This document shows positions 1-64,000 of a DNA stretch of 64,000 nt, piece by piece. Location: NCBI GenBank assembly GCA_028687915.1, contig JAQTZF010000001.1, positions 101,969 through 165,968 of the forward strand, in the 5' to 3' direction. Every line of letters starts with the position of its first letter. Positions within the stretch are counted from its first letter, which is position 1. The notes beneath the pieces are model-generated. The model ran no database searches. It was not told the DNA's origin and was given only the letters and a program-made list of their open reading frames with translations. The position numbers and the translations under genes were made by a program. The stretch comes from Candidatus Daviesbacteria bacterium. Its GTDB lineage: Bacteria; Patescibacteriota; Microgenomatia; Daviesbacterales; UBA10151.

Positions 1-898
1 AGTCATAAAGCCTTTTTCTGACTTTACTTTAGCACCGGAAAAATTATTGTAGGGACCAGAAAACTGCTCAAAAGCAGCTTTGATATTAGATAAATGGGCT
101 TTAGCACTGTCTTTACTGGTGCTGGAAGTAACAATCCTGATAGCTACATTAAACCCAGGTTTAGTAATTTTACTTTCTACAGCTTCCAGCTGTCTGGCGT
201 CTGGTGGTGGTTTAGGAGCATCTGGTTTACCTGGTTCTTTTTCTTTTTTAACAAACTTTTTACCTGCATCTTTCCATTCATTACCAGCTGGAGACATAAC
301 CAGCTGAATCACTGCCCCCTCCCCTGCCTGCATTTTAGCTAAAGCAGCTGTTAAAGCAGACAAAGGATCTGTGGGCAAATCCTTATATGTTTTGATGGGA
401 AAATAATCAGCATTTTTTAAAGTATACATAGCGTAAGCTGTTTGGCCATTTTCTGAAAAAATATTATATTCCGGCATCACTTTAATTTCGGCATCAGGAT
501 AGGCTCCATGAACTTGTTTTTCAATTAAATCCTGGAGTGTTTTGGGTACAGAAATATAAAAAGTAATAGATTCATGTAAAGCTACTAACTCAAAAGAAAA
601 ATGTTGTTGTGGGGTAAGATTCATAAATCCACTTGATTTACGAATAGAATAAAGAGTAGAAATTAGTTGTTCTGTTGCATCAATTTTAATCTCATTATCC
701 CGGGTTACAGCCACTTTAATTAATACTGAATCCAGAGAATCTTTCTCCCGGTTCCGATCACGGTACCAAGCGATAAAATACCTACTAAAATAAATTCCAG
801 CTAAAATCAAAGCTGCCAAAATTAATCCCAAAACAATAAACAGGATAAATGCATTAAATAGTTCTGGTATAGATGTTGCGCTGTCGGTTACTTCCATA
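1..898 (-). CDS. Hypothetical membrane-anchored protein, partial (continues beyond the window start). ATG at 896-898 on the minus strand, N-terminal TM helix, then a soluble domain.
   Basis: Minus-strand frame is open from 898 to position 1 and translates as MEVTDSATSIPELFNAFILFIVLGLILAAL... It is absent from the ORF track because no stop lies inside the window. A stop/start 2 nt from the upstream gene fits an operon. Confidence 0.5.
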
Positions 899-900
899 AA

Positions 901-1287
901 TTATGCTGCCCTTTTTTCTTCTCTAATTTTTTGTAAATTAATTACATTATCTGCGTCGCCTTCCCTATCGGTTTCTCCAAACGGAACAAAAGCCACTACA
1001 TTTTTTGTAAATTCTTCCATTTTGCCAGATGGCTTTTCAGTTGCCTGATTTTCCTCAACAGCAGGTGCCCCCACGGCTTCCAATAAAGTATCCACATCAT
1101 TTTGAACCATTTGTTGTTGTACCTCATTAGAAGGAGTTACATTTTGTACCGGGGTTACCAATTGCTTAGCAACTGCCTGCCTGGTTTCATTAATAAGTTG
1201 AGGATGATCCGCACCTGGTTTAAGTGGTGCAGCCAAAGGTTCTTGTTTATTAATAACTGGAACTTCTGGAACAGTGTTGTTTACCAT
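901..1287 (-). CDS. Hypothetical acidic protein, 128 aa.
   Basis: ORF in the same orientation, immediately upstream of the partial membrane-protein gene. No motif recognised. Confidence 0.35.
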   Translation of the reverse strand: MVNNTVPEVPVINKQEPLAAPLKPGADHPQLINETRQAVAKQLVTPVQNVTPSNEVQQQMVQNDVDTLLEAVGAPAVEENQATEKPSGKMEEFTKNVVAFVPFGETDREGDADNVINLQKIREEKRAA

Positions 1288-1319
1288 ATCCCTATTATAT
1301 ATGTAATTTCAAAAAGAAG

Positions 1320-2243
1320 TTAGTCCAGAGTGTCCAGATATTGTTCTACATCCAAAGCAGCTTTGGCACCGGATCCAACAGCTGTTACGATTTGCCTATA
1401 CCTTGGATCAGCTACATCTCCAGCTACAAATACCCCTTTTACTGATGTTTCAGTTTCATTTGTTTTAACCACAAAACCATGTTTATCTAAATCTACCTGG
1501 TCTTTTAAAAAGCCGGTCGCTGGTTTATGCCCAATTGCTATAAAAATACCATCAGCCTCTATTTCCGAGGTTTTACCAGTCTGATTATCTTTTATTTTTA
1601 AGCCAGTAACCTTTTGTTCGCCCAGTATTTCTTCTACTCCTGCATTTAGAATAAATTTAATATTGTCTTTTGCTTTAGCTTGCTGTTGTAAAAGTTCTTG
1701 TGCCCGTAATTCATCACGTCGATGAATAACAGTGACTTCACTGGCAATTTTAGATAAATAAATAGATTCTTTTAGAGCAGTATCTCCTCCACCCACAATA
1801 ACTACTTTTTTACCTTTAAAAAATGGTCCATCACAAACAGCACAAGCTGATACACCCCTACCAATTAATTGTTTTTCTTGAGGCAATCCCAACCATAAGG
1901 GTGAGGAACCGGTAGCAATAATAACAGACAGGGCCTTTAACTTTTTTGTTTTTGTATTAATTAAAAAAGGAGACTTGGTAAAATCTACAGATTCTACTTC
2001 TTCATTAATAAATCTGGTGTTAAACCTCTCTGCCTGTTTCCAAAATAAGTGTGCCAAGTCTGGTGCATTAATGCCATCGGGAAATCCTGGATAATCATCA
2101 ATGTCTGTTGCGAGTGTTGGTTGTCCACCAGGAGTATTACCTGCAATAATTAAGGGCTTTAGTTCACCACGAGCCGCATAAATGGCGGCAGAAAGACCTG
2201 CCGGTCCGGAACCGATAATAATAAGCTTTTCAATCTCTTCCAT
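1320..2243 (-). CDS. trxB: Thioredoxin-disulfide reductase.
   Basis: FAD-binding GSGPAG near the N-terminus, redox-active CAVCD, second Rossmann motif VVIVGGGDTA and a length of 307 aa, all typical of low-Mr TrxR. Confidence 0.9.
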   Translation of the reverse strand: MEEIEKLIIIGSGPAGLSAAIYAARGELKPLIIAGNTPGGQPTLATDIDDYPGFPDGINAPDLAHLFWKQAERFNTRFINEEVESVDFTKSPFLINTKTKKLKALSVIIATGSSPLWLGLPQEKQLIGRGVSACAVCDGPFFKGKKVVIVGGGDTALKESIYLSKIASEVTVIHRRDELRAQELLQQQAKAKDNIKFILNAGVEEILGEQKVTGLKIKDNQTGKTSEIEADGIFIAIGHKPATGFLKDQVDLDKHGFVVKTNETETSVKGVFVAGDVADPRYRQIVTAVGSGAKAALDVEQYLDTLD

Positions 2244-2250
2244 ATAAAAA

Positions 2251-2508
2251 TTACCTTGCTTTAGTGCCTGCTGGTGTTGAGGTTTTAGCTTTTGTTACTG
2301 TTGGACTAAGTTTTCCACTAGGTGTAGCTGTCGCTGAAGGACTGGCAACCTGAGTAGGAGTTGGTGTGTTAGTTATTGTCACCTCAGGAGTTGGTGTCAC
2401 AGTAACCTGGTTAGTTGTATTTTGAAATCGGCCTCGCAACCATAATAAATAGCCTGCCATTAAAAGAATAATTAAAACAACGATCAGTATTGTTACATTA
2501 CGATTCAT
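2251..2508 (-). CDS. Small membrane-anchored protein with a Thr/Pro-rich tail.
   Basis: N-terminal TM helix followed by a TP-rich low-complexity region. Strong RBS GGAGGTGAG lies 5 nt upstream of the ATG. Confidence 0.4.
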   Translation of the reverse strand: MNRNVTILIVVLIILLMAGYLLWLRGRFQNTTNQVTVTPTPEVTITNTPTPTQVASPSATATPSGKLSPTVTKAKTSTPAGTKAR

Positions 2509-2613
2509 GTGGACTCACCTCCATCTTGGCAGCAGATGCATTCATTCTAACCATTCATTATCAATAGAGCAATACCTTGTACCTCTTTACATGCCATGTT
2601 AATATAGGTAGAC

Positions 2614-3048
2614 ATGAAAAGCTGGCAAATAATTGTCGCAGTTATCGTAGTCATCCTGGTAGGTTACTTTTTTTTACTATCCAGATCCTCCAATCCATCC
2701 CTTAACCAGTCTTCAAATACGAATTCTGATTCTTTAATTTATTATTGGTCACTAACCTGTCCTCATTGTAAAAATGTGGCAGCCTTTTTAGACACCTGGC
2801 CAAATACCAGTAAGCTTAAACTGGACAAAAGAGAAGTCTCTGAAAACCGTACCAATCAAGCGTTATTCAATGAGGCAGGAGTAAAATGTAATATTCCGCG
2901 AGATCAAATGGGAGTGCCTTTACTTATTACCCCGGATAATAAATGTATTACAGGTGATCAACCTGTAATTGAATATTTTAAAAGCCTTTTTCCGGAAAGC
3001 TCAACTTCAGCTACGCCAACATCAACAAAGTCAGGGCAACCATTATGA
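2614..3048 (+). CDS. Membrane-anchored thioredoxin-fold thiol-disulfide oxidoreductase (CPHC active site).
   Basis: N-terminal TM helix, then WSLTCPHCKN. This W-x-x-C-P-H-C context is typical of DsbA/thioredoxin-like proteins. Confidence 0.6.
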   Translation: MKSWQIIVAVIVVILVGYFFLLSRSSNPSLNQSSNTNSDSLIYYWSLTCPHCKNVAAFLDTWPNTSKLKLDKREVSENRTNQALFNEAGVKCNIPRDQMGVPLLITPDNKCITGDQPVIEYFKSLFPESSTSATPTSTKSGQPL

Positions 3049-3569
3049 AAAAGATAGTTACATCTGTTTCAACTTTTTCCTTTTTACTCCTAACTTATCT
3101 TTTTGTTGCCCTTCCTGCTAAAGCAGTCTGTCCTGTTTGCACTATAGCTGTTGGGGCAGGGCTTGGTTTATCCAGATATTTTGGTATCGATGATTCCCTT
3201 TCAGGAATCTGGGTGGGAGGGTTAATTTTATCAACAGCCCTTTGGACAGCAGATTGGTTACACAAAAGAGGTTTAAAGATAAAAATCAGAGTTATTAACA
3301 TTATCTCTGTGATAGCTTTTTATGCTTTAACCATCATCCCGCTTTATTATTCAGGAATAATTGGCCACCCCTATAACACAATTTATGGTATGGATAAGTT
3401 ATTATTTGGAACAATTATTGGTTCCCTTGTTTTTATTTTAGGAATTAATTTAGATAAGTTAGCCAGAAAGAAATACGGCAGACAGTTTTTTGTCTATCAA
3501 AAAGTTGTTTTTCCTGTTGTTTCATTAATTACTGTAACTTTAATTTTATATCTGGCAATTAATAAATAA
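3045..3569 (+). CDS. Polytopic membrane protein with an N-proximal CPVC motif; possible redox partner of the upstream Trx-fold protein.
   Basis: Signal/TM helix followed by AVCPVCTIAVGAGLG and at least four hydrophobic helices. Start overlaps the upstream stop (ATGA). Confidence 0.4.
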   Translation: MKKIVTSVSTFSFLLLTYLFVALPAKAVCPVCTIAVGAGLGLSRYFGIDDSLSGIWVGGLILSTALWTADWLHKRGLKIKIRVINIISVIAFYALTIIPLYYSGIIGHPYNTIYGMDKLLFGTIIGSLVFILGINLDKLARKKYGRQFFVYQKVVFPVVSLITVTLILYLAINK

Positions 3570-3571
3570 GT

Positions 3572-4111
3572 ATGAGTAAATCAGATGATGTTAAAAAATT
3601 ACTCCAAAAGGTCGAAGGTGTAACTAAAGAAAAAAAGTTAGACCTTTCTTCAGATGAAGATTTATCGATTGCTATTATGAATCTAATCTCTATTGAGGAG
3701 CATTTATTCTTTACCTCTCAAAAAACAGGCAAATCTTCTTATTTAGATCTTTTAAATGAGGTAAGATCCATGCGGAAAGACCTGCTTAAAGAAATTATTA
3801 AAGATTACGAAGGTGAAGTTTGGTGTATTTCTAAGCATTTACTGGCTTCATCAATGAGGTTAATGGAAGTAGGAACCAAAGAACTTGGCAAAGGTGATAA
3901 GAAGAAGGCTGAAAGTTTATTTACCAAAGCTTATAACCTCTACTCTCTTTTTTGGGGCATTAATTTAAATATAGTTAAAACTGATTCAGTCAAAAGAAAT
4001 GATACAGAAATTAATTTTTTAGATGAGAAAGCAAATACAAAAACATCTACTTCAATTTTTGATAAATTAGGGGAAGTTGTGAAGAAGGCAGTCGACTGCT
4101 GCCGTGAATAA
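3572..4111 (+). CDS. Hypothetical protein, 179 aa.
   Basis: ORF 2 nt downstream of the previous gene. No recognisable motif. Confidence 0.35.
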   Translation: MSKSDDVKKLLQKVEGVTKEKKLDLSSDEDLSIAIMNLISIEEHLFFTSQKTGKSSYLDLLNEVRSMRKDLLKEIIKDYEGEVWCISKHLLASSMRLMEVGTKELGKGDKKKAESLFTKAYNLYSLFWGINLNIVKTDSVKRNDTEINFLDEKANTKTSTSIFDKLGEVVKKAVDCCRE

Positions 4112-4150
4112 CTCCCTCTTTACTATCCTATAATATAGGTATATAATCAA

Positions 4151-4975
4151 TTGCTAATGAACGATTATCTGTCTACAGGTAACTCTGCAAATACATTAGA
4201 AGCTCCTACAAATGGCGCTGACACTCTCGGCTTAACATCTACAAACACTAAAACTTCTTTGAAAACAAGAGTACAAGCATTTGAAGCTGCCCATTTTATA
4301 GGAGATAAAGACCGGGAAGAAACAGAATTCCATCCTTTCTTACTGGAATGGGCTTCCAGACTACCAAAATCATCTTTGGGTTTTATTGACGTAGCGGCAG
4401 GCGCAGGTTTTGAAGCAAGACTACTCGCTAATAATGGTTATCCATGTATTGCCCAAGACCCTTCGGAGGAGGTGGCTAGAATCAGCAAACATCAAGTAAC
4501 TAGAGTAGGTAAGGCAGAAGAGCTTGAATTTAAAGATGCCTCTTTTTCAGGAGTGTTGATGAAAGATTCTTGGATGTTTCTTTCTCCTGAACAAAAACAG
4601 ATATTTATGACTGAGGCTTTTCGGGTTTTAGTTCCTGGAGGTTCTGTATTGCTTCAGTCCCAAAGAGAAGATGCCCACAGAGCTTGGTACATGCCAAATA
4701 AATCTGACATTATTCAAAAATTATCAAGTTTTGATTTTTTAAAATATGGCGACAGCTGGTATGAAAAATGGCTGGAAGCAGTAGTTGACCTGCAAAAAGA
4801 AGGCGAAATTTATATTATAGAATATAGCTGTATGCCAAATGATACTGAGAATTTAGCAAATCAAGCAGGTCTTTTAAGAAAAAATCTTACTGAATACGGC
4901 TGGAATCATCCTTTAGCGGTCAAAAACAGATGGGAAAGATCAGGCGGTTTTATTATTGAACTTCAGAAACCTTAA
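4151..4975 (+). CDS. Class I SAM-dependent methyltransferase.
   Basis: Motif I-like IDVAAGAGFEA and a downstream acidic post-I residue, in a Rossmann-fold arrangement. Confidence 0.55.
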   Translation: MLMNDYLSTGNSANTLEAPTNGADTLGLTSTNTKTSLKTRVQAFEAAHFIGDKDREETEFHPFLLEWASRLPKSSLGFIDVAAGAGFEARLLANNGYPCIAQDPSEEVARISKHQVTRVGKAEELEFKDASFSGVLMKDSWMFLSPEQKQIFMTEAFRVLVPGGSVLLQSQREDAHRAWYMPNKSDIIQKLSSFDFLKYGDSWYEKWLEAVVDLQKEGEIYIIEYSCMPNDTENLANQAGLLRKNLTEYGWNHPLAVKNRWERSGGFIIELQKP

Positions 4976-5270
4976 GCATTGTTAGAAGCATTTTGAATCT
5001 TTTTACTGCTTTTAAAGCATGGGGGTGATTTGCAGGCATATGAATAATCTCCCCTGCTGAAACTTTATTAACTTTTCCTGAAATAGTAATCTCTGCTTCC
5101 CCATCAACAACTTGGACTAAAGCTTCAAAGGGTGTGCTGTGTTCACTTAAACCTTGCCCTTCATCAAAAGCAAACAAAGTTATAGTACCAGAGTCGGTTT
5201 TTAAAATTTCCTTACTAACCACAGCATCTTTTTGATATTCAATAGCTTCTACCAAATTCACTGAATTCAT
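4953..5270 (-). CDS. Cupin-domain protein.
   Basis: Small beta-barrel protein with the HMPANHPHAL metal-binding-type motif characteristic of cupins. Confidence 0.5.
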   Translation of the reverse strand: MNSVNLVEAIEYQKDAVVSKEILKTDSGTITLFAFDEGQGLSEHSTPFEALVQVVDGEAEITISGKVNKVSAGEIIHMPANHPHALKAVKRFKMLLTMLKVSEVQ

Positions 5271-5551
5271 TCTTGTAACTTTTTTTCCTGAGGTTGATCT
5301 AGTTGAGGAACTCTTTTAATTGTTACTGTTTGCTCATCATGATTAATGATAATTGTTGCAATCAACCTGTCACCTGGCATTGGTACTGGCTCTTCAGGAT
5401 GATAAGGCTGACGATAAATTTTTTCACCAGTTTCACTAGTATAGTATCCTGTTGCCATCATCCTTCTAAATTGATCAATCGCTCTTCTAGTATTAACCGG
5501 CCCTTTTTTTATTTCTGGTTCTCCTAAGATTTTTTCACCTTCACAGCTCAT
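5267..5551 (-). CDS. Hypothetical protein, 94 aa.
   Basis: ORF overlapping the downstream cupin gene by 4 nt in an operonic arrangement. Confidence 0.35.
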   Translation of the reverse strand: MSCEGEKILGEPEIKKGPVNTRRAIDQFRRMMATGYYTSETGEKIYRQPYHPEEPVPMPGDRLIATIIINHDEQTVTIKRVPQLDQPQEKKLQE

Positions 5552-5593
5552 AAGTATTTATGTTTTATCACAATCAAAATAATTTAACAAATA

Positions 5594-5917
5594 TTAATCC
5601 TCTACTTTTTCTATTCTTTTAATATTCTTTAAACCCATAAAAAGCATAAATATAAGCACAATTTTGGATAAATAATTACCATTTGGGTCTAACAACATTT
5701 TCATAAATGGTGAATGAACCTGAAAAATAAGATGGAAAATTATACCAATTGGTAAAGTTAGCCATAACCAACTGGATCTGGGAACAGATAGATTAAACTT
5801 AGCAAAAAGCCTAGAGAGTAAAGGAGAAACCAAAAAAATACCCACATAAGCTGTTAAAGTATCAAAAATAGTAAATGGTCCAATTCTAAATTGCCTTAAA
5901 TAACCGATAATATCCAT
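5594..5917 (-). CDS. Small integral membrane protein.
   Basis: Three predicted hydrophobic helices across 107 aa. Confidence 0.4.
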   Translation of the reverse strand: MDIIGYLRQFRIGPFTIFDTLTAYVGIFLVSPLLSRLFAKFNLSVPRSSWLWLTLPIGIIFHLIFQVHSPFMKMLLDPNGNYLSKIVLIFMLFMGLKNIKRIEKVED

Positions 5918-6011
5918 TACTAATTAAAAACAAATATTAAATGTAAAAACTGATAAATCACTAATAGAAGTATACTACAATAATTGCTTAAATTTTTAGT
6001 TTTGGATATAT

Positions 6012-6767
6012 TTGGATGATATGAATCAACAAGAAATTATTATAGGTATTATTGGAGGAAGTGGTTTGGATGATCCCAAAATTTTAGAAAAACCAATAAC
6101 AAAAATAATAAATACTCCGTATGGAAAGCCATCTGATAAATTAACCATTGGTAAAATATCCAATAAAAAAGTAGTAATTTTACCAAGACATAATAAAAAA
6201 CATACCCTTAATCCAACCAATGTTCCCTATCAAGCCAATATTTGGGCTTTAAAGCAAGCTGGATGCACTCATATCCTGGCAACCACTGCCTGTGGTTCAC
6301 TAAAAGAAGAATTTACTCCGGGAGAATTAGTTTTTCCGGATCAATTTATTGATTTTACAAAACTTCGCAACTTAACTTTTTTTCATAATAAAGTGATCCA
6401 TACTGCCATGGCCCAACCCTTTGATGAAAAATTAAGACAAAAACTTGCCCAAACAGCAAAACAACTTAAGATAAAATATCATGCCTCAGGCACTATTGTA
6501 ACTATTGAAGGACCTCGATTTTCCACCATTGCTGAATCAAAAATGTTTCAGTTACTGGGAGCAGATCTTATTAATATGTCCACTGTTCCAGAGGTTATCC
6601 TGGCTGCTGAGCTGGCAATTCCCTACCAGTCTATCGCGATGGTAACAGATTATGATTGCTGGAAAAAAGGAGAGGTACCGGTTTCTTTTGAAATGATTTT
6701 AGAGAGAATGAAAGAGAACTCAGAAAAAGTTAAAAAATTATTAACTGAGGTGGTTAAAGCTATTTAG
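6012..6767 (+). CDS. mtnP: S-methyl-5'-thioadenosine phosphorylase (PNP/MTAP family).
   Basis: IGIIGGSGL N-terminus, the THILATTACGSL phosphate/ribose-binding segment, and a length of 251 aa typical of MTAP. Confidence 0.75.
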   Translation: MDDMNQQEIIIGIIGGSGLDDPKILEKPITKIINTPYGKPSDKLTIGKISNKKVVILPRHNKKHTLNPTNVPYQANIWALKQAGCTHILATTACGSLKEEFTPGELVFPDQFIDFTKLRNLTFFHNKVIHTAMAQPFDEKLRQKLAQTAKQLKIKYHASGTIVTIEGPRFSTIAESKMFQLLGADLINMSTVPEVILAAELAIPYQSIAMVTDYDCWKKGEVPVSFEMILERMKENSEKVKKLLTEVVKAI

Positions 6768-6780
6768 TTATATAGATTTT

Positions 6781-6927
6781 CTAAAATCTTATCAACCCTA
6801 ACCCGATAATTCCAATAAGAATAAGATAAAGTGCTATTAAATAATTAAGAATTTTTGGAAATATCAGGATTAATATCCCAAAGAGAATCGATGTCATGGG
6901 ACTTAAGTTCGCTACAGAAAAAGTCAT
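6781..6927 (-). CDS. DUF3096-like small membrane protein (48 aa); not in the ORF track because it is under 60 aa.
   Basis: Minus-strand ORF translating as MTFSVANLSPMTSILFGILILIFPKILNYLIALYLILIGIIGLGLIRF, preceded by the RBS GAGGGGGTGAG. The sequence pattern matches the DUF3096 family as I recall it. Confidence 0.5.
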   Translation of the reverse strand: MTFSVANLSPMTSILFGILILIFPKILNYLIALYLILIGIIGLGLIRF

Positions 6928-6982
6928 TTTCTCACCCCCTCTAGCTTCTGATATAATATATTAATAGCAGAAATGTGAAGGT

Positions 6983-7252
6983 ATGGTCAGTGATAACTGG
7001 TCCAAAAAAGTAACAGAAATAAGCAATGCTTTAGATTTAGAAAAGAATGTCTTTACCTGGAATAATCCAAAAAAAATTGCCCAAAGCCTTAAAAATTCTG
7101 CGGAAGCCAGCACCAGAAGAAAAGGCACACCCCTCCAATCTGCCATGAGTATGCTTAATTTCTATATAAATAGAGCTGGAAAAAACCTACCTGTAAACAG
7201 AAAAAATATTTTAGAACAAACTAAAGAAGAACTTAGAAAATTATTCCAATAA
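6983..7252 (+). CDS. DUF3175-like protein.
   Basis: An 89-aa protein carrying the SAMSMLNFYINRAGKNL motif that is conserved in DUF3175 proteins (from recall). Confidence 0.5.
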   Translation: MVSDNWSKKVTEISNALDLEKNVFTWNNPKKIAQSLKNSAEASTRRKGTPLQSAMSMLNFYINRAGKNLPVNRKNILEQTKEELRKLFQ

Positions 7253-7259
7253 TCATAAT

Positions 7260-7532
7260 TTAAATACATAAAAAACTTCCACAAGGTAGGTCACCATCCA
7301 GATACCATTTGTTTTCAAATTTTACAATTTTAATAGTTTGACCCGTCTTTACCTTACAAATACCAAAATCATCACCTTTTTGTAATAACTCTGTACACCC
7401 TCTAAAAGCATAGTAGTTTTCAAATGTTTCATGAGCAACCCTTACTACTTTTACTTGATTGATAATAATCAGGGTGAGTAATAGACCTGCTATCACAATA
7501 ATCAGGGTTACCCTTCTTGTGAAGAACTTCAT
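7260..7532 (-). CDS. Small secreted or membrane-anchored Cys-containing protein.
   Basis: N-terminal hydrophobic helix and four Cys residues across 90 aa. Confidence 0.35.
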   Translation of the reverse strand: MKFFTRRVTLIIVIAGLLLTLIIINQVKVVRVAHETFENYYAFRGCTELLQKGDDFGICKVKTGQTIKIVKFENKWYLDGDLPCGSFLCI

Positions 7533-7632
7533 GTAGTAATTTTACATGATATTAATATAAATATTAAAGGCTTTGTAATAAATATTACAGCTAATTATAA
7601 GAACTTGGTATATATTTAGCTTGAAATAAGTT

Positions 7633-8034
7633 ATGGAACAGGACGAGGCTAGAGTGGAAACAGAAGAAGTTAGAACAACAGAATATCCATCTCAAAAAGG
7701 TTATGTAACTCAAAAAATAATTTTCTCCCCTTATGACATAGTCTGGTATTTATTAAGTATTCTTGAACTTTTACTAATTTTTAGGATATTACTAAAATTC
7801 GTGGGAGCTGATCCTATCAGTTTATTTACCAGCTCTGTTTATACTACTAGTGATTTCTTTGCCCTACCCTTCTCCGGCATAATTTCCTCGTCTATAGCAG
7901 GAAAATCTATCATGGAATGGTCTACTTTTGTTGCAATGGCTGTTTATTGGGTAGTGATTTGGTTAATTATCGAATTCTTTCAACTAGTCAAACCAATTGA
8001 GGCGCAAGATATGGAACAAACAGCATATAGTTAG
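7633..8034 (+). CDS. YggT-family membrane protein.
   Basis: Two TM segments with the FRILLKFVGADP pattern seen in the YggT (Ycf19) family. Confidence 0.45.
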   Translation: MEQDEARVETEEVRTTEYPSQKGYVTQKIIFSPYDIVWYLLSILELLLIFRILLKFVGADPISLFTSSVYTTSDFFALPFSGIISSSIAGKSIMEWSTFVAMAVYWVVIWLIIEFFQLVKPIEAQDMEQTAYS

Positions 8035-8055
8035 AAAATTAATACAGGTAAGGGG

Positions 8056-8325
8056 GTGAGAAAAATGGGATTAATATTATTTGTCGTATTGGGCGCAATA
8101 GCAGGATGGATCGCATCTATGGTTGCCGGAACTAATCAGGAACAAGGAACATTATCCGATATTGTCTTAGGAATTGTGGGTGCACTGGTGGGAGGATTCA
8201 TAATGAACTTCTTTGGTCAAACAGGGGTAACTGGATTTAACTTTTACAGCCTTTTTGTTGCAGTACTCGGTGCAGTAGTTTTGTTATATGTAGTGAGATT
8301 ATTCCAACGACCTCACTTAGGATAA
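8056..8325 (+). CDS. GlsB/YeaQ/YmgE-family stress-response membrane protein (transglycosylase-associated protein).
   Basis: The stretch GLILFVVLGAIAGWIASMV...IVLGIVGALVGGFIMNFFG is characteristic of this family. Confidence 0.75.
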   Translation: MRKMGLILFVVLGAIAGWIASMVAGTNQEQGTLSDIVLGIVGALVGGFIMNFFGQTGVTGFNFYSLFVAVLGAVVLLYVVRLFQRPHLG

Positions 8326-8527
8326 AAATAGAAAGATAAAAAAGTCTACCGTATTCTCAAAAAGAGCGATAGAAATATGGAAGCGGCGTAAAACGCCTTA
8401 TTCAGATTGAATACTTTAAACATATAAGTAGTAAGTTAGCTATTAAATTTCTTCATTAAAAATTACCCACTTGCCAAGCAGGTTATAATTACTCAGTATA
8501 GTTTTTATATAGTTTTTTTTAAAATAT

Positions 8528-9979
8528 ATGGCAATCGAAATTACACAACCTATTATTGATAGTGCGTCAGATTCATTTTCTCTTATCGTGGAAAAAACAT
8601 TTAACCTATTTGACCCTCAGTTTGGTTTCTTACGTGCAAGCGGTGAAGGTGGTACCTTTGCCCGTCCGTTTGGCCGTGACACCATGATGAGCGCATTACA
8701 CCTCACCAGGGCTCATGAATTAAACCCTGCTCTCCCTGTAGATCAAATTTTCCCTGCCGTAGCTTTTATCCTCCTTCACACTCCTGAAATAGATATTCCT
8801 GAAGCAGGTATCTACAGAGGAAAACCTCCACACGAAATGGGTACCAAAGACCAGGGATTTCCAGAAAGATTTGGTTGTATTGATGAAGCAGGTTTTGGAA
8901 TCTGTTGTGACAGTGCAGATGGAGCAGACAGAACATTACTAACAATTTTTGATCTTGAAGAAAGATTTCCCCATCACTTACAAACAGCAATTAATCAGCT
9001 AGCAGTAAAATTTAATAAACCCAGCCACGAAGTTAATTATTATGTTGAAATGATAACTGAATGGGCAATAAAGAATACCCAGGAATTTGAAGGATCTGCT
9101 TTTATTGGAGCTATGTATGATCCTAAAAGAAACAATATAGAACACAGAGGATTAAATAAACAATTCTGGCGTGATAGTGAATTTTCTGTTACCAAAGAAG
9201 ATGGAAGTGATTTAACCCACCCTCTTTATACAGCAGAAGAACAAGCATTGCGTTGGTCTGCTCTTTTAAGAGCTGGTAAATTTTTGGGTGAGAAAAACCC
9301 AGATCTTGCTGCTAAAGCATTAAAAGCCGCAAAACTCACAAAAGAAAAGTTTAACCAAAGATTTCCTTATAAGTATGAAGATAGAACGGATGAGTCCACT
9401 ATAACAGGTACATACATTGCCAGTGCAATTGATGCAACAGGCTATCAAGTGCGTGACGTTACTTGTGATGAAATTACACTTCTCTCTCATGTTGTAGATG
9501 GTGAATATTTTATTACAGATCCAGAATTACGCAGGGATATTATCATGAGATCTTATCGAAGATTATTTGATGAATTAGGAGGCTTTAGAACAATCGATAG
9601 AAATAACCATCCACAAAATATCTATCATGGCCCTAACTCGATTTGGCCACATCGTCAGGCAGATATTGTCTATGCCATAGAAACAGAAGCACAAAGAATT
9701 AAAGACGAGAATCCATTTTGGTATAACGAATATAAGAAGCTAACTGAACAAGTAGCTGTTGCAGCTTTAAGACCGCTTACTCACTATAACGATCCAATAG
9801 AATTGGTCATAATCACAGCTGGTGAATATGATCTTTTTAGAACTTATTGTGAAGATTTTGATCGTCAACAAGAAAGTTCAAGGGTACAAGCTTTTAGTGG
9901 ATTTTCTGCTTTATATTTGAATGAATACCTGAGCAATAAATACCAAATTGAAGAGTTAGATGCCTTAGTTTGTGTGTAA
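8528..9979 (+). CDS. Hypothetical enzyme, possibly an (alpha/alpha)6-barrel glycoside-hydrolase-like protein.
   Basis: A 483-aa soluble protein. The FGRDTMMSALHL segment resembles the GRD motif of GDE_C/GH15-type barrels, but the assignment is weak. Confidence 0.3.
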   Translation: MAIEITQPIIDSASDSFSLIVEKTFNLFDPQFGFLRASGEGGTFARPFGRDTMMSALHLTRAHELNPALPVDQIFPAVAFILLHTPEIDIPEAGIYRGKPPHEMGTKDQGFPERFGCIDEAGFGICCDSADGADRTLLTIFDLEERFPHHLQTAINQLAVKFNKPSHEVNYYVEMITEWAIKNTQEFEGSAFIGAMYDPKRNNIEHRGLNKQFWRDSEFSVTKEDGSDLTHPLYTAEEQALRWSALLRAGKFLGEKNPDLAAKALKAAKLTKEKFNQRFPYKYEDRTDESTITGTYIASAIDATGYQVRDVTCDEITLLSHVVDGEYFITDPELRRDIIMRSYRRLFDELGGFRTIDRNNHPQNIYHGPNSIWPHRQADIVYAIETEAQRIKDENPFWYNEYKKLTEQVAVAALRPLTHYNDPIELVIITAGEYDLFRTYCEDFDRQQESSRVQAFSGFSALYLNEYLSNKYQIEELDALVCV

Positions 9980-10339
9980 TCTATTTTTTGTTTTATAAAA
10001 CCCTATAATCAGAGGCAAAATAAAAGTCAAAGTATAATACAAATATACATCAAGTTTATAATACCCATCTGCAGGTTTAAATATTTTTACCAGAAAAAAG
10101 TAATCAAAAATAATGGCAATTAGTGTCCAAGCTGCTGCCAATAAGAGATAATATTTCAATGATTCTTCTTTAATCTTTTTTAGCAAAACCAAAATAGTGA
10201 TAATTGCACCAATTGGCATTATTACCCAACCGATCATAGAAGGTGGCACGAAGAAAAACAGAAGTATACCTACTAAATATCCAATAAACCAAAGAGCTAT
10301 TCCCCACCCAAACATATCTTTGAGTAATTTCATATTCAT
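9965..10339 (-). CDS. Integral membrane protein, 124 aa with four TM helices.
   Basis: Hydrophobicity pattern only. Confidence 0.4.
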   Translation of the reverse strand: MNMKLLKDMFGWGIALWFIGYLVGILLFFFVPPSMIGWVIMPIGAIITILVLLKKIKEESLKYYLLLAAAWTLIAIIFDYFFLVKIFKPADGYYKLDVYLYYTLTFILPLIIGFYKTKNRLHTN

Positions 10340-10379
10340 AATATTATTATACCAATAATTCTATTAAGCCTAATGGTGA

Positions 10380-10643
10380 TTATTCTCTCTCAACAGAAAT
10401 TGTACATTCTGTTACTAGTGCTGCTATTGCACCTACTGCAGCTAGCACCGGAGCTATAACTGCACCAACCACCCCAAGTGTTAATGGAAAAACCACTACT
10501 GTCTTTCCCTCTTTATCTTTTATAGTAATTTTTCTAACATTCCCCTCTTTAATCAGTTCTTTAAATTTTCTAACTAAGTCTTCCCCTTTTATTGTATATG
10601 TCTCGTTTTTCTTTTCTTCCGTCATGATATTTCTTCCCTTCAA
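10380..10643 (-). CDS. DUF4342-like protein.
   Basis: The pattern ITIKDKEGKTVVVFPLTLGVVGAVIAPVLAAVGAIAALVTECTISVER matches DUF4342 from recall. Confidence 0.5.
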   Translation of the reverse strand: MKGRNIMTEEKKNETYTIKGEDLVRKFKELIKEGNVRKITIKDKEGKTVVVFPLTLGVVGAVIAPVLAAVGAIAALVTECTISVERE

Positions 10644-10672
10644 TAAATGATTCTATCACAGTTTGATAATTG

Positions 10673-11830
10673 TTAAATTAACTTCTTTTGACGAAGATCT
10701 AAATAATAACTTTGCTTAGACAATATTATTGCCCCCAACCCTATGAGAGCAGCAATAAAACCAAAAATTCCACCAATTATTGGGATTAATCCAATAAGAT
10801 AATAAACAATAAGTCCTACTGAATATAATAAATAGATACCCCAGGTTTGTTTTAAATACCTTTTTAAGAATTGTCCGATTGATAAAGCAACAAATATTTT
10901 AGCTAACCAAAGAGCAAATAGAATATAAAATATCCAAATAACAGCAATTGGCATTCCAACAATGGTAACAAATAGCATAATTACTAAAATGGGTGTAATA
11001 GCCAGCACCAAAAAACCAACTCCAAAACTAAGTAACCAGTTGGATGAAATCTTTGTTGCAATATTAGCAGTAAATTCAGGAAATAAGTAAATTAGTAGAA
11101 AACCGATGATTAAAGCAGTCAGAAAACTAATTAGCTTAAAAAAGGCAAAAACCCCAATTACAGATTGTCTAGTTATCTGATTTTGTGATTGAGTATTTCT
11201 GGGAGGAATATTTTGAGTAACTGTCCCAGAAACAGAAGCTCCTGGATTAATATTAGCTTTATTATTACTCCAATAAATAAGATTACCACCTATTTTAGCT
11301 CCAGGAGAAAGAGTAAGTTGCTCAGTTGCAGCATTTATATCACCACTTACACTGCTTCCAAAATTAACCTGACCACCAGCTAATACTATATCTTTGGCAG
11401 GACTTAAGATATTTATATTACCTCCTGCTGTAACTATACTCCCAGTAACACTGGCATTTTGGAACACATTAATGCTGCCACCAACAGCACTAATATTTCG
11501 TCCAACTTTTCCATTAATATTTATATTGCCTCCAGCTGCACGAATATTTCCGGTAACAGTACCATTAATATTTAAGTTTCCTCCAGCCATCAATAAATCA
11601 CCATTCACTGTTCCGTTTAAAGTCACATCACCCCCTACCAAATAAGCATCTCCATTCACTATTCCATCAAGGGAAACACTATTACCTGAAGCAAAATAAT
11701 CTTTATTAATTGTTTCGTTTGAGGATAAATTTGTTGTCTGACCTGATCGCAGATTAGTTTGAGCAAAAGCAACTAAAGGTGGACTAAACACCAGTAAGCA
11801 TAAAGCCAATGCTATTAGCCAATACTTCAT
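10673..11830 (-). CDS. Secreted beta-helix repeat protein with a C-terminal polytopic membrane domain.
   Basis: Signal peptide, then many degenerate repeats of the form G-x-V/I-x-L/I-N-G (for example GDVTLNGTVNGDLLMAGGNLNINGTV), reminiscent of bactofilin/DUF342-like beta-helices. The C-terminal roughly 150 aa are hydrophobic. Confidence 0.45.
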   Translation of the reverse strand: MKYWLIALALCLLVFSPPLVAFAQTNLRSGQTTNLSSNETINKDYFASGNSVSLDGIVNGDAYLVGGDVTLNGTVNGDLLMAGGNLNINGTVTGNIRAAGGNININGKVGRNISAVGGSINVFQNASVTGSIVTAGGNINILSPAKDIVLAGGQVNFGSSVSGDINAATEQLTLSPGAKIGGNLIYWSNNKANINPGASVSGTVTQNIPPRNTQSQNQITRQSVIGVFAFFKLISFLTALIIGFLLIYLFPEFTANIATKISSNWLLSFGVGFLVLAITPILVIMLFVTIVGMPIAVIWIFYILFALWLAKIFVALSIGQFLKRYLKQTWGIYLLYSVGLIVYYLIGLIPIIGGIFGFIAALIGLGAIILSKQSYYLDLRQKKLI

Positions 11831-11910
11831 AAAATTATGATAAACACTAATTTCTAGATTGTAAGTAATTTAAATTACAAACTTTACAATTGTTTAAACA
11901 ACAATTTCGC

Positions 11911-13941
11911 TTATTGCTCTATTGTAAGGTTTCTGTCTTCTTCATCAATATTGATTTTTTCAAATGGCGCAATGACAATGGGCATTCTAATATAAGCCGT
12001 TGTTTTAATGTCATCCTGGTAAACAATTTTGCTTCGATAACGATTTTGGAGAGTACTGGTTAAATAACAGTCATTTTGATTTTCTATGCTTAAATGATAA
12101 AAGCCAGTATTAGCAGAAGAAGTGCGGCGTTCTAATTTAAAATCAAAGTCATAATCAAAGTTGCATAATTTAAAATCAAAGACAAGATTATCTAAATTGA
12201 TAATCTGTATTCCATTTTTATCAAAAATCGTTCCTTTTTGGATGATAGCTTGATTGCGCAATAAATTTTGAGCTTGTTCTTTTGACAACATATCTTTGTG
12301 AATGATGATATATTGTATGCCAATAATATTAAGCTTTTTAAGATCCTCCTCCTCAAGTGATGTTTTATATGCTGTCATAAAACTACCCCAGTCAGGTGGT
12401 GTATAACCACTATACCCATTAATCATTTTTTCATGAGTGATGGTCCCGAAGTTAAGATATTTAGCTGTTTCACCAAGATAAAGGGTAGGAAAATGTAGGG
12501 TTCCTTTGCCATTTAAGAACCCAAAGTTTTGTTCAATATAAGCTTTTTCCCTAAGGACTGTGGAAGTAGAATTAAACTTAAAGTTATTAAAATTCTCCCC
12601 TATTAATAAGGCTGTCACTAAAATAAGAATTGGTATCACATAATGCTTTTTAGCCCTGAAAATTATCATAAAGCCATAAGCAACTAAGACCGAAAAAGGG
12701 AAATAAAAGATAAATTGAAATCTCGAGGGAACTCTTGTACCTTTAAATATTGGTAACCACTGAATAAGGTAATTAAAAGGCATTTTGATATTAGTACTTT
12801 GACTTGAATTTAAACGAAGATCCGGCCCAAAAGCCAAGATAGTAGTAACTATTACGAGAATAAAACTAACAAATAAAAGCAACCGGCTATAGTTCTCTTT
12901 TTTATGTCTTCCAAATAGAGATCTAATGAAGAAAAACAGACTCAGGATTATTAAAACTAAAGGTATAGCATTTATAAACAGTGTGTGTTCTTCGCTTATA
13001 TCAGCATACCCTCCCCCAGGAATTTTTTCAGTTCTATTTGTCGGCAGTAAGTTTTTATATAAAAGATTATTAGAGAGCGGTGAAAGATAATCTTCCAGGG
13101 TAGCGGAATAAGACCACAAAAGCTGGAGATCATAAGCGGCCTTTTCTTTCTGCACAAAGTTAAAATAAGGAAGATAAAAAGCAGCTAATAAGGGGATAAA
13201 TAAAATAAAAAATAAGCTGTTCTTTAAGATGCTCAGAAAATAAGCATAATTTCTTTTGTAAAAATTCAACAAAAAGAAGAATGAAAGATATGTAGCTAAA
13301 GCAAAGTTACTAAAAAACATAAAGTGAAAGGAGGTTAAGGCATTGAGGGTGAAGAACAAGAAAAAAAGGAGTGATGTTTTAGTCTCAGGCTTTTTAAAAA
13401 ATAAATATCCATATAACAACAGGGGTGGAAGAAAATATCTACCCATTAAATTAACATGATTGGGAAAATGAGCAAAGGTCATCGGATTAAAGGTATAGAC
13501 CAAAGCTCCAATAAAACTGGCATATTTACTTACAAAGTAAGGAACTCGTTCATTTTTAATTAAGTAGTTTATGCAATAAAAACTGGAGATAAAGGACAAA
13601 ACAAAGGTTAAAAAGATATAAAAATTAACAGAAAAAACTAATTGGTGGCTTATCCAATAAATAGGTGAAAAAATTAAAGACGGAATAAATAAAAATTCAT
13701 TATAAGCTACGGAATACGGCCACGGATAAAATTGGAAGGAATTAAAATATTGGTTCGGATCTAAAATTCTGCCTGTAGCAAGAGATAACTGATTGTACCA
13801 AAGGAAGAAACCATTCGTAGGGTAATCACCCATATCTGAATAAAACGATGTGATATTAGGAAGAAAGGGCCAAGTAAAAATTGTTGTTAGAAGACATCCA
13901 AGAATTATAAGAATAAATAATTGTAATAATTTTTGTCTCAT
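11911..13941 (-). CDS. Large polytopic membrane protein, probably a GT-C-fold glycosyltransferase or YfhO-like protein.
   Basis: 676 aa with more than 12 TM helices and a C-terminal soluble domain, an architecture typical of GT-C/PMT/YfhO families. No catalytic motif was verified. Confidence 0.4.
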   Translation of the reverse strand: MRQKLLQLFILIILGCLLTTIFTWPFLPNITSFYSDMGDYPTNGFFLWYNQLSLATGRILDPNQYFNSFQFYPWPYSVAYNEFLFIPSLIFSPIYWISHQLVFSVNFYIFLTFVLSFISSFYCINYLIKNERVPYFVSKYASFIGALVYTFNPMTFAHFPNHVNLMGRYFLPPLLLYGYLFFKKPETKTSLLFFLFFTLNALTSFHFMFFSNFALATYLSFFFLLNFYKRNYAYFLSILKNSLFFILFIPLLAAFYLPYFNFVQKEKAAYDLQLLWSYSATLEDYLSPLSNNLLYKNLLPTNRTEKIPGGGYADISEEHTLFINAIPLVLIILSLFFFIRSLFGRHKKENYSRLLLFVSFILVIVTTILAFGPDLRLNSSQSTNIKMPFNYLIQWLPIFKGTRVPSRFQFIFYFPFSVLVAYGFMIIFRAKKHYVIPILILVTALLIGENFNNFKFNSTSTVLREKAYIEQNFGFLNGKGTLHFPTLYLGETAKYLNFGTITHEKMINGYSGYTPPDWGSFMTAYKTSLEEEDLKKLNIIGIQYIIIHKDMLSKEQAQNLLRNQAIIQKGTIFDKNGIQIINLDNLVFDFKLCNFDYDFDFKLERRTSSANTGFYHLSIENQNDCYLTSTLQNRYRSKIVYQDDIKTTAYIRMPIVIAPFEKINIDEEDRNLTIEQ

Positions 13942-14585
13942 TATTTGGAAAATTTAATAATTTTAAGCATCCCAAAATTAAATGTTCTTACTGAAACAAT
14001 TCGAAGATTGGCTTGCTTAATCAACCTTTCTAAAGAATCATTTCTGAAGTCTTGAACATGAGCATGATCCCATACAGGATAGATTCTGTTCCAGATAAAC
14101 CAGATCGTTCTAAAAAGAAGATTGTTTGTAGGAATAAGAATTACTCCATATCCTTTAGGCTTTAGGACTCGGTATATTTCAGAAAGAACCTGAGATGGGT
14201 TTTCTACATGTTCTAATACTTCAAGACAGAAAATAGCACCAAAGGCATCCTCTTTAAAGGGAAGTTTATGGATATTACCTACTTTGAAATTACCGCCTGG
14301 TATTCTTTGACGTGCATGGGCAATTGCTTTAAGGGAAATATCAATCCCATAAATCTGCTTTGAAAGTGTTTTCTCTTGTATTCGCTTGGTAAAAAGACCA
14401 CTGTGACAACCAATATCCAAGACTTTATCTGAAACAGGTGTGATTTCTTTATCAATTTCCTTAAATCTTTTCTCATGCCATATTTTTTGAAAGATATTAT
14501 TTTTTATACCCTTATCATAGTGATCAATGGGCACATCTTCATGGGTTTGTTGTAAAGTCCGCTGTGGATGTTGAGTTATAAACAT
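13941..14585 (-). CDS. Class I SAM-dependent methyltransferase.
   Basis: Motif I VLDIGCHSGLFT, motif post-II and the LKPKGYGVILIP pattern of MTase_11/25 type proteins. Confidence 0.65.
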   Translation of the reverse strand: MFITQHPQRTLQQTHEDVPIDHYDKGIKNNIFQKIWHEKRFKEIDKEITPVSDKVLDIGCHSGLFTKRIQEKTLSKQIYGIDISLKAIAHARQRIPGGNFKVGNIHKLPFKEDAFGAIFCLEVLEHVENPSQVLSEIYRVLKPKGYGVILIPTNNLLFRTIWFIWNRIYPVWDHAHVQDFRNDSLERLIKQANLRIVSVRTFNFGMLKIIKFSK

Positions 14586-14693
14586 TATATGAAGTTATCA
14601 TAAATATTGTACCTAAACAACTGTTGGTGAACAGAAAAATAATCTGTGGTTTTAGACAAAAATCCCTTGAAAAATTATGCTAAAATCTAAGCA

Positions 14694-14915
14694 ATGAATC
14701 TCAAAAATGAAAGCTATGTAATTCTTATGGGAACTAAGAATTTTACTGAAAAATATTATAAAGACAAAAATGGTTGGGTAAAAATATCAGCAAAGGGAAA
14801 TAAGTTTCAAATGACTGCTGAACAGGTTCTTAATCACCTATTACCAGCAATAGCTGGTATTAAGCCAAATTTAATTCTAAAAGTGGAACACCAAGAATCA
14901 GGTCAAGAAAATTAA
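14694..14915 (+). CDS. Hypothetical small protein, 73 aa.
   Basis: ORF only. Confidence 0.25.
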   Translation: MNLKNESYVILMGTKNFTEKYYKDKNGWVKISAKGNKFQMTAEQVLNHLLPAIAGIKPNLILKVEHQESGQEN

Positions 14916-14928
14916 CACAATTCTGAAT

Positions 14929-15234
14929 TTAAATTAGACCGGAAAAAAGCAGAATTAATATAACAGCAGTGATAACTGCAAAGATGCCAACAGTTTTAAT
15001 AAATAGGTTTACTGCTTCTTTTTTCTTTCCTTCAATAAATAATAGAAGTGGTTGGTAAAAAAACAGATACGCCATTACTGAAACAGAAAGGGTAAGTACA
15101 AATAAAGCTGTAATTGGAGCAAAAAAGGTATCAGGTTTATTTCTTAGGGGTTGTGTAATAAAGGTCATCACAGAAACAACAAGGATAATATAAGCAGAAG
15201 CACTCAGGGCATTAATAATAGGATTCTTAGTCAT
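14929..15234 (-). CDS. Small membrane protein with three TM helices.
   Basis: Hydrophobicity only. Confidence 0.4.
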   Translation of the reverse strand: MTKNPIINALSASAYIILVVSVMTFITQPLRNKPDTFFAPITALFVLTLSVSVMAYLFFYQPLLLFIEGKKKEAVNLFIKTVGIFAVITAVILILLFSGLI

Positions 15235-15254
15235 ATATTAACTATATCAGAATT

Positions 15255-15449
15255 TTATTCAAGAAGTGTGACTTTCATTGATTGCTTTATTAATGATGAT
15301 GCTATTTGCAGAGCCTTAATCCTGCGGATGAGTAGTGTGTCTTGCGAAGCTCCTTGCTTTAATTTTGGCTGCACTTTCTCACATTTGCTTATCATTGAGT
15401 TGATAGCTCGAAGTGCTTCTTCTAATTCTTCTTTCGTAAAATTACCCAT
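15255..15449 (-). CDS. Hypothetical small helical protein, 64 aa.
   Basis: ORF downstream of and co-oriented with the 15459..15926 gene. Confidence 0.3.
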   Translation of the reverse strand: MGNFTKEELEEALRAINSMISKCEKVQPKLKQGASQDTLLIRRIKALQIASSLIKQSMKVTLLE

Positions 15450-15458
15450 AATTTACCT

Positions 15459-15926
15459 CTAGAAATTTACCGCTTGTTTGATTGCGGTCTCAAGTTTTTC
15501 CGGTTCATCCGTTCCTATACGGTAGATTTTTCGGTTTTTCATAATTATCTCAACCGCGTCAAAACCAGAAATATCATAAATCCACATATACGGCCAAAAC
15601 CACACTTTCACTCCCCATCCGTAATACCAACGATTTTTTACTGCTTGAACCGAAGCAATTTCTTTAAGAGGAAATATCCTAGTGAAAATTCCATAGCCAA
15701 ATTTGATTCGAAGATAGTTTTCATTAATGGATACTGTCAGTGTTGCAAACGATGCAAGAATAAACAGAATTAATGCCATTATGGCAGTAATGGCAAAATT
15801 TGAGCCTGAGTCAACTGAGGCAGATTCAGCCGAGGCTGTAATATAAACCCACGCGAAAAGCACCAGTACGACAAGTGTAACAACTAGCATCAGGTATCCA
15901 ATTTGGGTGTGTTTGTATAACGTCAT
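15459..15926 (-). CDS. Membrane protein with two TM helices and a C-terminal soluble, PH-like domain.
   Basis: Hydrophobicity plus a bPH-like YRI segment. The call is weak. Confidence 0.4.
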   Translation of the reverse strand: MTLYKHTQIGYLMLVVTLVVLVLFAWVYITASAESASVDSGSNFAITAIMALILFILASFATLTVSINENYLRIKFGYGIFTRIFPLKEIASVQAVKNRWYYGWGVKVWFWPYMWIYDISGFDAVEIIMKNRKIYRIGTDEPEKLETAIKQAVNF

Positions 15927-16090
15927 AATTTATTTCAAGTTTTTCTTTGGCGGCAATTATTATACTAGTATCTTCTCCGCTGAAGCGTCCACTAATATTT
16001 TTATTGTATCACTTTAAAACTAAAAATCTGGAGAAATTAGAATGGCATAATAACTCTTTTTGCTCGAGAATCGTAACTCTAAAGAACTAA

Positions 16091-16642
16091 TTAACTATTT
16101 TCTTTCTTAATCATAGTTTTTCGTAAGGTTTTCACTGCTGTGTTAGTTAAGTTCTTTACATCGCTGTCTTTCAAGTGGTAAGCAGACGTGTCTTTCATTG
16201 TTGGTTTTGGATCAGACGGCAAAAGATCGGCAATATATAAATTGATGAGTGCTACAGGTTTTTTCCCTACTCTTTTTTTCAATTCATCTGCAAGTTTAGG
16301 ATTCGGACCGGCAGCCCCTCCGCTTATTGAAATAAAAGCATACTGGTTGAACTTGGTCTTAAGGTGCTCAAGGTATGCACGAAGTGGCGTCGCAATCTGC
16401 CCCATCCAAACCGGTCCGATGAATAGAACCAGATCATTATCCTTAACTTTATCTACTATTATATCCGCTCTTGGGCTTACCTGTGGTGTCCGATTAAATA
16501 AGATATCCAGAATAATTGTAATTATAGTTCGAGGTTTTGATTCGGTAATTTTGATGTGCTCAGCCGAAAATTCATTAGCTATACTGCTAGCCAATGCTTC
16601 GTTGTTACCAGTTAGTGAATACGAAATAACTTTAACCTTCAC
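16091..16642 (-). CDS. Flavodoxin-like fold protein.
   Basis: MKVKVISYSLTGNNEALA N-terminus and the ISGGAAGP segment, typical of flavodoxin-like FMN-binding proteins. Confidence 0.5.
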   Translation of the reverse strand: MKVKVISYSLTGNNEALASSIANEFSAEHIKITESKPRTIITIILDILFNRTPQVSPRADIIVDKVKDNDLVLFIGPVWMGQIATPLRAYLEHLKTKFNQYAFISISGGAAGPNPKLADELKKRVGKKPVALINLYIADLLPSDPKPTMKDTSAYHLKDSDVKNLTNTAVKTLRKTMIKKENS

Positions 16643-16709
16643 ACTTAAAATATATCACACATTCTAACTCGCCCAAAAGCGTATCAACTTTTTTAGGATA
16701 AATACATTG

Positions 16710-16969
16710 CTCCTCCGGTAGGACTCGAACCTACAACCTTATCGTTACAAGAACCCTCAAGTTACCTTAAGGCTTGGACTATCTCATGATCCACTTGGGA
16801 CCTCAGGTATATAGTCTCTACACATTTAATCCAACTAGGTTGGAAATTTAGCTCGGGATTGTCCTTTCTAAAAAGGAGTTCCCCGAATTAGCCTGATTTT
16901 CCATCCCGTATTACTACGAGAGGCTGCCATCCAAAACAGCGATCTGCTCTACCATTGAGCTACAGAGGA
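16710..16969 (-). tRNA. tRNA-Asn(GUU) interrupted by a group I intron in the anticodon loop. The 5' exon lies at 16936..16969 and the 3' exon at 16710..16747 in plus-strand coordinates.
   Basis: The minus strand reads TCCTCTGTAGCTCAATGGTAGAGCAGATCGCTGT, then 188 nt, then TAACGATAAGGTTGTAGGTTCGAGTCCTACCGGAGGAG+G. The exons assemble into a 72-nt cloverleaf with a 7-bp acceptor stem, the T-loop TTCGAGT and the anticodon loop CUGUUAA, as in canonical tRNA-Asn. The ends resemble E. coli tRNA-Asn (UCCUCUGUAG...GGUUCGAGUCC...GAGGAG). CCA is not encoded. Confidence 0.8.
16748..16935 (-). ncRNA. Group I self-splicing intron, small IC3-like type similar to the Azoarcus/cyanobacterial tRNA introns. No ORF is present.
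   Basis: The exon end GCUGU can pair with the intron segment GCAGC, giving a U.G wobble at the 5' splice site. The intron ends in G. Its core contains GGGATGG...AATTCGGGGAAC, resembling the Azoarcus AAUUCGGCGAAAC segment, and GTGTAGAGACTA, which matches the conserved GUAGAGACUA P7 segment of IC3 introns. Confidence 0.7.
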
Positions 16970-17383
16970 TTATTAAAGAACACGGTAATTATACACTGAA
17001 CCTAATAATATGTGAATCCCTTTAAGAACTAAGGAATTTTTATTAACCCTGCATGGATTTCACAATGACAATTAGCACAAACAATAATTTAGGGTTGCCA
17101 AATAGCCTCAAAATAGGTTAAAATAAATTGTTAGCTGATGCTAGAACTGTCGCCTAGGCGACAAGCGCTCAACCTTCTTGAGCAAAAGACACATATCTTC
17201 CGAAGTATCGGAGGCATCGTAGCTGTAACCAAACAGTGTTGATGAGTGTCCCTAAGCATCCGATCGAAGAGTCGATTGAAATGAAGGGAATTCTTCTATA
17301 CTCTGCCTGTCAGCAGTTAGGTTTTCCCTTGTTAATAATATTACTGAATTTTTTCGTGATCTTTTTTAAGATTAAGGAGTTTT

Positions 17384-17905
17384 TTGATGGGTAAAGAAAA
17401 AAATTTAAAGTACAACGCAAGTCGTTTTATCAGCGCCGCTGTTATTGCCGGTGCTTCTTTCTTGCCTTTTACAAAAACTGTCGAAGCCATACCTTATATT
17501 GAACTAGTCCAACAACCTCCAGTAGAACTTATTCCTCCTGGATATCACCCAACTCAAAAATCCTGGATAGGAGATGCTACATTTTATTCTGAAGCAGGTT
17601 GCATAGGTTGTAACCCTAAAAGAATAATGGCAAATGGAGAACGCTTTAACGAAAATGCACTTACCATTGCTTTTATGCGAGCACCACTTGATTCTATGGT
17701 TTTAATTACCAATACAGAAAACGGTGAATCATGTGTTGCTAAAGTCACTGATCAGGGAAATTTTGACACACCAGAATATAATAAAATTGGCGATTTATCA
17801 AAAAAGGTAAAAGAAGTGATTAAAGGAAACGACATCACCCATGTAAAAATTACTTTACTTGAACGAGTTCCTCGAAGCACTCTTAGAATCATCTTGGCTG
17901 AATAA
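17384..17905 (+). CDS. RlpA-like double-psi beta-barrel (DPBB) protein, a putative septal lytic transglycosylase/cell-wall-binding protein.
   Basis: Signal peptide, then GDATFYSEAG...ANGERF...TIAFMRAPLDSMVLITNTENGESCVAKVTDQGNF. This follows the RlpA pattern G-A-S-Y...G-E...TAAH..LP...V-N--NG-SV-VRI-DRGPF. RBS AAGGAG is upstream. Confidence 0.6.
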   Translation: MMGKEKNLKYNASRFISAAVIAGASFLPFTKTVEAIPYIELVQQPPVELIPPGYHPTQKSWIGDATFYSEAGCIGCNPKRIMANGERFNENALTIAFMRAPLDSMVLITNTENGESCVAKVTDQGNFDTPEYNKIGDLSKKVKEVIKGNDITHVKITLLERVPRSTLRIILAE

Positions 17906-17967
17906 ATTTTATTCCAAGTAATCTCTGAGTTTTTTAGTGCGAGCAGAGCGAGCGCAAGAAACCACTG

Positions 17968-19062
17968 CTATTCTAAATAATCACGAAGTTTCTTTGCTCT
18001 GGTTGGATGCCTGAGTTTTCTAATTGCTTTAGCTTCAATCTGTCTAATTCTTTCACGAGTTACTCCAAATTCTTTACCAACTTCTTCCAAGGTTCTTTGT
18101 TTTCCATCTTCAATTCCAAATCTAAGCTGTAAGACTCTTTTTTCTCTTGGAGATAAAGAATCTAAAACCTCATCAAGATGAGCCCTAAGTAAAGCACGAG
18201 TTGCCTGTTCATCAGGTTTTAAGCCAGGAGCTTCAATAAAATCACCTAATTCTGAATCTTCTTCATCCCCTACTTTGGTAGCTAAAGAAGTTGGCTCCTG
18301 AGAAACTTTAATAATCTCCCTGGCTTTTGCTGGATCAATACCTAATTCTTTGGCAACTTCCTCTGGGGTTGGTTCACGACCTAAATCCTGCATTAATTTT
18401 CTTTGAGCTCTGTTAAAACGGTTTATTGTTTCAACCATATGAACCGGAATACGAATAGTTCTGGCTTGGTCTGCCAAGGCTCTGGTGATTGCCTGTCTAA
18501 TCCACCAGGTAGCATAAGTAGAGAATTTAAAGCCTCTTTTCCAATCATATTTTTCAACAGCTCTCATCAGCCCCATATTTCCTTCTTCAATAAGATCGAG
18601 TAATGACATACCCCGCCCAACATATTTTTTAGCTATAGAAACAACTAACCTTAAGTTAGCACTGATAAGTTTATCTTTAGCCCTTCTTTCCCCTTTTTCT
18701 GAAGCTTTTGCGAGTTCTATTTCCTGAGCTGCAGTGAGTAAAGAAACCCTGCCTATTTCTCTTAAATATTGTCTGACAGGATCAGTGACTGATCCTTCAT
18801 CCATTGAAGCTAACATTTCTAATTCTTTTTCTAAGTCAGTTGAGCCTTTTTCAGCGTCTGCCACTTCTTCTGTAGTAGTTTCAAAAACATCGATTGAAGC
18901 CTCAATCAACTTACCATAAAATTCATCTAGCTCTTCCACTTTTTCTTCTGGTTTAGGGAATACCTGTAAAATTTCTTCCTGGGTAACAAAACCACGGTCG
19001 TGGCCTAATTTTAATAGCTTTTTTTCATCTAAATCTACAACTTTCGTTTTTGCTTTTGCCAT
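17968..19062 (-). CDS. rpoD: RNA polymerase sigma-70 factor RpoD.
   Basis: Region 2 ([41 protein letters not shown]), region 3 and the region 4 HTH ([29 protein letters not shown]) are present, together with an acidic N-terminal region 1. Confidence 0.9.
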
Positions 19063-19120
19063 ATTTTGTTTTATAAATTTGTTTTCATACCTTGCCTATA
19101 AACAAATTTTCAAGCTTTGC

Positions 19121-20893
19121 TTATAGATTCTTTAATTTTAGCGATAAATCTCTAAACCTTTTTGTTAATGCTTGTAACTGTTCTATTTTACCAAAACTCT
19201 CAGCATTTTTGATATCATCTGATAGTTTTTCTAAAGAGGCTTTAACTAAAGCCTTCTTCAATCCTGCCACTACCACATTAATTTCATTCAACCATGCCTT
19301 TGAGTTTGTTAATTTATCATCAATCTCTGTTAAATACAAGCCATCTACTATAGGTATTAACTCTTCAGGCAAGGTTTTAACAAAATCACTGATGTTAAAT
19401 GCAGAGCCTTTAAAAGAAACAGCATCTAAGTATAACACTAGAAGGACATATAAAGAACGATAAGCTTCTAATGTAAAAAGTGTTTCAGGGAAATTTGGCA
19501 CAAATGTTAGGTCTGCCGGAATTTTTAACAATAAATTCATTAAATATTCTTCAAGCCTTCCTCTTCTTGATCTGAACGCTTCTTTTCCTCCTCCGTCTTG
19601 CTTAATAATATTTTCAAAAGTTGGAGCATAACTGCTACCAGCTTTTGCAACTTCTCTTCGAACGATATCTTCAGGGATAGCAATTAAAGCAGATAGTTTT
19701 TGAATATAAAATTCACGGGTAACATTATCAGATATTTTTGCCCACAGAGGCGCAATCTCAGAAGCAATACGTTTTCTTCCTTCTGCAGTATTCCTATTAA
19801 ATCTTCCAGCAACAGACTGTAAATAATAATCATAAATTGGTTCTGCTTCTTCTACAGCCTTTTTCCATAAATCAACATTTTTTAAAGATAACTCTGCCGG
19901 ATCTTTACCTTCAGGAATCTTTATTACTTTTATATTTAATCCAGCAAAATCTGCCATCTCTATCCCCCGTCTTGAAGCTGCATCTCCTGCTGAATCAGAA
20001 TCAAAACAAAGTAAGATTGTATCTGTATATTTTTTTATTAAATCAATCTGCCCTGCTGTTAAAGCAGTTCCTTTGGAAGCCACCACATTTTTTACTCCTG
20101 CCTGATAGGACATGATAGTATCCATTTCACCTTCAGTTAAAATAGCTGCGTTTGTTTGTCTAATTTCACCTTTGGATAAATTTAATCCATACAAACAGTT
20201 ACCTTTATCAAAAATGATTGTTTGAGGGGTGTTAATATATTTTGGCTCCCCCACCCCCAAAATCCTGCCTGAAAAAGCAATAATTTGACCCTTAACATCC
20301 AGTAAAGGAAACATTACTCTTCCTCGAAAACGATCATAACCACCTGATTTAGAAGCAACTGCTAAGCCTGCATCAATTAAATCAGAGGTAGTAAATCCAC
20401 GTTTGGACATAAACTTAAATAAACTATCCCAGGAATTAGGAGCATAACCCAAATTAAATTCTTTGATGGTTTTATCAGTTAAACCTCTTTTTTTAAGATA
20501 TGCCAAGGCTGGTTCACCTAATTTATGTTCAGTTAAAATATAGTGAAAGTATTGAGAAGCTTTTTGGTTAGCATCAAAAAGCTTAGATTTTTTATCTTTA
20601 TCTTTGGAAGGCTTTCTGGATAAAGTTACTCCAGCTCTTTTGGCTAAAATGTCTAAGGCATCAACAAATTCCATGCTATCTTTTAGCATTAAGAATTTAA
20701 AAATATCTCCTCCCACATTACAACCAAAGCAATGAAAGATTCCCCGTTCAGGAGAAACTACAAAAGAAGGGCTTTTTTCAGCATGAAAAGGACATGGCGC
20801 TTTATAATTAACACCGCTTTTCTTTAAAGGTAAATATTCTGAGATTAAATCAACAATGTTGATTTTTTGTTTAATTAAGTCGAGGTCGTCCAT
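19121..20893 (-). CDS. dnaG: DNA primase DnaG.
   Basis: Zinc-ribbon CPFHAEKSPSF...CFGC and a TOPRIM domain (EGEMD, DSDSAGD). The start is placed at the MDDLDLIKQ methionine (ATG 20891-20893) rather than at the upstream extension shown in the ORF track. Confidence 0.85.
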   Translation of the reverse strand: MDDLDLIKQKINIVDLISEYLPLKKSGVNYKAPCPFHAEKSPSFVVSPERGIFHCFGCNVGGDIFKFLMLKDSMEFVDALDILAKRAGVTLSRKPSKDKDKKSKLFDANQKASQYFHYILTEHKLGEPALAYLKKRGLTDKTIKEFNLGYAPNSWDSLFKFMSKRGFTTSDLIDAGLAVASKSGGYDRFRGRVMFPLLDVKGQIIAFSGRILGVGEPKYINTPQTIIFDKGNCLYGLNLSKGEIRQTNAAILTEGEMDTIMSYQAGVKNVVASKGTALTAGQIDLIKKYTDTILLCFDSDSAGDAASRRGIEMADFAGLNIKVIKIPEGKDPAELSLKNVDLWKKAVEEAEPIYDYYLQSVAGRFNRNTAEGRKRIASEIAPLWAKISDNVTREFYIQKLSALIAIPEDIVRREVAKAGSSYAPTFENIIKQDGGGKEAFRSRRGRLEEYLMNLLLKIPADLTFVPNFPETLFTLEAYRSLYVLLVLYLDAVSFKGSAFNISDFVKTLPEELIPIVDGLYLTEIDDKLTNSKAWLNEINVVVAGLKKALVKASLEKLSDDIKNAESFGKIEQLQALTKRFRDLSLKLKNL

Positions 20894-21024
20894 AGTTATA
20901 TCTGATCGTCCGTCCAATGCGTGACCATCAGGTATCCCGATAGGATCGGAACAGGTTGATAGGCGAATTGTAACCCAAAAAAACCCAAATGACAATATTA
21001 GCAAGAACAGCTATAATATCTAAA

Positions 21025-21125
21025 CTTGGAGAGGTCGCATAAAAGCTTCGCTTTTGCGATAGTTCCACCGCCAAGGCGGTGTAGTAACTATCTAATGCAA
21101 GCTATGCTTCTCTCTTTAAAGAATT
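21025..21125 (+). repeat. Orphan partial copy of the tRNA-Ser 5' end (TTGGAGAGGTCGCATA) plus a roughly 85-nt hairpin-rich spacer, immediately upstream of tRNA-Ser(GGA).
   Basis: The 16-nt stretch TTGGAGAGGTCGCATA is identical to 21123-21138 (the tRNA start), after which the sequence diverges. It contains the hairpin CCACCGCCAAGGCGGTG. Confidence 0.5.
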
Positions 21126-21213
21126 GGAGAGGTCGCATAGTGGTCTAGTGCGCCGCCTTGGAAAGGCGGTATACCGTAAGGTATCGAGGGTTCAAATCCC
21201 TCCCTCTCCGCCA
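21126..21213 (+). tRNA. tRNA-Ser(GGA).
   Basis: GGAGAGG acceptor stem, anticodon loop TTGGAAA, long variable arm, T-loop TTCAAAT, and an encoded CCA. Confidence 0.8.
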
Positions 21214-21220
21214 AAACTCT

Positions 21221-21700
21221 ATGAAGAATAAATTAAATCTCATAATTAGAAAAGCAAAAATTTCTGATCTACAAAACATTCAAGCATTAGGTACTGGGTT
21301 AATGAAATCAGATAGAAGATTTGATCCTACATTAATAGAGGAGTGGTATTTTAGTAGCGATGCTATGAAATACTTACTCAATCGTATTAGAGGCAAAAAA
21401 GGCGTTTGCCTTGTAGCAGAAGTTAATAAACAACTTGTGGGGTACCTGACTGGTAAATTACTAAAAACAGAAACATGGCGACCATTTTACAGAGCAGAGG
21501 TGAATAATTTGTATATTGAAACTAAATATCAAAGCAAAGGCATAGGAGCAGCTTTGTTAAAAGCATTTATTGAGTGGAGTAAAGCCAATAGTGCTGAGAG
21601 AATTGTTCTTAATGTTGAATCTAAGAATGTTGAAGCAATCAGGTTTTATCAGAAAAATAATTTTAACCCAGCCCGTCTGGAAATGGAAGCAAAAATATAG
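21221..21700 (+). CDS. GNAT-family N-acetyltransferase.
   Basis: The acetyl-CoA-binding motif QSKGIGAALLKAFIEW (Q/R-x-x-G-x-G/A) is present. The start is taken at MKNKLNL because the longer ORF would overlap the tRNA-Ser. Confidence 0.65.
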   Translation: MKNKLNLIIRKAKISDLQNIQALGTGLMKSDRRFDPTLIEEWYFSSDAMKYLLNRIRGKKGVCLVAEVNKQLVGYLTGKLLKTETWRPFYRAEVNNLYIETKYQSKGIGAALLKAFIEWSKANSAERIVLNVESKNVEAIRFYQKNNFNPARLEMEAKI

Positions 21701-21703
21701 TTT

Positions 21704-22258
21704 ATGAAAAAAGATTCACAAACTGAATTTGAAACTAAGGTTTTAGATCTTGATAAAGAAGAAGTTATTAAAAAGCTTAGAGAGTTAGGTGCAAAAGAGT
21801 CCCCAGAAGCTTTGTCCAGAAGATATGTTTTTGATATGGAATCAGAAGATATGGAATGGATTAGACTTAGAGAAATTGATGGCAAAGCTACTTTAGCTTA
21901 TAAATTTAAGCCTAAAGGAAATATACAGGTTGGAAAAACCCAGGAAATAGAAACGGAAGTTGCTAATTTTGAAGAAACAGCCAAAATATTACTCAAAATA
22001 CCTTTTAAACAGGTTTTATATCAGGAAAATAAAACCCACATTTTTCACCTTAATGGGATTGAATATTCAATTGATACCTGGCCCATGCTTGAACCATACC
22101 TGGAAATTGAATCAAGCAGTTTAGAAAAAGTAGCAGAAGGACTAAAACTTTTAAATTTAGAAGGTAAAGATATTGGAGATAAGGATATCAGATCAATTTA
22201 CCTGGAAAAAAATATTGATTTCCACACATTAACTGATCTTAAATTTGAGAAAAATTAG
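21704..22258 (+). CDS. CYTH-domain protein (triphosphate tunnel metalloenzyme).
   Basis: N-terminal EFETKV (the ExExK signature) and overall CYTH-like beta-strand periodicity across 184 aa. Confidence 0.55.
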   Translation: MKKDSQTEFETKVLDLDKEEVIKKLRELGAKESPEALSRRYVFDMESEDMEWIRLREIDGKATLAYKFKPKGNIQVGKTQEIETEVANFEETAKILLKIPFKQVLYQENKTHIFHLNGIEYSIDTWPMLEPYLEIESSSLEKVAEGLKLLNLEGKDIGDKDIRSIYLEKNIDFHTLTDLKFEKN

Positions 22259-22290
22259 CACCACTTGCATTAATGGTGTATGATATATAA

Positions 22291-22530
22291 ATGATGGGAA
22301 ATTATTTTTATCCAATGTATAACTCAATGTTCTACTGGATGTCTGGCTGGAATCCTTTTATCTGGCTAGCTCCTCTTGCTTTAATAGATTTAATTTTAAA
22401 GGGTTTTGCTTTATGGAAAGCAGGTAGAAATAATCACCTCTATTGGTTTATAGCTTTATTATTTATTAATTCTTTAGGTATTCTTCCGCTTATTTATCTA
22501 GTTTTCTTTGAGAAGAAGAATAAGAAGTAA
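22291..22530 (+). CDS. Small membrane protein, 79 aa.
   Basis: Two hydrophobic helices. Confidence 0.35.
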   Translation: MMGNYFYPMYNSMFYWMSGWNPFIWLAPLALIDLILKGFALWKAGRNNHLYWFIALLFINSLGILPLIYLVFFEKKNKK

Positions 22531-23094
22531 AAACTCTTTATTCCCTGCTCCCCCTAAAATTGGTGATTCCATCTCTTCTTGAATCTTAAACCCTAGTTCC
22601 TGAATCTTTTTAACTGTTTGATCTTTAATCTCTTCAGATTTTTCTAAAGATAAAACACCTTTAATTAAGTCTTGTTTTGAAGATTCATAATGAGGTTTAA
22701 GTAAGGCAATAATCATTCCATCTTCTTTTAAAAATTTCTTCACTACAGGTAAAACCAATTCTAATTTTGTCCAACCAGCATCAATGGTTATTAAATCCAC
22801 CCTTCGACTTCGCTCAGGGCCTTCGGCCTCTTCTGGCAATTCTTCTAAATGAAGAATATTAGTTCTTTCCATTACCGCTACCCTTGGGTCATTTCGAAGT
22901 TTCCAGGCAAACTCTCCGTAAGCTGTATCTACTGCATAAACTTTTGAGGCACCGTTTTGTAATAAACAATCCACAAACCCACCTGTTGATGAACCAACAT
23001 CAAGGACAACTTTACCATTCACGTCAACTTGAAATTGATCTAATGCAGCTTTTAATTTATCCCCACCGCGGGAAACAAAATTAGAGCTGCTCAT
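22498..23094 (-). CDS. tlyA: TlyA-family rRNA 2'-O-methyltransferase (FtsJ-like), apparently without the S4 domain.
   Basis: SRGGDKLKAALDQFQVDVNGKVVLDVGSSTGGFVDCLLQNGASKVYAVD, which is TlyA/FtsJ motif I, followed by the catalytic K-D-K-E context. Confidence 0.7.
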   Translation of the reverse strand: MSSSNFVSRGGDKLKAALDQFQVDVNGKVVLDVGSSTGGFVDCLLQNGASKVYAVDTAYGEFAWKLRNDPRVAVMERTNILHLEELPEEAEGPERSRRVDLITIDAGWTKLELVLPVVKKFLKEDGMIIALLKPHYESSKQDLIKGVLSLEKSEEIKDQTVKKIQELGFKIQEEMESPILGGAGNKEFLLLILLLKEN

Positions 23095-23488
23095 ACATCC
23101 CCACAGCTTTTTTAAACAAAGTCTTATCGTTTGAGAAACTTAATTTTTTCAAAGCTTCATCCGGAGTAAACCAACCTGAATCTGAAACTTCCCAATCATG
23201 ATCTTTAATATCACCTGAAACATATTTCATTAAATAGATAGTCACAATTTTGAAGATTTCTTCCCCATTTAGAGTATATTTATACTTTGATTGCCCAACA
23301 GAATTAATTATTTCTACCTCCACCCCTCCTTCTTCTTTAACTTCCCGAAGCGCTGCCTGCTTCATTCCTTCTCCTTCATTTGGATGACCTTTAGGAAACC
23401 CCCAGGATTTATTGGTTGAATGTTGAGTCAAAAGAACTTGTCCTTCTTTGTTAAATATAATTCCCCCTGCAGAAAATTCTCTCTTCAT
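23081..23488 (-). CDS. NUDIX hydrolase.
   Basis: Nudix box GHPNEGEGMKQAALREVKEEGGVEV (Gx5Ex7REUxEExGU). Confidence 0.75.
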   Translation of the reverse strand: MKREFSAGGIIFNKEGQVLLTQHSTNKSWGFPKGHPNEGEGMKQAALREVKEEGGVEVEIINSVGQSKYKYTLNGEEIFKIVTIYLMKYVSGDIKDHDWEVSDSGWFTPDEALKKLSFSNDKTLFKKAVGMYEQL

Positions 23489-23510
23489 ATTTTTTAATTA
23501 TATAGTATAG

Positions 23511-23596
23511 CGGAGGCGGTAGGATTCGAACCTACGAGGAGCTTTCGCCCCGACAGTTTTCGAAACTGTTTCCTTAAACCACTCGGACACGCCTCC
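23511..23596 (-). tRNA. tRNA-Ser(CGA).
   Basis: Reverse complement GGAGGCGTGTCCGAGTGG...ACAGTTTCGAAAACTGT...GTAGGTTCGAATCCTACCGCCTCC+G, with a long variable arm. No CCA is encoded. Confidence 0.75.
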
Positions 23597-23601
23597 CCAT
23601 G

Positions 23602-23674
23602 TGCGCCTGGAGGGGATCGAACCCCCGACTTCATCGTCCGCAACGATGCGCTCTATCCACTGAGCTACAGGCGC
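23602..23674 (-). tRNA. tRNA-Arg with anticodon GCG, an unusual Arg anticodon for bacteria.
   Basis: Reverse complement GCGCCTGTAGCTCAGTGGATAGAGCGCATCGTTGCGGACGATGAAGTCGGGGGTTCGATCCCCTCCAGGCGC+A. The anticodon loop is TTGCGGA. Confidence 0.7.
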
Positions 23675-23801
23675 AATATGTGAATTTTACAACAACTATA
23701 CGCTAGAAGCTAATATCTGGACACTTACGTTTTGGCGAAGTAAAAGGCAAGGTTCTGCGAGCACGAGGTATAATTTTCCTTACCGAAGTACAAGCAGGTC
23801 C

Positions 23802-24356
23802 TTATTTTTGGGGATTTTCTAAGGGAAAATGTTTTTGTAAGGATGAGGCCCAGGAATCCATTAAATTTTTTGGAGCAATTTCATGAAAAGGTAAATACCT
23901 GGCAACCACTTTTTTAATCTCTTCAAGTTGATCCTTTTGAATTAAAATAATAAGCTGTCCTGGAAAACGCAGATCAGTTAATACGTTTAATATTTGATAG
24001 CCTTCTTTTTCTGAAAACCAAAAACTATTTAAATCTGTCCAAAAATAGAAATGGTCTCCAATAGTGATTCCTTGTGTAGATATTTTATATTGCACATCCT
24101 CTGGAGGGACAAAAGCTAATACATAAACCATAAAAGCAAAAGCAAATAATACTCCAATAAAAATATATTCTCTGGCAAAAAAGGAGATCAATATCAGTAA
24201 AACAAAAATAATTGCTATTGTGGTAAAAAAGGATCTGTCTCTTTTTCTAAAAGGTCTGGAAGGAGCTGTCCAGGTTAAATAAGTTCTCACGGGATCATCA
24301 TCTAAGTCCCTGATATCATTATTCTTTTCTGAAGGTTTGTGGTAAAACTCGGGCAT
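23802..24356 (-). CDS. Membrane protein, 184 aa with two central TM helices.
   Basis: Hydrophobicity only. Confidence 0.4.
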   Translation of the reverse strand: MPEFYHKPSEKNNDIRDLDDDPVRTYLTWTAPSRPFRKRDRSFFTTIAIIFVLLILISFFAREYIFIGVLFAFAFMVYVLAFVPPEDVQYKISTQGITIGDHFYFWTDLNSFWFSEKEGYQILNVLTDLRFPGQLIILIQKDQLEEIKKVVARYLPFHEIAPKNLMDSWASSLQKHFPLENPQK

Positions 24357-24416
24357 TAAAAATTATTATACAACAGACATGGATTATATATGCTATGTTT
24401 GTTACAATTAGCCACA

Positions 24417-24481
24417 AGGAGAGGTCGCATAAGACATTCCGCCTACGGCAGAAGATCTTGAGCTACTCTCCTCGTAAACTC
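24417..24481 (+). repeat. Orphan partial copy of the tRNA-Ser 5' end (AAGGAGAGGTCGCATAAG) upstream of tRNA-Ser(GCU).
   Basis: Matches the first 14-16 nt of all three plus-strand tRNA-Ser genes. The segment ends ...CTACTCTCC, which could pair with the 5' GGAGAG. Confidence 0.5.
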
Positions 24482-24568
24482 GGAGAGGTCGCATAGTGGC
24501 CTAGTGCGAATCGGTGCTAACGATTTGTCGTCGTAAGACGACCGAGGGTTCGAATCCCTCCCTCTCCG
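24482..24568 (+). tRNA. tRNA-Ser(GCU).
   Basis: GGAGAGGTCGCATAGTGGCCTAGTGCG AATCG GTGCTAA CGATT, a long variable arm, GAGGGTTCGAATCCCTC, then CCTCTCC+G. Confidence 0.75.
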
Positions 24569-24645
24569 CCTTCGATCGCCATAGCGATCTTCGGCGGACA
24601 CAGTCCGCTTGTTGTCGCAAAGGAGATTTAAGATAATTTATATAA

Positions 24646-24733
<88 letters not shown>

Positions 24734-24756
24734 AACTTGTTATAATAAAATTAAAT

Positions 24757-25005
24757 ATGTCCACCAAAGACTGGTTTAAACGCGATATAAATACTATTAA
24801 AAATTCATTTATATATACTCTTAAAAAATTACACATGATTACATTATTTGCACTGGTATTTTCAGGAATTTTAACTTATTTATATAACGATTTTTCTATT
24901 AACAAAATAATTGCTTACACTATTATATTTTTACCTATTTCTTTTATTGGGTTTTTTATGGTTCATGTAATCGAAACAAAAGGTTATGATATTGACACTC
25001 CCTAA
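24757..25005 (+). CDS. Small membrane protein, 82 aa; the start is moved downstream of the tRNA.
   Basis: Two TM helices. The longer ORF in the track overlaps tRNA-Ser(UGA), so the ATG at 24757 was chosen. Confidence 0.35.
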   Translation: MSTKDWFKRDINTIKNSFIYTLKKLHMITLFALVFSGILTYLYNDFSINKIIAYTIIFLPISFIGFFMVHVIETKGYDIDTP

Positions 25006-25020
25006 AGTATGTATCCCTTA

Positions 25021-25713
25021 TTATCTAGCTAGTGTAATTGCCCAGACTGATTTAGCTCCATTCCTCTTTAATATATAGCAACATTCTTTTAAAGTCGAAC
25101 CTGTGGTCCAGACATCATCTATTAATAAAATATTTGAATTAGGATTTAAGAATTTAGAATTAAAAGAAAAAGCATTTTTGATATTCTTTTTTCTTTCCCA
25201 ACCTTGTAAACCTACCTGAGGTTTGGTGTGTTTGGTTCTTTTTAATGCTTCTGTATATTCTAATCCTATTTTTGAAGCTAATATTTTCCCCAAAAGGGCT
25301 GATTGATTAAACCCACGCCATTTTTGGCGTTTAACATATAATGGCACAGGAACTATTATCCAACCCTCTCCTCTATCTTTTTTAATTTCATCAATAAATT
25401 GCGGAGTATATTTGGCCCAATATTCAATCATTAAGTCTATTAAACTTTCTGCAATATCAGACACAAATTTGTACTTTAACTTTTGAATGGCTTTTTTTAA
25501 TGGAGCCTGATAAATTCCTAGGCTCCACAAACCATCCAAACCATATCTTTTTTGACATAAAGGATGAGATTTACCACCAATAGAGTTTTTTTCACAATTT
25601 GGACAAACTAAATCTTGTTGCAGGATATTTTTGATACAAGAATCACAAAAATATGAACCAAATTTACCACACCCACAACATTTCTTGGGAAAAAATAAAT
25701 CAAAAAAGTTCAT
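25021..25713 (-). CDS. comF: ComF-family protein (phosphoribosyltransferase-like; ComFC).
   Basis: N-terminal 4-Cys zinc finger (CCGCG...CDSC...CPNC...C) and a C-terminal PRTase motif ILLIDDVWTTGSTL. Confidence 0.7.
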   Translation of the reverse strand: MNFFDLFFPKKCCGCGKFGSYFCDSCIKNILQQDLVCPNCEKNSIGGKSHPLCQKRYGLDGLWSLGIYQAPLKKAIQKLKYKFVSDIAESLIDLMIEYWAKYTPQFIDEIKKDRGEGWIIVPVPLYVKRQKWRGFNQSALLGKILASKIGLEYTEALKRTKHTKPQVGLQGWERKKNIKNAFSFNSKFLNPNSNILLIDDVWTTGSTLKECCYILKRNGAKSVWAITLAR

Positions 25714-25780
25714 ACTTTAATATAAACCAAGTTTAAAAACACTTAAACAAGACTTTGTGCTTATAAACTAAAATAGAAAC

Positions 25781-25810
25781 CAAAAATCCACCCTTAGGTG
25801 GATTTTTTTG
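25781..25810. terminator. Bidirectional rho-independent terminator hairpin immediately 3' of the tmRNA.
   Basis: AAAAATCCACCCTTAGGTGGATTTTTTT, a perfect 7-bp stem flanked by an A-run and a T-run. Confidence 0.6.
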
Positions 25811-26196
25811 TGGAGACGAGGGTATTGAACCCTGTCTGAATCGTTAATTTAATAACATCTACAAGCTTAGCTAATATATTTTTAAGTACTGGTTGTAACC
25901 TATTAGCAGGAAAACCAATACTTGATTGAGTCATCTTAAACAATTATGGATCAACCAACACCACAATAATAGCAACCTGACTGTTGTACTTATCTTAAGG
26001 ATTCCGTCAGATGGAGATTACCTTAAAATACCCTTATGCGGCTAGAGTGTAACCTGGTTGCCCAAGTACACCAAGCGTAAACACTTGGGATGCTAATTTT
26101 TCTTTAGCATATTTTTTGAAACCATGTTTTACGAATAAGGTTTCCTGTTCGGCTTGCAGTTTTTAAAGTGCCGGTCCGTCGAATCTGTACGTCCCC
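25811..26196 (-). ncRNA. ssrA: tmRNA (ssrA).
   Basis: Minus strand begins GGGGACGTACAGATTCGACGG and ends GACAGGGTTCAATACCCTCGTCTCC+A, a tRNA-like acceptor/T-arm with acceptor pairing GGGGACG/CGTCTCC. The internal tag ORF ends ...GGT TAC ACT CTA GCC GCA TAA (…GYTLAA*). It sits adjacent to smpB. Confidence 0.8.
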
Positions 26197-26243
26197 GTGC
26201 GTATATAATACCAAATCTGAGGTCAAAAATCAAATTTATAAGG

Positions 26244-26684
26244 CTAGACCTTACCCCTTAAATCCTGTTCTATTTTTCTGAGTTGATCCCGTTCCTTAAT
26301 AATTCTTCTCTTATCAAATTCCTTCTTTGATTTACCCAATCCCAACTCAACTTTAATCATGTTATTTTTTTCATATATGGAAACAGGCACCAAGGCAACT
26401 CCTTTGCCGGAAAGCTTACCAATTAGGCTGGTAATCTGATCCCTGTGTAACAACAGCTTTCTGGATTTAATAGGATCATAATTTTTTATAGGAGCATTTT
26501 GATAAGCAGGAATGTTCATATTAATTAAAGAGACTTCCCCGTTAATGATTTTGGCGTGGGATTGTCCCATATCTACCCTACCAGCTCTGATAGATTTTAC
26601 CTCAGGACCAGTTAACTGAATTCCAGCCTCTAAAGATTCTAAAATATGATAATTGTGTAATCCTTTTTTGTTTACTATTCTCAT
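26244..26684 (-). CDS. smpB: SsrA-binding protein SmpB.
   Basis: Translation MRIVNKKGLHNYHILESLEAGIQLTGPEVKSIRAGRV..., 146 aa, next to the tmRNA. Confidence 0.9.
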   Translation of the reverse strand: MRIVNKKGLHNYHILESLEAGIQLTGPEVKSIRAGRVDMGQSHAKIINGEVSLINMNIPAYQNAPIKNYDPIKSRKLLLHRDQITSLIGKLSGKGVALVPVSIYEKNNMIKVELGLGKSKKEFDKRRIIKERDQLRKIEQDLRGKV

Positions 26685-26696
26685 ACAACCCTAGGT

Positions 26697-28526
26697 TCAT
26701 TTTAAATCCATGGAGAAGATTTTACTACCATCAAGTAAGAACACCTGCTTCTTTGTTTCATCTACCACAAAATCAATAAATGTAGCAAATTTAGGAGAAG
26801 TATATTGTGATAAATAATTACCCTTTTTATCCATCACCACTAATCTGTTATTGCCTTTATCCAAAACATATAAGTTTTCAGTATCAGAAGACACAAAGAA
26901 ACCGGAAACTTCTTTAATTGGTTTATCTAAATTAGCATAAGAAAAAAAGTCAGCTATTCCTTGAGTAAATTTAATTATTTCAACTTTATTTTTTAATATC
27001 CAAACAGAAGAATCAATTTGCATCTTGATTGAGTTTTTTAAATCAACTTTACTTGTTAAATACTCTCTTTTATCAGAATACCCTGCTTCTGTAGGCAAGT
27101 ATTTCCAAACTTGGCCAGAAGATGAAGAAATACTGCCTTTATCTAATAAATAGATATTCCCTCCAAAAGCAAATAAATCTGCTATTTGACCCCATCCGGA
27201 ATCAGACTTAACAGCAGCTGTAACTTTTTTATCAGCAGAATCAACCCGAAGTATTCCCTTGTCTTGTGAGAACGCAAAAGCCACATTACCATTTATTGAG
27301 GCAAGTCTAGCGTTACCTATCTTATCAGCTCCAGCCAAAGTTTCCTGAGATTTAGAAGATAAATTAATCTTTACCAAAGCATTATTTTTATTATCTAAAA
27401 GCAATAAGTTTCCTGAGGATAAGGATAATGATCTTGCAGTAAAATCTTTTTTAATTAAATTTAAATCCAACCAGATAGGAAAATCTGTCACATCATTTGT
27501 TTTAGAAATTTCAGGAAAACTGGCGTCAAGCCTATTTTTAAGGTCTTTTGCCTGAGTATTTCCAGGATCAAGTTTAAATAATTGCTCTAAAGCAGTTCTA
27601 GAATTATTTAAACTGGTTACTGCTTCTGCAGTATCTGAATCTTTTAAAGCTTGGGCTTTATTGAATTCATCAGTTGCTGTTTGTAAGTAAGCATTAATAG
27701 CCTTAGAGTTTTCGCTGCTTTTTTGATTTTGAAAACCCCTAACTGCACTTATAATAACTATTACTAATAAAACGACTCCAATAACAGCAAAACCTCTTTT
27801 GGAGCGAGGTATTAAGTTGGAGAAGGTTCGTTTAAGACGCCTTCCCAGACTGCGCAGTAAAGCTTTAGTCTTCGCGCCATTCTCTGCAGCCAGAACTGGT
27901 GCTACTGGCCTGCTTTCCTCTATAATTCCCTCTTCTTTAGGAATAGATCTTTCTCTTTCTACCACAATTGCTGCCACCGGATAGTTTTCTGCTTCTGGTA
28001 ATTTACTTGCTATTTCATCTTCTAAATTTTCAATTTCTACTGTCTCAAGTGTTGTTAAATTATCCTGTAAAATCTTATCCAAAGTTTTAGTACACATCAT
28101 GATGCGGTCCCCTTCTTTAATAATTCCTGAAATCACCTGTCCTTCAGAAAGCTCACATAAATCTGTTCTCTTACCATCTCTAACTAAAAAAGCTTCTAAA
28201 TTTCCACACTGACCTAGTAAATAGAAAAAAGTATCAGTTGGCTCTTCCTGAGTAGCAGAAATTAAAATATTTAATTCCAAAGAATCCTTTAAAGAATCTT
28301 TAATACCCTGAAAAGTTTCTAAAACCCGGTCAGTAACATTTAAGCTTGAGGCAAAAAAGGAACTTTCTGCGTCACTTAAGGCTTGACGGGTGCGAGTAAA
28401 AGCATCATCAAGGCTTGATGAAATAATAATAAACAAATAAAAGTTTTGCTCTGGTTGATAAGAAACCAAAGCAATTGCAGCATCTGTGTCTGAATTTAAG
28501 CCAATAATTTTGGCTGTTTTTAGCAT
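26697..28526 (-). CDS. Hypothetical membrane-anchored protein with an N-terminal cytoplasmic domain, one TM helix and a large extracytoplasmic beta-rich domain (possibly a beta-propeller).
   Basis: 609 aa with a central TM helix (VIGVVLLVIVIISAV). The C-terminal portion is rich in beta-strand periodicity. No catalytic motif recognised. Confidence 0.4.
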   Translation of the reverse strand: MLKTAKIIGLNSDTDAAIALVSYQPEQNFYLFIIISSSLDDAFTRTRQALSDAESSFFASSLNVTDRVLETFQGIKDSLKDSLELNILISATQEEPTDTFFYLLGQCGNLEAFLVRDGKRTDLCELSEGQVISGIIKEGDRIMMCTKTLDKILQDNLTTLETVEIENLEDEIASKLPEAENYPVAAIVVERERSIPKEEGIIEESRPVAPVLAAENGAKTKALLRSLGRRLKRTFSNLIPRSKRGFAVIGVVLLVIVIISAVRGFQNQKSSENSKAINAYLQTATDEFNKAQALKDSDTAEAVTSLNNSRTALEQLFKLDPGNTQAKDLKNRLDASFPEISKTNDVTDFPIWLDLNLIKKDFTARSLSLSSGNLLLLDNKNNALVKINLSSKSQETLAGADKIGNARLASINGNVAFAFSQDKGILRVDSADKKVTAAVKSDSGWGQIADLFAFGGNIYLLDKGSISSSSGQVWKYLPTEAGYSDKREYLTSKVDLKNSIKMQIDSSVWILKNKVEIIKFTQGIADFFSYANLDKPIKEVSGFFVSSDTENLYVLDKGNNRLVVMDKKGNYLSQYTSPKFATFIDFVVDETKKQVFLLDGSKIFSMDLK

Positions 28527-28558
28527 AATTACTACCTCTGTTTCTGGGCAGTCTTAGA

Positions 28559-28810
28559 TTATCCAAATAGAAAACCAATAAACAAAATTATGATTCCTAA
28601 TGAGATACCTGAGTGGATTATAGCAAAAGCGCGAAGGTATGGTGCAACTTCAGTAATTAGAGTATCTGTCATTAAGTTTATTTGTCTGACTACAATTAAA
28701 CTGAAGATAAAATATAAGAGGCTTAATACTACCAACCCACCCTTAACTATAAACCAAACCGTATCCATTGATACCACAGGATTAAAAATAGTACTTTCAA
28801 GAGACATCAC
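28559..28810 (-). CDS. Small membrane protein, 83 aa.
   Basis: Two TM helices. Confidence 0.35.
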   Translation of the reverse strand: MMSLESTIFNPVVSMDTVWFIVKGGLVVLSLLYFIFSLIVVRQINLMTDTLITEVAPYLRAFAIIHSGISLGIIILFIGFLFG

Positions 28811-29372
28811 GACCTCCTTGTGGTTCTACTAAGGCACGCAAATCCTGAATTCTTTCTGCAACAAAATCAGGATTAGGCACAGATACAAATAAAATTTCCT
28901 GAGTATCAGCTGCAGTTTTAATGATTACATCACCAAAGTTAAACAAAGAACCAAAAACACCTAAAATATGTGTTTTAACACTTTGCACATCCTCCAAAGT
29001 TACCTCGGTTGATGTTTTAGAAAGAAGCGAAGCCATAGCTACATCAACAATATGGATATTAGTTACTATATAAATATTAAAATACCAATATAAATATTTT
29101 TCTAAAATATAAGCAGTCATTAACATGTACCACAAAATTACTATTGCCACTACAATATCACTGGGAATTTGAGGTAAAACATTGGTAAAAATGCCATCAA
29201 AAGCAGAAAAAACAAAAGGAAAAATAATTCCTAAAAAAGCAATCACCATCCAGGACAGAGTAGTAAACCAATGCTGACGCAAAAGGATCTCAATGTGTTC
29301 ATCAGCCTCTTGTTGACCCAATCTAATATTTTCAGGGTTATCAAAAAGCGCCGGAAACAACTTAAAGTTCAT
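28797..29372 (-). CDS. Membrane protein, 191 aa.
   Basis: Two or three TM helices and a C-terminal soluble region. Confidence 0.4.
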   Translation of the reverse strand: MNFKLFPALFDNPENIRLGQQEADEHIEILLRQHWFTTLSWMVIAFLGIIFPFVFSAFDGIFTNVLPQIPSDIVVAIVILWYMLMTAYILEKYLYWYFNIYIVTNIHIVDVAMASLLSKTSTEVTLEDVQSVKTHILGVFGSLFNFGDVIIKTAADTQEILFVSVPNPDFVAERIQDLRALVEPQGGRDVS

Positions 29373-29390
29373 GAAGGAATAATATCATAA

Positions 29391-31124
29391 TTATTTCTTC
29401 TCTACATTAAATAATGGACCAACAATAGAAATATTTGCCGGAGCTCTTAAATTAAAGAAATTCTTAAATTCGTTTCCTCCAAAAGATTGTGATCCACCAT
29501 CTCCTGATATAGAGACATTAGTGGTCATCCCTGAACCAAAATCAGCTGAAACAGAGACGCTTGAAATAGAATTAAATGGAGTAATGCTACGACTGCGTAG
29601 TTCCTGTTTAACCCTATCAGCATTCCATGTCTCCTGACCTGCTGGATTACCTTTATCCGGCTGGTAAAGATGCTCCTGAGTAGAAGAATCATTTCGGGAA
29701 AGTAACAGCACATTAACGATATCTGCTAGTTCATCAGATTTTAACCAGGCTGATTTACCATACTCTTTTCTGTATCCTTGTGCAGCATAAAGACAAGGAG
29801 AATCTTTATCATAAGATTTAGCCATTAAATCAGCAAAACTACTAACATCACCAGTAGTATCTCTCATTCTTTTAGTATAAGAAGTTCCCCCTCCCCAAAC
29901 ATCAGCTGAGGTAAAAGTATAACCTCCTGCAGTAGAAGCAAACCAACCTTTAATTGGCTGTCCCCCTGAACTCATAATTTTACCTTTTGTGGCTTCAACA
30001 GCTGCAATCCAGGCAGAGGAATTTAATTCTTTTTTAACAACCTGATCAGATTGACTTGGACGTACATAACCTTTTGATTTTTGGATTGCCAACCCATATG
30101 AACGTGCTGCAATAGCCTGCGCTTGTAATGCTGCAGCTGGCCAGCTAGTCGGCATTTCATAAAGGTGTTTTAAGTATTCATCTAAACTCATTGACTCATT
30201 ATTAAAAGTTTGACCAAATTCATTGGTACCATCTACTTTTATGGTTTCCCCTTCGTGACCACTGCTAAATTCAAAGTTTTGGAAATATGCCCGAAGTATA
30301 TCTTCAGCTGACTGACCGGCTTTAGCTCTGCCCAATGCACCATATTGATTCATTCCCACCCGGTGTGGAATACCAAAAGTAAAAAAAGCAAAAGCTGGTG
30401 AGAATCCAGGATTAATATTTCTATCATCAGTACAGATTAAGGGTCCAGCTCCCAAACTGGTAGGTAAATTTAAACTTCCTAACCTGGCATTAATAATTTC
30501 CTGTTGCTTGGCAGACAAACTAGCTATTTGTTTACTTAAAGTTGACTGATAATCCTTCGCCTTATTTACCTCTCCCCCAATAAAGGCTGCATTCTTATCA
30601 ACTTCAACTTGCATAGAAGCCAAACTTTTTTTATCTTTTTCAAGCTTGTCTTTTTGAGTAATTAAGTCCAGCATATCAGCTGTAACTTGAGAAATCACAC
30701 TTTGGTCCTCTTTGGTAGCTGCCTGGCGATAAGATAGCTCACGTAAAAGGTCTCCTGATCCAACACTGGAGAAAATTACAGTCAGGGGTGAAGCCATGTA
30801 AGAACGAATATAATAAGATCTGACTCTTTGCGAAAGCAATGATTGCTGAACAACTAATTTATCAGTCCTGATACTAATATCTTTTTCCTTCTGCTTAATA
30901 CTGTTTGATAAACTAACTAACTTATTTTGAATTTGAGCCAATTGAATTTTTAAAGCATTCAGTTGTCCTTCTAAAGGTTTGGTTGCTGCCACAGATTTTT
31001 CGCGGGCAGCAGATAATTCATTAATCTGTTTTTGTAAATCCTCCACTTCATCAGCACGAATAACAAAAGGCTGATAAATAAGAACTAACAATAATAAAGG
31101 AATAAGCAGAAAAACTTTTCTCAT
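29391..31124 (-). CDS. Secreted coiled-coil plus SpoIID/LytB-domain protein (cell-wall amidase enhancer-like).
   Basis: Signal peptide and a roughly 200-aa coiled-coil region with heptad-like periodicity. The downstream segment PHRVGMNQYGALGRAKAGQSAEDILRAYF matches the SpoIID signature msQyGA-gmA-G--y-eIL-hYY. Confidence 0.55.
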   Translation of the reverse strand: MRKVFLLIPLLLLVLIYQPFVIRADEVEDLQKQINELSAAREKSVAATKPLEGQLNALKIQLAQIQNKLVSLSNSIKQKEKDISIRTDKLVVQQSLLSQRVRSYYIRSYMASPLTVIFSSVGSGDLLRELSYRQAATKEDQSVISQVTADMLDLITQKDKLEKDKKSLASMQVEVDKNAAFIGGEVNKAKDYQSTLSKQIASLSAKQQEIINARLGSLNLPTSLGAGPLICTDDRNINPGFSPAFAFFTFGIPHRVGMNQYGALGRAKAGQSAEDILRAYFQNFEFSSGHEGETIKVDGTNEFGQTFNNESMSLDEYLKHLYEMPTSWPAAALQAQAIAARSYGLAIQKSKGYVRPSQSDQVVKKELNSSAWIAAVEATKGKIMSSGGQPIKGWFASTAGGYTFTSADVWGGGTSYTKRMRDTTGDVSSFADLMAKSYDKDSPCLYAAQGYRKEYGKSAWLKSDELADIVNVLLLSRNDSSTQEHLYQPDKGNPAGQETWNADRVKQELRSRSITPFNSISSVSVSADFGSGMTTNVSISGDGGSQSFGGNEFKNFFNLRAPANISIVGPLFNVEKK

Positions 31125-31224
31125 GGAATAATGTCATTATACCCTAAAAATAATGTACGTGTCTTTAAACTTTGAGCCTGCCGAAAGGTTGCAAACAAAT
31201 TTGGATTAAGATAATCTAGAAGCA

Positions 31225-31632
31225 ATGTCCATCTTTTTAAGAACTCTTTTATTAACATTATTTTTACTTATTTTTCTCTCTTCCTCTCGCTTAGCTCTCG
31301 CTGCTGATCCTCCCGGAGGCGCAGGTGAGGCTTGTCCTAATGGAGCCTCTGGTATTAACACTGCTCTTGGATGTGTACCTACTGAACCCTCCGCCTTTAT
31401 TCAGGCTGTATCCCGTTTGCTAAGTGGTATTGGAGGAGGGATTGCCCTTCTTCTTATGATTGCTGGATCTTTTAGAATGATTACCTCTGGTGGCAATCCT
31501 GATGGTGTAAAAGCTGGTTCTGAACAATTTACCTCTGCTTTGATTGGATTATTATTTATTATTTTTGCTGTGCTACTATTAAAAGTAATCGGGGTAGATA
31601 TTTTAAATATCCCAGGATTTGGATCTATTTAA
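31225..31632 (+). CDS. VirB2/TrbC-like pilin paralog 1 (signal peptide plus two TM helices).
   Basis: Cleavable signal peptide ...LALA|AD, a Cys pair, then TM-ITSGGNPDG-amphipathic-TM. This is the same architecture as the five downstream paralogs. Confidence 0.5.
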   Translation: MSIFLRTLLLTLFLLIFLSSSRLALAADPPGGAGEACPNGASGINTALGCVPTEPSAFIQAVSRLLSGIGGGIALLLMIAGSFRMITSGGNPDGVKAGSEQFTSALIGLLFIIFAVLLLKVIGVDILNIPGFGSI

Positions 31633-31635
31633 TAT

Positions 31636-32010
31636 ATGACTAAACTACTTGCACAAGGATTAACAATACCAGGTCTAACAGGAACACCAATCCCTATTCC
31701 AGGAGTTGGTGGTGAATCCACTGTACGAGACGCCACCATAGGAGGATTCCTCACTCCTCTACTTGATGTAGTTTTCTTAATTGCTTCTGTTTTAATGTTT
31801 GTTTGGATGGTTTGGGGCATTATGCAATATATTTTTGCGGGAGGGGAAAAAGAAAAACTCGCTAAAGCCAGGTCCAGAATCACCTGGGCGATTGTTGGTT
31901 TTTGTATTGTTTTACTTTCTTTTACTATTTCACAGTATGCTAAAGAAATTTTTCCACCCAATTCAGACCCAAACAGCGAACAAACTGTAACAACCGTTTC
32001 AACACCATAA
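31636..32010 (+). CDS. VirB2/TrbC-like pilin paralog 2.
   Basis: TM-FAGGEKEKLAKARSRITWAIVGF-TM, with the shared S/AGG(E/D)KEK motif. Confidence 0.5.
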   Translation: MTKLLAQGLTIPGLTGTPIPIPGVGGESTVRDATIGGFLTPLLDVVFLIASVLMFVWMVWGIMQYIFAGGEKEKLAKARSRITWAIVGFCIVLLSFTISQYAKEIFPPNSDPNSEQTVTTVSTP

Positions 32011-32011
32011 C

Positions 32012-32317
32012 ATGACACCAACACCTGTTAATTTAAAAAGTCAATTTGGATTCGGTTATTTTGAAAATTTAGGTCAGGGTTTTAGTCTTTTAGTGATGCC
32101 TATTTTTGAAATTGCTGGCGTGGCTGTTATTATTTACCTACTTATAGGAGGCATTAAATATATGACCTCAGCTGGAGATAAAAACGCGGTGGCTTCTGCC
32201 CAGCAAATGATTACCCATGCTATTATTGGATTTATATTATTGGTATTATTATTTGTAATAGTACAATTCGTACCAGAATTTTTTGGAGCTGGTGCATTAA
32301 AGATTATAGGAAGATGA
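32012..32317 (+). CDS. VirB2/TrbC-like pilin paralog 3.
   Basis: TM-TSAGDKNAVASAQQMITHAIIGF-TM. The stop/start sits tight against the neighbouring genes. Confidence 0.5.
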   Translation: MTPTPVNLKSQFGFGYFENLGQGFSLLVMPIFEIAGVAVIIYLLIGGIKYMTSAGDKNAVASAQQMITHAIIGFILLVLLFVIVQFVPEFFGAGALKIIGR

Positions 32318-32652
32318 ATCAATTACTAGCAGCAAACCCATCAAGCGTCATAGGAACCATTACCCCTCCTCCTGGTATTAAAGATTTGGTGGATAAAGGC
32401 GGCGCTGGTGGAATTAATTCTGTTTTAACAAGTAGTATTATTTTAATCTACCAAGTGGCAATTGTTTTATTTGTCTTCATGATTGTCTTTGGTGCTTTGC
32501 AATGGATTATCTCCGGAGGAGAAAAAGAAAAAATTGCTGCTGCTCAGGGAAGAATTACCAATGCTGTTATTGGTTTGGTTATTTTAGGACTAGCCTGGGT
32601 TATTGTCTCTGTTTTAGGTAATTTTACTGGAATTAAAGTTGGGGGTGTTTAA
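32314..32652 (+). CDS. VirB2/TrbC-like pilin paralog 4.
   Basis: QWIISGGEKEKIAAAQGRITNAVIGLVILGLAWVIVSV, nearly identical to paralog 5. Confidence 0.5.
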   Translation: MNQLLAANPSSVIGTITPPPGIKDLVDKGGAGGINSVLTSSIILIYQVAIVLFVFMIVFGALQWIISGGEKEKIAAAQGRITNAVIGLVILGLAWVIVSVLGNFTGIKVGGV

Positions 32653-32701
32653 AACCAACCCAAGACTTGACAAGGGTTTTATTGTATGCAAACATTAATT
32701 C

Positions 32702-33061
32702 ATGATCCAAGAAGTTTTAGCAGCTGTTAGCCCCACCCCGATAGTAGTTGATTTAGCCAATGTTGGTGTTGGTATTCCTGCAGATACAAGTGTGGGTCTT
32801 ATCATCGGAAATGCCATCAGAATTATTATGATGATTGCCTTAATTGGTGTTTTGGCAATGTTAATTTTTGGGGCTTTTCAATGGATTGTTTCCGGAGGAG
32901 AAAAAGAAAAAGTAGCTTCTGCCAGAGGACGAATTACCAATGCTTTAATTGGATTAGCTATTTTAGGATTAGCTTTTGTAATAGTAACTGTAGCTGGAAA
33001 CTTAGTTAATATAAATATCTTTGATATTAAAATTCCAAATCTTGCTAACCCAGCTCCTTAA
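32702..33061 (+). CDS. VirB2/TrbC-like pilin paralog 5.
   Basis: QWIVSGGEKEKVASARGRITNALIGLAILGLAFVIVTV. Confidence 0.5.
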   Translation: MIQEVLAAVSPTPIVVDLANVGVGIPADTSVGLIIGNAIRIIMMIALIGVLAMLIFGAFQWIVSGGEKEKVASARGRITNALIGLAILGLAFVIVTVAGNLVNINIFDIKIPNLANPAP

Positions 33062-33120
33062 TCAATTCTGGCTACCCCTCCTTGCTTGACCTGATTTCTT
33101 CTTTTTAGTACTGTTAATAT

Positions 33121-33480
33121 ATGAAAAAATTCCTAGTCTTAATTCTTAATTCTCTTTTCTTAATGATTTATACCCCGGTTTATGCTGATAATCCGGGACC
33201 TGCAGGACCCAAACAATTACAGGAACTTTTTATGCGAATTATTAACCTGGCTGCAGAGGCTGCTTTTGTTGTTTTACTTATCATGTTAGTTTACGCCGGC
33301 ATCAAATTTTTAACTTCTGGTGGGGACCCAAAAGCAATTGGAGCAGCTGGGGGCACCATCACCTGGGCATTGTTAGGAATATTATTTATGGCAATTGGCT
33401 GGTTACTGCTACTATTAATCAAAAATTTTACAGGAGTAGATGTAACACAATTTTGTATTGGTTTTAATGGTTGCCAGTAA
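33121..33480 (+). CDS. VirB2/TrbC-like pilin paralog 6 (with signal peptide).
   Basis: Signal peptide ...PVYA|DNPGPAGP, then TM-TSGGDPKAIGAAGGTITWALLGILF-TM. Confidence 0.5.
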   Translation: MKKFLVLILNSLFLMIYTPVYADNPGPAGPKQLQELFMRIINLAAEAAFVVLLIMLVYAGIKFLTSGGDPKAIGAAGGTITWALLGILFMAIGWLLLLLIKNFTGVDVTQFCIGFNGCQ

Positions 33481-33486
33481 TTATTC

Positions 33487-35532
33487 ATGAAATATCTGCC
33501 TTTGTTTACTCTTGGACTTTTAATAAGTTGTATCTTTCTCTTTTTTCCTGCAACAATCAAAGCTGCTTGTACTAGTGAGGGTCCTGCTTGTGTCTATCCC
33601 AAACAAGATGGAGGCACTTGCCAGGGAACTTGCTCCAAAACTCAAAATATTTTTGTTTGCAGCCCATCAGCACCTGATTGTTTTACTCCTTCTACACCCT
33701 CACCTTCCCCTGGTCAACCATCAATACCCCCTCCTTCCACACCAATATCAACAAGTATAATTATTGGTGCCCAGCTTCCAGGAGCTATAACCATCAACAG
33801 ATTAATTCCTTCCCAGTACAGTTTCCAATGGATTAAATTTCAATATTCCCTGGGAAGCAGCCAAGATCTGGAGGGTTTAATAAGAAGTGCAAGGAGTGCC
33901 AGTTCAGGTGGGGGCAGAACTTATCAGGTCTTAATTTCTGTTGCCAAAAATACAGCCGGTATTGAAACTTTAAAAAACCCAGATACTTATCCACCCGAAC
34001 AGGATCCTGATTATTTTACTCATCAGTATTGTCCCTATGATGAAGAGCTGGAAACTTATAATATCCCCTACAATTGCGGCACAGATCCTGTCAGTGGAGA
34101 ACCTCAAACTTGTTATGAACAACGCAGAGCTCAACCTAAAAGCGATAATGGTTATACAAAATTTAGAGATCAAATGGAAGCCCTTGCCCCAAGATTAAGT
34201 GGTGCCTCAGCTGTTGAAGTATGGAATGAACCAAACCTGGAAGATGAATGGACACGACAAGGACTGGGGCCGGTTAATCCTGAAAACTATGTTAATTTTA
34301 TGAATTGTGGGATTAAAGGGCTTAAAAAAGGCGGATATACAGGAAAGATTATTAGCGCTGGCTTAGCTCCAAATGCTTATGCCACAAGTACTGGTCAATC
34401 AAACATGAATGATTTAACTTTTTTTAATAGCTTTATTGATAAGGGAGGATTAAATAATATTGATGCAATCGGCTGGCATGCTAATATTACTTCTGAAATA
34501 GCACCAAGTGATAATCCAGGTGATAATGGATTTAAAAGAGTCCAACATGCCCTTGGAAAAGGTAAACCTGTATGGTTAACTGAATTTGGCTGGGATAGAA
34601 GTACTTTTAGAGGTGCGGATGATTACGAAAGACGCCAGCTGCAAGCCCAATATATTGCCCAGGCTTACGAGGTAGCAGATAGGTTAGGCGGCATCGGTGC
34701 AATGTTTGTCTGGAATTTCGGCTTTACTATTGATTCCCCGGGACAACCTGAATTTATTCCCTGGGATATAGAGGGTACAATCCCCCGGGGTCTACTTTGC
34801 CAGCCAAATCCATTACGAACAACTCGTCCAGACAGAGGAGACACCACTTATGTACACGATGAATCCATTGCTGATGATCCTGTACCAGCCAAGGTAGCCG
34901 GAGTTGCTTTATTACCAAGAATAATTATTGATGAAACAACTCAAAGCGCAGCACAGGTAAATGGAACTGATGTCCAGGTTACAAAAAGTTTCTTCAGCGA
35001 ACTTTTAAACTGGCTCTCTTTTATTCAAAATTTTGCTTGTTCTACACTGGGACGAGTTCTTGGTTTAAGAGATTTTTGTACCCCTAATTTATCAGTAGGA
35101 ACAACTGAATCAGGCACACGTCCTCCCGGAAAAAATACCCAACAATTTACACTTCAAACAAATAGTTTAAGTAAAGTCTCAATCCCACAGGGAATTACGC
35201 TTATTCCGGAAGATAAAGACTGTAATTTAGGGCAAATCAAAGAGGAAGGCGTAGATATTGGGAATCAAAAATTAAATGAACTAAGTGAAACCCTGGGAAC
35301 TACCACTGGTTTTTATGGAAACAATATGGTCGATTTTAAAACCACAAATAATCCTGATTGGGAAAGGTGTATGGTAGAACGAATGAAGACAGAGAATTTA
35401 AATATAGGTAATAAATTATTTGAACAAGATAGAAGATCAGCTGATTTATATTGTAGAAAACAAGTAATGTGTAAAGGCTTATATCCAAATGGTATATGCC
35501 CATTTGAACCTACCCCTACTCCTGCCAGATAA
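33487..35532 (+). CDS. Secreted clan GH-A glycoside hydrolase (GH5-like), with a Cys-rich N-terminal module and a Pro/Ser-rich linker.
   Basis: Signal peptide. VEVWNEPNLEDEW carries the NEP acid/base motif and VWLTEFGWD carries the TE(F)G nucleophile motif, spaced about 120 aa apart as in (beta/alpha)8 GH-A enzymes. The N-terminus has a six-Cys module followed by TPSTPSPSPGQPSIPPPSTP. Confidence 0.5.
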   Translation: MKYLPLFTLGLLISCIFLFFPATIKAACTSEGPACVYPKQDGGTCQGTCSKTQNIFVCSPSAPDCFTPSTPSPSPGQPSIPPPSTPISTSIIIGAQLPGAITINRLIPSQYSFQWIKFQYSLGSSQDLEGLIRSARSASSGGGRTYQVLISVAKNTAGIETLKNPDTYPPEQDPDYFTHQYCPYDEELETYNIPYNCGTDPVSGEPQTCYEQRRAQPKSDNGYTKFRDQMEALAPRLSGASAVEVWNEPNLEDEWTRQGLGPVNPENYVNFMNCGIKGLKKGGYTGKIISAGLAPNAYATSTGQSNMNDLTFFNSFIDKGGLNNIDAIGWHANITSEIAPSDNPGDNGFKRVQHALGKGKPVWLTEFGWDRSTFRGADDYERRQLQAQYIAQAYEVADRLGGIGAMFVWNFGFTIDSPGQPEFIPWDIEGTIPRGLLCQPNPLRTTRPDRGDTTYVHDESIADDPVPAKVAGVALLPRIIIDETTQSAAQVNGTDVQVTKSFFSELLNWLSFIQNFACSTLGRVLGLRDFCTPNLSVGTTESGTRPPGKNTQQFTLQTNSLSKVSIPQGITLIPEDKDCNLGQIKEEGVDIGNQKLNELSETLGTTTGFYGNNMVDFKTTNNPDWERCMVERMKTENLNIGNKLFEQDRRSADLYCRKQVMCKGLYPNGICPFEPTPTPAR

Positions 35533-35579
35533 TAATAGGTCTAGTTGCAAGAACCTTGCAAATTTTGTACTCTTAAACT

Positions 35580-37295
35580 ATGTCTGCCTTCCAAAAAGTC
35601 TTCTCCTTATTATTTATTTTATTTATAGCTAACTTATTTATTTTTATTTCTCCGGCTTCTGCAGAAAGCAGTCCATGTTTAGGAGATTGGTGCCCTTTAA
35701 GTACTGCCAACTATCAAGATGAAGTTGCTACTCAAAGATTTGGAAGAAATATTTTAGTTTTTGGACATGTTGCGCTATTTGGTACAAACCCATTAGGAGG
35801 ACAAACATACAGTGAAAAAGTTGCCTATAATACTGTAAACGGTAAAATCGTAGCCTCAGCAGTTCCTGGTATTGGCCCTGGAAACATTAATGATGGCGCA
35901 TTAGCCATGGCAGGTAAAACAATAGATTCTTTATATACTCCACCTACCTCCAGCATAGAATATCTGGCTAATATAGGAGAAAATATTGGTATTGCTCCAA
36001 AATCTGCATATGCTCAAGAGATTGGTGGTTCAGGTTATAACGTAATTAGACCAGTACTAAAGCTCTGGCAAGTCACCAGAAATATTGCTTATGTGGGTTT
36101 TATTTTAGTTTTTATGGCTGCTGGGTTGATGATTATGTTCAGACAAAAACTTAATCCTCAAACAGTTATTGGTATCCAACAAGCCTTACCTGGAATAGTG
36201 GTTGGATTAATATTAGTTACATTCAGTTATTTTATTGCGTCTTTAATTGTAGATCTTTCTTTCGTGGGTGCCAGGCTAGTTGCAGGACTCTTTATCAGCA
36301 CTGGTGAAGTAAATTTTTATGGGTGTAGTGTAGTCGCCCTTGACGGAAGTTGCTCTTCTGGAGATAACGAATCAGGACTAATAAACACTTATAATAAATC
36401 TGATGCTTTTGATATGTATGGGCGAGCAGGAACCAGAGTTAGTAATATTTCTGATGTTTTTGGACAAGTATGGGGAACTCTTAGTCCATCCGCACCAACA
36501 AGCCCATCTGGGGTAGATGGACTTTTAAAAAGGCTTCAGGATGCAGCTAATGGAGCCCGATCAGGAGTATTATTTGGACCAGGAGGTGCTTTAGTCGGTG
36601 CTTTTAGCGGCTTAATTAATTATAGTATTGGCCAAGCAGCAGCTGCTGGAGTAACTGCCACACTCGCATCACTATTAATTCCATTAATTCTTGGTATTGC
36701 CTTGATGATTCAATTTGTCAAACTAATACTTTCATTAGTTATGTCTTATCTGCAAATATTGTTGATGGTTATTTTTGGACCAATCTTAATTATGGTGTCT
36801 GCAGTTCCAGGCAGAGGTGGAGCTTTAAGTTATTGGTTAAAAGGGCTCTTTGCTAATGCTTTGGTGTTCCCTGCTGTTTTTGCTGGATTTTTGTTTGCAG
36901 GATTATTATTAAATTGGAATAGTGCCAACCTAAACCTGGCTAACATGCCTATGTTTGGCGGATTACATCCTGATATTTTAAAATCAGTTTTAGCTTTTGG
37001 CGTATTATTAGGATTACCTGCTATTCCTGATATGGTCAGAGATGCTTTTGGAGTAAAAGCACCACAAGGATTCATGAAAGCAGCTATAGGAGGATTTATG
37101 GGTGGAGTTGCTGCAGGCAAAGGTGGATATAACCAAGCCATGGAAAAAACAGGTATCAGATCAGAACAACAAGCAAAACAAAAACAAGATATCGAATCGA
37201 AGCAAGCAGGTTATGTACAGGGAGCACGTCCAGTTTGGGCTCGTCCAACCATAGGCGGTAGAATAAAGTCATTCTTAGTAGATAACGCTAAATAA
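35580..37295 (+). CDS. TrbL/VirB6-like polytopic T4SS inner-membrane protein.
   Basis: Signal peptide plus a roughly 150-aa periplasmic domain, then six or more TM helices (IAYVGFILVFMAAGLMIMF, GIVVGLILVTFSYFIASLIV and others), then a Gly-rich tail. This architecture and its position in a T4SS locus match VirB6/TrbL. Confidence 0.55.
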   Translation: MSAFQKVFSLLFILFIANLFIFISPASAESSPCLGDWCPLSTANYQDEVATQRFGRNILVFGHVALFGTNPLGGQTYSEKVAYNTVNGKIVASAVPGIGPGNINDGALAMAGKTIDSLYTPPTSSIEYLANIGENIGIAPKSAYAQEIGGSGYNVIRPVLKLWQVTRNIAYVGFILVFMAAGLMIMFRQKLNPQTVIGIQQALPGIVVGLILVTFSYFIASLIVDLSFVGARLVAGLFISTGEVNFYGCSVVALDGSCSSGDNESGLINTYNKSDAFDMYGRAGTRVSNISDVFGQVWGTLSPSAPTSPSGVDGLLKRLQDAANGARSGVLFGPGGALVGAFSGLINYSIGQAAAAGVTATLASLLIPLILGIALMIQFVKLILSLVMSYLQILLMVIFGPILIMVSAVPGRGGALSYWLKGLFANALVFPAVFAGFLFAGLLLNWNSANLNLANMPMFGGLHPDILKSVLAFGVLLGLPAIPDMVRDAFGVKAPQGFMKAAIGGFMGGVAAGKGGYNQAMEKTGIRSEQQAKQKQDIESKQAGYVQGARPVWARPTIGGRIKSFLVDNAK

Positions 37296-37320
37296 ACAGA
37301 TATTTTACGAGAGATAAACT

Positions 37321-39555
37321 TTAACCTTTTAATCCTTCTTCTAATGCCTTTTTTAAAGTTCCTGTTATAAACTCCCATATAAAGGATCCTGCAAACTTAA
37401 GATCTTTTCTGTGCTCAATCTTATTATTAACCATAATATCCACCACTCTTTGTACCTTTTTTGCTGTAAGATCATCAACAGCTACTTTAAAGTCCCCTGA
37501 TCCAGGAACAAGCTCTGGCCTCCCGGCTCTTATTTCTCTTTCTGCCTGTTCTGCGGCTCGCTGTTTTATCTTTAACTTCTCTTTACCAGAGAGTTTAATA
37601 TCAAAATAATCTGCCAGTACCATTTCTTTTTCCTGCATCTGAATAAATTGCGGAGCATTAGGATCAGTTAAACCAGTCAGTTTATTAACCCCTGCTAAGA
37701 TTTCATCTTCAGATAATCTTTGTTTGCCTGTCGATTCTATTTTCTGTCTAGCATATTTAATAAAGTTCATTAGTAAATGCTTTTTTGTTTCCCAAGATTC
37801 TGCTTTTGAATATTCAAAAGCATTTAAGAGTTTGCCCAATGTATCAAAATTTGGATTTAACAAAAAAGATTCAGCTGAACCGCAGAGTGCTTTTCTACCT
37901 TCCTCTGGTCCATCAACAAACCTTGAGGCCCAAAGACTCATAACTTGCGCCCCCATTGGAATAAAACTGAAATCATTACTCGAAACCACACCTTTTTCTA
38001 CTTTTCTCCTCAAAAGTCTGAAGTTAAGATGGCCCACTCTTTCACCACGATTGTTATCGTTAATCCTTAGGGCTTCATCGCTTTGTTCCTTGGGTCCACG
38101 ATCTTGATATAAGAACCTGCCCTTCTCGTCAATATAATCAGGCGTTGCATCAATTCCTGTTCTTTCTTTAAAAGACGAGTATTCTTTATAAGACAAAAAA
38201 TCAGCTGGAGCGTTTAATCTGACAGTTCTTGTCCAAAAATCACCCCCATAAATATCTACCCCCTCAAGAAGTTCAATTTGGCTTCTCAAAAGTCCGGCTT
38301 CAGCTCTAAGAAATTCCCTAAAACGCATAATTTTTGACATTGGGTAGTCACAACCATCTCTTCCTCCTGCCCAAGTCGGTTTTTCAGGACCATCATAATC
38401 AATCCCAACGGTTTTTTCATTAATTTTCCCCCTATTTACTATCAAATAGTCATACATGATTCCCCTACCAGTAAAGCGGAACATTCTTTCAGCCATGTTT
38501 GAAGCCCATTCATACTCATTTGCTTTATAACGGCTATCTACCAGCTCATCGTAATCTTCATGTCCTTTACTCTTTAAAAACTCCCGAAATACTTTGTCTT
38601 GTTCTTTCTCTGCATCCTCCTGATATTTTGAGAATTTTTGGGTTTCAGAAAGATTTTCAAACTTATCTTCCCTAGAACGATCTTCAGCTTTCTGTTTGTT
38701 TAAATAATCCTCATAATTTCCTACTACTACTGGTATTTCTGCAGGATCTATTTTTAGCTCTAAACAAGCCCTTTGAAGAGCCAAAAACTGTTGAACCTTC
38801 TTACCAAAACCACCTCTTCCTGCTTCTGAATTAGCCCTGGCGAACTCATGACCATGATCTTCATAGTATTGAAGAGCCTCAATAAAAGGATTAAATGTTT
38901 GAGGGGCCTCTCCTTCACCTCTCGCAACCTCTTCTTGCAGCGCGAATAAAACGTCGTACCAGTCCGGCGCTAAACTTAGAGCAGCTCCAGAAACATCTTT
39001 AATGCTTCCTTTATTCTCGTAAGCATTAAAGGCAGAATGAAAAGAAAGCCTGGCTTTAATTTCATTACGCATCCGGTGAGCCCAATCTTTTTGATCTTTA
39101 AACTGTTCGTCAGACAATTGTTCACCTGTAATTGGATCCTTATGTTTTATCTCTAAAGTTTCTAAGATTGCTTGTGCATTTTGAAGATCAATTTGTGTCT
39201 GTTGGGTTAAATCACTCTTGGAAATTTCTACTAATGCCAAAGTGTCTTTAATGTGTTTCTCTGCTTCTTCTCTTTTTTTTGGCCAAACAACTTCAATTGG
39301 ATATTGTTGAGGACCCATAATTTCAATCGCTGTCCAGCCCGGTGGTATATCCTGTCCTTGACGGGTAGTTTTCCGTCCTTCTATTTCTTCTCCCGCGTCT
39401 TCTCCTAATGCGGCATTAATTGCAGCAGCCGCTTCCGGACCATGTATTCTGGCTATTCTTGCTTTTTGCGCTTCAGTAAGAAGCTCTTTTTGATTTTCTC
39501 CACTGGCACCTGTTTCTGTTCCACCTGGTTCTGGCATATGTTTTTCTCTTTCCAT
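37321..39555 (-). CDS. Hypothetical large soluble protein, 744 aa, acidic, with no recognisable domain.
   Basis: Long ORF oriented against the surrounding T4SS genes. No TM helix and no motif identified. Confidence 0.5.
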   Translation of the reverse strand: MEREKHMPEPGGTETGASGENQKELLTEAQKARIARIHGPEAAAAINAALGEDAGEEIEGRKTTRQGQDIPPGWTAIEIMGPQQYPIEVVWPKKREEAEKHIKDTLALVEISKSDLTQQTQIDLQNAQAILETLEIKHKDPITGEQLSDEQFKDQKDWAHRMRNEIKARLSFHSAFNAYENKGSIKDVSGAALSLAPDWYDVLFALQEEVARGEGEAPQTFNPFIEALQYYEDHGHEFARANSEAGRGGFGKKVQQFLALQRACLELKIDPAEIPVVVGNYEDYLNKQKAEDRSREDKFENLSETQKFSKYQEDAEKEQDKVFREFLKSKGHEDYDELVDSRYKANEYEWASNMAERMFRFTGRGIMYDYLIVNRGKINEKTVGIDYDGPEKPTWAGGRDGCDYPMSKIMRFREFLRAEAGLLRSQIELLEGVDIYGGDFWTRTVRLNAPADFLSYKEYSSFKERTGIDATPDYIDEKGRFLYQDRGPKEQSDEALRINDNNRGERVGHLNFRLLRRKVEKGVVSSNDFSFIPMGAQVMSLWASRFVDGPEEGRKALCGSAESFLLNPNFDTLGKLLNAFEYSKAESWETKKHLLMNFIKYARQKIESTGKQRLSEDEILAGVNKLTGLTDPNAPQFIQMQEKEMVLADYFDIKLSGKEKLKIKQRAAEQAEREIRAGRPELVPGSGDFKVAVDDLTAKKVQRVVDIMVNNKIEHRKDLKFAGSFIWEFITGTLKKALEEGLKG

Positions 39556-39672
39556 AAACCCTCCTTTATTACTAAATTACAATCCAAACCTAAAATTGGC
39601 CTACATTATAATCTAAGGCTGAGCTTATATCAAACCCGATCTAATCGGGTTCAAATTTAGTATAGCACAGCT

Positions 39673-40899
39673 TTAATCACACTTCTCTGCAGCATCTTCT
39701 TTTTTAAGGCCACAATGCGGACATACTTCAATACCCTTGCCAGATGGAATATCTCCCTCACATCTGGGACATTTGAAAAAAGCTTCCTGAGCACCTGACC
39801 AGGTTGACATTTCTCCTCCAATTTTATTGCCTGAGAATCCACAGCTCCCACGAAGTCTTGGTGCCCCCATTGCAATTAAGCGCCTCTTCCTTTCTTCATA
39901 TGCTTCATCACCTACAGTTAATTCATTTGACTCAGTTATTTCTCCCCTAAGCAGAGCCAAAGCATAATTATCATGGGCAATCTTATTTCTTTCTGCTTCT
40001 TTAATATCCTGATTCTCTAAAGCATTTAAAACATCCCTTCTAAGGGGCTGTAGCTTATCTAAAAGCCAATGGCAACTATCTTGTTGTCTATTACTATGAT
40101 TTGGATCTAAGGCCTTTATTACGTCCATGTGAGAGTTAAACCTTTCCCCTCCTTTAAGCCAGACAGGTGTTTTTAACAAATCTACATCTGAAGAACTTTC
40201 GCTTAATTGATTTTCTATACTTAAAAACTGATTTAAAAAGTTTGTTGCTTCACTGGTAGTTAGGTGATTTCGGTATGCAATTGCATCTACCCTATCTTCT
40301 AACACCTGAAAAACAAAAGTAAAGTTGTGATCTTTAAACCCATCTTCTTTTTTTCCGGGTTCTGAATGCCAAACAGCAAAATCTCCTTTATCTATTACTC
40401 CAGCAAACAGGGGTTGCTCAATCTTTTCTTTAAAACCAATACACTCTGCTCTTGCTCTTATGCCTTGTCCTTTTTTAAAGCTTTCTAAGATATCTCCATC
40501 TTGTTCATACCCAATGGAGTAAATCTGATTTGGCAAACCATTTTCACCCCTTTTTAATCCATAACTATAGCGGGTGATATTTTCTTCAACAATGTATTCA
40601 CGGGTAAAATACTTGAGGTTTTCATCTACTCTGGTACGCCATGAGGCAATATTAGAACAATTTCGACGGGCGTAAATTTCGTCTTGAAGATTGAATGCTT
40701 GTTGTGTTTCTGTAGCCATATTTTTCCTGCTCGGGATCAAACTACGGTTATGGTTCCTGGCTTCCACAAGCAGTTCACATGCTTGTGGTTTACAGTTGCG
40801 GCACAGCTCTTGAATTTCACAAGATTCCCATTGTCGCCTACGGCGACCCGCCCCTATAAAATACATAAGTATGTTGTTTTTGTCAATTCCTATCAGCAA
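39673..40899 (-). CDS. Hypothetical protein with a C-terminal zinc-ribbon (CPRC...CPHC).
   Basis: 408-aa ORF co-oriented with and upstream of the 744-aa gene. The C-terminus reads FKCPRCEGDIPSGKGIEVCPHCGLKK. The true start may be the internal MATETQQAF. Confidence 0.4.
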   Translation of the reverse strand: MLIGIDKNNILMYFIGAGRRRRQWESCEIQELCRNCKPQACELLVEARNHNRSLIPSRKNMATETQQAFNLQDEIYARRNCSNIASWRTRVDENLKYFTREYIVEENITRYSYGLKRGENGLPNQIYSIGYEQDGDILESFKKGQGIRARAECIGFKEKIEQPLFAGVIDKGDFAVWHSEPGKKEDGFKDHNFTFVFQVLEDRVDAIAYRNHLTTSEATNFLNQFLSIENQLSESSSDVDLLKTPVWLKGGERFNSHMDVIKALDPNHSNRQQDSCHWLLDKLQPLRRDVLNALENQDIKEAERNKIAHDNYALALLRGEITESNELTVGDEAYEERKRRLIAMGAPRLRGSCGFSGNKIGGEMSTWSGAQEAFFKCPRCEGDIPSGKGIEVCPHCGLKKEDAAEKCD

Positions 40900-40983
40900 A
40901 GTACTAGATACATTAAGAAGAAACCAAATTGATCTCTTTTGAGATGCTTGCGAGTAAAGTTTTCACGGGTTATACCTATAACT

Positions 40984-42141
40984 ATGGAACCACACCCTAT
41001 CCCACAAAATGTTACATCTTTTGAATTCCACTTAGTTGGAGACATGACTCTTAAGCAGTTTGCCTATCTTGGTGCAGGCCTGGGAATGGCTTATTTATTA
41101 TATGCCACCATGTTCTTTTCTCTGCCAATTGTGGCTATCCCTTTAATTTTGGTATCTACTATATTAGGCGTGGCATTTGCTTTTGTTCCTATCTACGACC
41201 GGCCATTTGATCATTGGGTCTCAGCCTTTTTTAAAGCAGTTTATTCTCCAACTAAAGCTTCTTTTAAAATAAAATATGACCCTAAACTAAAAGTTGAACC
41301 AAACGATCCTTTCTTAAAGGATAGATTACAATTATACCTTTCAACTATGGGAATGACTGTTAATTTATGGGATAAAGCAGCAACTACTCAACCAAGAACA
41401 ACTCAAACACAATCAACCCCAACAGCCTTACAAGAAAAAGAAGTTGCTCTGGCAGAAAATTTAATTAGTAAAACTATGGATAATATTCAGACACAGACAC
41501 AACCATCAGCCTCAGAAAAATTACCAAGTCAGCAGGAATTAACTAATTTAGTAGAAATGGCAAAACAAGCACAATTATTACAGGGAAAAATTTCAGATAC
41601 AGAAAATTTAATCAAACAAATGACAAGCAGCACCAAGCAAGCAGAAGCATCACAAGTTCAATCTAGTTTAAAAGCCTTGATTCAGCAAACAGAAGAATTG
41701 TATAAAAAAACATCTACTATGAATCAAGCAACTCCTCATACAGCTCAACCTCAAACAGCAGCCATACCACAAGTACCAAGCATTCAGGCTGTTACTCAAC
41801 CAGTTGCCCCTCCAAAAGTAACTGTGGTACAACCACTGGCCCACAAAGAAACACAGGTGGTCTTAACCACCACCCCAAATATCATTAATGGAATGGTAAG
41901 TGACGAAGCTGGAAATTTCATAGAAAATGTCATTGTTATTATTCACGATAAAGAAGGTATTCCTGTTCGAGCATTAAAGACGAATAAGTTAGGTCAATTT
42001 GCCGGAGCAACTCCATTACCCCTGGGTGTCTACACCATTACTTTGGAGAAAGATAATTTTACCTTCCAAACCCTACAACTCACACTGGATAATTCAGTCT
42101 TAGGACCACTGCAAATCATCGCCAAAAAGGGAGGGCAATAG
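40984..42141 (+). CDS. PrgI-family (VirB3-like) T4SS membrane protein fused to a long Q/T-rich linker and a C-terminal carboxypeptidase-regulatory-like beta-sandwich.
   Basis: N-terminus FEFHLVGDMTLKQFAYLGAGLGMAYLLYATMFF...VAFAFVPIYDRPFDHW matches the PrgI family pattern. C-terminus IINGMVSDEAGNFIENVIVIIHDKEGIPVRALKTNKLGQFAGATPLPLGVYTITLEKDNF matches the CarboxypepD_reg pattern (GxVxDxxGxPIxxAxVxL...TDxxGxFxxxxLxxGxYTL). Start taken at MEPHPIP. Confidence 0.55.
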   Translation: MEPHPIPQNVTSFEFHLVGDMTLKQFAYLGAGLGMAYLLYATMFFSLPIVAIPLILVSTILGVAFAFVPIYDRPFDHWVSAFFKAVYSPTKASFKIKYDPKLKVEPNDPFLKDRLQLYLSTMGMTVNLWDKAATTQPRTTQTQSTPTALQEKEVALAENLISKTMDNIQTQTQPSASEKLPSQQELTNLVEMAKQAQLLQGKISDTENLIKQMTSSTKQAEASQVQSSLKALIQQTEELYKKTSTMNQATPHTAQPQTAAIPQVPSIQAVTQPVAPPKVTVVQPLAHKETQVVLTTTPNIINGMVSDEAGNFIENVIVIIHDKEGIPVRALKTNKLGQFAGATPLPLGVYTITLEKDNFTFQTLQLTLDNSVLGPLQIIAKKGGQ

Positions 42142-42143
42142 AA

Positions 42144-43043
42144 TTGACCACCAGCCAACAATTTATTCCTATTCAGGATGTTAATAAGGATTTAGTTTTT
42201 CAAAAAGATGGCAGTGTCGGCATTATTATCTCTGTTTCAGCAGTTAACTTTGCCCTGCTGTTTGAAACAGAACAAATATCTATCATTGATTCTTTTGCCG
42301 GGCTTTTAAATTCTTTATCTTTTCCTATCCAAATAGTTATCTATTCTAAAATCATGGATGTGTCATCTTATTTACACACTATTGATAATGCTTTAGCAAA
42401 ACAAACCAATCCTAACTTAAAAAAGATGACTTTAAGCTATCGCGGGTTTGTGGAAAAAAGCATTAAAGATAATAACGTGCTGGATAAAAAGTTTTATGTT
42501 TGTATTAAATTAACCTCTCTTGAGTTAGGTTTATTACCTTCTAACATGGAAGAAAAAACTAAAAAGGTGGCAACATTGCTTGAACCACGAAGAGATCATT
42601 TAATCAGGCAATTAGAGCGTTTAGGATTAAAAGCCAAACAACTATCTACAGAGGAGATTATTAAACTCTTTTATGAAATATATAATCCACCCATTACTGC
42701 TTCTGTTGCCCTGCCTGTACAAAGCAATATTAAATCTAGCCCCTTACTGGAAATTAATAAACCAGAAGTAATTCCTCAAACCCCTAAAGTAGAGGATAAT
42801 TTACCACCAAAACTGCGACCAATTAGAGCTAATTTGACTCAGCAAGTATCAACAACAGTAGTTCCACCTGCTCCTACTCCTGCACAAGCACCAATTACAC
42901 CACCAGTCATTCCAAAACCACCCACTCCGGTTGCTGCTCCTTTAACTAACCTATCTCCTATCACAGCAGCTAATTTAACATCTAATGCTTCTACTTTTAC
43001 ATCTCCTTTTGTGGTTGAAGAACTACCTGATGACGGACCCTAA
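42144..43043 (+). CDS. T4SS protein resembling the N-terminal domain of VirB4/CagE/TrbE, possibly the detached N-terminal part of a split VirB4, with a Pro/Thr-rich C-terminal tail.
   Basis: FIPIQDVNKDLVFQKDGSVGIIISVSAVNFALLFETEQISIIDSFAGLLNSLSFPIQIV follows the VirB4 N-terminal domain pattern (F-p--i-dg-i--kdGs-g-vl-v---n--l-s--E---l---f---Ln-L--piQi). The last 80 aa are low-complexity P/T/A. Confidence 0.4.
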   Translation: MTTSQQFIPIQDVNKDLVFQKDGSVGIIISVSAVNFALLFETEQISIIDSFAGLLNSLSFPIQIVIYSKIMDVSSYLHTIDNALAKQTNPNLKKMTLSYRGFVEKSIKDNNVLDKKFYVCIKLTSLELGLLPSNMEEKTKKVATLLEPRRDHLIRQLERLGLKAKQLSTEEIIKLFYEIYNPPITASVALPVQSNIKSSPLLEINKPEVIPQTPKVEDNLPPKLRPIRANLTQQVSTTVVPPAPTPAQAPITPPVIPKPPTPVAAPLTNLSPITAANLTSNASTFTSPFVVEELPDDGP

Positions 43044-44790
43044 ACAAAAACAATTAACTTTTGAAGATGCGGTTGCCCCCTATGAAGTAGAGGTTGATTT
43101 TTCGTTCCTAAAAATTAACCACCGCTATTTCCGTTCCTTTTTTGTATCTTCTTATCCGCGCTATGTTGAACCAAATTGGCTGGAGCCATTAATTTCATTT
43201 GAGCACTCAATGGTTTTATCAATGTTTATCTACCCTACCAGTTCAGCTGGCATTTTGGATGATTTAAAAAGAAAGATTGCTGAAATGGAAGCCACTATTC
43301 AAACTGATCAGGAAAGGGGGAGAATTGTTAATCCTACGGTTACAGTAGCTTTGGATGATGCCAAAGCATTACAGGAGCAACTTGCCAAAGGATCGGAAAG
43401 ATTTTTCCAGTTTAGTTTATATATTAATGTGCCCTCAGACTCTATTGAAGAATTAAATAATAAGTCACAGCTGGTTCAATCTACACTAGGCAGTATTTCT
43501 ATTGATTCTCATCCACTTTATTTACAAATGAAAGAAGGGTTTGAAAGCACACTGCCAATTGGACAAGATCCTTTATATCTTGCCCACAATATGGACACTA
43601 CCTCACTTGCCACCACATTTCCTTTTGTTTCCTCAGAGCTAACCTCACCAGATGGAGTTATTTATGGCATTAATGCCCATAACGATTCTTTAATTATTTT
43701 TGATAGGTTTAGCCAGGAAAACGCAAATTCTGTAGTTTTTGCAACAGCCGGTGCCGGTAAATCATATTTTGTAAAATTAGAATCTCTCCGTTCTTTAATG
43801 TTGGGCACAGAAGTAATTATTATTGACCCGGAAAAAGAATATGTAGATTTAGCCAAAGCTGTAGGGGGAGATTATATAAATTTTTCCACCACTTCACCTG
43901 TAAAGATTAATCCTTTTGACTTACCAGATATTTTAAATAGCGAAGAAGATGAATTAGGAAGAAAGATTTTATCTTTAACTGGATTTTTACGCTTGGTTTT
44001 AGGAGACCTCACTGCCAACGAAGTAGCAGTTTTAGATAGAGCCTTAAATGCCACTTATAAGTTAAAGGGGATTACAGCAAATGTTTTTAATAAAACAGAT
44101 CCTGCCAGTAAAATAAAAGTTGAGTCCCCGTTGATGGAAGATTTATATAAAGTGCTTATTGGCATGGAGGACAGCCTGGCGGGAAGCCTAGCTATAAGAT
44201 TGGAAAGGTTTATCAAAGGTTCTTTGGCTGGTATTTTTTCTGCTCAATCAAATATTAATATTCAAAACCCTTTTACTGTCTTTTCTGTTCGTGAATTACC
44301 AGACCAGTTAAGACCATTAGCTATGTATTTAATCCTTGATTATATTTGGACAAAAATCCGCAGAGAAATTAAAAAAAGGATTTTAGTGGTGGATGAGGCT
44401 TGGTATATGATGAAATACCCTGATTCTGCTTCTTTTTTAGTAGAAATGGTTAAAAGATCTAGGAAATATTACCTTGGAGTAACCACTATTAGCCAGGATG
44501 TAGAGGATTTCCTAGGACAAGACCGGGGCAAAGAAATCATTTCCAACTCAGCAATGCAGATATTATTAAAACAAGCACCTGTGTCTATTGAAAAAATAGG
44601 CGCTGTTTTTAATTTATCTCAGGGTGAAAAAAGACTGCTAACCACGGCTGGAGTAGGACAGGGGTTGTTTTTTGCTGGAAATGTACACATTGCCATGTCT
44701 ATTGTCGCCTCAGAAGAGGAGCATATCTTAATCACAACAAACCCCCGAGAAATATTGGAACGCCAGGAAAAAGAAAAAGGAGTTAGCTAA
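43030..44790 (+). CDS. virB4: VirB4-family T4SS ATPase (TraC/TrbE/PrgJ-like).
   Basis: N-terminal INHRYFRSFFVSSYPRYVEPNWLEPL, the classic VirB4 segment; Walker A ATAGAGKSYFVK; Walker B ILVVDEAW; C-terminal NPFDLP and TISQDVEDF motifs. Start taken at MTDPKQ (ATG 43030), overlapping the previous ORF by 14 nt. Confidence 0.8.
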   Translation: MTDPKQKQLTFEDAVAPYEVEVDFSFLKINHRYFRSFFVSSYPRYVEPNWLEPLISFEHSMVLSMFIYPTSSAGILDDLKRKIAEMEATIQTDQERGRIVNPTVTVALDDAKALQEQLAKGSERFFQFSLYINVPSDSIEELNNKSQLVQSTLGSISIDSHPLYLQMKEGFESTLPIGQDPLYLAHNMDTTSLATTFPFVSSELTSPDGVIYGINAHNDSLIIFDRFSQENANSVVFATAGAGKSYFVKLESLRSLMLGTEVIIIDPEKEYVDLAKAVGGDYINFSTTSPVKINPFDLPDILNSEEDELGRKILSLTGFLRLVLGDLTANEVAVLDRALNATYKLKGITANVFNKTDPASKIKVESPLMEDLYKVLIGMEDSLAGSLAIRLERFIKGSLAGIFSAQSNINIQNPFTVFSVRELPDQLRPLAMYLILDYIWTKIRREIKKRILVVDEAWYMMKYPDSASFLVEMVKRSRKYYLGVTTISQDVEDFLGQDRGKEIISNSAMQILLKQAPVSIEKIGAVFNLSQGEKRLLTTAGVGQGLFFAGNVHIAMSIVASEEEHILITTNPREILERQEKEKGVS

Positions 44791-44792
44791 TC

Positions 44793-46514
44793 ATGGCTGC
44801 CTTAAATCAAAAATTAATAGAAGACACCATACATTTAGTAGAAACATACCAAAAAAGCACAGAAGATTCAGCTTTTAGGAGACGCTTTAATTCGGCAATT
44901 GCCAGAGATGTTAATGCAACTTATAAAAACCGTCCGTTAAAATTATATTTTGAAGTACTGGCAAGTATTAATAATCCTAAATATGGAGAATCATATAAAA
45001 ATATTCAGCGCCTGGTTAAACATGATGACGAAGGAATCATTTCAAAAGCCCTGCTTAGAGTAGACCAAAATGATCTAAAGCATTTATATGCAGCAGCAAA
45101 AGATAATACTAACTCAACAAAATACCCTGATAAAGAAATCAAAGATATAAACAACATCGAAGAGACCATAAAAGATCCCAACCAAAAACGAGAAGCTCAT
45201 AAAAAGCGACTTGAAGAAACAAGCTATCTTGCTGTTGAAAAAAAGACACCTACCTCAAGTGAAATAGAAAAACCTGAAGAAAAAACAGGCCCTGGCTCTT
45301 CCCCAGAATACAAAAAATCATATAATCCAGCCACCCAGGAGGAAAAAGTCAGACTAGAAGCAGCTTTTAACCAAACAAGACCTGAAGTTTCACAGAATGT
45401 TTTAGTGGGACCAAGCGGTGAGCCAATTAGAAATATTTATTCTGAAGAACCGCCACAGGAAATATTTGAACCCACCTCTTCAGAACCAGACAGCTCGTCA
45501 TTACCTCAAATACCTGATTTTGGTGGTATTTCACGCACAACCAACTTTGCCAAGAATATATTTAAAGGGGGAGAAGCCGTAGAAACATTAGGAGCTGAAG
45601 CAGGAGTAAGAATGGCTGCTGGAAAAGCAGCTGTAGCAGGAGCAGAAAAAGTTATTGCCAAAGCAGGTGCAGGAACAGCCACTAGAATTGGTGCAGGATT
45701 ATTAGCGAGAGCTGGATTTACAGCTGCTGCAGGAGCAGCCGCTACAGGTGTTGGAGTACCTGTGGCAATAATTATTACCCTGGTGACTGCTTTTGGAAGT
45801 CAAATCAAGAAACTAGGTAAGTTATTGCTTCAGGTTACAGTTGCAATTACATGTGCTTTTATTCTAATGTTTTTTTGGAATTGGGGAGAAAAAATGAATT
45901 CACTACTTCCTCCTTATACTGTCGGCGAAGCTGCAGAATTGCCAACAGTCACACCAACAACTACACCTTCTCCAACTGGCCCAAACCCAACACCTGCTCC
46001 CGGCGTTACTGCCAACTGCCCCATCTCTGGTGGAAATATCAGTTGCGGCTCACAAAATACAAATTATTACGCCTGTCCAGGCGGGCATTGCAGTCTTGCA
46101 TATCGTCGATCTACTCCAATAAATGAAACTAATTGTAATCGGTATCCAGCAACAGCTTATGGTATGGATATTTTGGCAAGTGCAGGGCAGGTTGTTTCCA
46201 TCCCTACTATTAGAGACACCGATGGAACAGTAAGAAACTTAGAATGTTCTTTTGTTTATCAAGATGCATCAGGAGAAGCAATAAATCAATTTAACTGTAT
46301 TGCGGTTGGAAGCACTATCAGTCCACCTGATCATTACTATATTCAATTTCACCACCTTAGAGCAGTAATCCCCTCAGGACCGTATAGAACAGGGAGTCCA
46401 GCTGGTTATGTTTTAAATGACCATACCCATGTTCAAATCGGCAGAAATGGAGTCTGTCAAGGTACATCTATCTCGTCTTGTATCGTTCCTGAAGAAACTC
46501 TACAATGTTATTAG
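44793..46514 (+). CDS. Membrane-anchored M23-family peptidase (putative T4SS-associated peptidoglycan hydrolase).
   Basis: Central TM helix (VAIIITLVTAF...ITCAFILMFFW). The C-terminal domain carries YGMDILASAGQVVSIP (M23 HxxxD-region analog), FHHLRAV, and HTHVQIG (the HxH motif), in the order expected for lysostaphin-type M23 peptidases, plus a Cys-rich insert. Confidence 0.55.
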   Translation: MAALNQKLIEDTIHLVETYQKSTEDSAFRRRFNSAIARDVNATYKNRPLKLYFEVLASINNPKYGESYKNIQRLVKHDDEGIISKALLRVDQNDLKHLYAAAKDNTNSTKYPDKEIKDINNIEETIKDPNQKREAHKKRLEETSYLAVEKKTPTSSEIEKPEEKTGPGSSPEYKKSYNPATQEEKVRLEAAFNQTRPEVSQNVLVGPSGEPIRNIYSEEPPQEIFEPTSSEPDSSSLPQIPDFGGISRTTNFAKNIFKGGEAVETLGAEAGVRMAAGKAAVAGAEKVIAKAGAGTATRIGAGLLARAGFTAAAGAAATGVGVPVAIIITLVTAFGSQIKKLGKLLLQVTVAITCAFILMFFWNWGEKMNSLLPPYTVGEAAELPTVTPTTTPSPTGPNPTPAPGVTANCPISGGNISCGSQNTNYYACPGGHCSLAYRRSTPINETNCNRYPATAYGMDILASAGQVVSIPTIRDTDGTVRNLECSFVYQDASGEAINQFNCIAVGSTISPPDHYYIQFHHLRAVIPSGPYRTGSPAGYVLNDHTHVQIGRNGVCQGTSISSCIVPEETLQCY

Positions 46515-46515
46515 A

Positions 46516-47019
46516 ATGAACAAAAAAGTACTAATTATACTACTACCTTTTGTGGTTGTTATTATTGGATTGGCTGCTTTATTGCTTTTCCCAAAAAAAT
46601 CTCAGATTACCCCAACTGTAATTTCTAGCCTTACTCCAACCCCTACCCAAACTGCGATTTTAAAACCATTAGTTGTAAAACCACCTACAGACCAAGAACT
46701 AGGACTAGTCTCTGTTGTTCCATCACCTGATCCTACCGGACAAAACAAAATTTCCCCAATCGAACGAATTACTTTTACTTTTAATAAAAGCGTTGACCCT
46801 ACTACTTTGGAATTTAATTCACAACCTGAAGTGGAACTAGAAAAGTATTTTTCCGAGAATAATACCAAACTATTGATTCAACCTCAGGGATTGGCTTTTT
46901 GGAAACCAAACACTGATTATGTTTTAACTATTAGAAAACAACTGAGGTCAAAGGATGGATTTAGCCTAAAAGAAGACATTATGTATAATCTAAAAGCAAT
47001 TACTCAAGGAGGAGAATAA
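46516..47019 (+). CDS. Membrane-anchored bacterial Ig-like (Big_5/SbsA-like) domain protein.
   Basis: N-terminal TM helix, then LVSVVPSPDPTGQNKISPIERITFTFNKSVDPTTLEF...TDYVLTI, the Ig-like pattern (v-s-sPadga--v----i-ltFsepvd---l). Start at ATG 46516, 1 nt after the upstream stop. Confidence 0.45.
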   Translation: MNKKVLIILLPFVVVIIGLAALLLFPKKSQITPTVISSLTPTPTQTAILKPLVVKPPTDQELGLVSVVPSPDPTGQNKISPIERITFTFNKSVDPTTLEFNSQPEVELEKYFSENNTKLLIQPQGLAFWKPNTDYVLTIRKQLRSKDGFSLKEDIMYNLKAITQGGE

Positions 47020-47020
47020 A

Positions 47021-47473
47021 ATGGCTAATTTAAGCTCAAAACAAAAAGTTATTGGTGTTATTGCTATCATAGGCACAATATTAATATTAATCTTCCAGTC
47101 TGGGTTTTACAGTAAACCTGCTGCAAAAAGAGAGGAAATAAATAACCCTGCTACTCAAAACCCAGAAGTAGTTTCTACATCTCCCAACCCCTTGGAAAAA
47201 GCAATTATTTGGGGAACCACACCAATCGAAATTACTTTTAATCTTTCTGTCCAGAATATTCCTGAACTAAAATATACATTTGAGCCAGAATCAGATATAA
47301 AAGCAGAGCTTCTAAACGACCGTAAAACTGTAAGATTTACACCAAATAAGCCTTTACCGCTGGGTGCTGACTATACCTTAACTATTCCAGCAGGCGCTAA
47401 GTTTGATGATGATAAAACTCTGGGTAAGGATTATAAAGTTCATTTTAGAACCATAGAGTATAGGGGTGTTTAA
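47021..47473 (+). CDS. Membrane-anchored Ig-like domain protein, a paralog of the previous gene.
   Basis: TM helix plus VVSTSPNPLEKAIIWGTTPIEITFNLSV...ADYTLTIPAG. Confidence 0.45.
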   Translation: MANLSSKQKVIGVIAIIGTILILIFQSGFYSKPAAKREEINNPATQNPEVVSTSPNPLEKAIIWGTTPIEITFNLSVQNIPELKYTFEPESDIKAELLNDRKTVRFTPNKPLPLGADYTLTIPAGAKFDDDKTLGKDYKVHFRTIEYRGV

Positions 47474-48570
47474 GATAAATTAACAGGCATTACGATATAT
47501 TCCAAACCCTCTTCTCCAACTGGCTTAAAAATAGCAGCAGAAAGAAGTCCTGATAATTCTATGATCACCTGGGATGAATTAAAGGCAGATAAACTATCTT
47601 GTAAATATTTAGTACTAAAGGAAATCTGAAGGTCTTCCCCTTCTACTTCTGCATCAATTTCTTTTTTCTGATTACCTAATTCTTTTGTTTCTGAGGTTAA
47701 CACTAGTTTTGATTTCAAATTTTGTAGTTTTACAGTATTAGCTTCACCTCTGGCAAACACAGAAGCCAGTTTAACCGCTTTTAGCAGCTCACTCCTACTT
47801 GTGATAATTCTTGCTTTGATCTCAGTTGGAACAATTTTTTCCCAGGCGGGAAACGACCCTTCGATTAATCGGGAAGAAATTTGTGTATTACCAAAAGAAA
47901 AAATGACCTGATTTTGATCCTCTGAAACAGCAATTTGAATACTATCTGCTTCGTCCTCGCTAATAAGCCTCACTACTTCTTCAAATGTGCGTCTGGGCAC
48001 CAATGCCTTAAAAGATGAGTCGCTTTCTGTCTCCACGCTTTTATGAGCCAAACGATAACCATCAGTTGCCACAAGCTGTAATTTTTTGTGGTTAATCTCA
48101 GTTAAAATACCTGTTAAGACTGGTCTACCATCATCAGCCGCGGCTGAAAAAACAATCTCAGGCAGAGCTTTAATTAATATTTTAGGATCTAATAAAGCAG
48201 CTTGTTTTCCTGATAAAGGAATATTTGGAAACTCTGTGGCGCTAATACCATTTAAAGTGGAGGAAAAAGTTGGGGTGGTTATTTCGATAGCTTCATCGCT
48301 GGCATTTATTTCAATCTTTTCACCAGAAAGGTTTGCAATTACATCAACCAACATCTTTGCGGGAATAGTTACTGCTCCTTCTTCTACCACATCTGCTTTC
48401 ACAGATTTCACAACACCTATTTCCAGGTTGGTAGCTGATATTTTTATTCTATCTGTTTGTGCTTCTATTAAAACATTACCTAAAACAGGTAATTGAGATC
48501 TAATACCTGCAGAACGAGAGACAGAAGAAAGTATTGGTATTAAATCCTGCTGTAAAATTGTAAATTTCAT
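47470..48570 (-). CDS. dnaN: DNA polymerase III beta sliding clamp.
   Basis: MKFTILQQDLIPILSSVSRSAGIRSQLPVLGNVLIEAQTDRIKISATNLEIGV..., 366 aa with a three-domain clamp pattern, downstream of dnaA. Confidence 0.85.
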   Translation of the reverse strand: MKFTILQQDLIPILSSVSRSAGIRSQLPVLGNVLIEAQTDRIKISATNLEIGVVKSVKADVVEEGAVTIPAKMLVDVIANLSGEKIEINASDEAIEITTPTFSSTLNGISATEFPNIPLSGKQAALLDPKILIKALPEIVFSAAADDGRPVLTGILTEINHKKLQLVATDGYRLAHKSVETESDSSFKALVPRRTFEEVVRLISEDEADSIQIAVSEDQNQVIFSFGNTQISSRLIEGSFPAWEKIVPTEIKARIITSRSELLKAVKLASVFARGEANTVKLQNLKSKLVLTSETKELGNQKKEIDAEVEGEDLQISFSTKYLQDSLSAFNSSQVIIELSGLLSAAIFKPVGEEGLEYIVMPVNLS

Positions 48571-48577
48571 ATACTAA

Positions 48578-49030
48578 TTACTCTTCCTGGGCAGAAATGT
48601 ACTTGTGGGCATCCTCATCAGAGATCTTAATCAAGCGAAAATGCACCCGCCCAGTAACTACTAGGTTTTTAATGTGTTTCTCTTCTTCTGTCAAGGTAGC
48701 AAAGTTACCATTTTTAACTTCAATAAAATCAATTCGTTCATTATTCTTTATTCCAACAAAATCTATTGGAGATCCGAGGGGAATAATTCGATCGTAATCA
48801 TAGCGCAACTGCGCATAAGCTAGTAACTCTGCCACTTTACCTTTTTGAGGATTAATTGATCCTTGTATGGTTTGTAATACTTTGGTTGGTAAATCTGCTG
48901 CTTGTTTATAAAGGGTGATTAAATCTGTTGGGATTTCTTGTGGTTTTTGTTTTGCATGAAGTCTTCCAAATAAATAAGTAATTACCAGTACGAGTATTCC
49001 TATTAGAATGTATATGTAATTTATATCCAT
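48578..49030 (-). CDS. Membrane-anchored PD-(D/E)xK nuclease-fold protein (Mrr-cat-like restriction-endonuclease-like).
   Basis: N-terminal TM helix, then ...PIDFVGIKNNERIDFIEVKNG..., which matches the D...(E/D)xK catalytic signature of Mrr_cat-type nucleases. Confidence 0.4.
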   Translation of the reverse strand: MDINYIYILIGILVLVITYLFGRLHAKQKPQEIPTDLITLYKQAADLPTKVLQTIQGSINPQKGKVAELLAYAQLRYDYDRIIPLGSPIDFVGIKNNERIDFIEVKNGNFATLTEEEKHIKNLVVTGRVHFRLIKISDEDAHKYISAQEE

Positions 49031-49089
49031 AATTTATACCAAATCTTTTGGTTCAAACTATTTAACGAGTCCTTTATGGTGGACGAGTT

Positions 49090-49368
49090 AAATTAGTTTA
49101 TCCACTTACAAAGCAGTCCTAGTTCTTTCTTTATTTATACAGCAGTAGTATTACTAGGGTCTGTTAAGATGTGTATTAACAGCCATAACTTAGGCGTAAA
49201 TAGCTTGGGGATAACAGAAAAACCCCTCTTCTGCCACAGTCTCAGTCTTTTTATCTACTGTTTACACTGAAGCTTTCGCCTACTCTTCGTGTGTAAAAAG
49301 TATATCATATATGTGGATAAAGTGGTGGATAACTTTAGTTAGTTTGGGGATAACTCTGTTGATAAATA
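49090..49368. promoter_or_regulatory. DnaA-box cluster (candidate oriC module) between dnaA and dnaN.
   Basis: TTATCCACT at 49097-49105; TGTGGATAA, a perfect reverse complement of TTATCCACA, at 49311-49319; GGTGGATAA at 49323-49331; TGGGGATAA at 49206-49214 and 49343-49351. Confidence 0.6.
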
Positions 49369-50700
49369 TTAAGCAGTCAGTGCTTGTTTTAGCTCAATTA
49401 AAACTCTTTGTATCTCTCTGTCTGTGCCAGAAGCTGTTCTGATTTTATCCACACCATGCAGGATAGTTGTGTGATCCCTTCCTCCAAGTAAATCCCCAAT
49501 CCTTTCATAAGGGATCTTACATTCCTCATATAAAAGATACATGGCTAATTGTCGTGGTAAAACCAACTCTTTTTTTCGTCTGGGACCAGTGATGTCTGCC
49601 ATTTTGGTGTTAAAGTAACGATTTATTTCAGAAAAAACCTTTTTATGGTCCAGCTTAATACTTGAGGGTTGAGGTTTGCCCAGATAATTTCTGATAAAGG
49701 CGGGGTTTAATTCTTGGTTGCTAAGCTTAGCAATCTGAATTATCTGCATTAGTTTTCCTTCTAACTCTCTGGCATTTGTTTCCACAAGCTCAGCAATTAA
49801 GATAATGCATTCTTCCGGAACAATATCTCCTTTTTCCCGACACCTGGCTTTAATAATTGCTATTCTGGTATCAAAATCTGGAAGTTGAATATCCACCATT
49901 AAACCTCCCTGAAAACGGGAGGCCAGCCTTCCTTCTAATTTTTGGATTTCATTAGGTGGTCTGTCTGAAGTTAAAATTATTTGAGCATTTTTGGCTTGAA
50001 GCTCATTAAATGTATGGAAGAATTCTTCCTGGGTAGAATCTCTGCCAGAAATAAACTGCACGTCATCAATTAAAAGTAATCCACAATTACGGTATTTAGC
50101 CCTAAAATCACCTGTTCTTTTAGTTTGAATACTTTGGATAAAGTCATTCATGAACTTTTCTGAGGAACAATAGATAATTTTTAGGTGTGGGTTCTTTTGA
50201 ATTAAGGCATTTCCCACAGCATGCATTAAATGAGTCTTCCCTACTCCTGTTCCACCATAGATAAATAAAGGGTTGTATGAAGTTCCAGGATTATTAATTA
50301 CTGCTTGTGCTGCTGCATAAGCTAGATTATTAGATAAGCCAACCATAAAGTTTTCAATTGAATATTTAGGATTTAGGCCGGTTTGTGATACATCGGGCGC
50401 TCTGACTTCAAAATCTAGCTCCAGGTCTGGTTCTGAGCTTATCCCTCCTTTTGTGTCTAATGAGGAATCAACCCTTAATTCAATGTGTAGGCTTTTACCA
50501 AAGGACTCCTCCACTGCTTTGGCCAGGTCGTCAATATATTTAGTGGAAAGCTGTTGCTTAATAAATCCTGAGGGGACATTGATAACAATATTTTCTTCAT
50601 CCACGCTCTCGAGCGCTGTTTTAGAAAACCATGTTTTATAGTTTGCCAAAGTGACTTGGTTTTTTAAAATCTTTAGAGTTTTAGACCATTGTTTTTCCAT
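49369..50700 (-). CDS. dnaA: Chromosomal replication initiator DnaA.
   Basis: AAA+ Walker A GGTGVGKTHLMHAVGN, Walker B LLLIDDVQF, sensor motifs, and a C-terminal DNA-binding domain (...LPRQLAMYLLYEECKIPYERIGDLLGGRDHTTILHG). Start taken at MEKQWSK (ATG 50698-50700). Confidence 0.9.
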   Translation of the reverse strand: MEKQWSKTLKILKNQVTLANYKTWFSKTALESVDEENIVINVPSGFIKQQLSTKYIDDLAKAVEESFGKSLHIELRVDSSLDTKGGISSEPDLELDFEVRAPDVSQTGLNPKYSIENFMVGLSNNLAYAAAQAVINNPGTSYNPLFIYGGTGVGKTHLMHAVGNALIQKNPHLKIIYCSSEKFMNDFIQSIQTKRTGDFRAKYRNCGLLLIDDVQFISGRDSTQEEFFHTFNELQAKNAQIILTSDRPPNEIQKLEGRLASRFQGGLMVDIQLPDFDTRIAIIKARCREKGDIVPEECIILIAELVETNARELEGKLMQIIQIAKLSNQELNPAFIRNYLGKPQPSSIKLDHKKVFSEINRYFNTKMADITGPRRKKELVLPRQLAMYLLYEECKIPYERIGDLLGGRDHTTILHGVDKIRTASGTDREIQRVLIELKQALTA

Positions 50701-50859
50701 AAGGTGTAAAGGGTAGGTTGAGGCAAGACCCAAACTTGATGGGGCTATCATAATGAAAAAGTTATCCACAGAAAAGATACCTAAACAGTGACGCACTATA
50801 TCAACTTTGTTTTCATTTAAAAATTGAAATTTATGAAATTAAATGTCATTATTTATTAA
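50701..50859. promoter_or_regulatory. dnaA upstream region with a perfect DnaA box and an AT-rich putative DNA-unwinding element.
   Basis: TTATCCACA at 50762-50770, followed by about 60 nt of more than 85% A+T (catttaaaaattgaaatttatgaaattaaatgtcattatttattaaatgaatatttt). Confidence 0.45.
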
Positions 50860-51714
50860 ATGAATATTTTAAGTAGAACTAAGGGGAAGGTTATCATTAT
50901 TGTTTTAGGGATTGTATTTATTGCTGCTGCAATAGTTTATAAAGGTTCTGGTGCGAATACCTCAACTAGTAATTTAATGTCTCTTTCCACTTTTATGTTT
51001 GGTATTTTTGTAGCGTTTGCTATTGCCAATGCTCATGGAAAGATTAGAAAAATAAACGAAGCTATTAATGATGAGGAAGGTAATACGCTTTTTATCTATA
51101 AATCTTTAAGTCTATGGGGCGAGGAGGTGGAACAGCAGGCTCAGTCTTTAATTGATGATTACTTAATTGACCAGATAGATTATTATCTCTGGGACTATAA
51201 ATATTCAAGTAAATCTTTTATGAGGCTGTTTGATTTCATTGTTCAACTTGATTGTAAAAACGAAGCTCAAAAGATTCTTTATGGGAATATGATTAACGCC
51301 TTATCAGACTCTCTAAAAAAAAGAAAGCAAGTAGAATCACTGGTGAATGAAAGGATGATGCCGGTAGAATGGCTTAGTGTTCTTTCGCTGCTTTTGGTTG
51401 ATATTATTTATGTATTTAATATGAATGATGGAAGTCTTATAAATATTGCGGCGACAATATTATTATCAGTTACCGCAATTGTTTTTATAGTCATTTTAAG
51501 AGATTTGGATGCCTTGAGTTGGAAAGAATCAACATGGATTTGGGAGCCTTTAGATAATTTATTTAAAGAGATTGGCCTTTTACCTTACTACCCAGACGAC
51601 GTGATTAAAGCGGGTAAAATAAAACCTACAACAAAAGAAAAAATAAGACTGGCAACATATCCAAACAGGTATCCTGATATGAGCGGAAAAATTGTTTCTG
51701 AGATTGAAATTTAA
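50860..51714 (+). CDS. Membrane protein, 284 aa.
   Basis: Three or four TM helices. No motif recognised. Confidence 0.4.
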   Translation: MNILSRTKGKVIIIVLGIVFIAAAIVYKGSGANTSTSNLMSLSTFMFGIFVAFAIANAHGKIRKINEAINDEEGNTLFIYKSLSLWGEEVEQQAQSLIDDYLIDQIDYYLWDYKYSSKSFMRLFDFIVQLDCKNEAQKILYGNMINALSDSLKKRKQVESLVNERMMPVEWLSVLSLLLVDIIYVFNMNDGSLINIAATILLSVTAIVFIVILRDLDALSWKESTWIWEPLDNLFKEIGLLPYYPDDVIKAGKIKPTTKEKIRLATYPNRYPDMSGKIVSEIEI

Positions 51715-51800
51715 GAAATAGTTTTAATTACTGGGTCCATTAATCTCCTCCTCCTTCTGTTAGCTTGCAAAGTGAAGCAAAAATTAGTAAACTACCCTAT

Positions 51801-51938
51801 ATGCCAAAGCGCACATATCAACCTAAAAAAGTTAAAAGAGCCAGAAAACATGGATTCCTTTCCCGGATGGCAGATAATGATGGTCAAAAAGTTTTAAAAA
51901 GAAGAAGAGCTAAAGGTAGAGTAAAGCTTTCTGTCTAA
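51801..51938 (+). CDS. rpmH: 50S ribosomal protein L34; under 60 aa, so not in the ORF track.
   Basis: Translation [45 protein letters not shown], the canonical L34 sequence, immediately upstream of rnpA. Confidence 0.85.
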
Positions 51939-52279
51939 TGCTATCTCGCGACAAAAGACTAAATTTAAAAATCTCATTCAGTTTTGTTATTAAAGGACAA
52001 AAGACAGAGAATTCTTTCTATAAGATTTTTTTTAGACAAGGAGATGTTGTTCAACCAAAAGTTGGCATTGCCTTAAAAAAAGAATATTTCAAATTAGCAG
52101 TTGATAGAAACAGAGCCAGAAGGTTAACATCAAAGGCTATGGAAAGCTTGTACCCTCTCTTAAAAGAAAAGACTAATTTAATTTTAATGCCTAAGGCAGA
52201 GATTTTGAAGCAAAGTTCAGAGGAATTGACAGAGTTTTTGAAAAAAGAACTGAAGAGAATTGACCTAATTTCTAATTGA
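51938..52279 (+). CDS. rnpA: Ribonuclease P protein component.
   Basis: A 113-aa basic protein directly after rpmH (TAATG overlap). It carries the RNR-like motif RNRARR and follows the conserved rpmH-rnpA-yidD-yidC synteny. Confidence 0.75.
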   Translation: MLSRDKRLNLKISFSFVIKGQKTENSFYKIFFRQGDVVQPKVGIALKKEYFKLAVDRNRARRLTSKAMESLYPLLKEKTNLILMPKAEILKQSSEELTEFLKKELKRIDLISN

Positions 52280-52346
52280 CCTAATTTCTAAACTTAGTAA
52301 TTGGAACTTATTTAGGTTAATTAGAGTACTTAGAAAATTAGAAATT

Positions 52347-52547
52347 ATGAAGACCATTATTTTATTACTGATTGATTTTTATCGTAAGTTTCTGTCTTTT
52401 GATACTGGCTTGTTTTCTTTTTTGGCTCCAGGTGGTGCTTGCAGACAAACACCAACATGCTCTTTGTACACTAGGCAAGCGATTATAAAGTATGGTTTAA
52501 TAAAAGGGCTTCTAAAGGGAGGGAAAAGAATAATAACATGCAGATAA
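52347..52547 (+). CDS. yidD: Membrane protein insertion efficiency factor YidD.
   Basis: The CRQTPTCSLYTRQAIIKYG motif (C-x-P-x-C-S-x-Y) typical of YidD, in a 66-aa protein. Confidence 0.8.
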   Translation: MKTIILLLIDFYRKFLSFDTGLFSFLAPGGACRQTPTCSLYTRQAIIKYGLIKGLLKGGKRIITCR

Positions 52548-53386
52548 TTGGTGACATTTTTAATACAGTGCTTTTTGCTCCCATCCTAAATTTATTAGTA
52601 GCTATTCTTAAAGGTGCTGAATTTATACATTTACCAGGAGCCTTAGGTTTATCCATTATCCTTTTGACTGTCCTAATTCGTTTATTGGTATGGCCTTTTA
52701 TGCAGACTCAGCTTAAATCAGCCAGAAAAATGGCAGAATTAAAACCACACCTTGATTTTTTAAAAACTAAGCATAAAGGAGATAAACAAGCGTTGGCTTC
52801 AGCTCAGATGGCTCTTTATAAAGAGCATGGAATTAACCCGGCTGGTGGTTGTATTCCCGCTCTTATTCAGATCCCAATTATTATTGCTCTTTATCAAACG
52901 ATTCTGGCTTTTTTTAATACTTCTGGTTTAGAAAATATTAACAAGGCATTATATGTTAAGGACTGGCATTTTTTAACACCTCCAAATTTGGATTTTTTTG
53001 GCTTGAATTTAGCAACTAAACCTTCAGATTTTGGTCAATATGGAATTCTTCTCCTTTTGATACCTGTTGTTACAGGGGCTTTGCAGCTTATTCAGTCTAA
53101 AATGATGGCACCTGAGAAGCCAATTAAGGAATACCCTTCTGATTCTCCAAAAGAAAAGAAAGAAAAAGAAAGTACAGAAGATTCTATGGCTATGATGCAA
53201 TCACAAATGATGTTCATGATGCCTTTAATGGTAGGTTATTTTGCCTTCTCTTTTCCGATTGGGCTGGCTTTATACTGGAATACCTTTACTGTTCTGGGGA
53301 TTATTCAACAATATAAAATCTCTGGTTGGGGTGGTTTAAAAGATTGGATTAAGTATATTAAAAGTAAAACTAATTTAAACTCATGA
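52538..53386 (+). CDS. yidC: Membrane protein insertase YidC (short Gram-positive type).
   Basis: LIRLLVWPFMQTQLKSARKMAELKP, QMALYKEHGINPAGGCIPALIQIPI, and the C-terminal GLALYW, all conserved YidC/Oxa1 segments. Confidence 0.8.
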   Translation: MQIIGDIFNTVLFAPILNLLVAILKGAEFIHLPGALGLSIILLTVLIRLLVWPFMQTQLKSARKMAELKPHLDFLKTKHKGDKQALASAQMALYKEHGINPAGGCIPALIQIPIIIALYQTILAFFNTSGLENINKALYVKDWHFLTPPNLDFFGLNLATKPSDFGQYGILLLLIPVVTGALQLIQSKMMAPEKPIKEYPSDSPKEKKEKESTEDSMAMMQSQMMFMMPLMVGYFAFSFPIGLALYWNTFTVLGIIQQYKISGWGGLKDWIKYIKSKTNLNS

Positions 53387-53784
53387 TAATCTGGGATAAA
53401 GATTTTAGTGTTGGTATTAAAGAAATTGATGAACAACATCAGAAGCTTTTTGAAATTATAAATAGATTAGACGACTCGACAAACGCTCCAACCAATACAG
53501 AAAAGATATCTGAGATTATTAAAGAACTGCTGGATTATTCTGTTTACCATTTTTCAACTGAAGAAAAGTATTTTAAGGAATTTAATTATGAGCATACTGA
53601 AGCGCATATTAAATCACATAATCTATACAAAGAAAAAGTAGATCAGTTTATTATTGATTTTAAGGAAAAAGACGGAAATTTACCTTTTGAGATTATTAAT
53701 TTTTTAAGTAATTGGTGGACAGCACATGTTAATGGTCAGGACAAGCTTTATGTTAAGTGTTTCCATGAGCATGGGTTATATTAA
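53383..53784 (+). CDS. Hemerythrin-like (bacteriohemerythrin) domain protein.
   Basis: MIIWDKDFSVGIKEIDEQHQKLF... with spaced His/Glu/Asp ligands (H..E...H, H....D). Confidence 0.55.
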   Translation: MIIWDKDFSVGIKEIDEQHQKLFEIINRLDDSTNAPTNTEKISEIIKELLDYSVYHFSTEEKYFKEFNYEHTEAHIKSHNLYKEKVDQFIIDFKEKDGNLPFEIINFLSNWWTAHVNGQDKLYVKCFHEHGLY

Positions 53785-53838
53785 CCTTCTCTATTTCCCG
53801 ATTGACTGATCCTGAATCTTCTTATATACTTACCTCCT

Positions 53839-54327
53839 ATGGAAGCAAAAGTTTCAGAAATTTTAGAAAATATATTAGGAATGCTTGGACTTGAAGGCAG
53901 CTTTGAAGTAAACGAAGGCCCGGAAGAAGTTAAAGTTACAATTGAAGCCTCAGATCCTGGCAGACTGATTGGTTTCGGTGGAGAAACCTTAGATGCCTTA
54001 CAACTCATTGTGAATCAAATCGTTGGCAAACAAGCTTCAGATAAAGAACCATATAAAAGAGTCAGCATTGATGTTGCTGGTTGGAGACAAAACAAAGAAG
54101 CAGATTTAGAGCGAAGAGCCAGAAACTGGATGAATGAAGTTCTTGAAAGCCAGGAAGATATGGAGCTTGAACCAATGCCATCCTGGCAAAGAAGAGTAGT
54201 TCATATGATTGCTTCTGAAACAGAAGGGGTTGAATCAGAGAGTATTGGCGAAGGAAGAGACAGGCACTTAATTATTAAAGCAGTTAAGGCAGAAAAATCA
54301 GCCACTAAAAAAGAAGAGCTTGAGTAG
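53839..54327 (+). CDS. jag: Jag/KhpB-type RNA-binding protein (KH plus R3H).
   Basis: Position after yidC; KH-like GRLIGFGGETLDALQ and an R3H-like C-terminal region. Confidence 0.7.
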   Translation: MEAKVSEILENILGMLGLEGSFEVNEGPEEVKVTIEASDPGRLIGFGGETLDALQLIVNQIVGKQASDKEPYKRVSIDVAGWRQNKEADLERRARNWMNEVLESQEDMELEPMPSWQRRVVHMIASETEGVESESIGEGRDRHLIIKAVKAEKSATKKEELE

Positions 54328-54354
54328 ATTCTTCATCTGCTGTAGACTAATTTA

Positions 54355-55641
54355 GTGATTAATTTATTACAAGACTCACCCAAAGTTTTAATTAGCGATT
54401 TCCGCAAAGTTTCATCACAAACTATCTGGCAAATTATCAGTAAAGTTGCCACTTCCCTTTCTACTTTTATAATTCTTGGTTTGGTTAGCCGAACCTTTGG
54501 TCAAACCGGAACAGGTGCTTTTACCCTGGCTTTGACTTATTTAGGATTCTTTTATTTAGCAACAGATCTGGGTTTAAACGCTTTCTTTCTTCCCCGATTA
54601 AGTATTAATAAAGAAGAATTAAATTCATTATTTAATGCAAGGCTTATAATGTCATTTGCTCTTATTCTTCTTGCAAACATAGGGACCTTTTTTTTACCAT
54701 TTGCAGATAATAATTTTAAGCTATTGGTTTTAATTGGTTCACTGACGATTACCTTTAATAGCTTGCTATCTTCATTTAATCTAATTTTTCAAAATCAGCT
54801 GAAATATGAATATTCTATGGCAGCTACTTCTTTAGGGGCTTTTTTTAATGTTGTGGTAGTGGCTTTTCTTTGTACTATTCATACTCCCCTTTATTTACTG
54901 GCACTGGGAACTTTATTTTCTACCCTGGTTACCGCTATTACTTCTTATAGCTTAGTATCTAGTTTTTATAAATTTTCCTTTAATTTTTCTCAATCTAACT
55001 TTATAATTAATACTCTCAAAAGTGCGTGGCCCATGATGCTGACCTTGGGATTAAATACGGTTTATTTTAGAGTAGATACTTTTATTTTATCCTCACATTA
55101 TTCTATGGCTGTAGTAGGTACATATAATTTAGCCTATCAAATCTTTCAGAGTATGCTCGTTGTCCCCACCTTTATTATGAATAGCTTTTACCCCATTCTA
55201 ATTGCTGATCAAAGAACTAGGGTTGGCCTTTTTGTGAGAAAGGTATTATTTTCCTCGATTGTTTTATTGTCTATTTCAATTATAGCCTTGGTGCTCACCT
55301 GGATTTTTTCTCCCTTAATTATTAAGCTAATTACAGGCAGTGATTTTGGTGGTTCATCTGTTGCCTTAAACATCCTTTCACTTGGTTTACCCGCTTTTTT
55401 TGTGACCTCATTATTGATGATGGTGCTGATTATTTTTGGTAAATATAAACCGTTAGCTGCTGTTTATGCAGTTGGCTTATTAGTAAATGTGATACTAAAT
55501 TTAGTGTGGATTCCTCAATTTTCTTTTATTGCTGCTTCCTGGGTAACTGTAGTATCTGAGTATCTAATTTTAATTTTACAGTTATTAATTGTATTACCAC
55601 TGCTTAGAGAACAAAATCAAATTGAAGAGAATAATATTTAG
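54355..55641 (+). CDS. MOP-superfamily polysaccharide/lipid-II flippase-like membrane protein (Wzx/MurJ-like).
   Basis: 428 aa with about 12 TM helices. The N-terminal pattern ...KVATSLSTFIILGLVSRTFGQTGTGAFTLALTY... is typical of the polysaccharide biosynthesis protein family. Confidence 0.5.
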   Translation: MINLLQDSPKVLISDFRKVSSQTIWQIISKVATSLSTFIILGLVSRTFGQTGTGAFTLALTYLGFFYLATDLGLNAFFLPRLSINKEELNSLFNARLIMSFALILLANIGTFFLPFADNNFKLLVLIGSLTITFNSLLSSFNLIFQNQLKYEYSMAATSLGAFFNVVVVAFLCTIHTPLYLLALGTLFSTLVTAITSYSLVSSFYKFSFNFSQSNFIINTLKSAWPMMLTLGLNTVYFRVDTFILSSHYSMAVVGTYNLAYQIFQSMLVVPTFIMNSFYPILIADQRTRVGLFVRKVLFSSIVLLSISIIALVLTWIFSPLIIKLITGSDFGGSSVALNILSLGLPAFFVTSLLMMVLIIFGKYKPLAAVYAVGLLVNVILNLVWIPQFSFIAASWVTVVSEYLILILQLLIVLPLLREQNQIEENNI

Positions 55642-55673
55642 TCCTCTGATAAATACGTGATATACTTTCAAAG

Positions 55674-56093
55674 ATGAAATACATTATATATACCGATGGC
55701 GGCTCAAGAGGTAACCCAGGTCCTGCTGCTGCTGCTTTTATTGTTAAGTCAGAAGGTGGAGAGGTGCTGGCAGAAAAAGGGGCATTCTTAGGAGTAGCTA
55801 CTAATAACGAAGCAGAGTATGCTGCTGTGATAAAGGCGCTGGAGTTAATGGTACTAGATTACAAGGATCTAAAGTCAGCGGAGATAGAAGTCCGGGCAGA
55901 TTCCAAGCTGGTAGTTGAGCAGCTAAGTGGAAATTGGAAAATTAAGAATGAGCGGATTAGGGTGCTGTGTAATCAGGTTAAGCAACTAGAGTCAAATTTA
56001 GGTAAAATAGAGTATAAATACATACCACGTGACCTCAATCATGAAGCAGATTTAATTGTAAATATTACCCTAGATAATCAAAAAGTTTTTTAA
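55674..56093 (+). CDS. rnhA: Ribonuclease HI.
   Basis: IYTDGGSRGNPGPAAAAF...TNNEAEYAAVIKALE...D carry the D-E-D-D catalytic residues in canonical RNase H spacing. Confidence 0.85.
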   Translation: MKYIIYTDGGSRGNPGPAAAAFIVKSEGGEVLAEKGAFLGVATNNEAEYAAVIKALELMVLDYKDLKSAEIEVRADSKLVVEQLSGNWKIKNERIRVLCNQVKQLESNLGKIEYKYIPRDLNHEADLIVNITLDNQKVF

Positions 56094-56171
56094 CTAAATT
56101 TTATTTCCCGTGATCTTCTTCTATACGTTTGATCTCTCTTGAAATAGACGTGTTGAAAAGGGTACGATTAC

Positions 56172-59015
56172 GTGAGAGGAGTCATTAATAGCATTGAAAT
56201 TACTATGAATAACCTTTCACGAAATAAACCAGTGGCTTTTGTCGTGGGTGCTGCCGGCTTTATTGGGTCAAGCTTAGTTGAATGTTTACTGGGAAAAGGC
56301 ATTCAGGTGGTTGGGGCGGATGATTTTAGTACAGGCAGAAGAAATAATCTTATCGAAGCCAATAAGGATAAAGGCTTTCAATTGATCAGTCAATCCTTAT
56401 CTAATGTGTCTGATCTGGTATTTCCACGACTTGATTATGCGGTATTTACAATAACCGAAGATATTTCAAAGGATAGATTTGGAGCAACTCTTAAAAACTT
56501 TTTGGATATTTGTTCTACTAATACACCTAAAATAATTTTAGTCTCCTCTATTAACCTTTACGATTCAAAGGATGAGTCTGATAACTTAAAACTTGCTGAG
56601 AAAAAATTGGCAGAGATAGCCCGCGACAGTAAAATTAATGCCAGAATCGTTCGACTGTCTGCGGTTTTTGGTCCACGAATGAACTTTAGGGATACAGACC
56701 CCATCACAAGATTAATTAAATCTGCAGCAACTGGAAAATTAAACCAGGAACAAACTCCGCTGGAATTTACTACCCGTGCTTTATACATCTCTGATGCTGT
56801 TGACCTGATTGTTAAAGCTATTATGCATGGCTCTACCGCTCAAAAAATATATGATGGCGCTATGATAGAGCCAGTCAAAGTTTCTGAGATAAAGCAACTA
56901 CTGATGGATCCGGTTTGGTATGAAGAAAAAGGATTTACACCCACAGAATTACCGCCTTGGCCAACACCAAATCTTAATAAGACGATTAAAGAATTGTCGT
57001 GGAAACCACATACTTCAATTATTAAGGCATTAAAAGAGACTATGGCATATTTTAAAGAGAATGCTGATGAGATCCCAAAAGAGGTAGTTGAAGAGAAGAA
57101 GTCATCAGTTCCCTGGCAATTTTCAAAATTAGAAGATGAGGATACACAACAAAAGAGTGAGCCTATTCATGAAAAAAAACTCAAAAAGGGAATTATCATT
57201 CCTAAAGTTAACACTAATAGTATTAAACAAAAGACTATTTCCATTGTTGGGTTAGTGGTAATCTTTTTTGCGCTTGTGTTTCCCATATTAAGAGTAGGAG
57301 TATCTGCTTATGAGATTAAAGTACACCTAGAAAATAGTATCAAACAAACATCTTTGGGTAATTTTAATGAAGCAGTAAGAGAGGCAGATCAGGCAACAGG
57401 GGACATAACTTACTTAAAAGACTCATTTGATAGCCTTTCTTTCATAAAGAATGTAGGAATATTAAAGACGCCATATGAGGCGATTGAACAAAGTTTGGGA
57501 CTTGCATTTAAAGCAGTTAGTGCTAATTTACATACTGTTTTGGGGGTAAGATATATGGCTGGGGGATTTGCTGTAATCTCAGGAGAAAAGGAAGGGGATA
57601 GCACAAGTTTAATTAATAGTGCAAAAGCAGAGGTTTATGAAGCAGATAATGAAATAGGGCAGGTATCAGCTAGCTTAAATGATGTAAGTTATGTAAATAA
57701 AATACCTACAATTTTTCAACAGGAGTTAAAAACCCTGGATGAAAAGATTACTTTATACCGTCAAACCATAAATTTAGGAAAAACCCTGGTAGATTTATTA
57801 CCTGCAGTTATTACTAAAGAGGGTGAAAAAAGCTATTTGATTGTTTTACAGGACAACAGAGTTTTAAGACCAGGTGGAGGTCAAATCAGATCTTATGTTG
57901 TGGTTACTTTTAATAATGGTAAATTAAAAGAAATAAAAGGGGACTTGGTAGAAAATCTGGATAGTTCATATGAAGGAAAAATAGATCCACCAATAGAACT
58001 AAAGAATGATTTAGGAGAATCCAACTGGAGATTAAAGGATGCCTCATTTGATTTAGATTCTCCAACAAGTGCTAAAAATATTGTTTGGTTTTATGGCAGG
58101 GAGTCTGGTATACCAGTTTCCGGATTAGTTGCTTTGGATTTAGAATCCGTTTCCAAACTATTAGCGGCTGTGGGACCGTTAAATATTGGAAATAAAGGAG
58201 AGGAAGTAACCAGCACTAATATTTATCAAAAGGTTCCATTAACCAGAGAAGGTAATCAAGTAAGTGTGGATATTTTAAGAGTATTAGTAGAAAGAATCTT
58301 CTATTTATCAAAACAGAATTGGGTGGTTTTAGCTAAAAATTCAGAAGAATCATTAAGTCAAAAACACTTAACTTTATATTTAACCGACCCAAATGCTTTT
58401 TCTTATCTTTCCTCAAATGGCTGGACTGGGTCGATGCCAGTACAAACAAAAGAAAAAATAGGGGAAAGACAGGAATTTTTATCTCTTTCAGAAACCAATA
58501 ATAGTCAGGGTCAGTCATCAACTTCAATAGAAAGGTCTGCTAACTTAGAGAGCAGTTTAGATAAAAATGGTTTGGTTTCACATAAATTAACCGTCAATTA
58601 TTCAGCAACAGAAAAACTGACCAGCCCTTACAAAACACGCTTAAAAGTATATTTAGCTGGAGGCACTAAGATGTTGAAGTCAACATGGGGAGGAAAAATT
58701 ATAAAAGATATAAGTCCTTTTAGTGATTATGGAAAGTCCGGATATTCAATATTGTTAGAGCTGGGAGTTGGAGAGCAAAAGCAATTAGTTTTAGAATATC
58801 AAGATTTATTAGCAGTTAAATTTGAGCAAAATAATTTGAAATATCAATTAAATATTGTTAAACAAGCAGGACAGCAAGCCATTCCGTTTAATTTTAAATT
58901 AACATTTCCAGAAAATATTAAAGCAGAGAGTAAATACAAAAATGGTTTAGGTGAGGTTTTGGTGGCTGATCAGATCTCCCAAAACAAGACATACGAAGTA
59001 ATTTTACACAAATAA
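56172..59015 (+). CDS. Fusion protein: N-terminal NAD-dependent epimerase/dehydratase (Rossmann), one TM helix, and a C-terminal DUF4012-like extracytoplasmic domain.
   Basis: FVVGAAGFIGSSLVECLL (GxxGxxG), then a TM helix (ISIVGLVVIFFALVFPIL), then roughly 570 aa resembling DUF4012 as I recall it. The track start is GTG 56172; an alternative ATG lies at 56205. Confidence 0.55.
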   Translation: MRGVINSIEITMNNLSRNKPVAFVVGAAGFIGSSLVECLLGKGIQVVGADDFSTGRRNNLIEANKDKGFQLISQSLSNVSDLVFPRLDYAVFTITEDISKDRFGATLKNFLDICSTNTPKIILVSSINLYDSKDESDNLKLAEKKLAEIARDSKINARIVRLSAVFGPRMNFRDTDPITRLIKSAATGKLNQEQTPLEFTTRALYISDAVDLIVKAIMHGSTAQKIYDGAMIEPVKVSEIKQLLMDPVWYEEKGFTPTELPPWPTPNLNKTIKELSWKPHTSIIKALKETMAYFKENADEIPKEVVEEKKSSVPWQFSKLEDEDTQQKSEPIHEKKLKKGIIIPKVNTNSIKQKTISIVGLVVIFFALVFPILRVGVSAYEIKVHLENSIKQTSLGNFNEAVREADQATGDITYLKDSFDSLSFIKNVGILKTPYEAIEQSLGLAFKAVSANLHTVLGVRYMAGGFAVISGEKEGDSTSLINSAKAEVYEADNEIGQVSASLNDVSYVNKIPTIFQQELKTLDEKITLYRQTINLGKTLVDLLPAVITKEGEKSYLIVLQDNRVLRPGGGQIRSYVVVTFNNGKLKEIKGDLVENLDSSYEGKIDPPIELKNDLGESNWRLKDASFDLDSPTSAKNIVWFYGRESGIPVSGLVALDLESVSKLLAAVGPLNIGNKGEEVTSTNIYQKVPLTREGNQVSVDILRVLVERIFYLSKQNWVVLAKNSEESLSQKHLTLYLTDPNAFSYLSSNGWTGSMPVQTKEKIGERQEFLSLSETNNSQGQSSTSIERSANLESSLDKNGLVSHKLTVNYSATEKLTSPYKTRLKVYLAGGTKMLKSTWGGKIIKDISPFSDYGKSGYSILLELGVGEQKQLVLEYQDLLAVKFEQNNLKYQLNIVKQAGQQAIPFNFKLTFPENIKAESKYKNGLGEVLVADQISQNKTYEVILHK

Positions 59016-59063
59016 TCCAACAGCATTGAACTTTGAGGCTAGTTGTGATAAAGTACTCAAGTT

Positions 59064-59822
59064 ATGGCAAGAATTTCATTAAAAGCAACTGAAAGAGAAA
59101 TCTTTGGTAAAAAAGTTAATAAACTTCGAAAGTCTGGGATTATTCCTGGACACGTTTTTGGTAAAAGCCTGGAAACAGAACATGTTTCAGTTAAGGCTGC
59201 TGATTTTATTAAGGTTTATAAAGAAGCAGGGGAAACAGGGTTAATTGATTTAAAAATAAGCAAGCTTGCTGCTAACGCAGTTGATGATGATAAAACCAGG
59301 CCTGTATTAATTCGCCAGGTACAATTAGATCCAGTCAGAAGCGAAGTCCTTAATATTGATTTTTACCAGGTCAACTTAAAAGAAAAAACTACTGTTAATG
59401 TTCCAATAGAATTAATTGGGGAAGAACCAGAAATAGTACATAGTGGAGAAGCTGTTGTAATTCAACCAATGATGGAAGTTGAAGTAGAGGCTTTGCCAGA
59501 TGATTTACCAGAAAATATTGAAGTTGATATTAGCTCACTTAAAGCAATTGATGATGCTATCACTGTTGCTGACTTACCAGTGCCTACTGGTGTCACTATC
59601 TTAGCTGAACCAGAAGCTGTAGTAGTTAAATTAGATAATGCAGTAACAGCAGAGATGCAAGAGCTACTGGAAGAACAAGCAGAAGAACAGGCTGCAGCAA
59701 CTGAAGCTGCTGCTGAAGGCGCTGAAGGTGAAGAAAAGCCTGAAGGTGAAGAAGGTGCAGAAACCCCTGAAGGTGAAGAAAAACCTGCTGAAGGTCAGGA
59801 AAAAGAAGAATCTGCTGAGTAA
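59064..59822 (+). CDS. rplY: 50S ribosomal protein L25 / general stress protein Ctc, with an acidic C-terminal extension.
   Basis: MARISLKATEREIFGKKVNKLRKSGIIPGHVFGK, the canonical L25 N-terminus. Two-domain Ctc form with an E/A-rich tail. Confidence 0.8.
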   Translation: MARISLKATEREIFGKKVNKLRKSGIIPGHVFGKSLETEHVSVKAADFIKVYKEAGETGLIDLKISKLAANAVDDDKTRPVLIRQVQLDPVRSEVLNIDFYQVNLKEKTTVNVPIELIGEEPEIVHSGEAVVIQPMMEVEVEALPDDLPENIEVDISSLKAIDDAITVADLPVPTGVTILAEPEAVVVKLDNAVTAEMQELLEEQAEEQAAATEAAAEGAEGEEKPEGEEGAETPEGEEKPAEGQEKEESAE

Positions 59823-59867
59823 TTTCCAATACTTTTTCGGTTAATTTGAGTGAATTGTGCGGTAATT

Positions 59868-61991
59868 TTAGGCACAAACTTTTGGCCAAGAGCTTTCCAT
59901 AATTGATTTTTTATCTTTATTTATCTTTTGCCAGAGCTCTTCTGTAGTAAAGGGCATAAATGGGTGTAAGAGTTTTAATGTTTCTGCTAACACATGTTCT
60001 AAAACTGGTTGGGCTTCAACTCTTCTGTCTTTGCTTTTTTCTATATAAACATCTGCAAACTTGTGCCAAATAAATTCATATAAAATTTCAGTTGCCAAAT
60101 GCAACTGAAATGATTCCAGATTTTTAGTGACATCCTTAATGGTTTTATTTAGCTCTTCCAAAATCTTTTTATCATCTGGATGTAATTTGTCATTCTGATG
60201 GTCCGCTGGACCAGAAGAATCTAGATCCTTCGTTTCACTCAGGATGACAGAAGAAGGTTTTAATTCATAAATAAATCTATAAATATTTTTTATTTTTGTC
60301 CCAAAGTTACGGAAGTTTTTACATCTTTCATCCATTAGTTGTCGGGATGTTTTACCATCACGACCTGGTGCAGAATAAGAATATAACGCCATCCTGACAC
60401 TATCTGTTCCCCAGCTTTCCCTTAAGTCATTGGGATTAATACCATTACCCAAGGATTTGGAAAATTTCTTTCCCTGTAAGTCTCTTAGCATCCCGTGGAA
60501 GAACATATTTTTAAAAGGAATTTGTTCCGCAAGGTAGAGTGAAATCATGATCATGCGGGCAATCCAAAGGTATTTTATTTCCGGAGCGGTAATTTCAAAG
60601 TCCCATGGGAAGTATTTTTTCATCTCTTCTGTGTTATTAGGCCAGCCCAATGTTGATAAAGGCCAAAGACCTGAGGAGAACCAGGTATCAAATATCTTTT
60701 CTTCCTGCACCCACCCTTCACCTGGTGGGTCTTGGGAAACTTTTATATCATCTCCGTGGTACCAAATTGGGATGCGGTGGCCCCACCAAAGATCGCGTGA
60801 AATACACCAATCATGTAAGTCTTTAATCCAATCAGTTAAAATCTTTTTGTAATTTTTTGGTAAGAAATTTACCTCTCCAATTCTTTTTAAAGCCTTGTCT
60901 GCCAAGGGCTTCATTTTAATAAACCACTCTTCAGAGATTAATGGTTCTACTGTTGTTTTACATCTTTCGCAAACTGGAACAGAATGGATAAGGTCTTCTG
61001 TCTTAATTAAAGCTCCTGATTCCTGTAATTTTGCAGCTGCTTTTTCTTCTGCTTCATCAATCTTTAACCCAGCTAAATCTTGGGCTAACTCAGTCATTCG
61101 GCCAGTCTTATCAACAACATGTAAAATTGGTAAGTTGTGATCTTTGCCAATTTCATAATCTTTTGGATCATGACCTGGGGTGATTTTTAAAGCGCCGGTG
61201 CCAAAATCTTTATCCACTCTTTTATCTTCAAAGATCGGAATTTTATTACTGTTTAAAGGATTGATGGCAAAAGCTCCAACAAATTTCTTAAACTCCGGGT
61301 GGTTGGGATACATAGCAATCCCAGTATCAGCATAGATGGTTTCTGGTCTGGTAGTGGCAATAGTAATAAAGTCATCAGAATTTTCTATTTTGTATTTAAC
61401 AAAATATAATTTTTCTTTTTTTTCTTCATATTCCATTTCTACATCTTCGATGGCAGTGCCACACTTTGGACACCACTGAACAATGTAGGCCCCTTTATAA
61501 ACCAAGCCATCATCATAATATTTTTTAAACTCTGCAAAAACAGCGTCAGACCTTTTTTCATCCATGGTAAAAACTTCTCTTGACCAATCAGCAGAAATTC
61601 CAAAAACAGTCCAGTCTTTATGAAAAGACTGATAGACTTCATCTTTAAACTCCAGTGCTCTTTTCATCCATTCTTCTCTTCCTAACTTATTTTTGGTAAG
61701 TCCCTCTTTACTGAGTAGTTTATTTAAAGCTCCTTCAAATTGGATACCAGCATGATCCACCCCTGGCATAAGTAAAACATCAAAGCCCTGCATCCTCTTA
61801 AAACGGGCGATTGCATCTAGGATAGAGTGTTGCATGGCATGACCCAAGTGTAATTCTCCGGTTAAGTTTGGAGGCGGCATAAGGAGGGAATAAGGTTTTT
61901 TAGAAGACAATGGGTCTGCCTTAAAAAGGCCTGATTTTTCCCACGAGTTATAGAGTTCTTTTTCCAGTTGCTGCTGATTATTCTTATCCAT
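59868..61991 (-). CDS. valS: Valine--tRNA ligase (compact form).
   Basis: PPPNLTGELHLGHAMQHSILDAIARFKRMQGFDVLLMPGVDHAGIQ, the ValRS-type HIGH region; KFSKSLGN, the KMSKS motif; and an editing-domain segment. Confidence 0.8.
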   Translation of the reverse strand: MDKNNQQQLEKELYNSWEKSGLFKADPLSSKKPYSLLMPPPNLTGELHLGHAMQHSILDAIARFKRMQGFDVLLMPGVDHAGIQFEGALNKLLSKEGLTKNKLGREEWMKRALEFKDEVYQSFHKDWTVFGISADWSREVFTMDEKRSDAVFAEFKKYYDDGLVYKGAYIVQWCPKCGTAIEDVEMEYEEKKEKLYFVKYKIENSDDFITIATTRPETIYADTGIAMYPNHPEFKKFVGAFAINPLNSNKIPIFEDKRVDKDFGTGALKITPGHDPKDYEIGKDHNLPILHVVDKTGRMTELAQDLAGLKIDEAEEKAAAKLQESGALIKTEDLIHSVPVCERCKTTVEPLISEEWFIKMKPLADKALKRIGEVNFLPKNYKKILTDWIKDLHDWCISRDLWWGHRIPIWYHGDDIKVSQDPPGEGWVQEEKIFDTWFSSGLWPLSTLGWPNNTEEMKKYFPWDFEITAPEIKYLWIARMIMISLYLAEQIPFKNMFFHGMLRDLQGKKFSKSLGNGINPNDLRESWGTDSVRMALYSYSAPGRDGKTSRQLMDERCKNFRNFGTKIKNIYRFIYELKPSSVILSETKDLDSSGPADHQNDKLHPDDKKILEELNKTIKDVTKNLESFQLHLATEILYEFIWHKFADVYIEKSKDRRVEAQPVLEHVLAETLKLLHPFMPFTTEELWQKINKDKKSIMESSWPKVCA

Positions 61992-62000
61992 GTGGGGTAA

Positions 62001-62609
62001 TTATATTACTTTTTGGTCCTTTTTTGGTAATGCACCACAATTGCCAATTTTATTTAGTGAATAAGTTGCTTTGCAGGGTGGTTCTGCGCCATTCTTTAAT
62101 TGGATGGTGACAGTCTGTTTAACATGGTTGCTAAAAACAGCAATAATATTTTCCGTAAGAAACTCATGTCTGTTGCCACAATTTTCAATAAAAAATCCGG
62201 CACTACCAACCTCTCTTAATTTTTGATTTGTAATAATACTTATACCTTCTTTTGGTGTAAAAGGGGGTTGTCCTAAAATTTGGGGAAAGGGCTGGTCGTA
62301 GTGAATTCTTCTGATGGTAGACAATTCTTCCCAACCCCATGGGTTATAGGTACCAAGATTAACTGTTGTGTCAGTTTGTCGAGGTTTTGAGGCAGTATAT
62401 TCTATACTCATTGGTGTAAGGTCACTTTGATATTCTTCTTGGGTTTGATCTATTTTTTTAAAAGTAATAATTTGTTTGCGACCAGGCTCTTTGCTTGTGT
62501 AAAAGCGATTATAAGTACCAGGAGGAACTGGGTTAATGGGGTCACCTATCCAGACTTTAGTATTGGGATGTAATTGATGTTCTTTTTCGCCCCTCATAAG
62601 ATAAGCCAA
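62001..62609 (-). CDS. Hypothetical protein, 202 aa.
   Basis: ORF downstream of tsaD. No motif recognised. Confidence 0.35.
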   Translation of the reverse strand: MAYLMRGEKEHQLHPNTKVWIGDPINPVPPGTYNRFYTSKEPGRKQIITFKKIDQTQEEYQSDLTPMSIEYTASKPRQTDTTVNLGTYNPWGWEELSTIRRIHYDQPFPQILGQPPFTPKEGISIITNQKLREVGSAGFFIENCGNRHEFLTENIIAVFSNHVKQTVTIQLKNGAEPPCKATYSLNKIGNCGALPKKDQKVI

Positions 62610-62628
62610 TTAGGCCAATTGAAAGATT

Positions 62629-63807
62629 TTATTGATGTGAAGAGTTATTGTCAAGAGAGATGTTAGGGTTTGCCTGAAGGTGTAATGGATTAATAGGGGA
62701 AGGGTTAAAGAAAGCAGCGGTGGCAATACTGGCAGCATTGTCAGTACAAAGTGAGGGAGGGGGGATAAAAACCTTGGCATGTGGAATAATTTCGGACAGG
62801 CTTTGGGTGAGCTTAGAGGAGAGTGTTTTATTAGCTGCTACTCCTCCAGCAACAATAATTTGATCAATATTGTACAATTGGACTGCTGTGACAGTCTTTT
62901 CAACAAGAATATCTGTAATAGCATCTTCAATTGAAGCAGCTAAGTTAGCCAGCATATCAGAAGATCGGAGTATCAGAGTATCGGCGGAGCCACTTTTGCT
63001 GACTTGCTGGTCCGCTGATCTTAGCTGATTTATCTGATTATTGACTGCAGTTTTTAAACCAGAGAAAGAAAAATCCAGATCCTTAGAATCCAGCATTGGT
63101 CTGGGTAAATTATATGCTTTGGGATTACCTTCTTCTGCTAGTTTGGATAAGTTGGGTCCTCCTGGATAAGGCAGCCCAAGTAGTCTGGCACATTTATCAA
63201 AACACTCTCCTGCAGCATCATCACGGGTTCCTCCTAAATATTTATATTTTCCGTGGTCTGTAAAGAGGATTAAATCAGTGTGTCCTCCTGAAACTAATAA
63301 GCCAAGACAAGGAAATGTCGGAACATCAGGGTGTCGGAGTATCAGAGTATCAGCTGTTGCTGATTTGCTGACCCTCTGACTTGCTGACTCTCTGATATCT
63401 ATCCAATTAGCATAAAAATGTCCCCGTAGATGATTTACAGGAATTAAGGGTTTATTCCAAATTAAACTCAGTGTCTTAGCTGTTTCAACTCCGACTAAGA
63501 GTGATCCTATTAGTCCTGGTCCTTCTGTAACAGCTATAGCGTCGATTGGCGGGGTATTGTTGATGGTGTATGGTTTGTGACTTATAAATGCCTTGGACAG
63601 TGCTTCTTCGACCACTGGAATGATGCTTAAAAGCTGCTCTCTTGCTGCTTGTTCAGGAATTACACCACCATATTTAGCTTGTAATTCAGCTGAGGAAGCC
63701 ACAATATTGGATAAAATAGTTACTCTATCTCCATCTTTTTGCATGATAGCACAAGCTGTTTCATCACAACTTGTCTCTATTCCCAGAATAATTTGTTTAT
63801 TTTTCAT
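62629..63807 (-). CDS. tsaD: tRNA N6-adenosine threonylcarbamoyltransferase TsaD (Kae1/Gcp family), carrying two roughly 20-aa repeat-derived insertions.
   Basis: ILGIETSCDETACAI N-terminus, HLRGHFYAN, LLVSGGHT, and C-terminal GG(V)AAN motifs. Two paralogous inserted segments, SASQRVSKSATADTLILRHPDV and SADQQVSKSGSADTLILRSSDM, are encoded by near-identical DNA repeats. Confidence 0.85.
   Translation of the reverse strand: MKNKQIILGIETSCDETACAIMQKDGDRVTILSNIVASSAELQAKYGGVIPEQAAREQLLSIIPVVEEALSKAFISHKPYTINNTPPIDAIAVTEGPGLIGSLLVGVETAKTLSLIWNKPLIPVNHLRGHFYANWIDIRESASQRVSKSATADTLILRHPDVPTFPCLGLLVSGGHTDLILFTDHGKYKYLGGTRDDAAGECFDKCARLLGLPYPGGPNLSKLAEEGNPKAYNLPRPMLDSKDLDFSFSGLKTAVNNQINQLRSADQQVSKSGSADTLILRSSDMLANLAASIEDAITDILVEKTVTAVQLYNIDQIIVAGGVAANKTLSSKLTQSLSEIIPHAKVFIPPPSLCTDNAASIATAAFFNPSPINPLHLQANPNISLDNNSSHQ
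62950..63010. repeat. Intragenic repeat copy A inside tsaD.
   Basis: ...GATCGGAGTATCAGAGTATCGGCGGAGCC...GCTGACTTGCTGG... shares the 18-nt core TCGGAGTATCAGAGTATC and GCTGACTTGCTG with copy B. Confidence 0.6.
63320..63390. repeat. Intragenic repeat copy B inside tsaD.
   Basis: ...GTGTCGGAGTATCAGAGTATCAGCTGTTGCTGATTTGCTGACCCTCTGACTTGCTGACTC... Confidence 0.6.
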
Positions 63808-64000
63808 TGATGCAATTTTAACAGATTATTAAAAGATATTTTTATCTGATTTTTTATAATTTTCCCTATTGCACAACCATCTAAAAACACGCTAATTTTA
63901 ATACATGGCTTTTGATAATATACCGCGGACTCATTGTTTTTCTTTAGGAGATTTTCATGATTTTGATTCCTGTATATTTAGGTATTATGTGAATCATCAT

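What the first reader, a model, noticed from the sequence alone, without database searches (positions are those of the whole stretch)
62940..63400. Two in-frame copies of a roughly 60-bp repetitive element inserted into the essential tsaD gene
Both copies share the core TCGGAGTATCAGAGTATC (itself an AGAGTATC tandem) and the GCTGACTTGCTG motif. Each adds about 20 residues to TsaD (…ASQRVSKSATADTLILRHPDV… and …ADQQVSKSGSADTLILRSSDM…) at loop positions flanking conserved motifs (after HLRGHFYAN and before the C-terminal domain), without breaking the frame. This resembles Rickettsia palindromic elements, which are selfish repeats that insert in-frame into coding genes. The two copies are in direct orientation about 370 bp apart, so recombination between them would delete essential sequence.
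Basis: seen in the sequence. Interest (0 to 1): 0.6.

Follow-up and report, generated by a model that had tools for sequence, protein, structure and literature searches.

The report
In-frame hairpin repeats inside tsaD
Two copies of a short hairpin-forming DNA repeat sit in frame in two surface loops of the tRNA-modification gene tsaD of a candidate-phyla-radiation bacterium; they look like a new relative of the selfish "protein-coding palindromes" of Rickettsia, but no further copy of this exact element was found.

Summary
tsaD (62629-63807, minus strand) has two about 78-nt segments (63322-63399 and 62950-63027). They share an exact 18-mer (0 of 100 shuffles) and about 60-70% identity overall, lie 369 nt (123 codons) apart, and are both in frame. 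Each is built from 8-nt TCAG units followed by CTGA units, which makes an imperfect hairpin.

Each adds about 20 residues at a loop that is short or empty in many orthologues (the first loop is 4-8 residues in 30 of 117) and is poorly ordered in an AlphaFold model.

In related CPR TsaDs the same loops hold many unrelated palindromic inserts that turn over faster than the protein. A sister element with the same architecture shares an identical 24-nt core in tsaD, dnaX and a polyprenyl synthase gene, and occurs in diverged form in an intergenic spacer. That is the behaviour of Rickettsia palindromic elements.

No further copy of the window's own variant was found in 72 kb of this genome or in 5.8 billion proteins. 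Intragenic duplication or gene conversion therefore cannot be excluded.

Verdict: probably a new, shorter, unit-built variant of in-frame palindromic mobile repeats. Confidence about 0.6, interest moderate.

The parts
62629..63807 (-). tsaD coding sequence (392 aa), the host gene of both inserts
   Evidence: ORF list. Pfam TsaD, E = 2.7e-82. PDB TsaD homologues, E about 1e-70. Identical to NCBI MDD2822612.1.
63322..63399 (-). Copy B, in loop site 2 just after HLRGHFYANWI. It encodes residues 137-162, DIRESASQRVSKSATADTLILRHPDV. In the sense direction it has five TCAG units at 8-nt spacing, a CAGCTG centre, then CTGA/CCGA units. It forms a long imperfect hairpin.
   Evidence: Unit chains found at 63318-63353 and 63360-63395, with none in shuffles. 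RNA fold of 63316-63402: sense -29.3 kcal/mol (z = -4.0), antisense -38.2 kcal/mol (z = -5.1). This stretch is unaligned to E. coli/Salmonella TsaD. AlphaFold gives coil, with pLDDT below 50 for residues 141-159. G+C is 0.47.
62950..63027 (-). Copy A, in loop site 3 after SGLKTAVNN. It encodes residues 261-286, QLRSADQQVSKSGSADTLILRSSDML. It has the same unit architecture but is more degenerate, and its hairpin is weaker.
   Evidence: Repeat family D1. Unit chains at 62957-62984 and 63015-63037. RNA fold z = -1.7 (sense) and -2.7 (antisense); DNA fold z = -0.8. About 16 aa longer than Salmonella TsaD here. pLDDT block means are 77 and 59 for residues 261-280, a break between two helices. G+C is 0.51. 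Its left junction is shared almost base for base with the site-3 insert of L004/P0008.
63334..63351 (+). Exact 18-mer core of copy B (TCGGAGTATCAGAGTATC; in the sense direction GATACTCTGATACTCCGA, peptide ADTLILR)
62965..62982 (+). Exact 18-mer core of copy A
63544..63591 (-). Loop site 1 of TsaD (AFISHKPYTINNTPPI). This is a third variable segment, read by eye as short CCATACA-like units and not as a hairpin. In relatives the same site holds other repeat families.
   Evidence: Alignment A1, insert catalogue, coordinates and G+C of 0.42. The unit structure was read from the sequence and was not tested statistically.
60188..60249 (-). Related phenomenon from a different family: an in-frame, degenerate palindromic insert in the neighbouring valS gene (…SSVILSETKDLDSSGPADHQNDK…). 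Its terminal stems are GUCAUCCUGAG / CAUCAGAAUGAC.
   Evidence: Six-frame motif scan. ValRS alignment shows a variable, longer segment here. The fold is weak, z = -1.5 to -1.8. ValRS of relatives carries other repeat-like peptides at this and other sites.

Best explanation
**What it is.** The two segments are copies of a small, non-autonomous, hairpin-forming repeat of about 65-80 nt. Its left arm is made of tandem 8-nt units with a TCAG core, and its right arm of complementary CTGA units.

**How it got there and why it persists.** Elements of this design spread within genomes of this CPR (Patescibacteria, Microgenomates-like) lineage. In an essential gene they survive only under three conditions:
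- they land in a surface loop that tolerates extra residues;
- they lie in the one orientation and frame that has no stop codon;
- their length is a multiple of three.

TsaD has three such loops. In this genome two of them carry the same element family, so the protein gains about 20 disordered or weakly structured residues at each.

**Later change (inferred).** After insertion the elements probably change quickly, by gain and loss of units and by replacement with other families. The 18-nt identical tract may be a short gene-conversion patch between the two copies.

**Shown**
- the repeat itself, its in-frame position, the hairpin and the unit structure;
- the lineage-specific presence or absence of inserts, and their loop location;
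- dispersal of a sister family into unrelated genes and an intergenic spacer.

**Inferred**
- that this particular variant was, or is, mobile rather than copied only within the gene;
- that the inserts are translated and neutral.

The enzyme or mechanism of spread is unknown.
For: 1. The repeat is real and non-random.
2. It has a palindromic unit architecture and significant folding for copy B. Its G+C is above the gene background.
3. Inserts are present or absent among orthologues. The site-2 loop is bimodal: 4-8 aa in 30 of 117 relatives and at least 20 aa in 64 of 117. Site 3 ranges from 12 to 61 aa.
4. The nearest relatives (63-70% identity) carry unrelated hairpin families at the same sites. 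Turnover is therefore faster than protein divergence.
5. TCAG/CTGA hairpins occur at site 2 or site 3 of tsaD in several separate TsaD clades: L002, L004, L005, L096, L097 and L098.
6. The heptamer sister family is dispersed.
   - The 24-mer AAGTCTGAAAGCTGACAGCGAAGC is identical in tsaD (L002, L096), dnaX (L099) and polyprenyl synthase (L100), from four assemblies.
   - All coding copies lie in one reading frame (peptide SSVVSRQSSDK.SLKADSEA.LKTD).
   - A more diverged copy (56-64% identity in alignment) lies in an intergenic spacer at L096:3443-3510.
7. That same family sits at the same tsaD site in P0002 and P0028. These fall in different TsaD clades, while P0002's neighbours have other inserts or none.
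8. The same element in both loops of one gene recurs with different families. Four of 56 TsaDs exceed the 99th percentile of between-gene similarity, and L020 has two copies 84% identical over 99 nt.
9. Other repeat families seen in TsaD loops occur in intergenic DNA of related contigs and in valS.
10. The loops are unaligned to solved TsaDs and have low confidence in the model.
Against: - No third copy of this variant was found in the 64-kb window plus 8.8 kb beyond it. That is about 6.6% of the genome.
- No other protein among 5.8 billion matches the insert peptides at E <= 10. P0001 and the other source proteins were recovered as positive controls.
- A full HMMER scan of 1.84 billion representatives gave only two chance hits in unrelated repeat proteins.
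- The two copies are only about 60-70% identical, so at least one is old.
- Sequence similarity between this octamer variant and the dispersed heptamer family is weak, 35-53% in alignment. The link between them rests on architecture and position, not on demonstrable homology.
- No transposase or other candidate mobilising gene is present in the window.
- No target-site duplication or terminal inverted repeat could be defined.
- Copy A's hairpin is not significant as DNA.
Confidence: 0.6

Rival explanations
1. Intragenic duplication or gene conversion. Both loops already held variable low-complexity sequence. One was copied onto the other, by template switching or short-patch conversion over about 370 bp, without any genome-wide mobile element of this variant.
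For: - The only two copies known anywhere are in this gene.
- Identity is concentrated in one exact 18-nt tract within otherwise diverged copies, as expected of a conversion patch.
- Within-gene similarity between site 2 and site 3 recurs in other lineages: L020 at 84% over 99 nt, L098 with the same AAGATCAG unit in both loops, and 4 of 56 TsaDs overall. No extra copy was seen in those loci's flanks.
- The site-3 insert shares its left junction with the one in P0008, so it may predate the homogenisation.
Against: - A sister family of the same design is demonstrably dispersed among unrelated genes and an intergenic site.
- Inserts at these sites are replaced by unrelated families between close relatives. 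This needs an outside source of sequence.
- Only 6.6% of the genome could be inspected.
Confidence: 0.22
2. Local de novo expansion. The loops tolerate any sequence, and replication slippage of 7-8-nt units, plus quasi-palindrome template switching, generated similar low-complexity hairpins independently at each site. Nothing was inserted.
For: - The units are homogenised within arrays: TCAGTCG four times in L096, AAGATCAG four times in L098.
- L002 and L096 differ by internal insertions and deletions within the same element.
- One-armed arrays of the same octamer exist in unrelated phyla.
Against: - An identical 18-mer at two sites, and an identical 24-mer in four unrelated genes or genomes, cannot arise independently.
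- Slippage does not explain the complementary second arm.
- Slippage does not explain the sharply bimodal empty/filled length distribution.
Confidence: 0.1
3. Selected function. The added peptides form lineage-specific TsaD surfaces (for example for partner or tRNA contacts), or the hairpins act in the mRNA or an antisense RNA to regulate tsaD.
For: - The peptide is more conserved than the DNA in places: K-S-A/G is encoded by TCA GCA in one copy and AGT GGC in the other (read).
- The antisense strand folds best, -38.2 kcal/mol with z = -5.1.
- Site 3 is modelled as a helical extension.
Against: - Many orthologues lack the inserts or carry unrelated ones. No conserved function can therefore be attached to them.
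- Site 2 is predicted to be disordered.
- There is no Rfam match.
- The G.U asymmetry rests on about two positions.
Confidence: 0.06

Closest known systems
Rickettsia palindromic elements (RPE; Ogata et al. 2000, 2002, as summarised in PMC10969869)
   Same: - Short palindromic repeats found in frame inside unrelated, often essential, genes.
- One open frame gives a conserved peptide.
- Absent from orthologues.
- Located where the protein fold tolerates them.
- Also found in non-coding DNA.

All of these are shown here for the sister heptamer family. For the window's element, all except dispersal are shown.
   Different: - Different phylum: CPR/Patescibacteria rather than Alphaproteobacteria.
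- About 65-80 nt rather than the roughly 100-150 nt of RPEs.
- Built from tandem 7-8-nt TCAG/CTGA units.
- No sequence relationship is expected, and none was tested.
- Many unrelated families compete for the same three loops of one gene.
- Copy number in this genome is unknown, and only the two copies were seen.
REP/BIME elements and other prokaryotic MITEs (ERIC, Correia, Nezha and others)
   Same: Small non-autonomous hairpin repeats that are dispersed and occasionally fused in frame to ORFs.
   Different: - No GTAG/CGTC tag, terminal inverted repeats or target-site duplication could be recognised.
- No RAYT/Y1 or other transposase is present in the window.
- REPs are typically extragenic.
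Cyanobacterial short tandemly repeated repetitive (STRR) heptamers and small dispersed repeats (recalled from memory, not checked here)
   Same: Arrays of 7-nt units that occur in many places in a genome and read as low-complexity peptides when they fall inside ORFs.
   Different: - Those are mostly one-armed tandem arrays in spacers.
- Here two complementary arrays form a hairpin, and they sit in frame in housekeeping genes.
Hairpin elements in organelle coding regions (for example the GC-rich 'byp' elements of Magnusiomyces mitochondria and double-hairpin elements of Allomyces; recalled from memory, not checked here)
   Same: G+C-richer hairpin elements invading protein-coding genes of an A+T-rich, compact genome.
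   Different: - Byps interrupt the frame and are bypassed by the ribosome.
- The elements here keep the frame open, so translation through them is the simplest reading.

Membership tests
Rickettsia palindromic elements (RPE-like protein-coding palindromes) | Inserted in frame in a protein-coding gene, with no stop codon, adding a peptide | tested here: met
   Both copies are in frame in tsaD. The other five frames contain stops.
Rickettsia palindromic elements (RPE-like protein-coding palindromes) | Palindromic, with predicted stem-loop | tested here: inconclusive
   Copy B: RNA z = -4.0 (sense) and -5.1 (antisense), DNA z = -2.25. Copy A: RNA z = -1.7 and -2.7, DNA z = -0.8. So the feature is met for one copy and weak for the other.
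Rickettsia palindromic elements (RPE-like protein-coding palindromes) | Absent from orthologues (lineage-specific insertion) | tested here: met
   Site 2 is 4-8 aa in 30 of 117 relatives. The closest relatives have unrelated inserts or none. E. coli/Salmonella TsaD lack both inserts.
Rickettsia palindromic elements (RPE-like protein-coding palindromes) | Located on the protein surface, compatible with the fold | tested here: met
   In the AlphaFold2 model (mean pLDDT 85), residues 141-159 have pLDDT below 50 and are coil. Residues 261-280 have block means of 77 and 59, at a helix-break-helix. Contacts with TsaB, TsaE or tRNA were not examined.
Rickettsia palindromic elements (RPE-like protein-coding palindromes) | Dispersed: many copies in unrelated genes and spacers of the same genome | tested here: inconclusive
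   - For this variant there are 0 further copies in 72 kb, and no other protein matches.
- For the sister heptamer family, copies occur in tsaD, dnaX, polyprenyl synthase and one spacer.
Rickettsia palindromic elements (RPE-like protein-coding palindromes) | Sequence membership in RPE-1 to RPE-10, with length of about 100-150 bp (the review read gives about 150 bp) | tested here: not met
   Length is about 65-80 nt. The host is a CPR bacterium. No alignment to RPE consensus sequences was run. This is therefore an analogue, not a member.
MITE (miniature inverted-repeat transposable element) | Terminal inverted repeats flanked by a target-site duplication | tested here: inconclusive
   The termini ATCAG…CTGAT are inverted, but they are just the repeat unit. 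Comparison with empty sites and with the dnaX, polyprenyl synthase and tsaD junctions showed no consistent duplication.
REP/RAYT system | Conserved 5' tetranucleotide tag (GTAG/CGTC) and a cognate Y1 transposase gene in the genome | tested here: inconclusive
   No GTAG/CGTC tag was seen in the copies read; this was by eye, not a formal scan. No Y1_Tnp or other transposase domain is present among the 62 of the window's 64 predicted ORFs that were scanned. The rest of the genome is unseen.
TsaD (host gene) | Match to the Kae1/TsaD family and to solved TsaD structures | tested here: met
   Pfam PF00814, 277 bits. PDB TsaD hits, E about 1e-70. H126, H130 and the flanking GHFYANW are invariant in alignment A1. 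That these are the metal-binding histidines is my own knowledge, not tested here.

The most novel reading that the evidence does not exclude
CPR/Patescibacteria genomes host a whole guild of tiny palindromic repeat families. These include ones built from TCAG/CTGA 7-8-nt units. They repeatedly colonise, replace one another in, and sometimes doubly occupy the same few surface loops of essential housekeeping proteins (TsaD, ValRS, DnaX, polyprenyl synthase), always in the one open frame. 'Protein-coding palindromes' would then not be unique to Rickettsia. They would be a general way in which reduced, gene-dense genomes accommodate selfish DNA and generate rapid loop diversity.
Probability: 0.5. 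Interest if true: 0.7.

Novelty: new variant of a known kind. Interest (0 to 1): 0.55.

Why it matters
In-frame palindromic repeats have been treated as a Rickettsia peculiarity. I searched 7.7 million PMC papers plus bioRxiv and found no paper that mentions both Rickettsia palindromic elements and Patescibacteria; a looser search that also named candidate phyla radiation, Microgenomates, Parcubacteria and Saccharibacteria listed no paper containing the RPE term among its top ten.

If the CPR elements are mobile, several things follow:
- They are an independent case of selfish DNA living inside essential genes of a minimal genome.
- They could explain part of the odd length variation of CPR proteins.
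- They would be natural markers of insertion-tolerant loops in TsaD, ValRS and DnaX.
- They raise the question of what mobilises a 70-nt hairpin made of 7-8-nt units.
- They are a practical caveat for annotation and phylogenomics of CPR genomes. Such inserts inflate divergence and can mislead alignments.

Tried and rejected
- **Exact 18-mer scan of 185,579 species genomes.** It gave only 9 hits in unrelated taxa. Two of the hits (L007, L015) are one-armed octamer arrays, not this element.
- **Peptide search with the two insert peptides alone.** One candidate, no score.
- **Exhaustive HMMER search of a 32-aa window fragment against 1.84 billion representatives.** Two hits, both chance matches to TPR-like or other repeat proteins.
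- **Scans of viral contigs for both family cores.** Nothing found.
- **Rfam on the locus.** Nothing credible.
- **blastn of 40 TsaD insert sequences against about 1 Mb of related loci.** Almost no hits outside tsaD. This first suggested a tsaD-specific phenomenon. That idea was dropped once the looser unit-chain detector found the L096 spacer copy and the concatenated peptide search found the dnaX and polyprenyl synthase copies.
- **Window-wide repeat and inverted-repeat searches.** No other dispersed repeat family in the window.
- **Pfam scan of 62 of the window's 64 predicted ORFs.** No transposase.
- **Ideas considered and rejected.**
  - Intein, intron or bypass element: too short, and the frame is open throughout.
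  - Diversity-generating retroelement target: wrong fold and position.
  - Assembly artefact: two assemblies agree.
Full report
**1. The observation**

The ORF at 62629-63807 on the minus strand encodes a 392-aa TsaD. Pfam PF00814 matches at E = 2.7e-82, in two stretches split by the first insert. The identical protein is NCBI MDD2822612.1, from a 1,096,538-bp contig of a CPR/Patescibacteria MAG. A separate Logan assembly of SRR22315507 gives the same gene.

The 18-mer TCGGAGTATCAGAGTATC occurs exactly twice in the window, at 62965 and 63334. The expectation from shuffles is 0.04, and 0 of 100 shuffles had two matches. Around it the repeat finder reports 65 nt at 69-72% identity. GCTGACTTGCTG is present in both copies, exact in one and with one mismatch in the other.

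The encoded peptides are DIRESASQRVSKSATADTLILRHPDV (residues 137-162) and QLRSADQQVSKSGSADTLILRSSDML (residues 261-286). They share 16 invariant positions. The cores are 369 nt apart, which is 123 codons, so the two copies are in the same frame. Only that frame is open through both copies.

The elements are closer to 65-80 nt than to 60.

**2. Anatomy**

Read in the sense direction, copy B is ATCAGAGAG TCAGCAAG TCAGAGGG TCAGCAAA TCAGCAA-CAGCTG-ATACTCTG ATACTCCG ACACCCTGAT. That is five TCAG units at 8-nt spacing, a palindromic centre, then CTGA/CCGA units at 8-nt spacing. Copy A has the same plan but is more degenerate.

- Chains of four or more such units occur nowhere else in the window, nor in the 8.8 kb beyond it. 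They never occur in shuffles.
- Copy B folds as one long imperfect hairpin. As sense RNA it gives -29.3 kcal/mol (z = -4.0), as antisense -38.2 kcal/mol (z = -5.1), and as DNA z = -2.25.
- Copy A folds weakly, with z between -0.8 and -2.7.
- The inserts are richer in G+C (0.47 and 0.51) than the rest of tsaD (0.39) or the window (0.36).

**3. Are they insertions, and where do they sit in the protein?**

Against solved E. coli and Salmonella TsaD structures, residues 137-160 have no counterpart. The second site is about 16 residues longer than in those proteins.

An AlphaFold2 model built on 24 relatives has mean pLDDT 85 and pTM 0.85. It puts site 2 in a coil, with residues 141-159 below pLDDT 50. 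It puts site 3 at a break between two long helices, with block means of 77 and 59.

Among 120 TsaD relatives at 57-70% identity, there are three hypervariable sites:
- after EALxxA (site 1);
- after HFYANWI (site 2);
- after SGLKTAVxN (site 3).

The site-2 loop length is bimodal. It is 4-8 residues in 30 of 117 relatives and 20 or more in 64 of 117. Site 3 ranges from 12 to 61 residues.

**4. What fills these loops in relatives**

It shows that the loops hold many different hairpin-type sequences:
- TCAG/CTGA-unit hairpins (L002, L004, L005, L096, L097, L098);
- a G+C-rich element reading GAP..R.E.R..GA.SRQDPE (L016, L017, L020, L048);
- near-perfect hairpins such as CACCCCCGAGGTG…CACCTCGGGGGTG (L051);
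- TCGAG-based and GTATAGAG-based hairpins, and others.

At the peptide level the same families recur at different sites in different proteins. Even the nearest relatives of the window's TsaD carry unrelated inserts or none. Turnover is therefore much faster than protein divergence.

The same element in both loops of one gene is a recurrent pattern:
- L020 has two copies 84% identical over 99 nt.
- L098 uses the same AAGATCAG unit in both loops.
- Among 56 TsaDs with both inserts, 4 exceed the 99th percentile of between-gene similarity. The window's protein is the most extreme, scoring 69 against a between-gene maximum of 62.

**5. Is the element dispersed?**

For the window's own variant the answer is 'not seen':
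- No further copy in 72 kb of the genome.
- No other protein among 5.8 billion at E <= 10, in a search that did recover P0001 and the other source proteins as controls.
- Only two chance hits among 1.84 billion representatives.
- The genome-collection scan did not contain the source genome.

For the architecture the answer is 'yes'. A looser unit-chain detector found 8 TCAG/CTGA hairpins inside tsaD genes and one outside, in about 0.97 Mb of CPR loci. The outside copy is at L096:3443-3510, in the spacer between two divergent genes. It lies 6.5 kb from a tsaD that carries the same heptamer (TCAGTCG) element at site 2.

The concatenated-peptide search then found the same element in frame in two other kinds of protein:
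- two polyprenyl synthases, P0123 and P0124 (…AEK[SSVVSRQSSDNASLKADSEASLKTDSS]IMQ…);
- a DnaX, P0125 (…NCEK[QSSVVSRQSLDKTSLKADSEASLKTDN]YPCNSC…).

At the DNA level the 24-mer AAGTCTGAAAGCTGACAGCGAAGC is identical in tsaD (L002, L096), dnaX (L099) and polyprenyl synthase (L100), from four assemblies. All coding copies use the same reading frame. The spacer copy is more diverged, at 56-64% identity in alignment, and did not match that 24-mer within four mismatches.

In a neighbour-joining tree with the inserts masked, P0002 and P0028 carry this element at the same tsaD site but lie in different clades. P0002's neighbours have other inserts or an empty site. This argues for repeated acquisition rather than inheritance.

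**6. Not only tsaD**

The neighbouring valS gene in the window carries a degenerate palindromic insert (…SSVILSETKDLDSSGPADHQNDK…, 60188-60249) in a segment that varies among orthologues. ValRS of relatives shows peptides typical of other repeat families (VIPAKAGI in L097, SRVKPGM in L048, and a 34-aa insert in L004).

Families seen in TsaD loops (PEFISGS/LKQVQHD and AKQS..IA) also occur in non-coding DNA of related contigs.

**7. Interpretation**

The best-supported reading is that the two segments are copies of a small hairpin repeat. It belongs to a guild of palindromic elements that spread in these genomes and are retained in essential genes only when in frame in tolerant loops. Functionally this is an analogue of Rickettsia palindromic elements, whose features are summarised in PMC10969869.

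It is not a member of that family. The phylum is different, the length is about half, and the element is built from 7-8-nt units.

The main rival is intragenic copying or conversion between two already variable loops. It is kept alive by three facts: there is no third copy, the copies are only about 60-70% identical overall, and the identity is concentrated in one 18-nt tract. Pure slippage cannot explain identical 18- and 24-mers at separate loci. A conserved function is hard to reconcile with the many orthologues that lack the inserts.

The mobilising mechanism is unknown. No transposase is present among the 62 of the window's 64 predicted ORFs that were scanned against Pfam. No target-site duplication could be defined.

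**8. Novelty and score**

Two searches of the paper library (7.7 million PMC papers plus bioRxiv) were made. None holds both 'Rickettsia palindromic element' and 'Patescibacteria'. A looser search for any two of five terms, including candidate phyla radiation and three CPR lineage names, returned 584 papers; none of the ten listed contained the RPE term.

I rate this a new variant of a known kind, with interest 0.55. It is a clear, checkable case with a wider pattern behind it. However, dispersal of this specific element, translation of the inserts and the mechanism of spread are all unproven.

Noticed in passing
window 60188-60249 (-), inside valS (59868-61991): In-frame degenerate palindromic insert (…SSVILSETKDLDSSGPADHQNDK…), with terminal stems GUCAUCCUGAG/CAUCAGAAUGAC. 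It lies in a segment that differs in length among ValRS orthologues. It belongs to a different repeat family from the tsaD element.
   Followed up: partly
L096:3443-3510 (spacer), L099:200-290 (dnaX), L100:320-400 (polyprenyl synthase), L002:3276-3360 and L096:10375-10470 (tsaD): A heptamer-unit (TCAGTCG) hairpin element of about 80 nt. The four coding copies share an identical 24-nt core and lie in frame in three unrelated housekeeping genes. A more diverged copy (56-64% identity in alignment) lies in one spacer. The copies come from four assemblies.
   Followed up: yes
P0001-P0120 (TsaD relatives), sites 1-3; L020:10001-11275: Three TsaD loops hold many recurrent repeat-like peptide families: PVILSEAKNL..RDPSL..QDDK; AKQS..EIAS..PRNDN; HPEFISGS..MLKQVQHD; VIPAKAGIQ..RLRGDD; HTSEVKKSSYTSEVK; EHLRGE..HLGGE; RGAP.TARSE..GAASRQDPE. 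L020 carries the last family in both loops, at 84% nt identity.
   Followed up: partly
L007:1-70 (Stahlbacteria MAG, contig end) and L015:1720-1790 (Eubacteriales MAG): One-armed tandem arrays of the same octamer GAGTATCR in unrelated phyla. They were picked up by the exact 18-mer scan. Their relationship to the CPR elements is unknown.
   Followed up: no
window 31225-33480 and 40939-44790: Five tandem small genes with the T4SS_pilin domain, plus PrgI-like and TraG/VirB4-like ATPase genes. Together they form a type IV secretion-like cluster.
   Followed up: no
window 47470-50796: dnaN and dnaA lie side by side on the minus strand, so the window probably spans the chromosomal replication origin. 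rnpA and yidC lie just downstream, at 51938-53386.
   Followed up: no
window 59702-59817 (3' end of the L25/TL5 gene, 59064-59822): Tandem imperfect repeats of about 9-27 nt. They encode an acidic low-complexity tail, read by eye as E/G/A/P/K-rich and not translated with a tool.
   Followed up: no
window 62001-62609 (-): A 202-aa ORF between tsaD and valS with no Pfam match. Syntenic loci have one or two small unannotated ORFs at this position (L002, L005, L096, L097, L098); in L004 tsaD is followed directly by valS.
   Followed up: no
window 21106-21215, 24462-24573, 24626-24735: Three related stretches of about 110 nt. By eye they resemble tRNA genes (…GGTTCRAATCC…CGCCA). They were not run through the tRNA finder.
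   Followed up: no
window 63316-63402: The hairpin is more stable as the + strand, antisense to tsaD (-38.2 against -29.3 kcal/mol). TCGG:CTGA gives G.U pairs on that strand and C.A mismatches on the sense strand. This may be chance, as about two positions are involved.
   Followed up: partly
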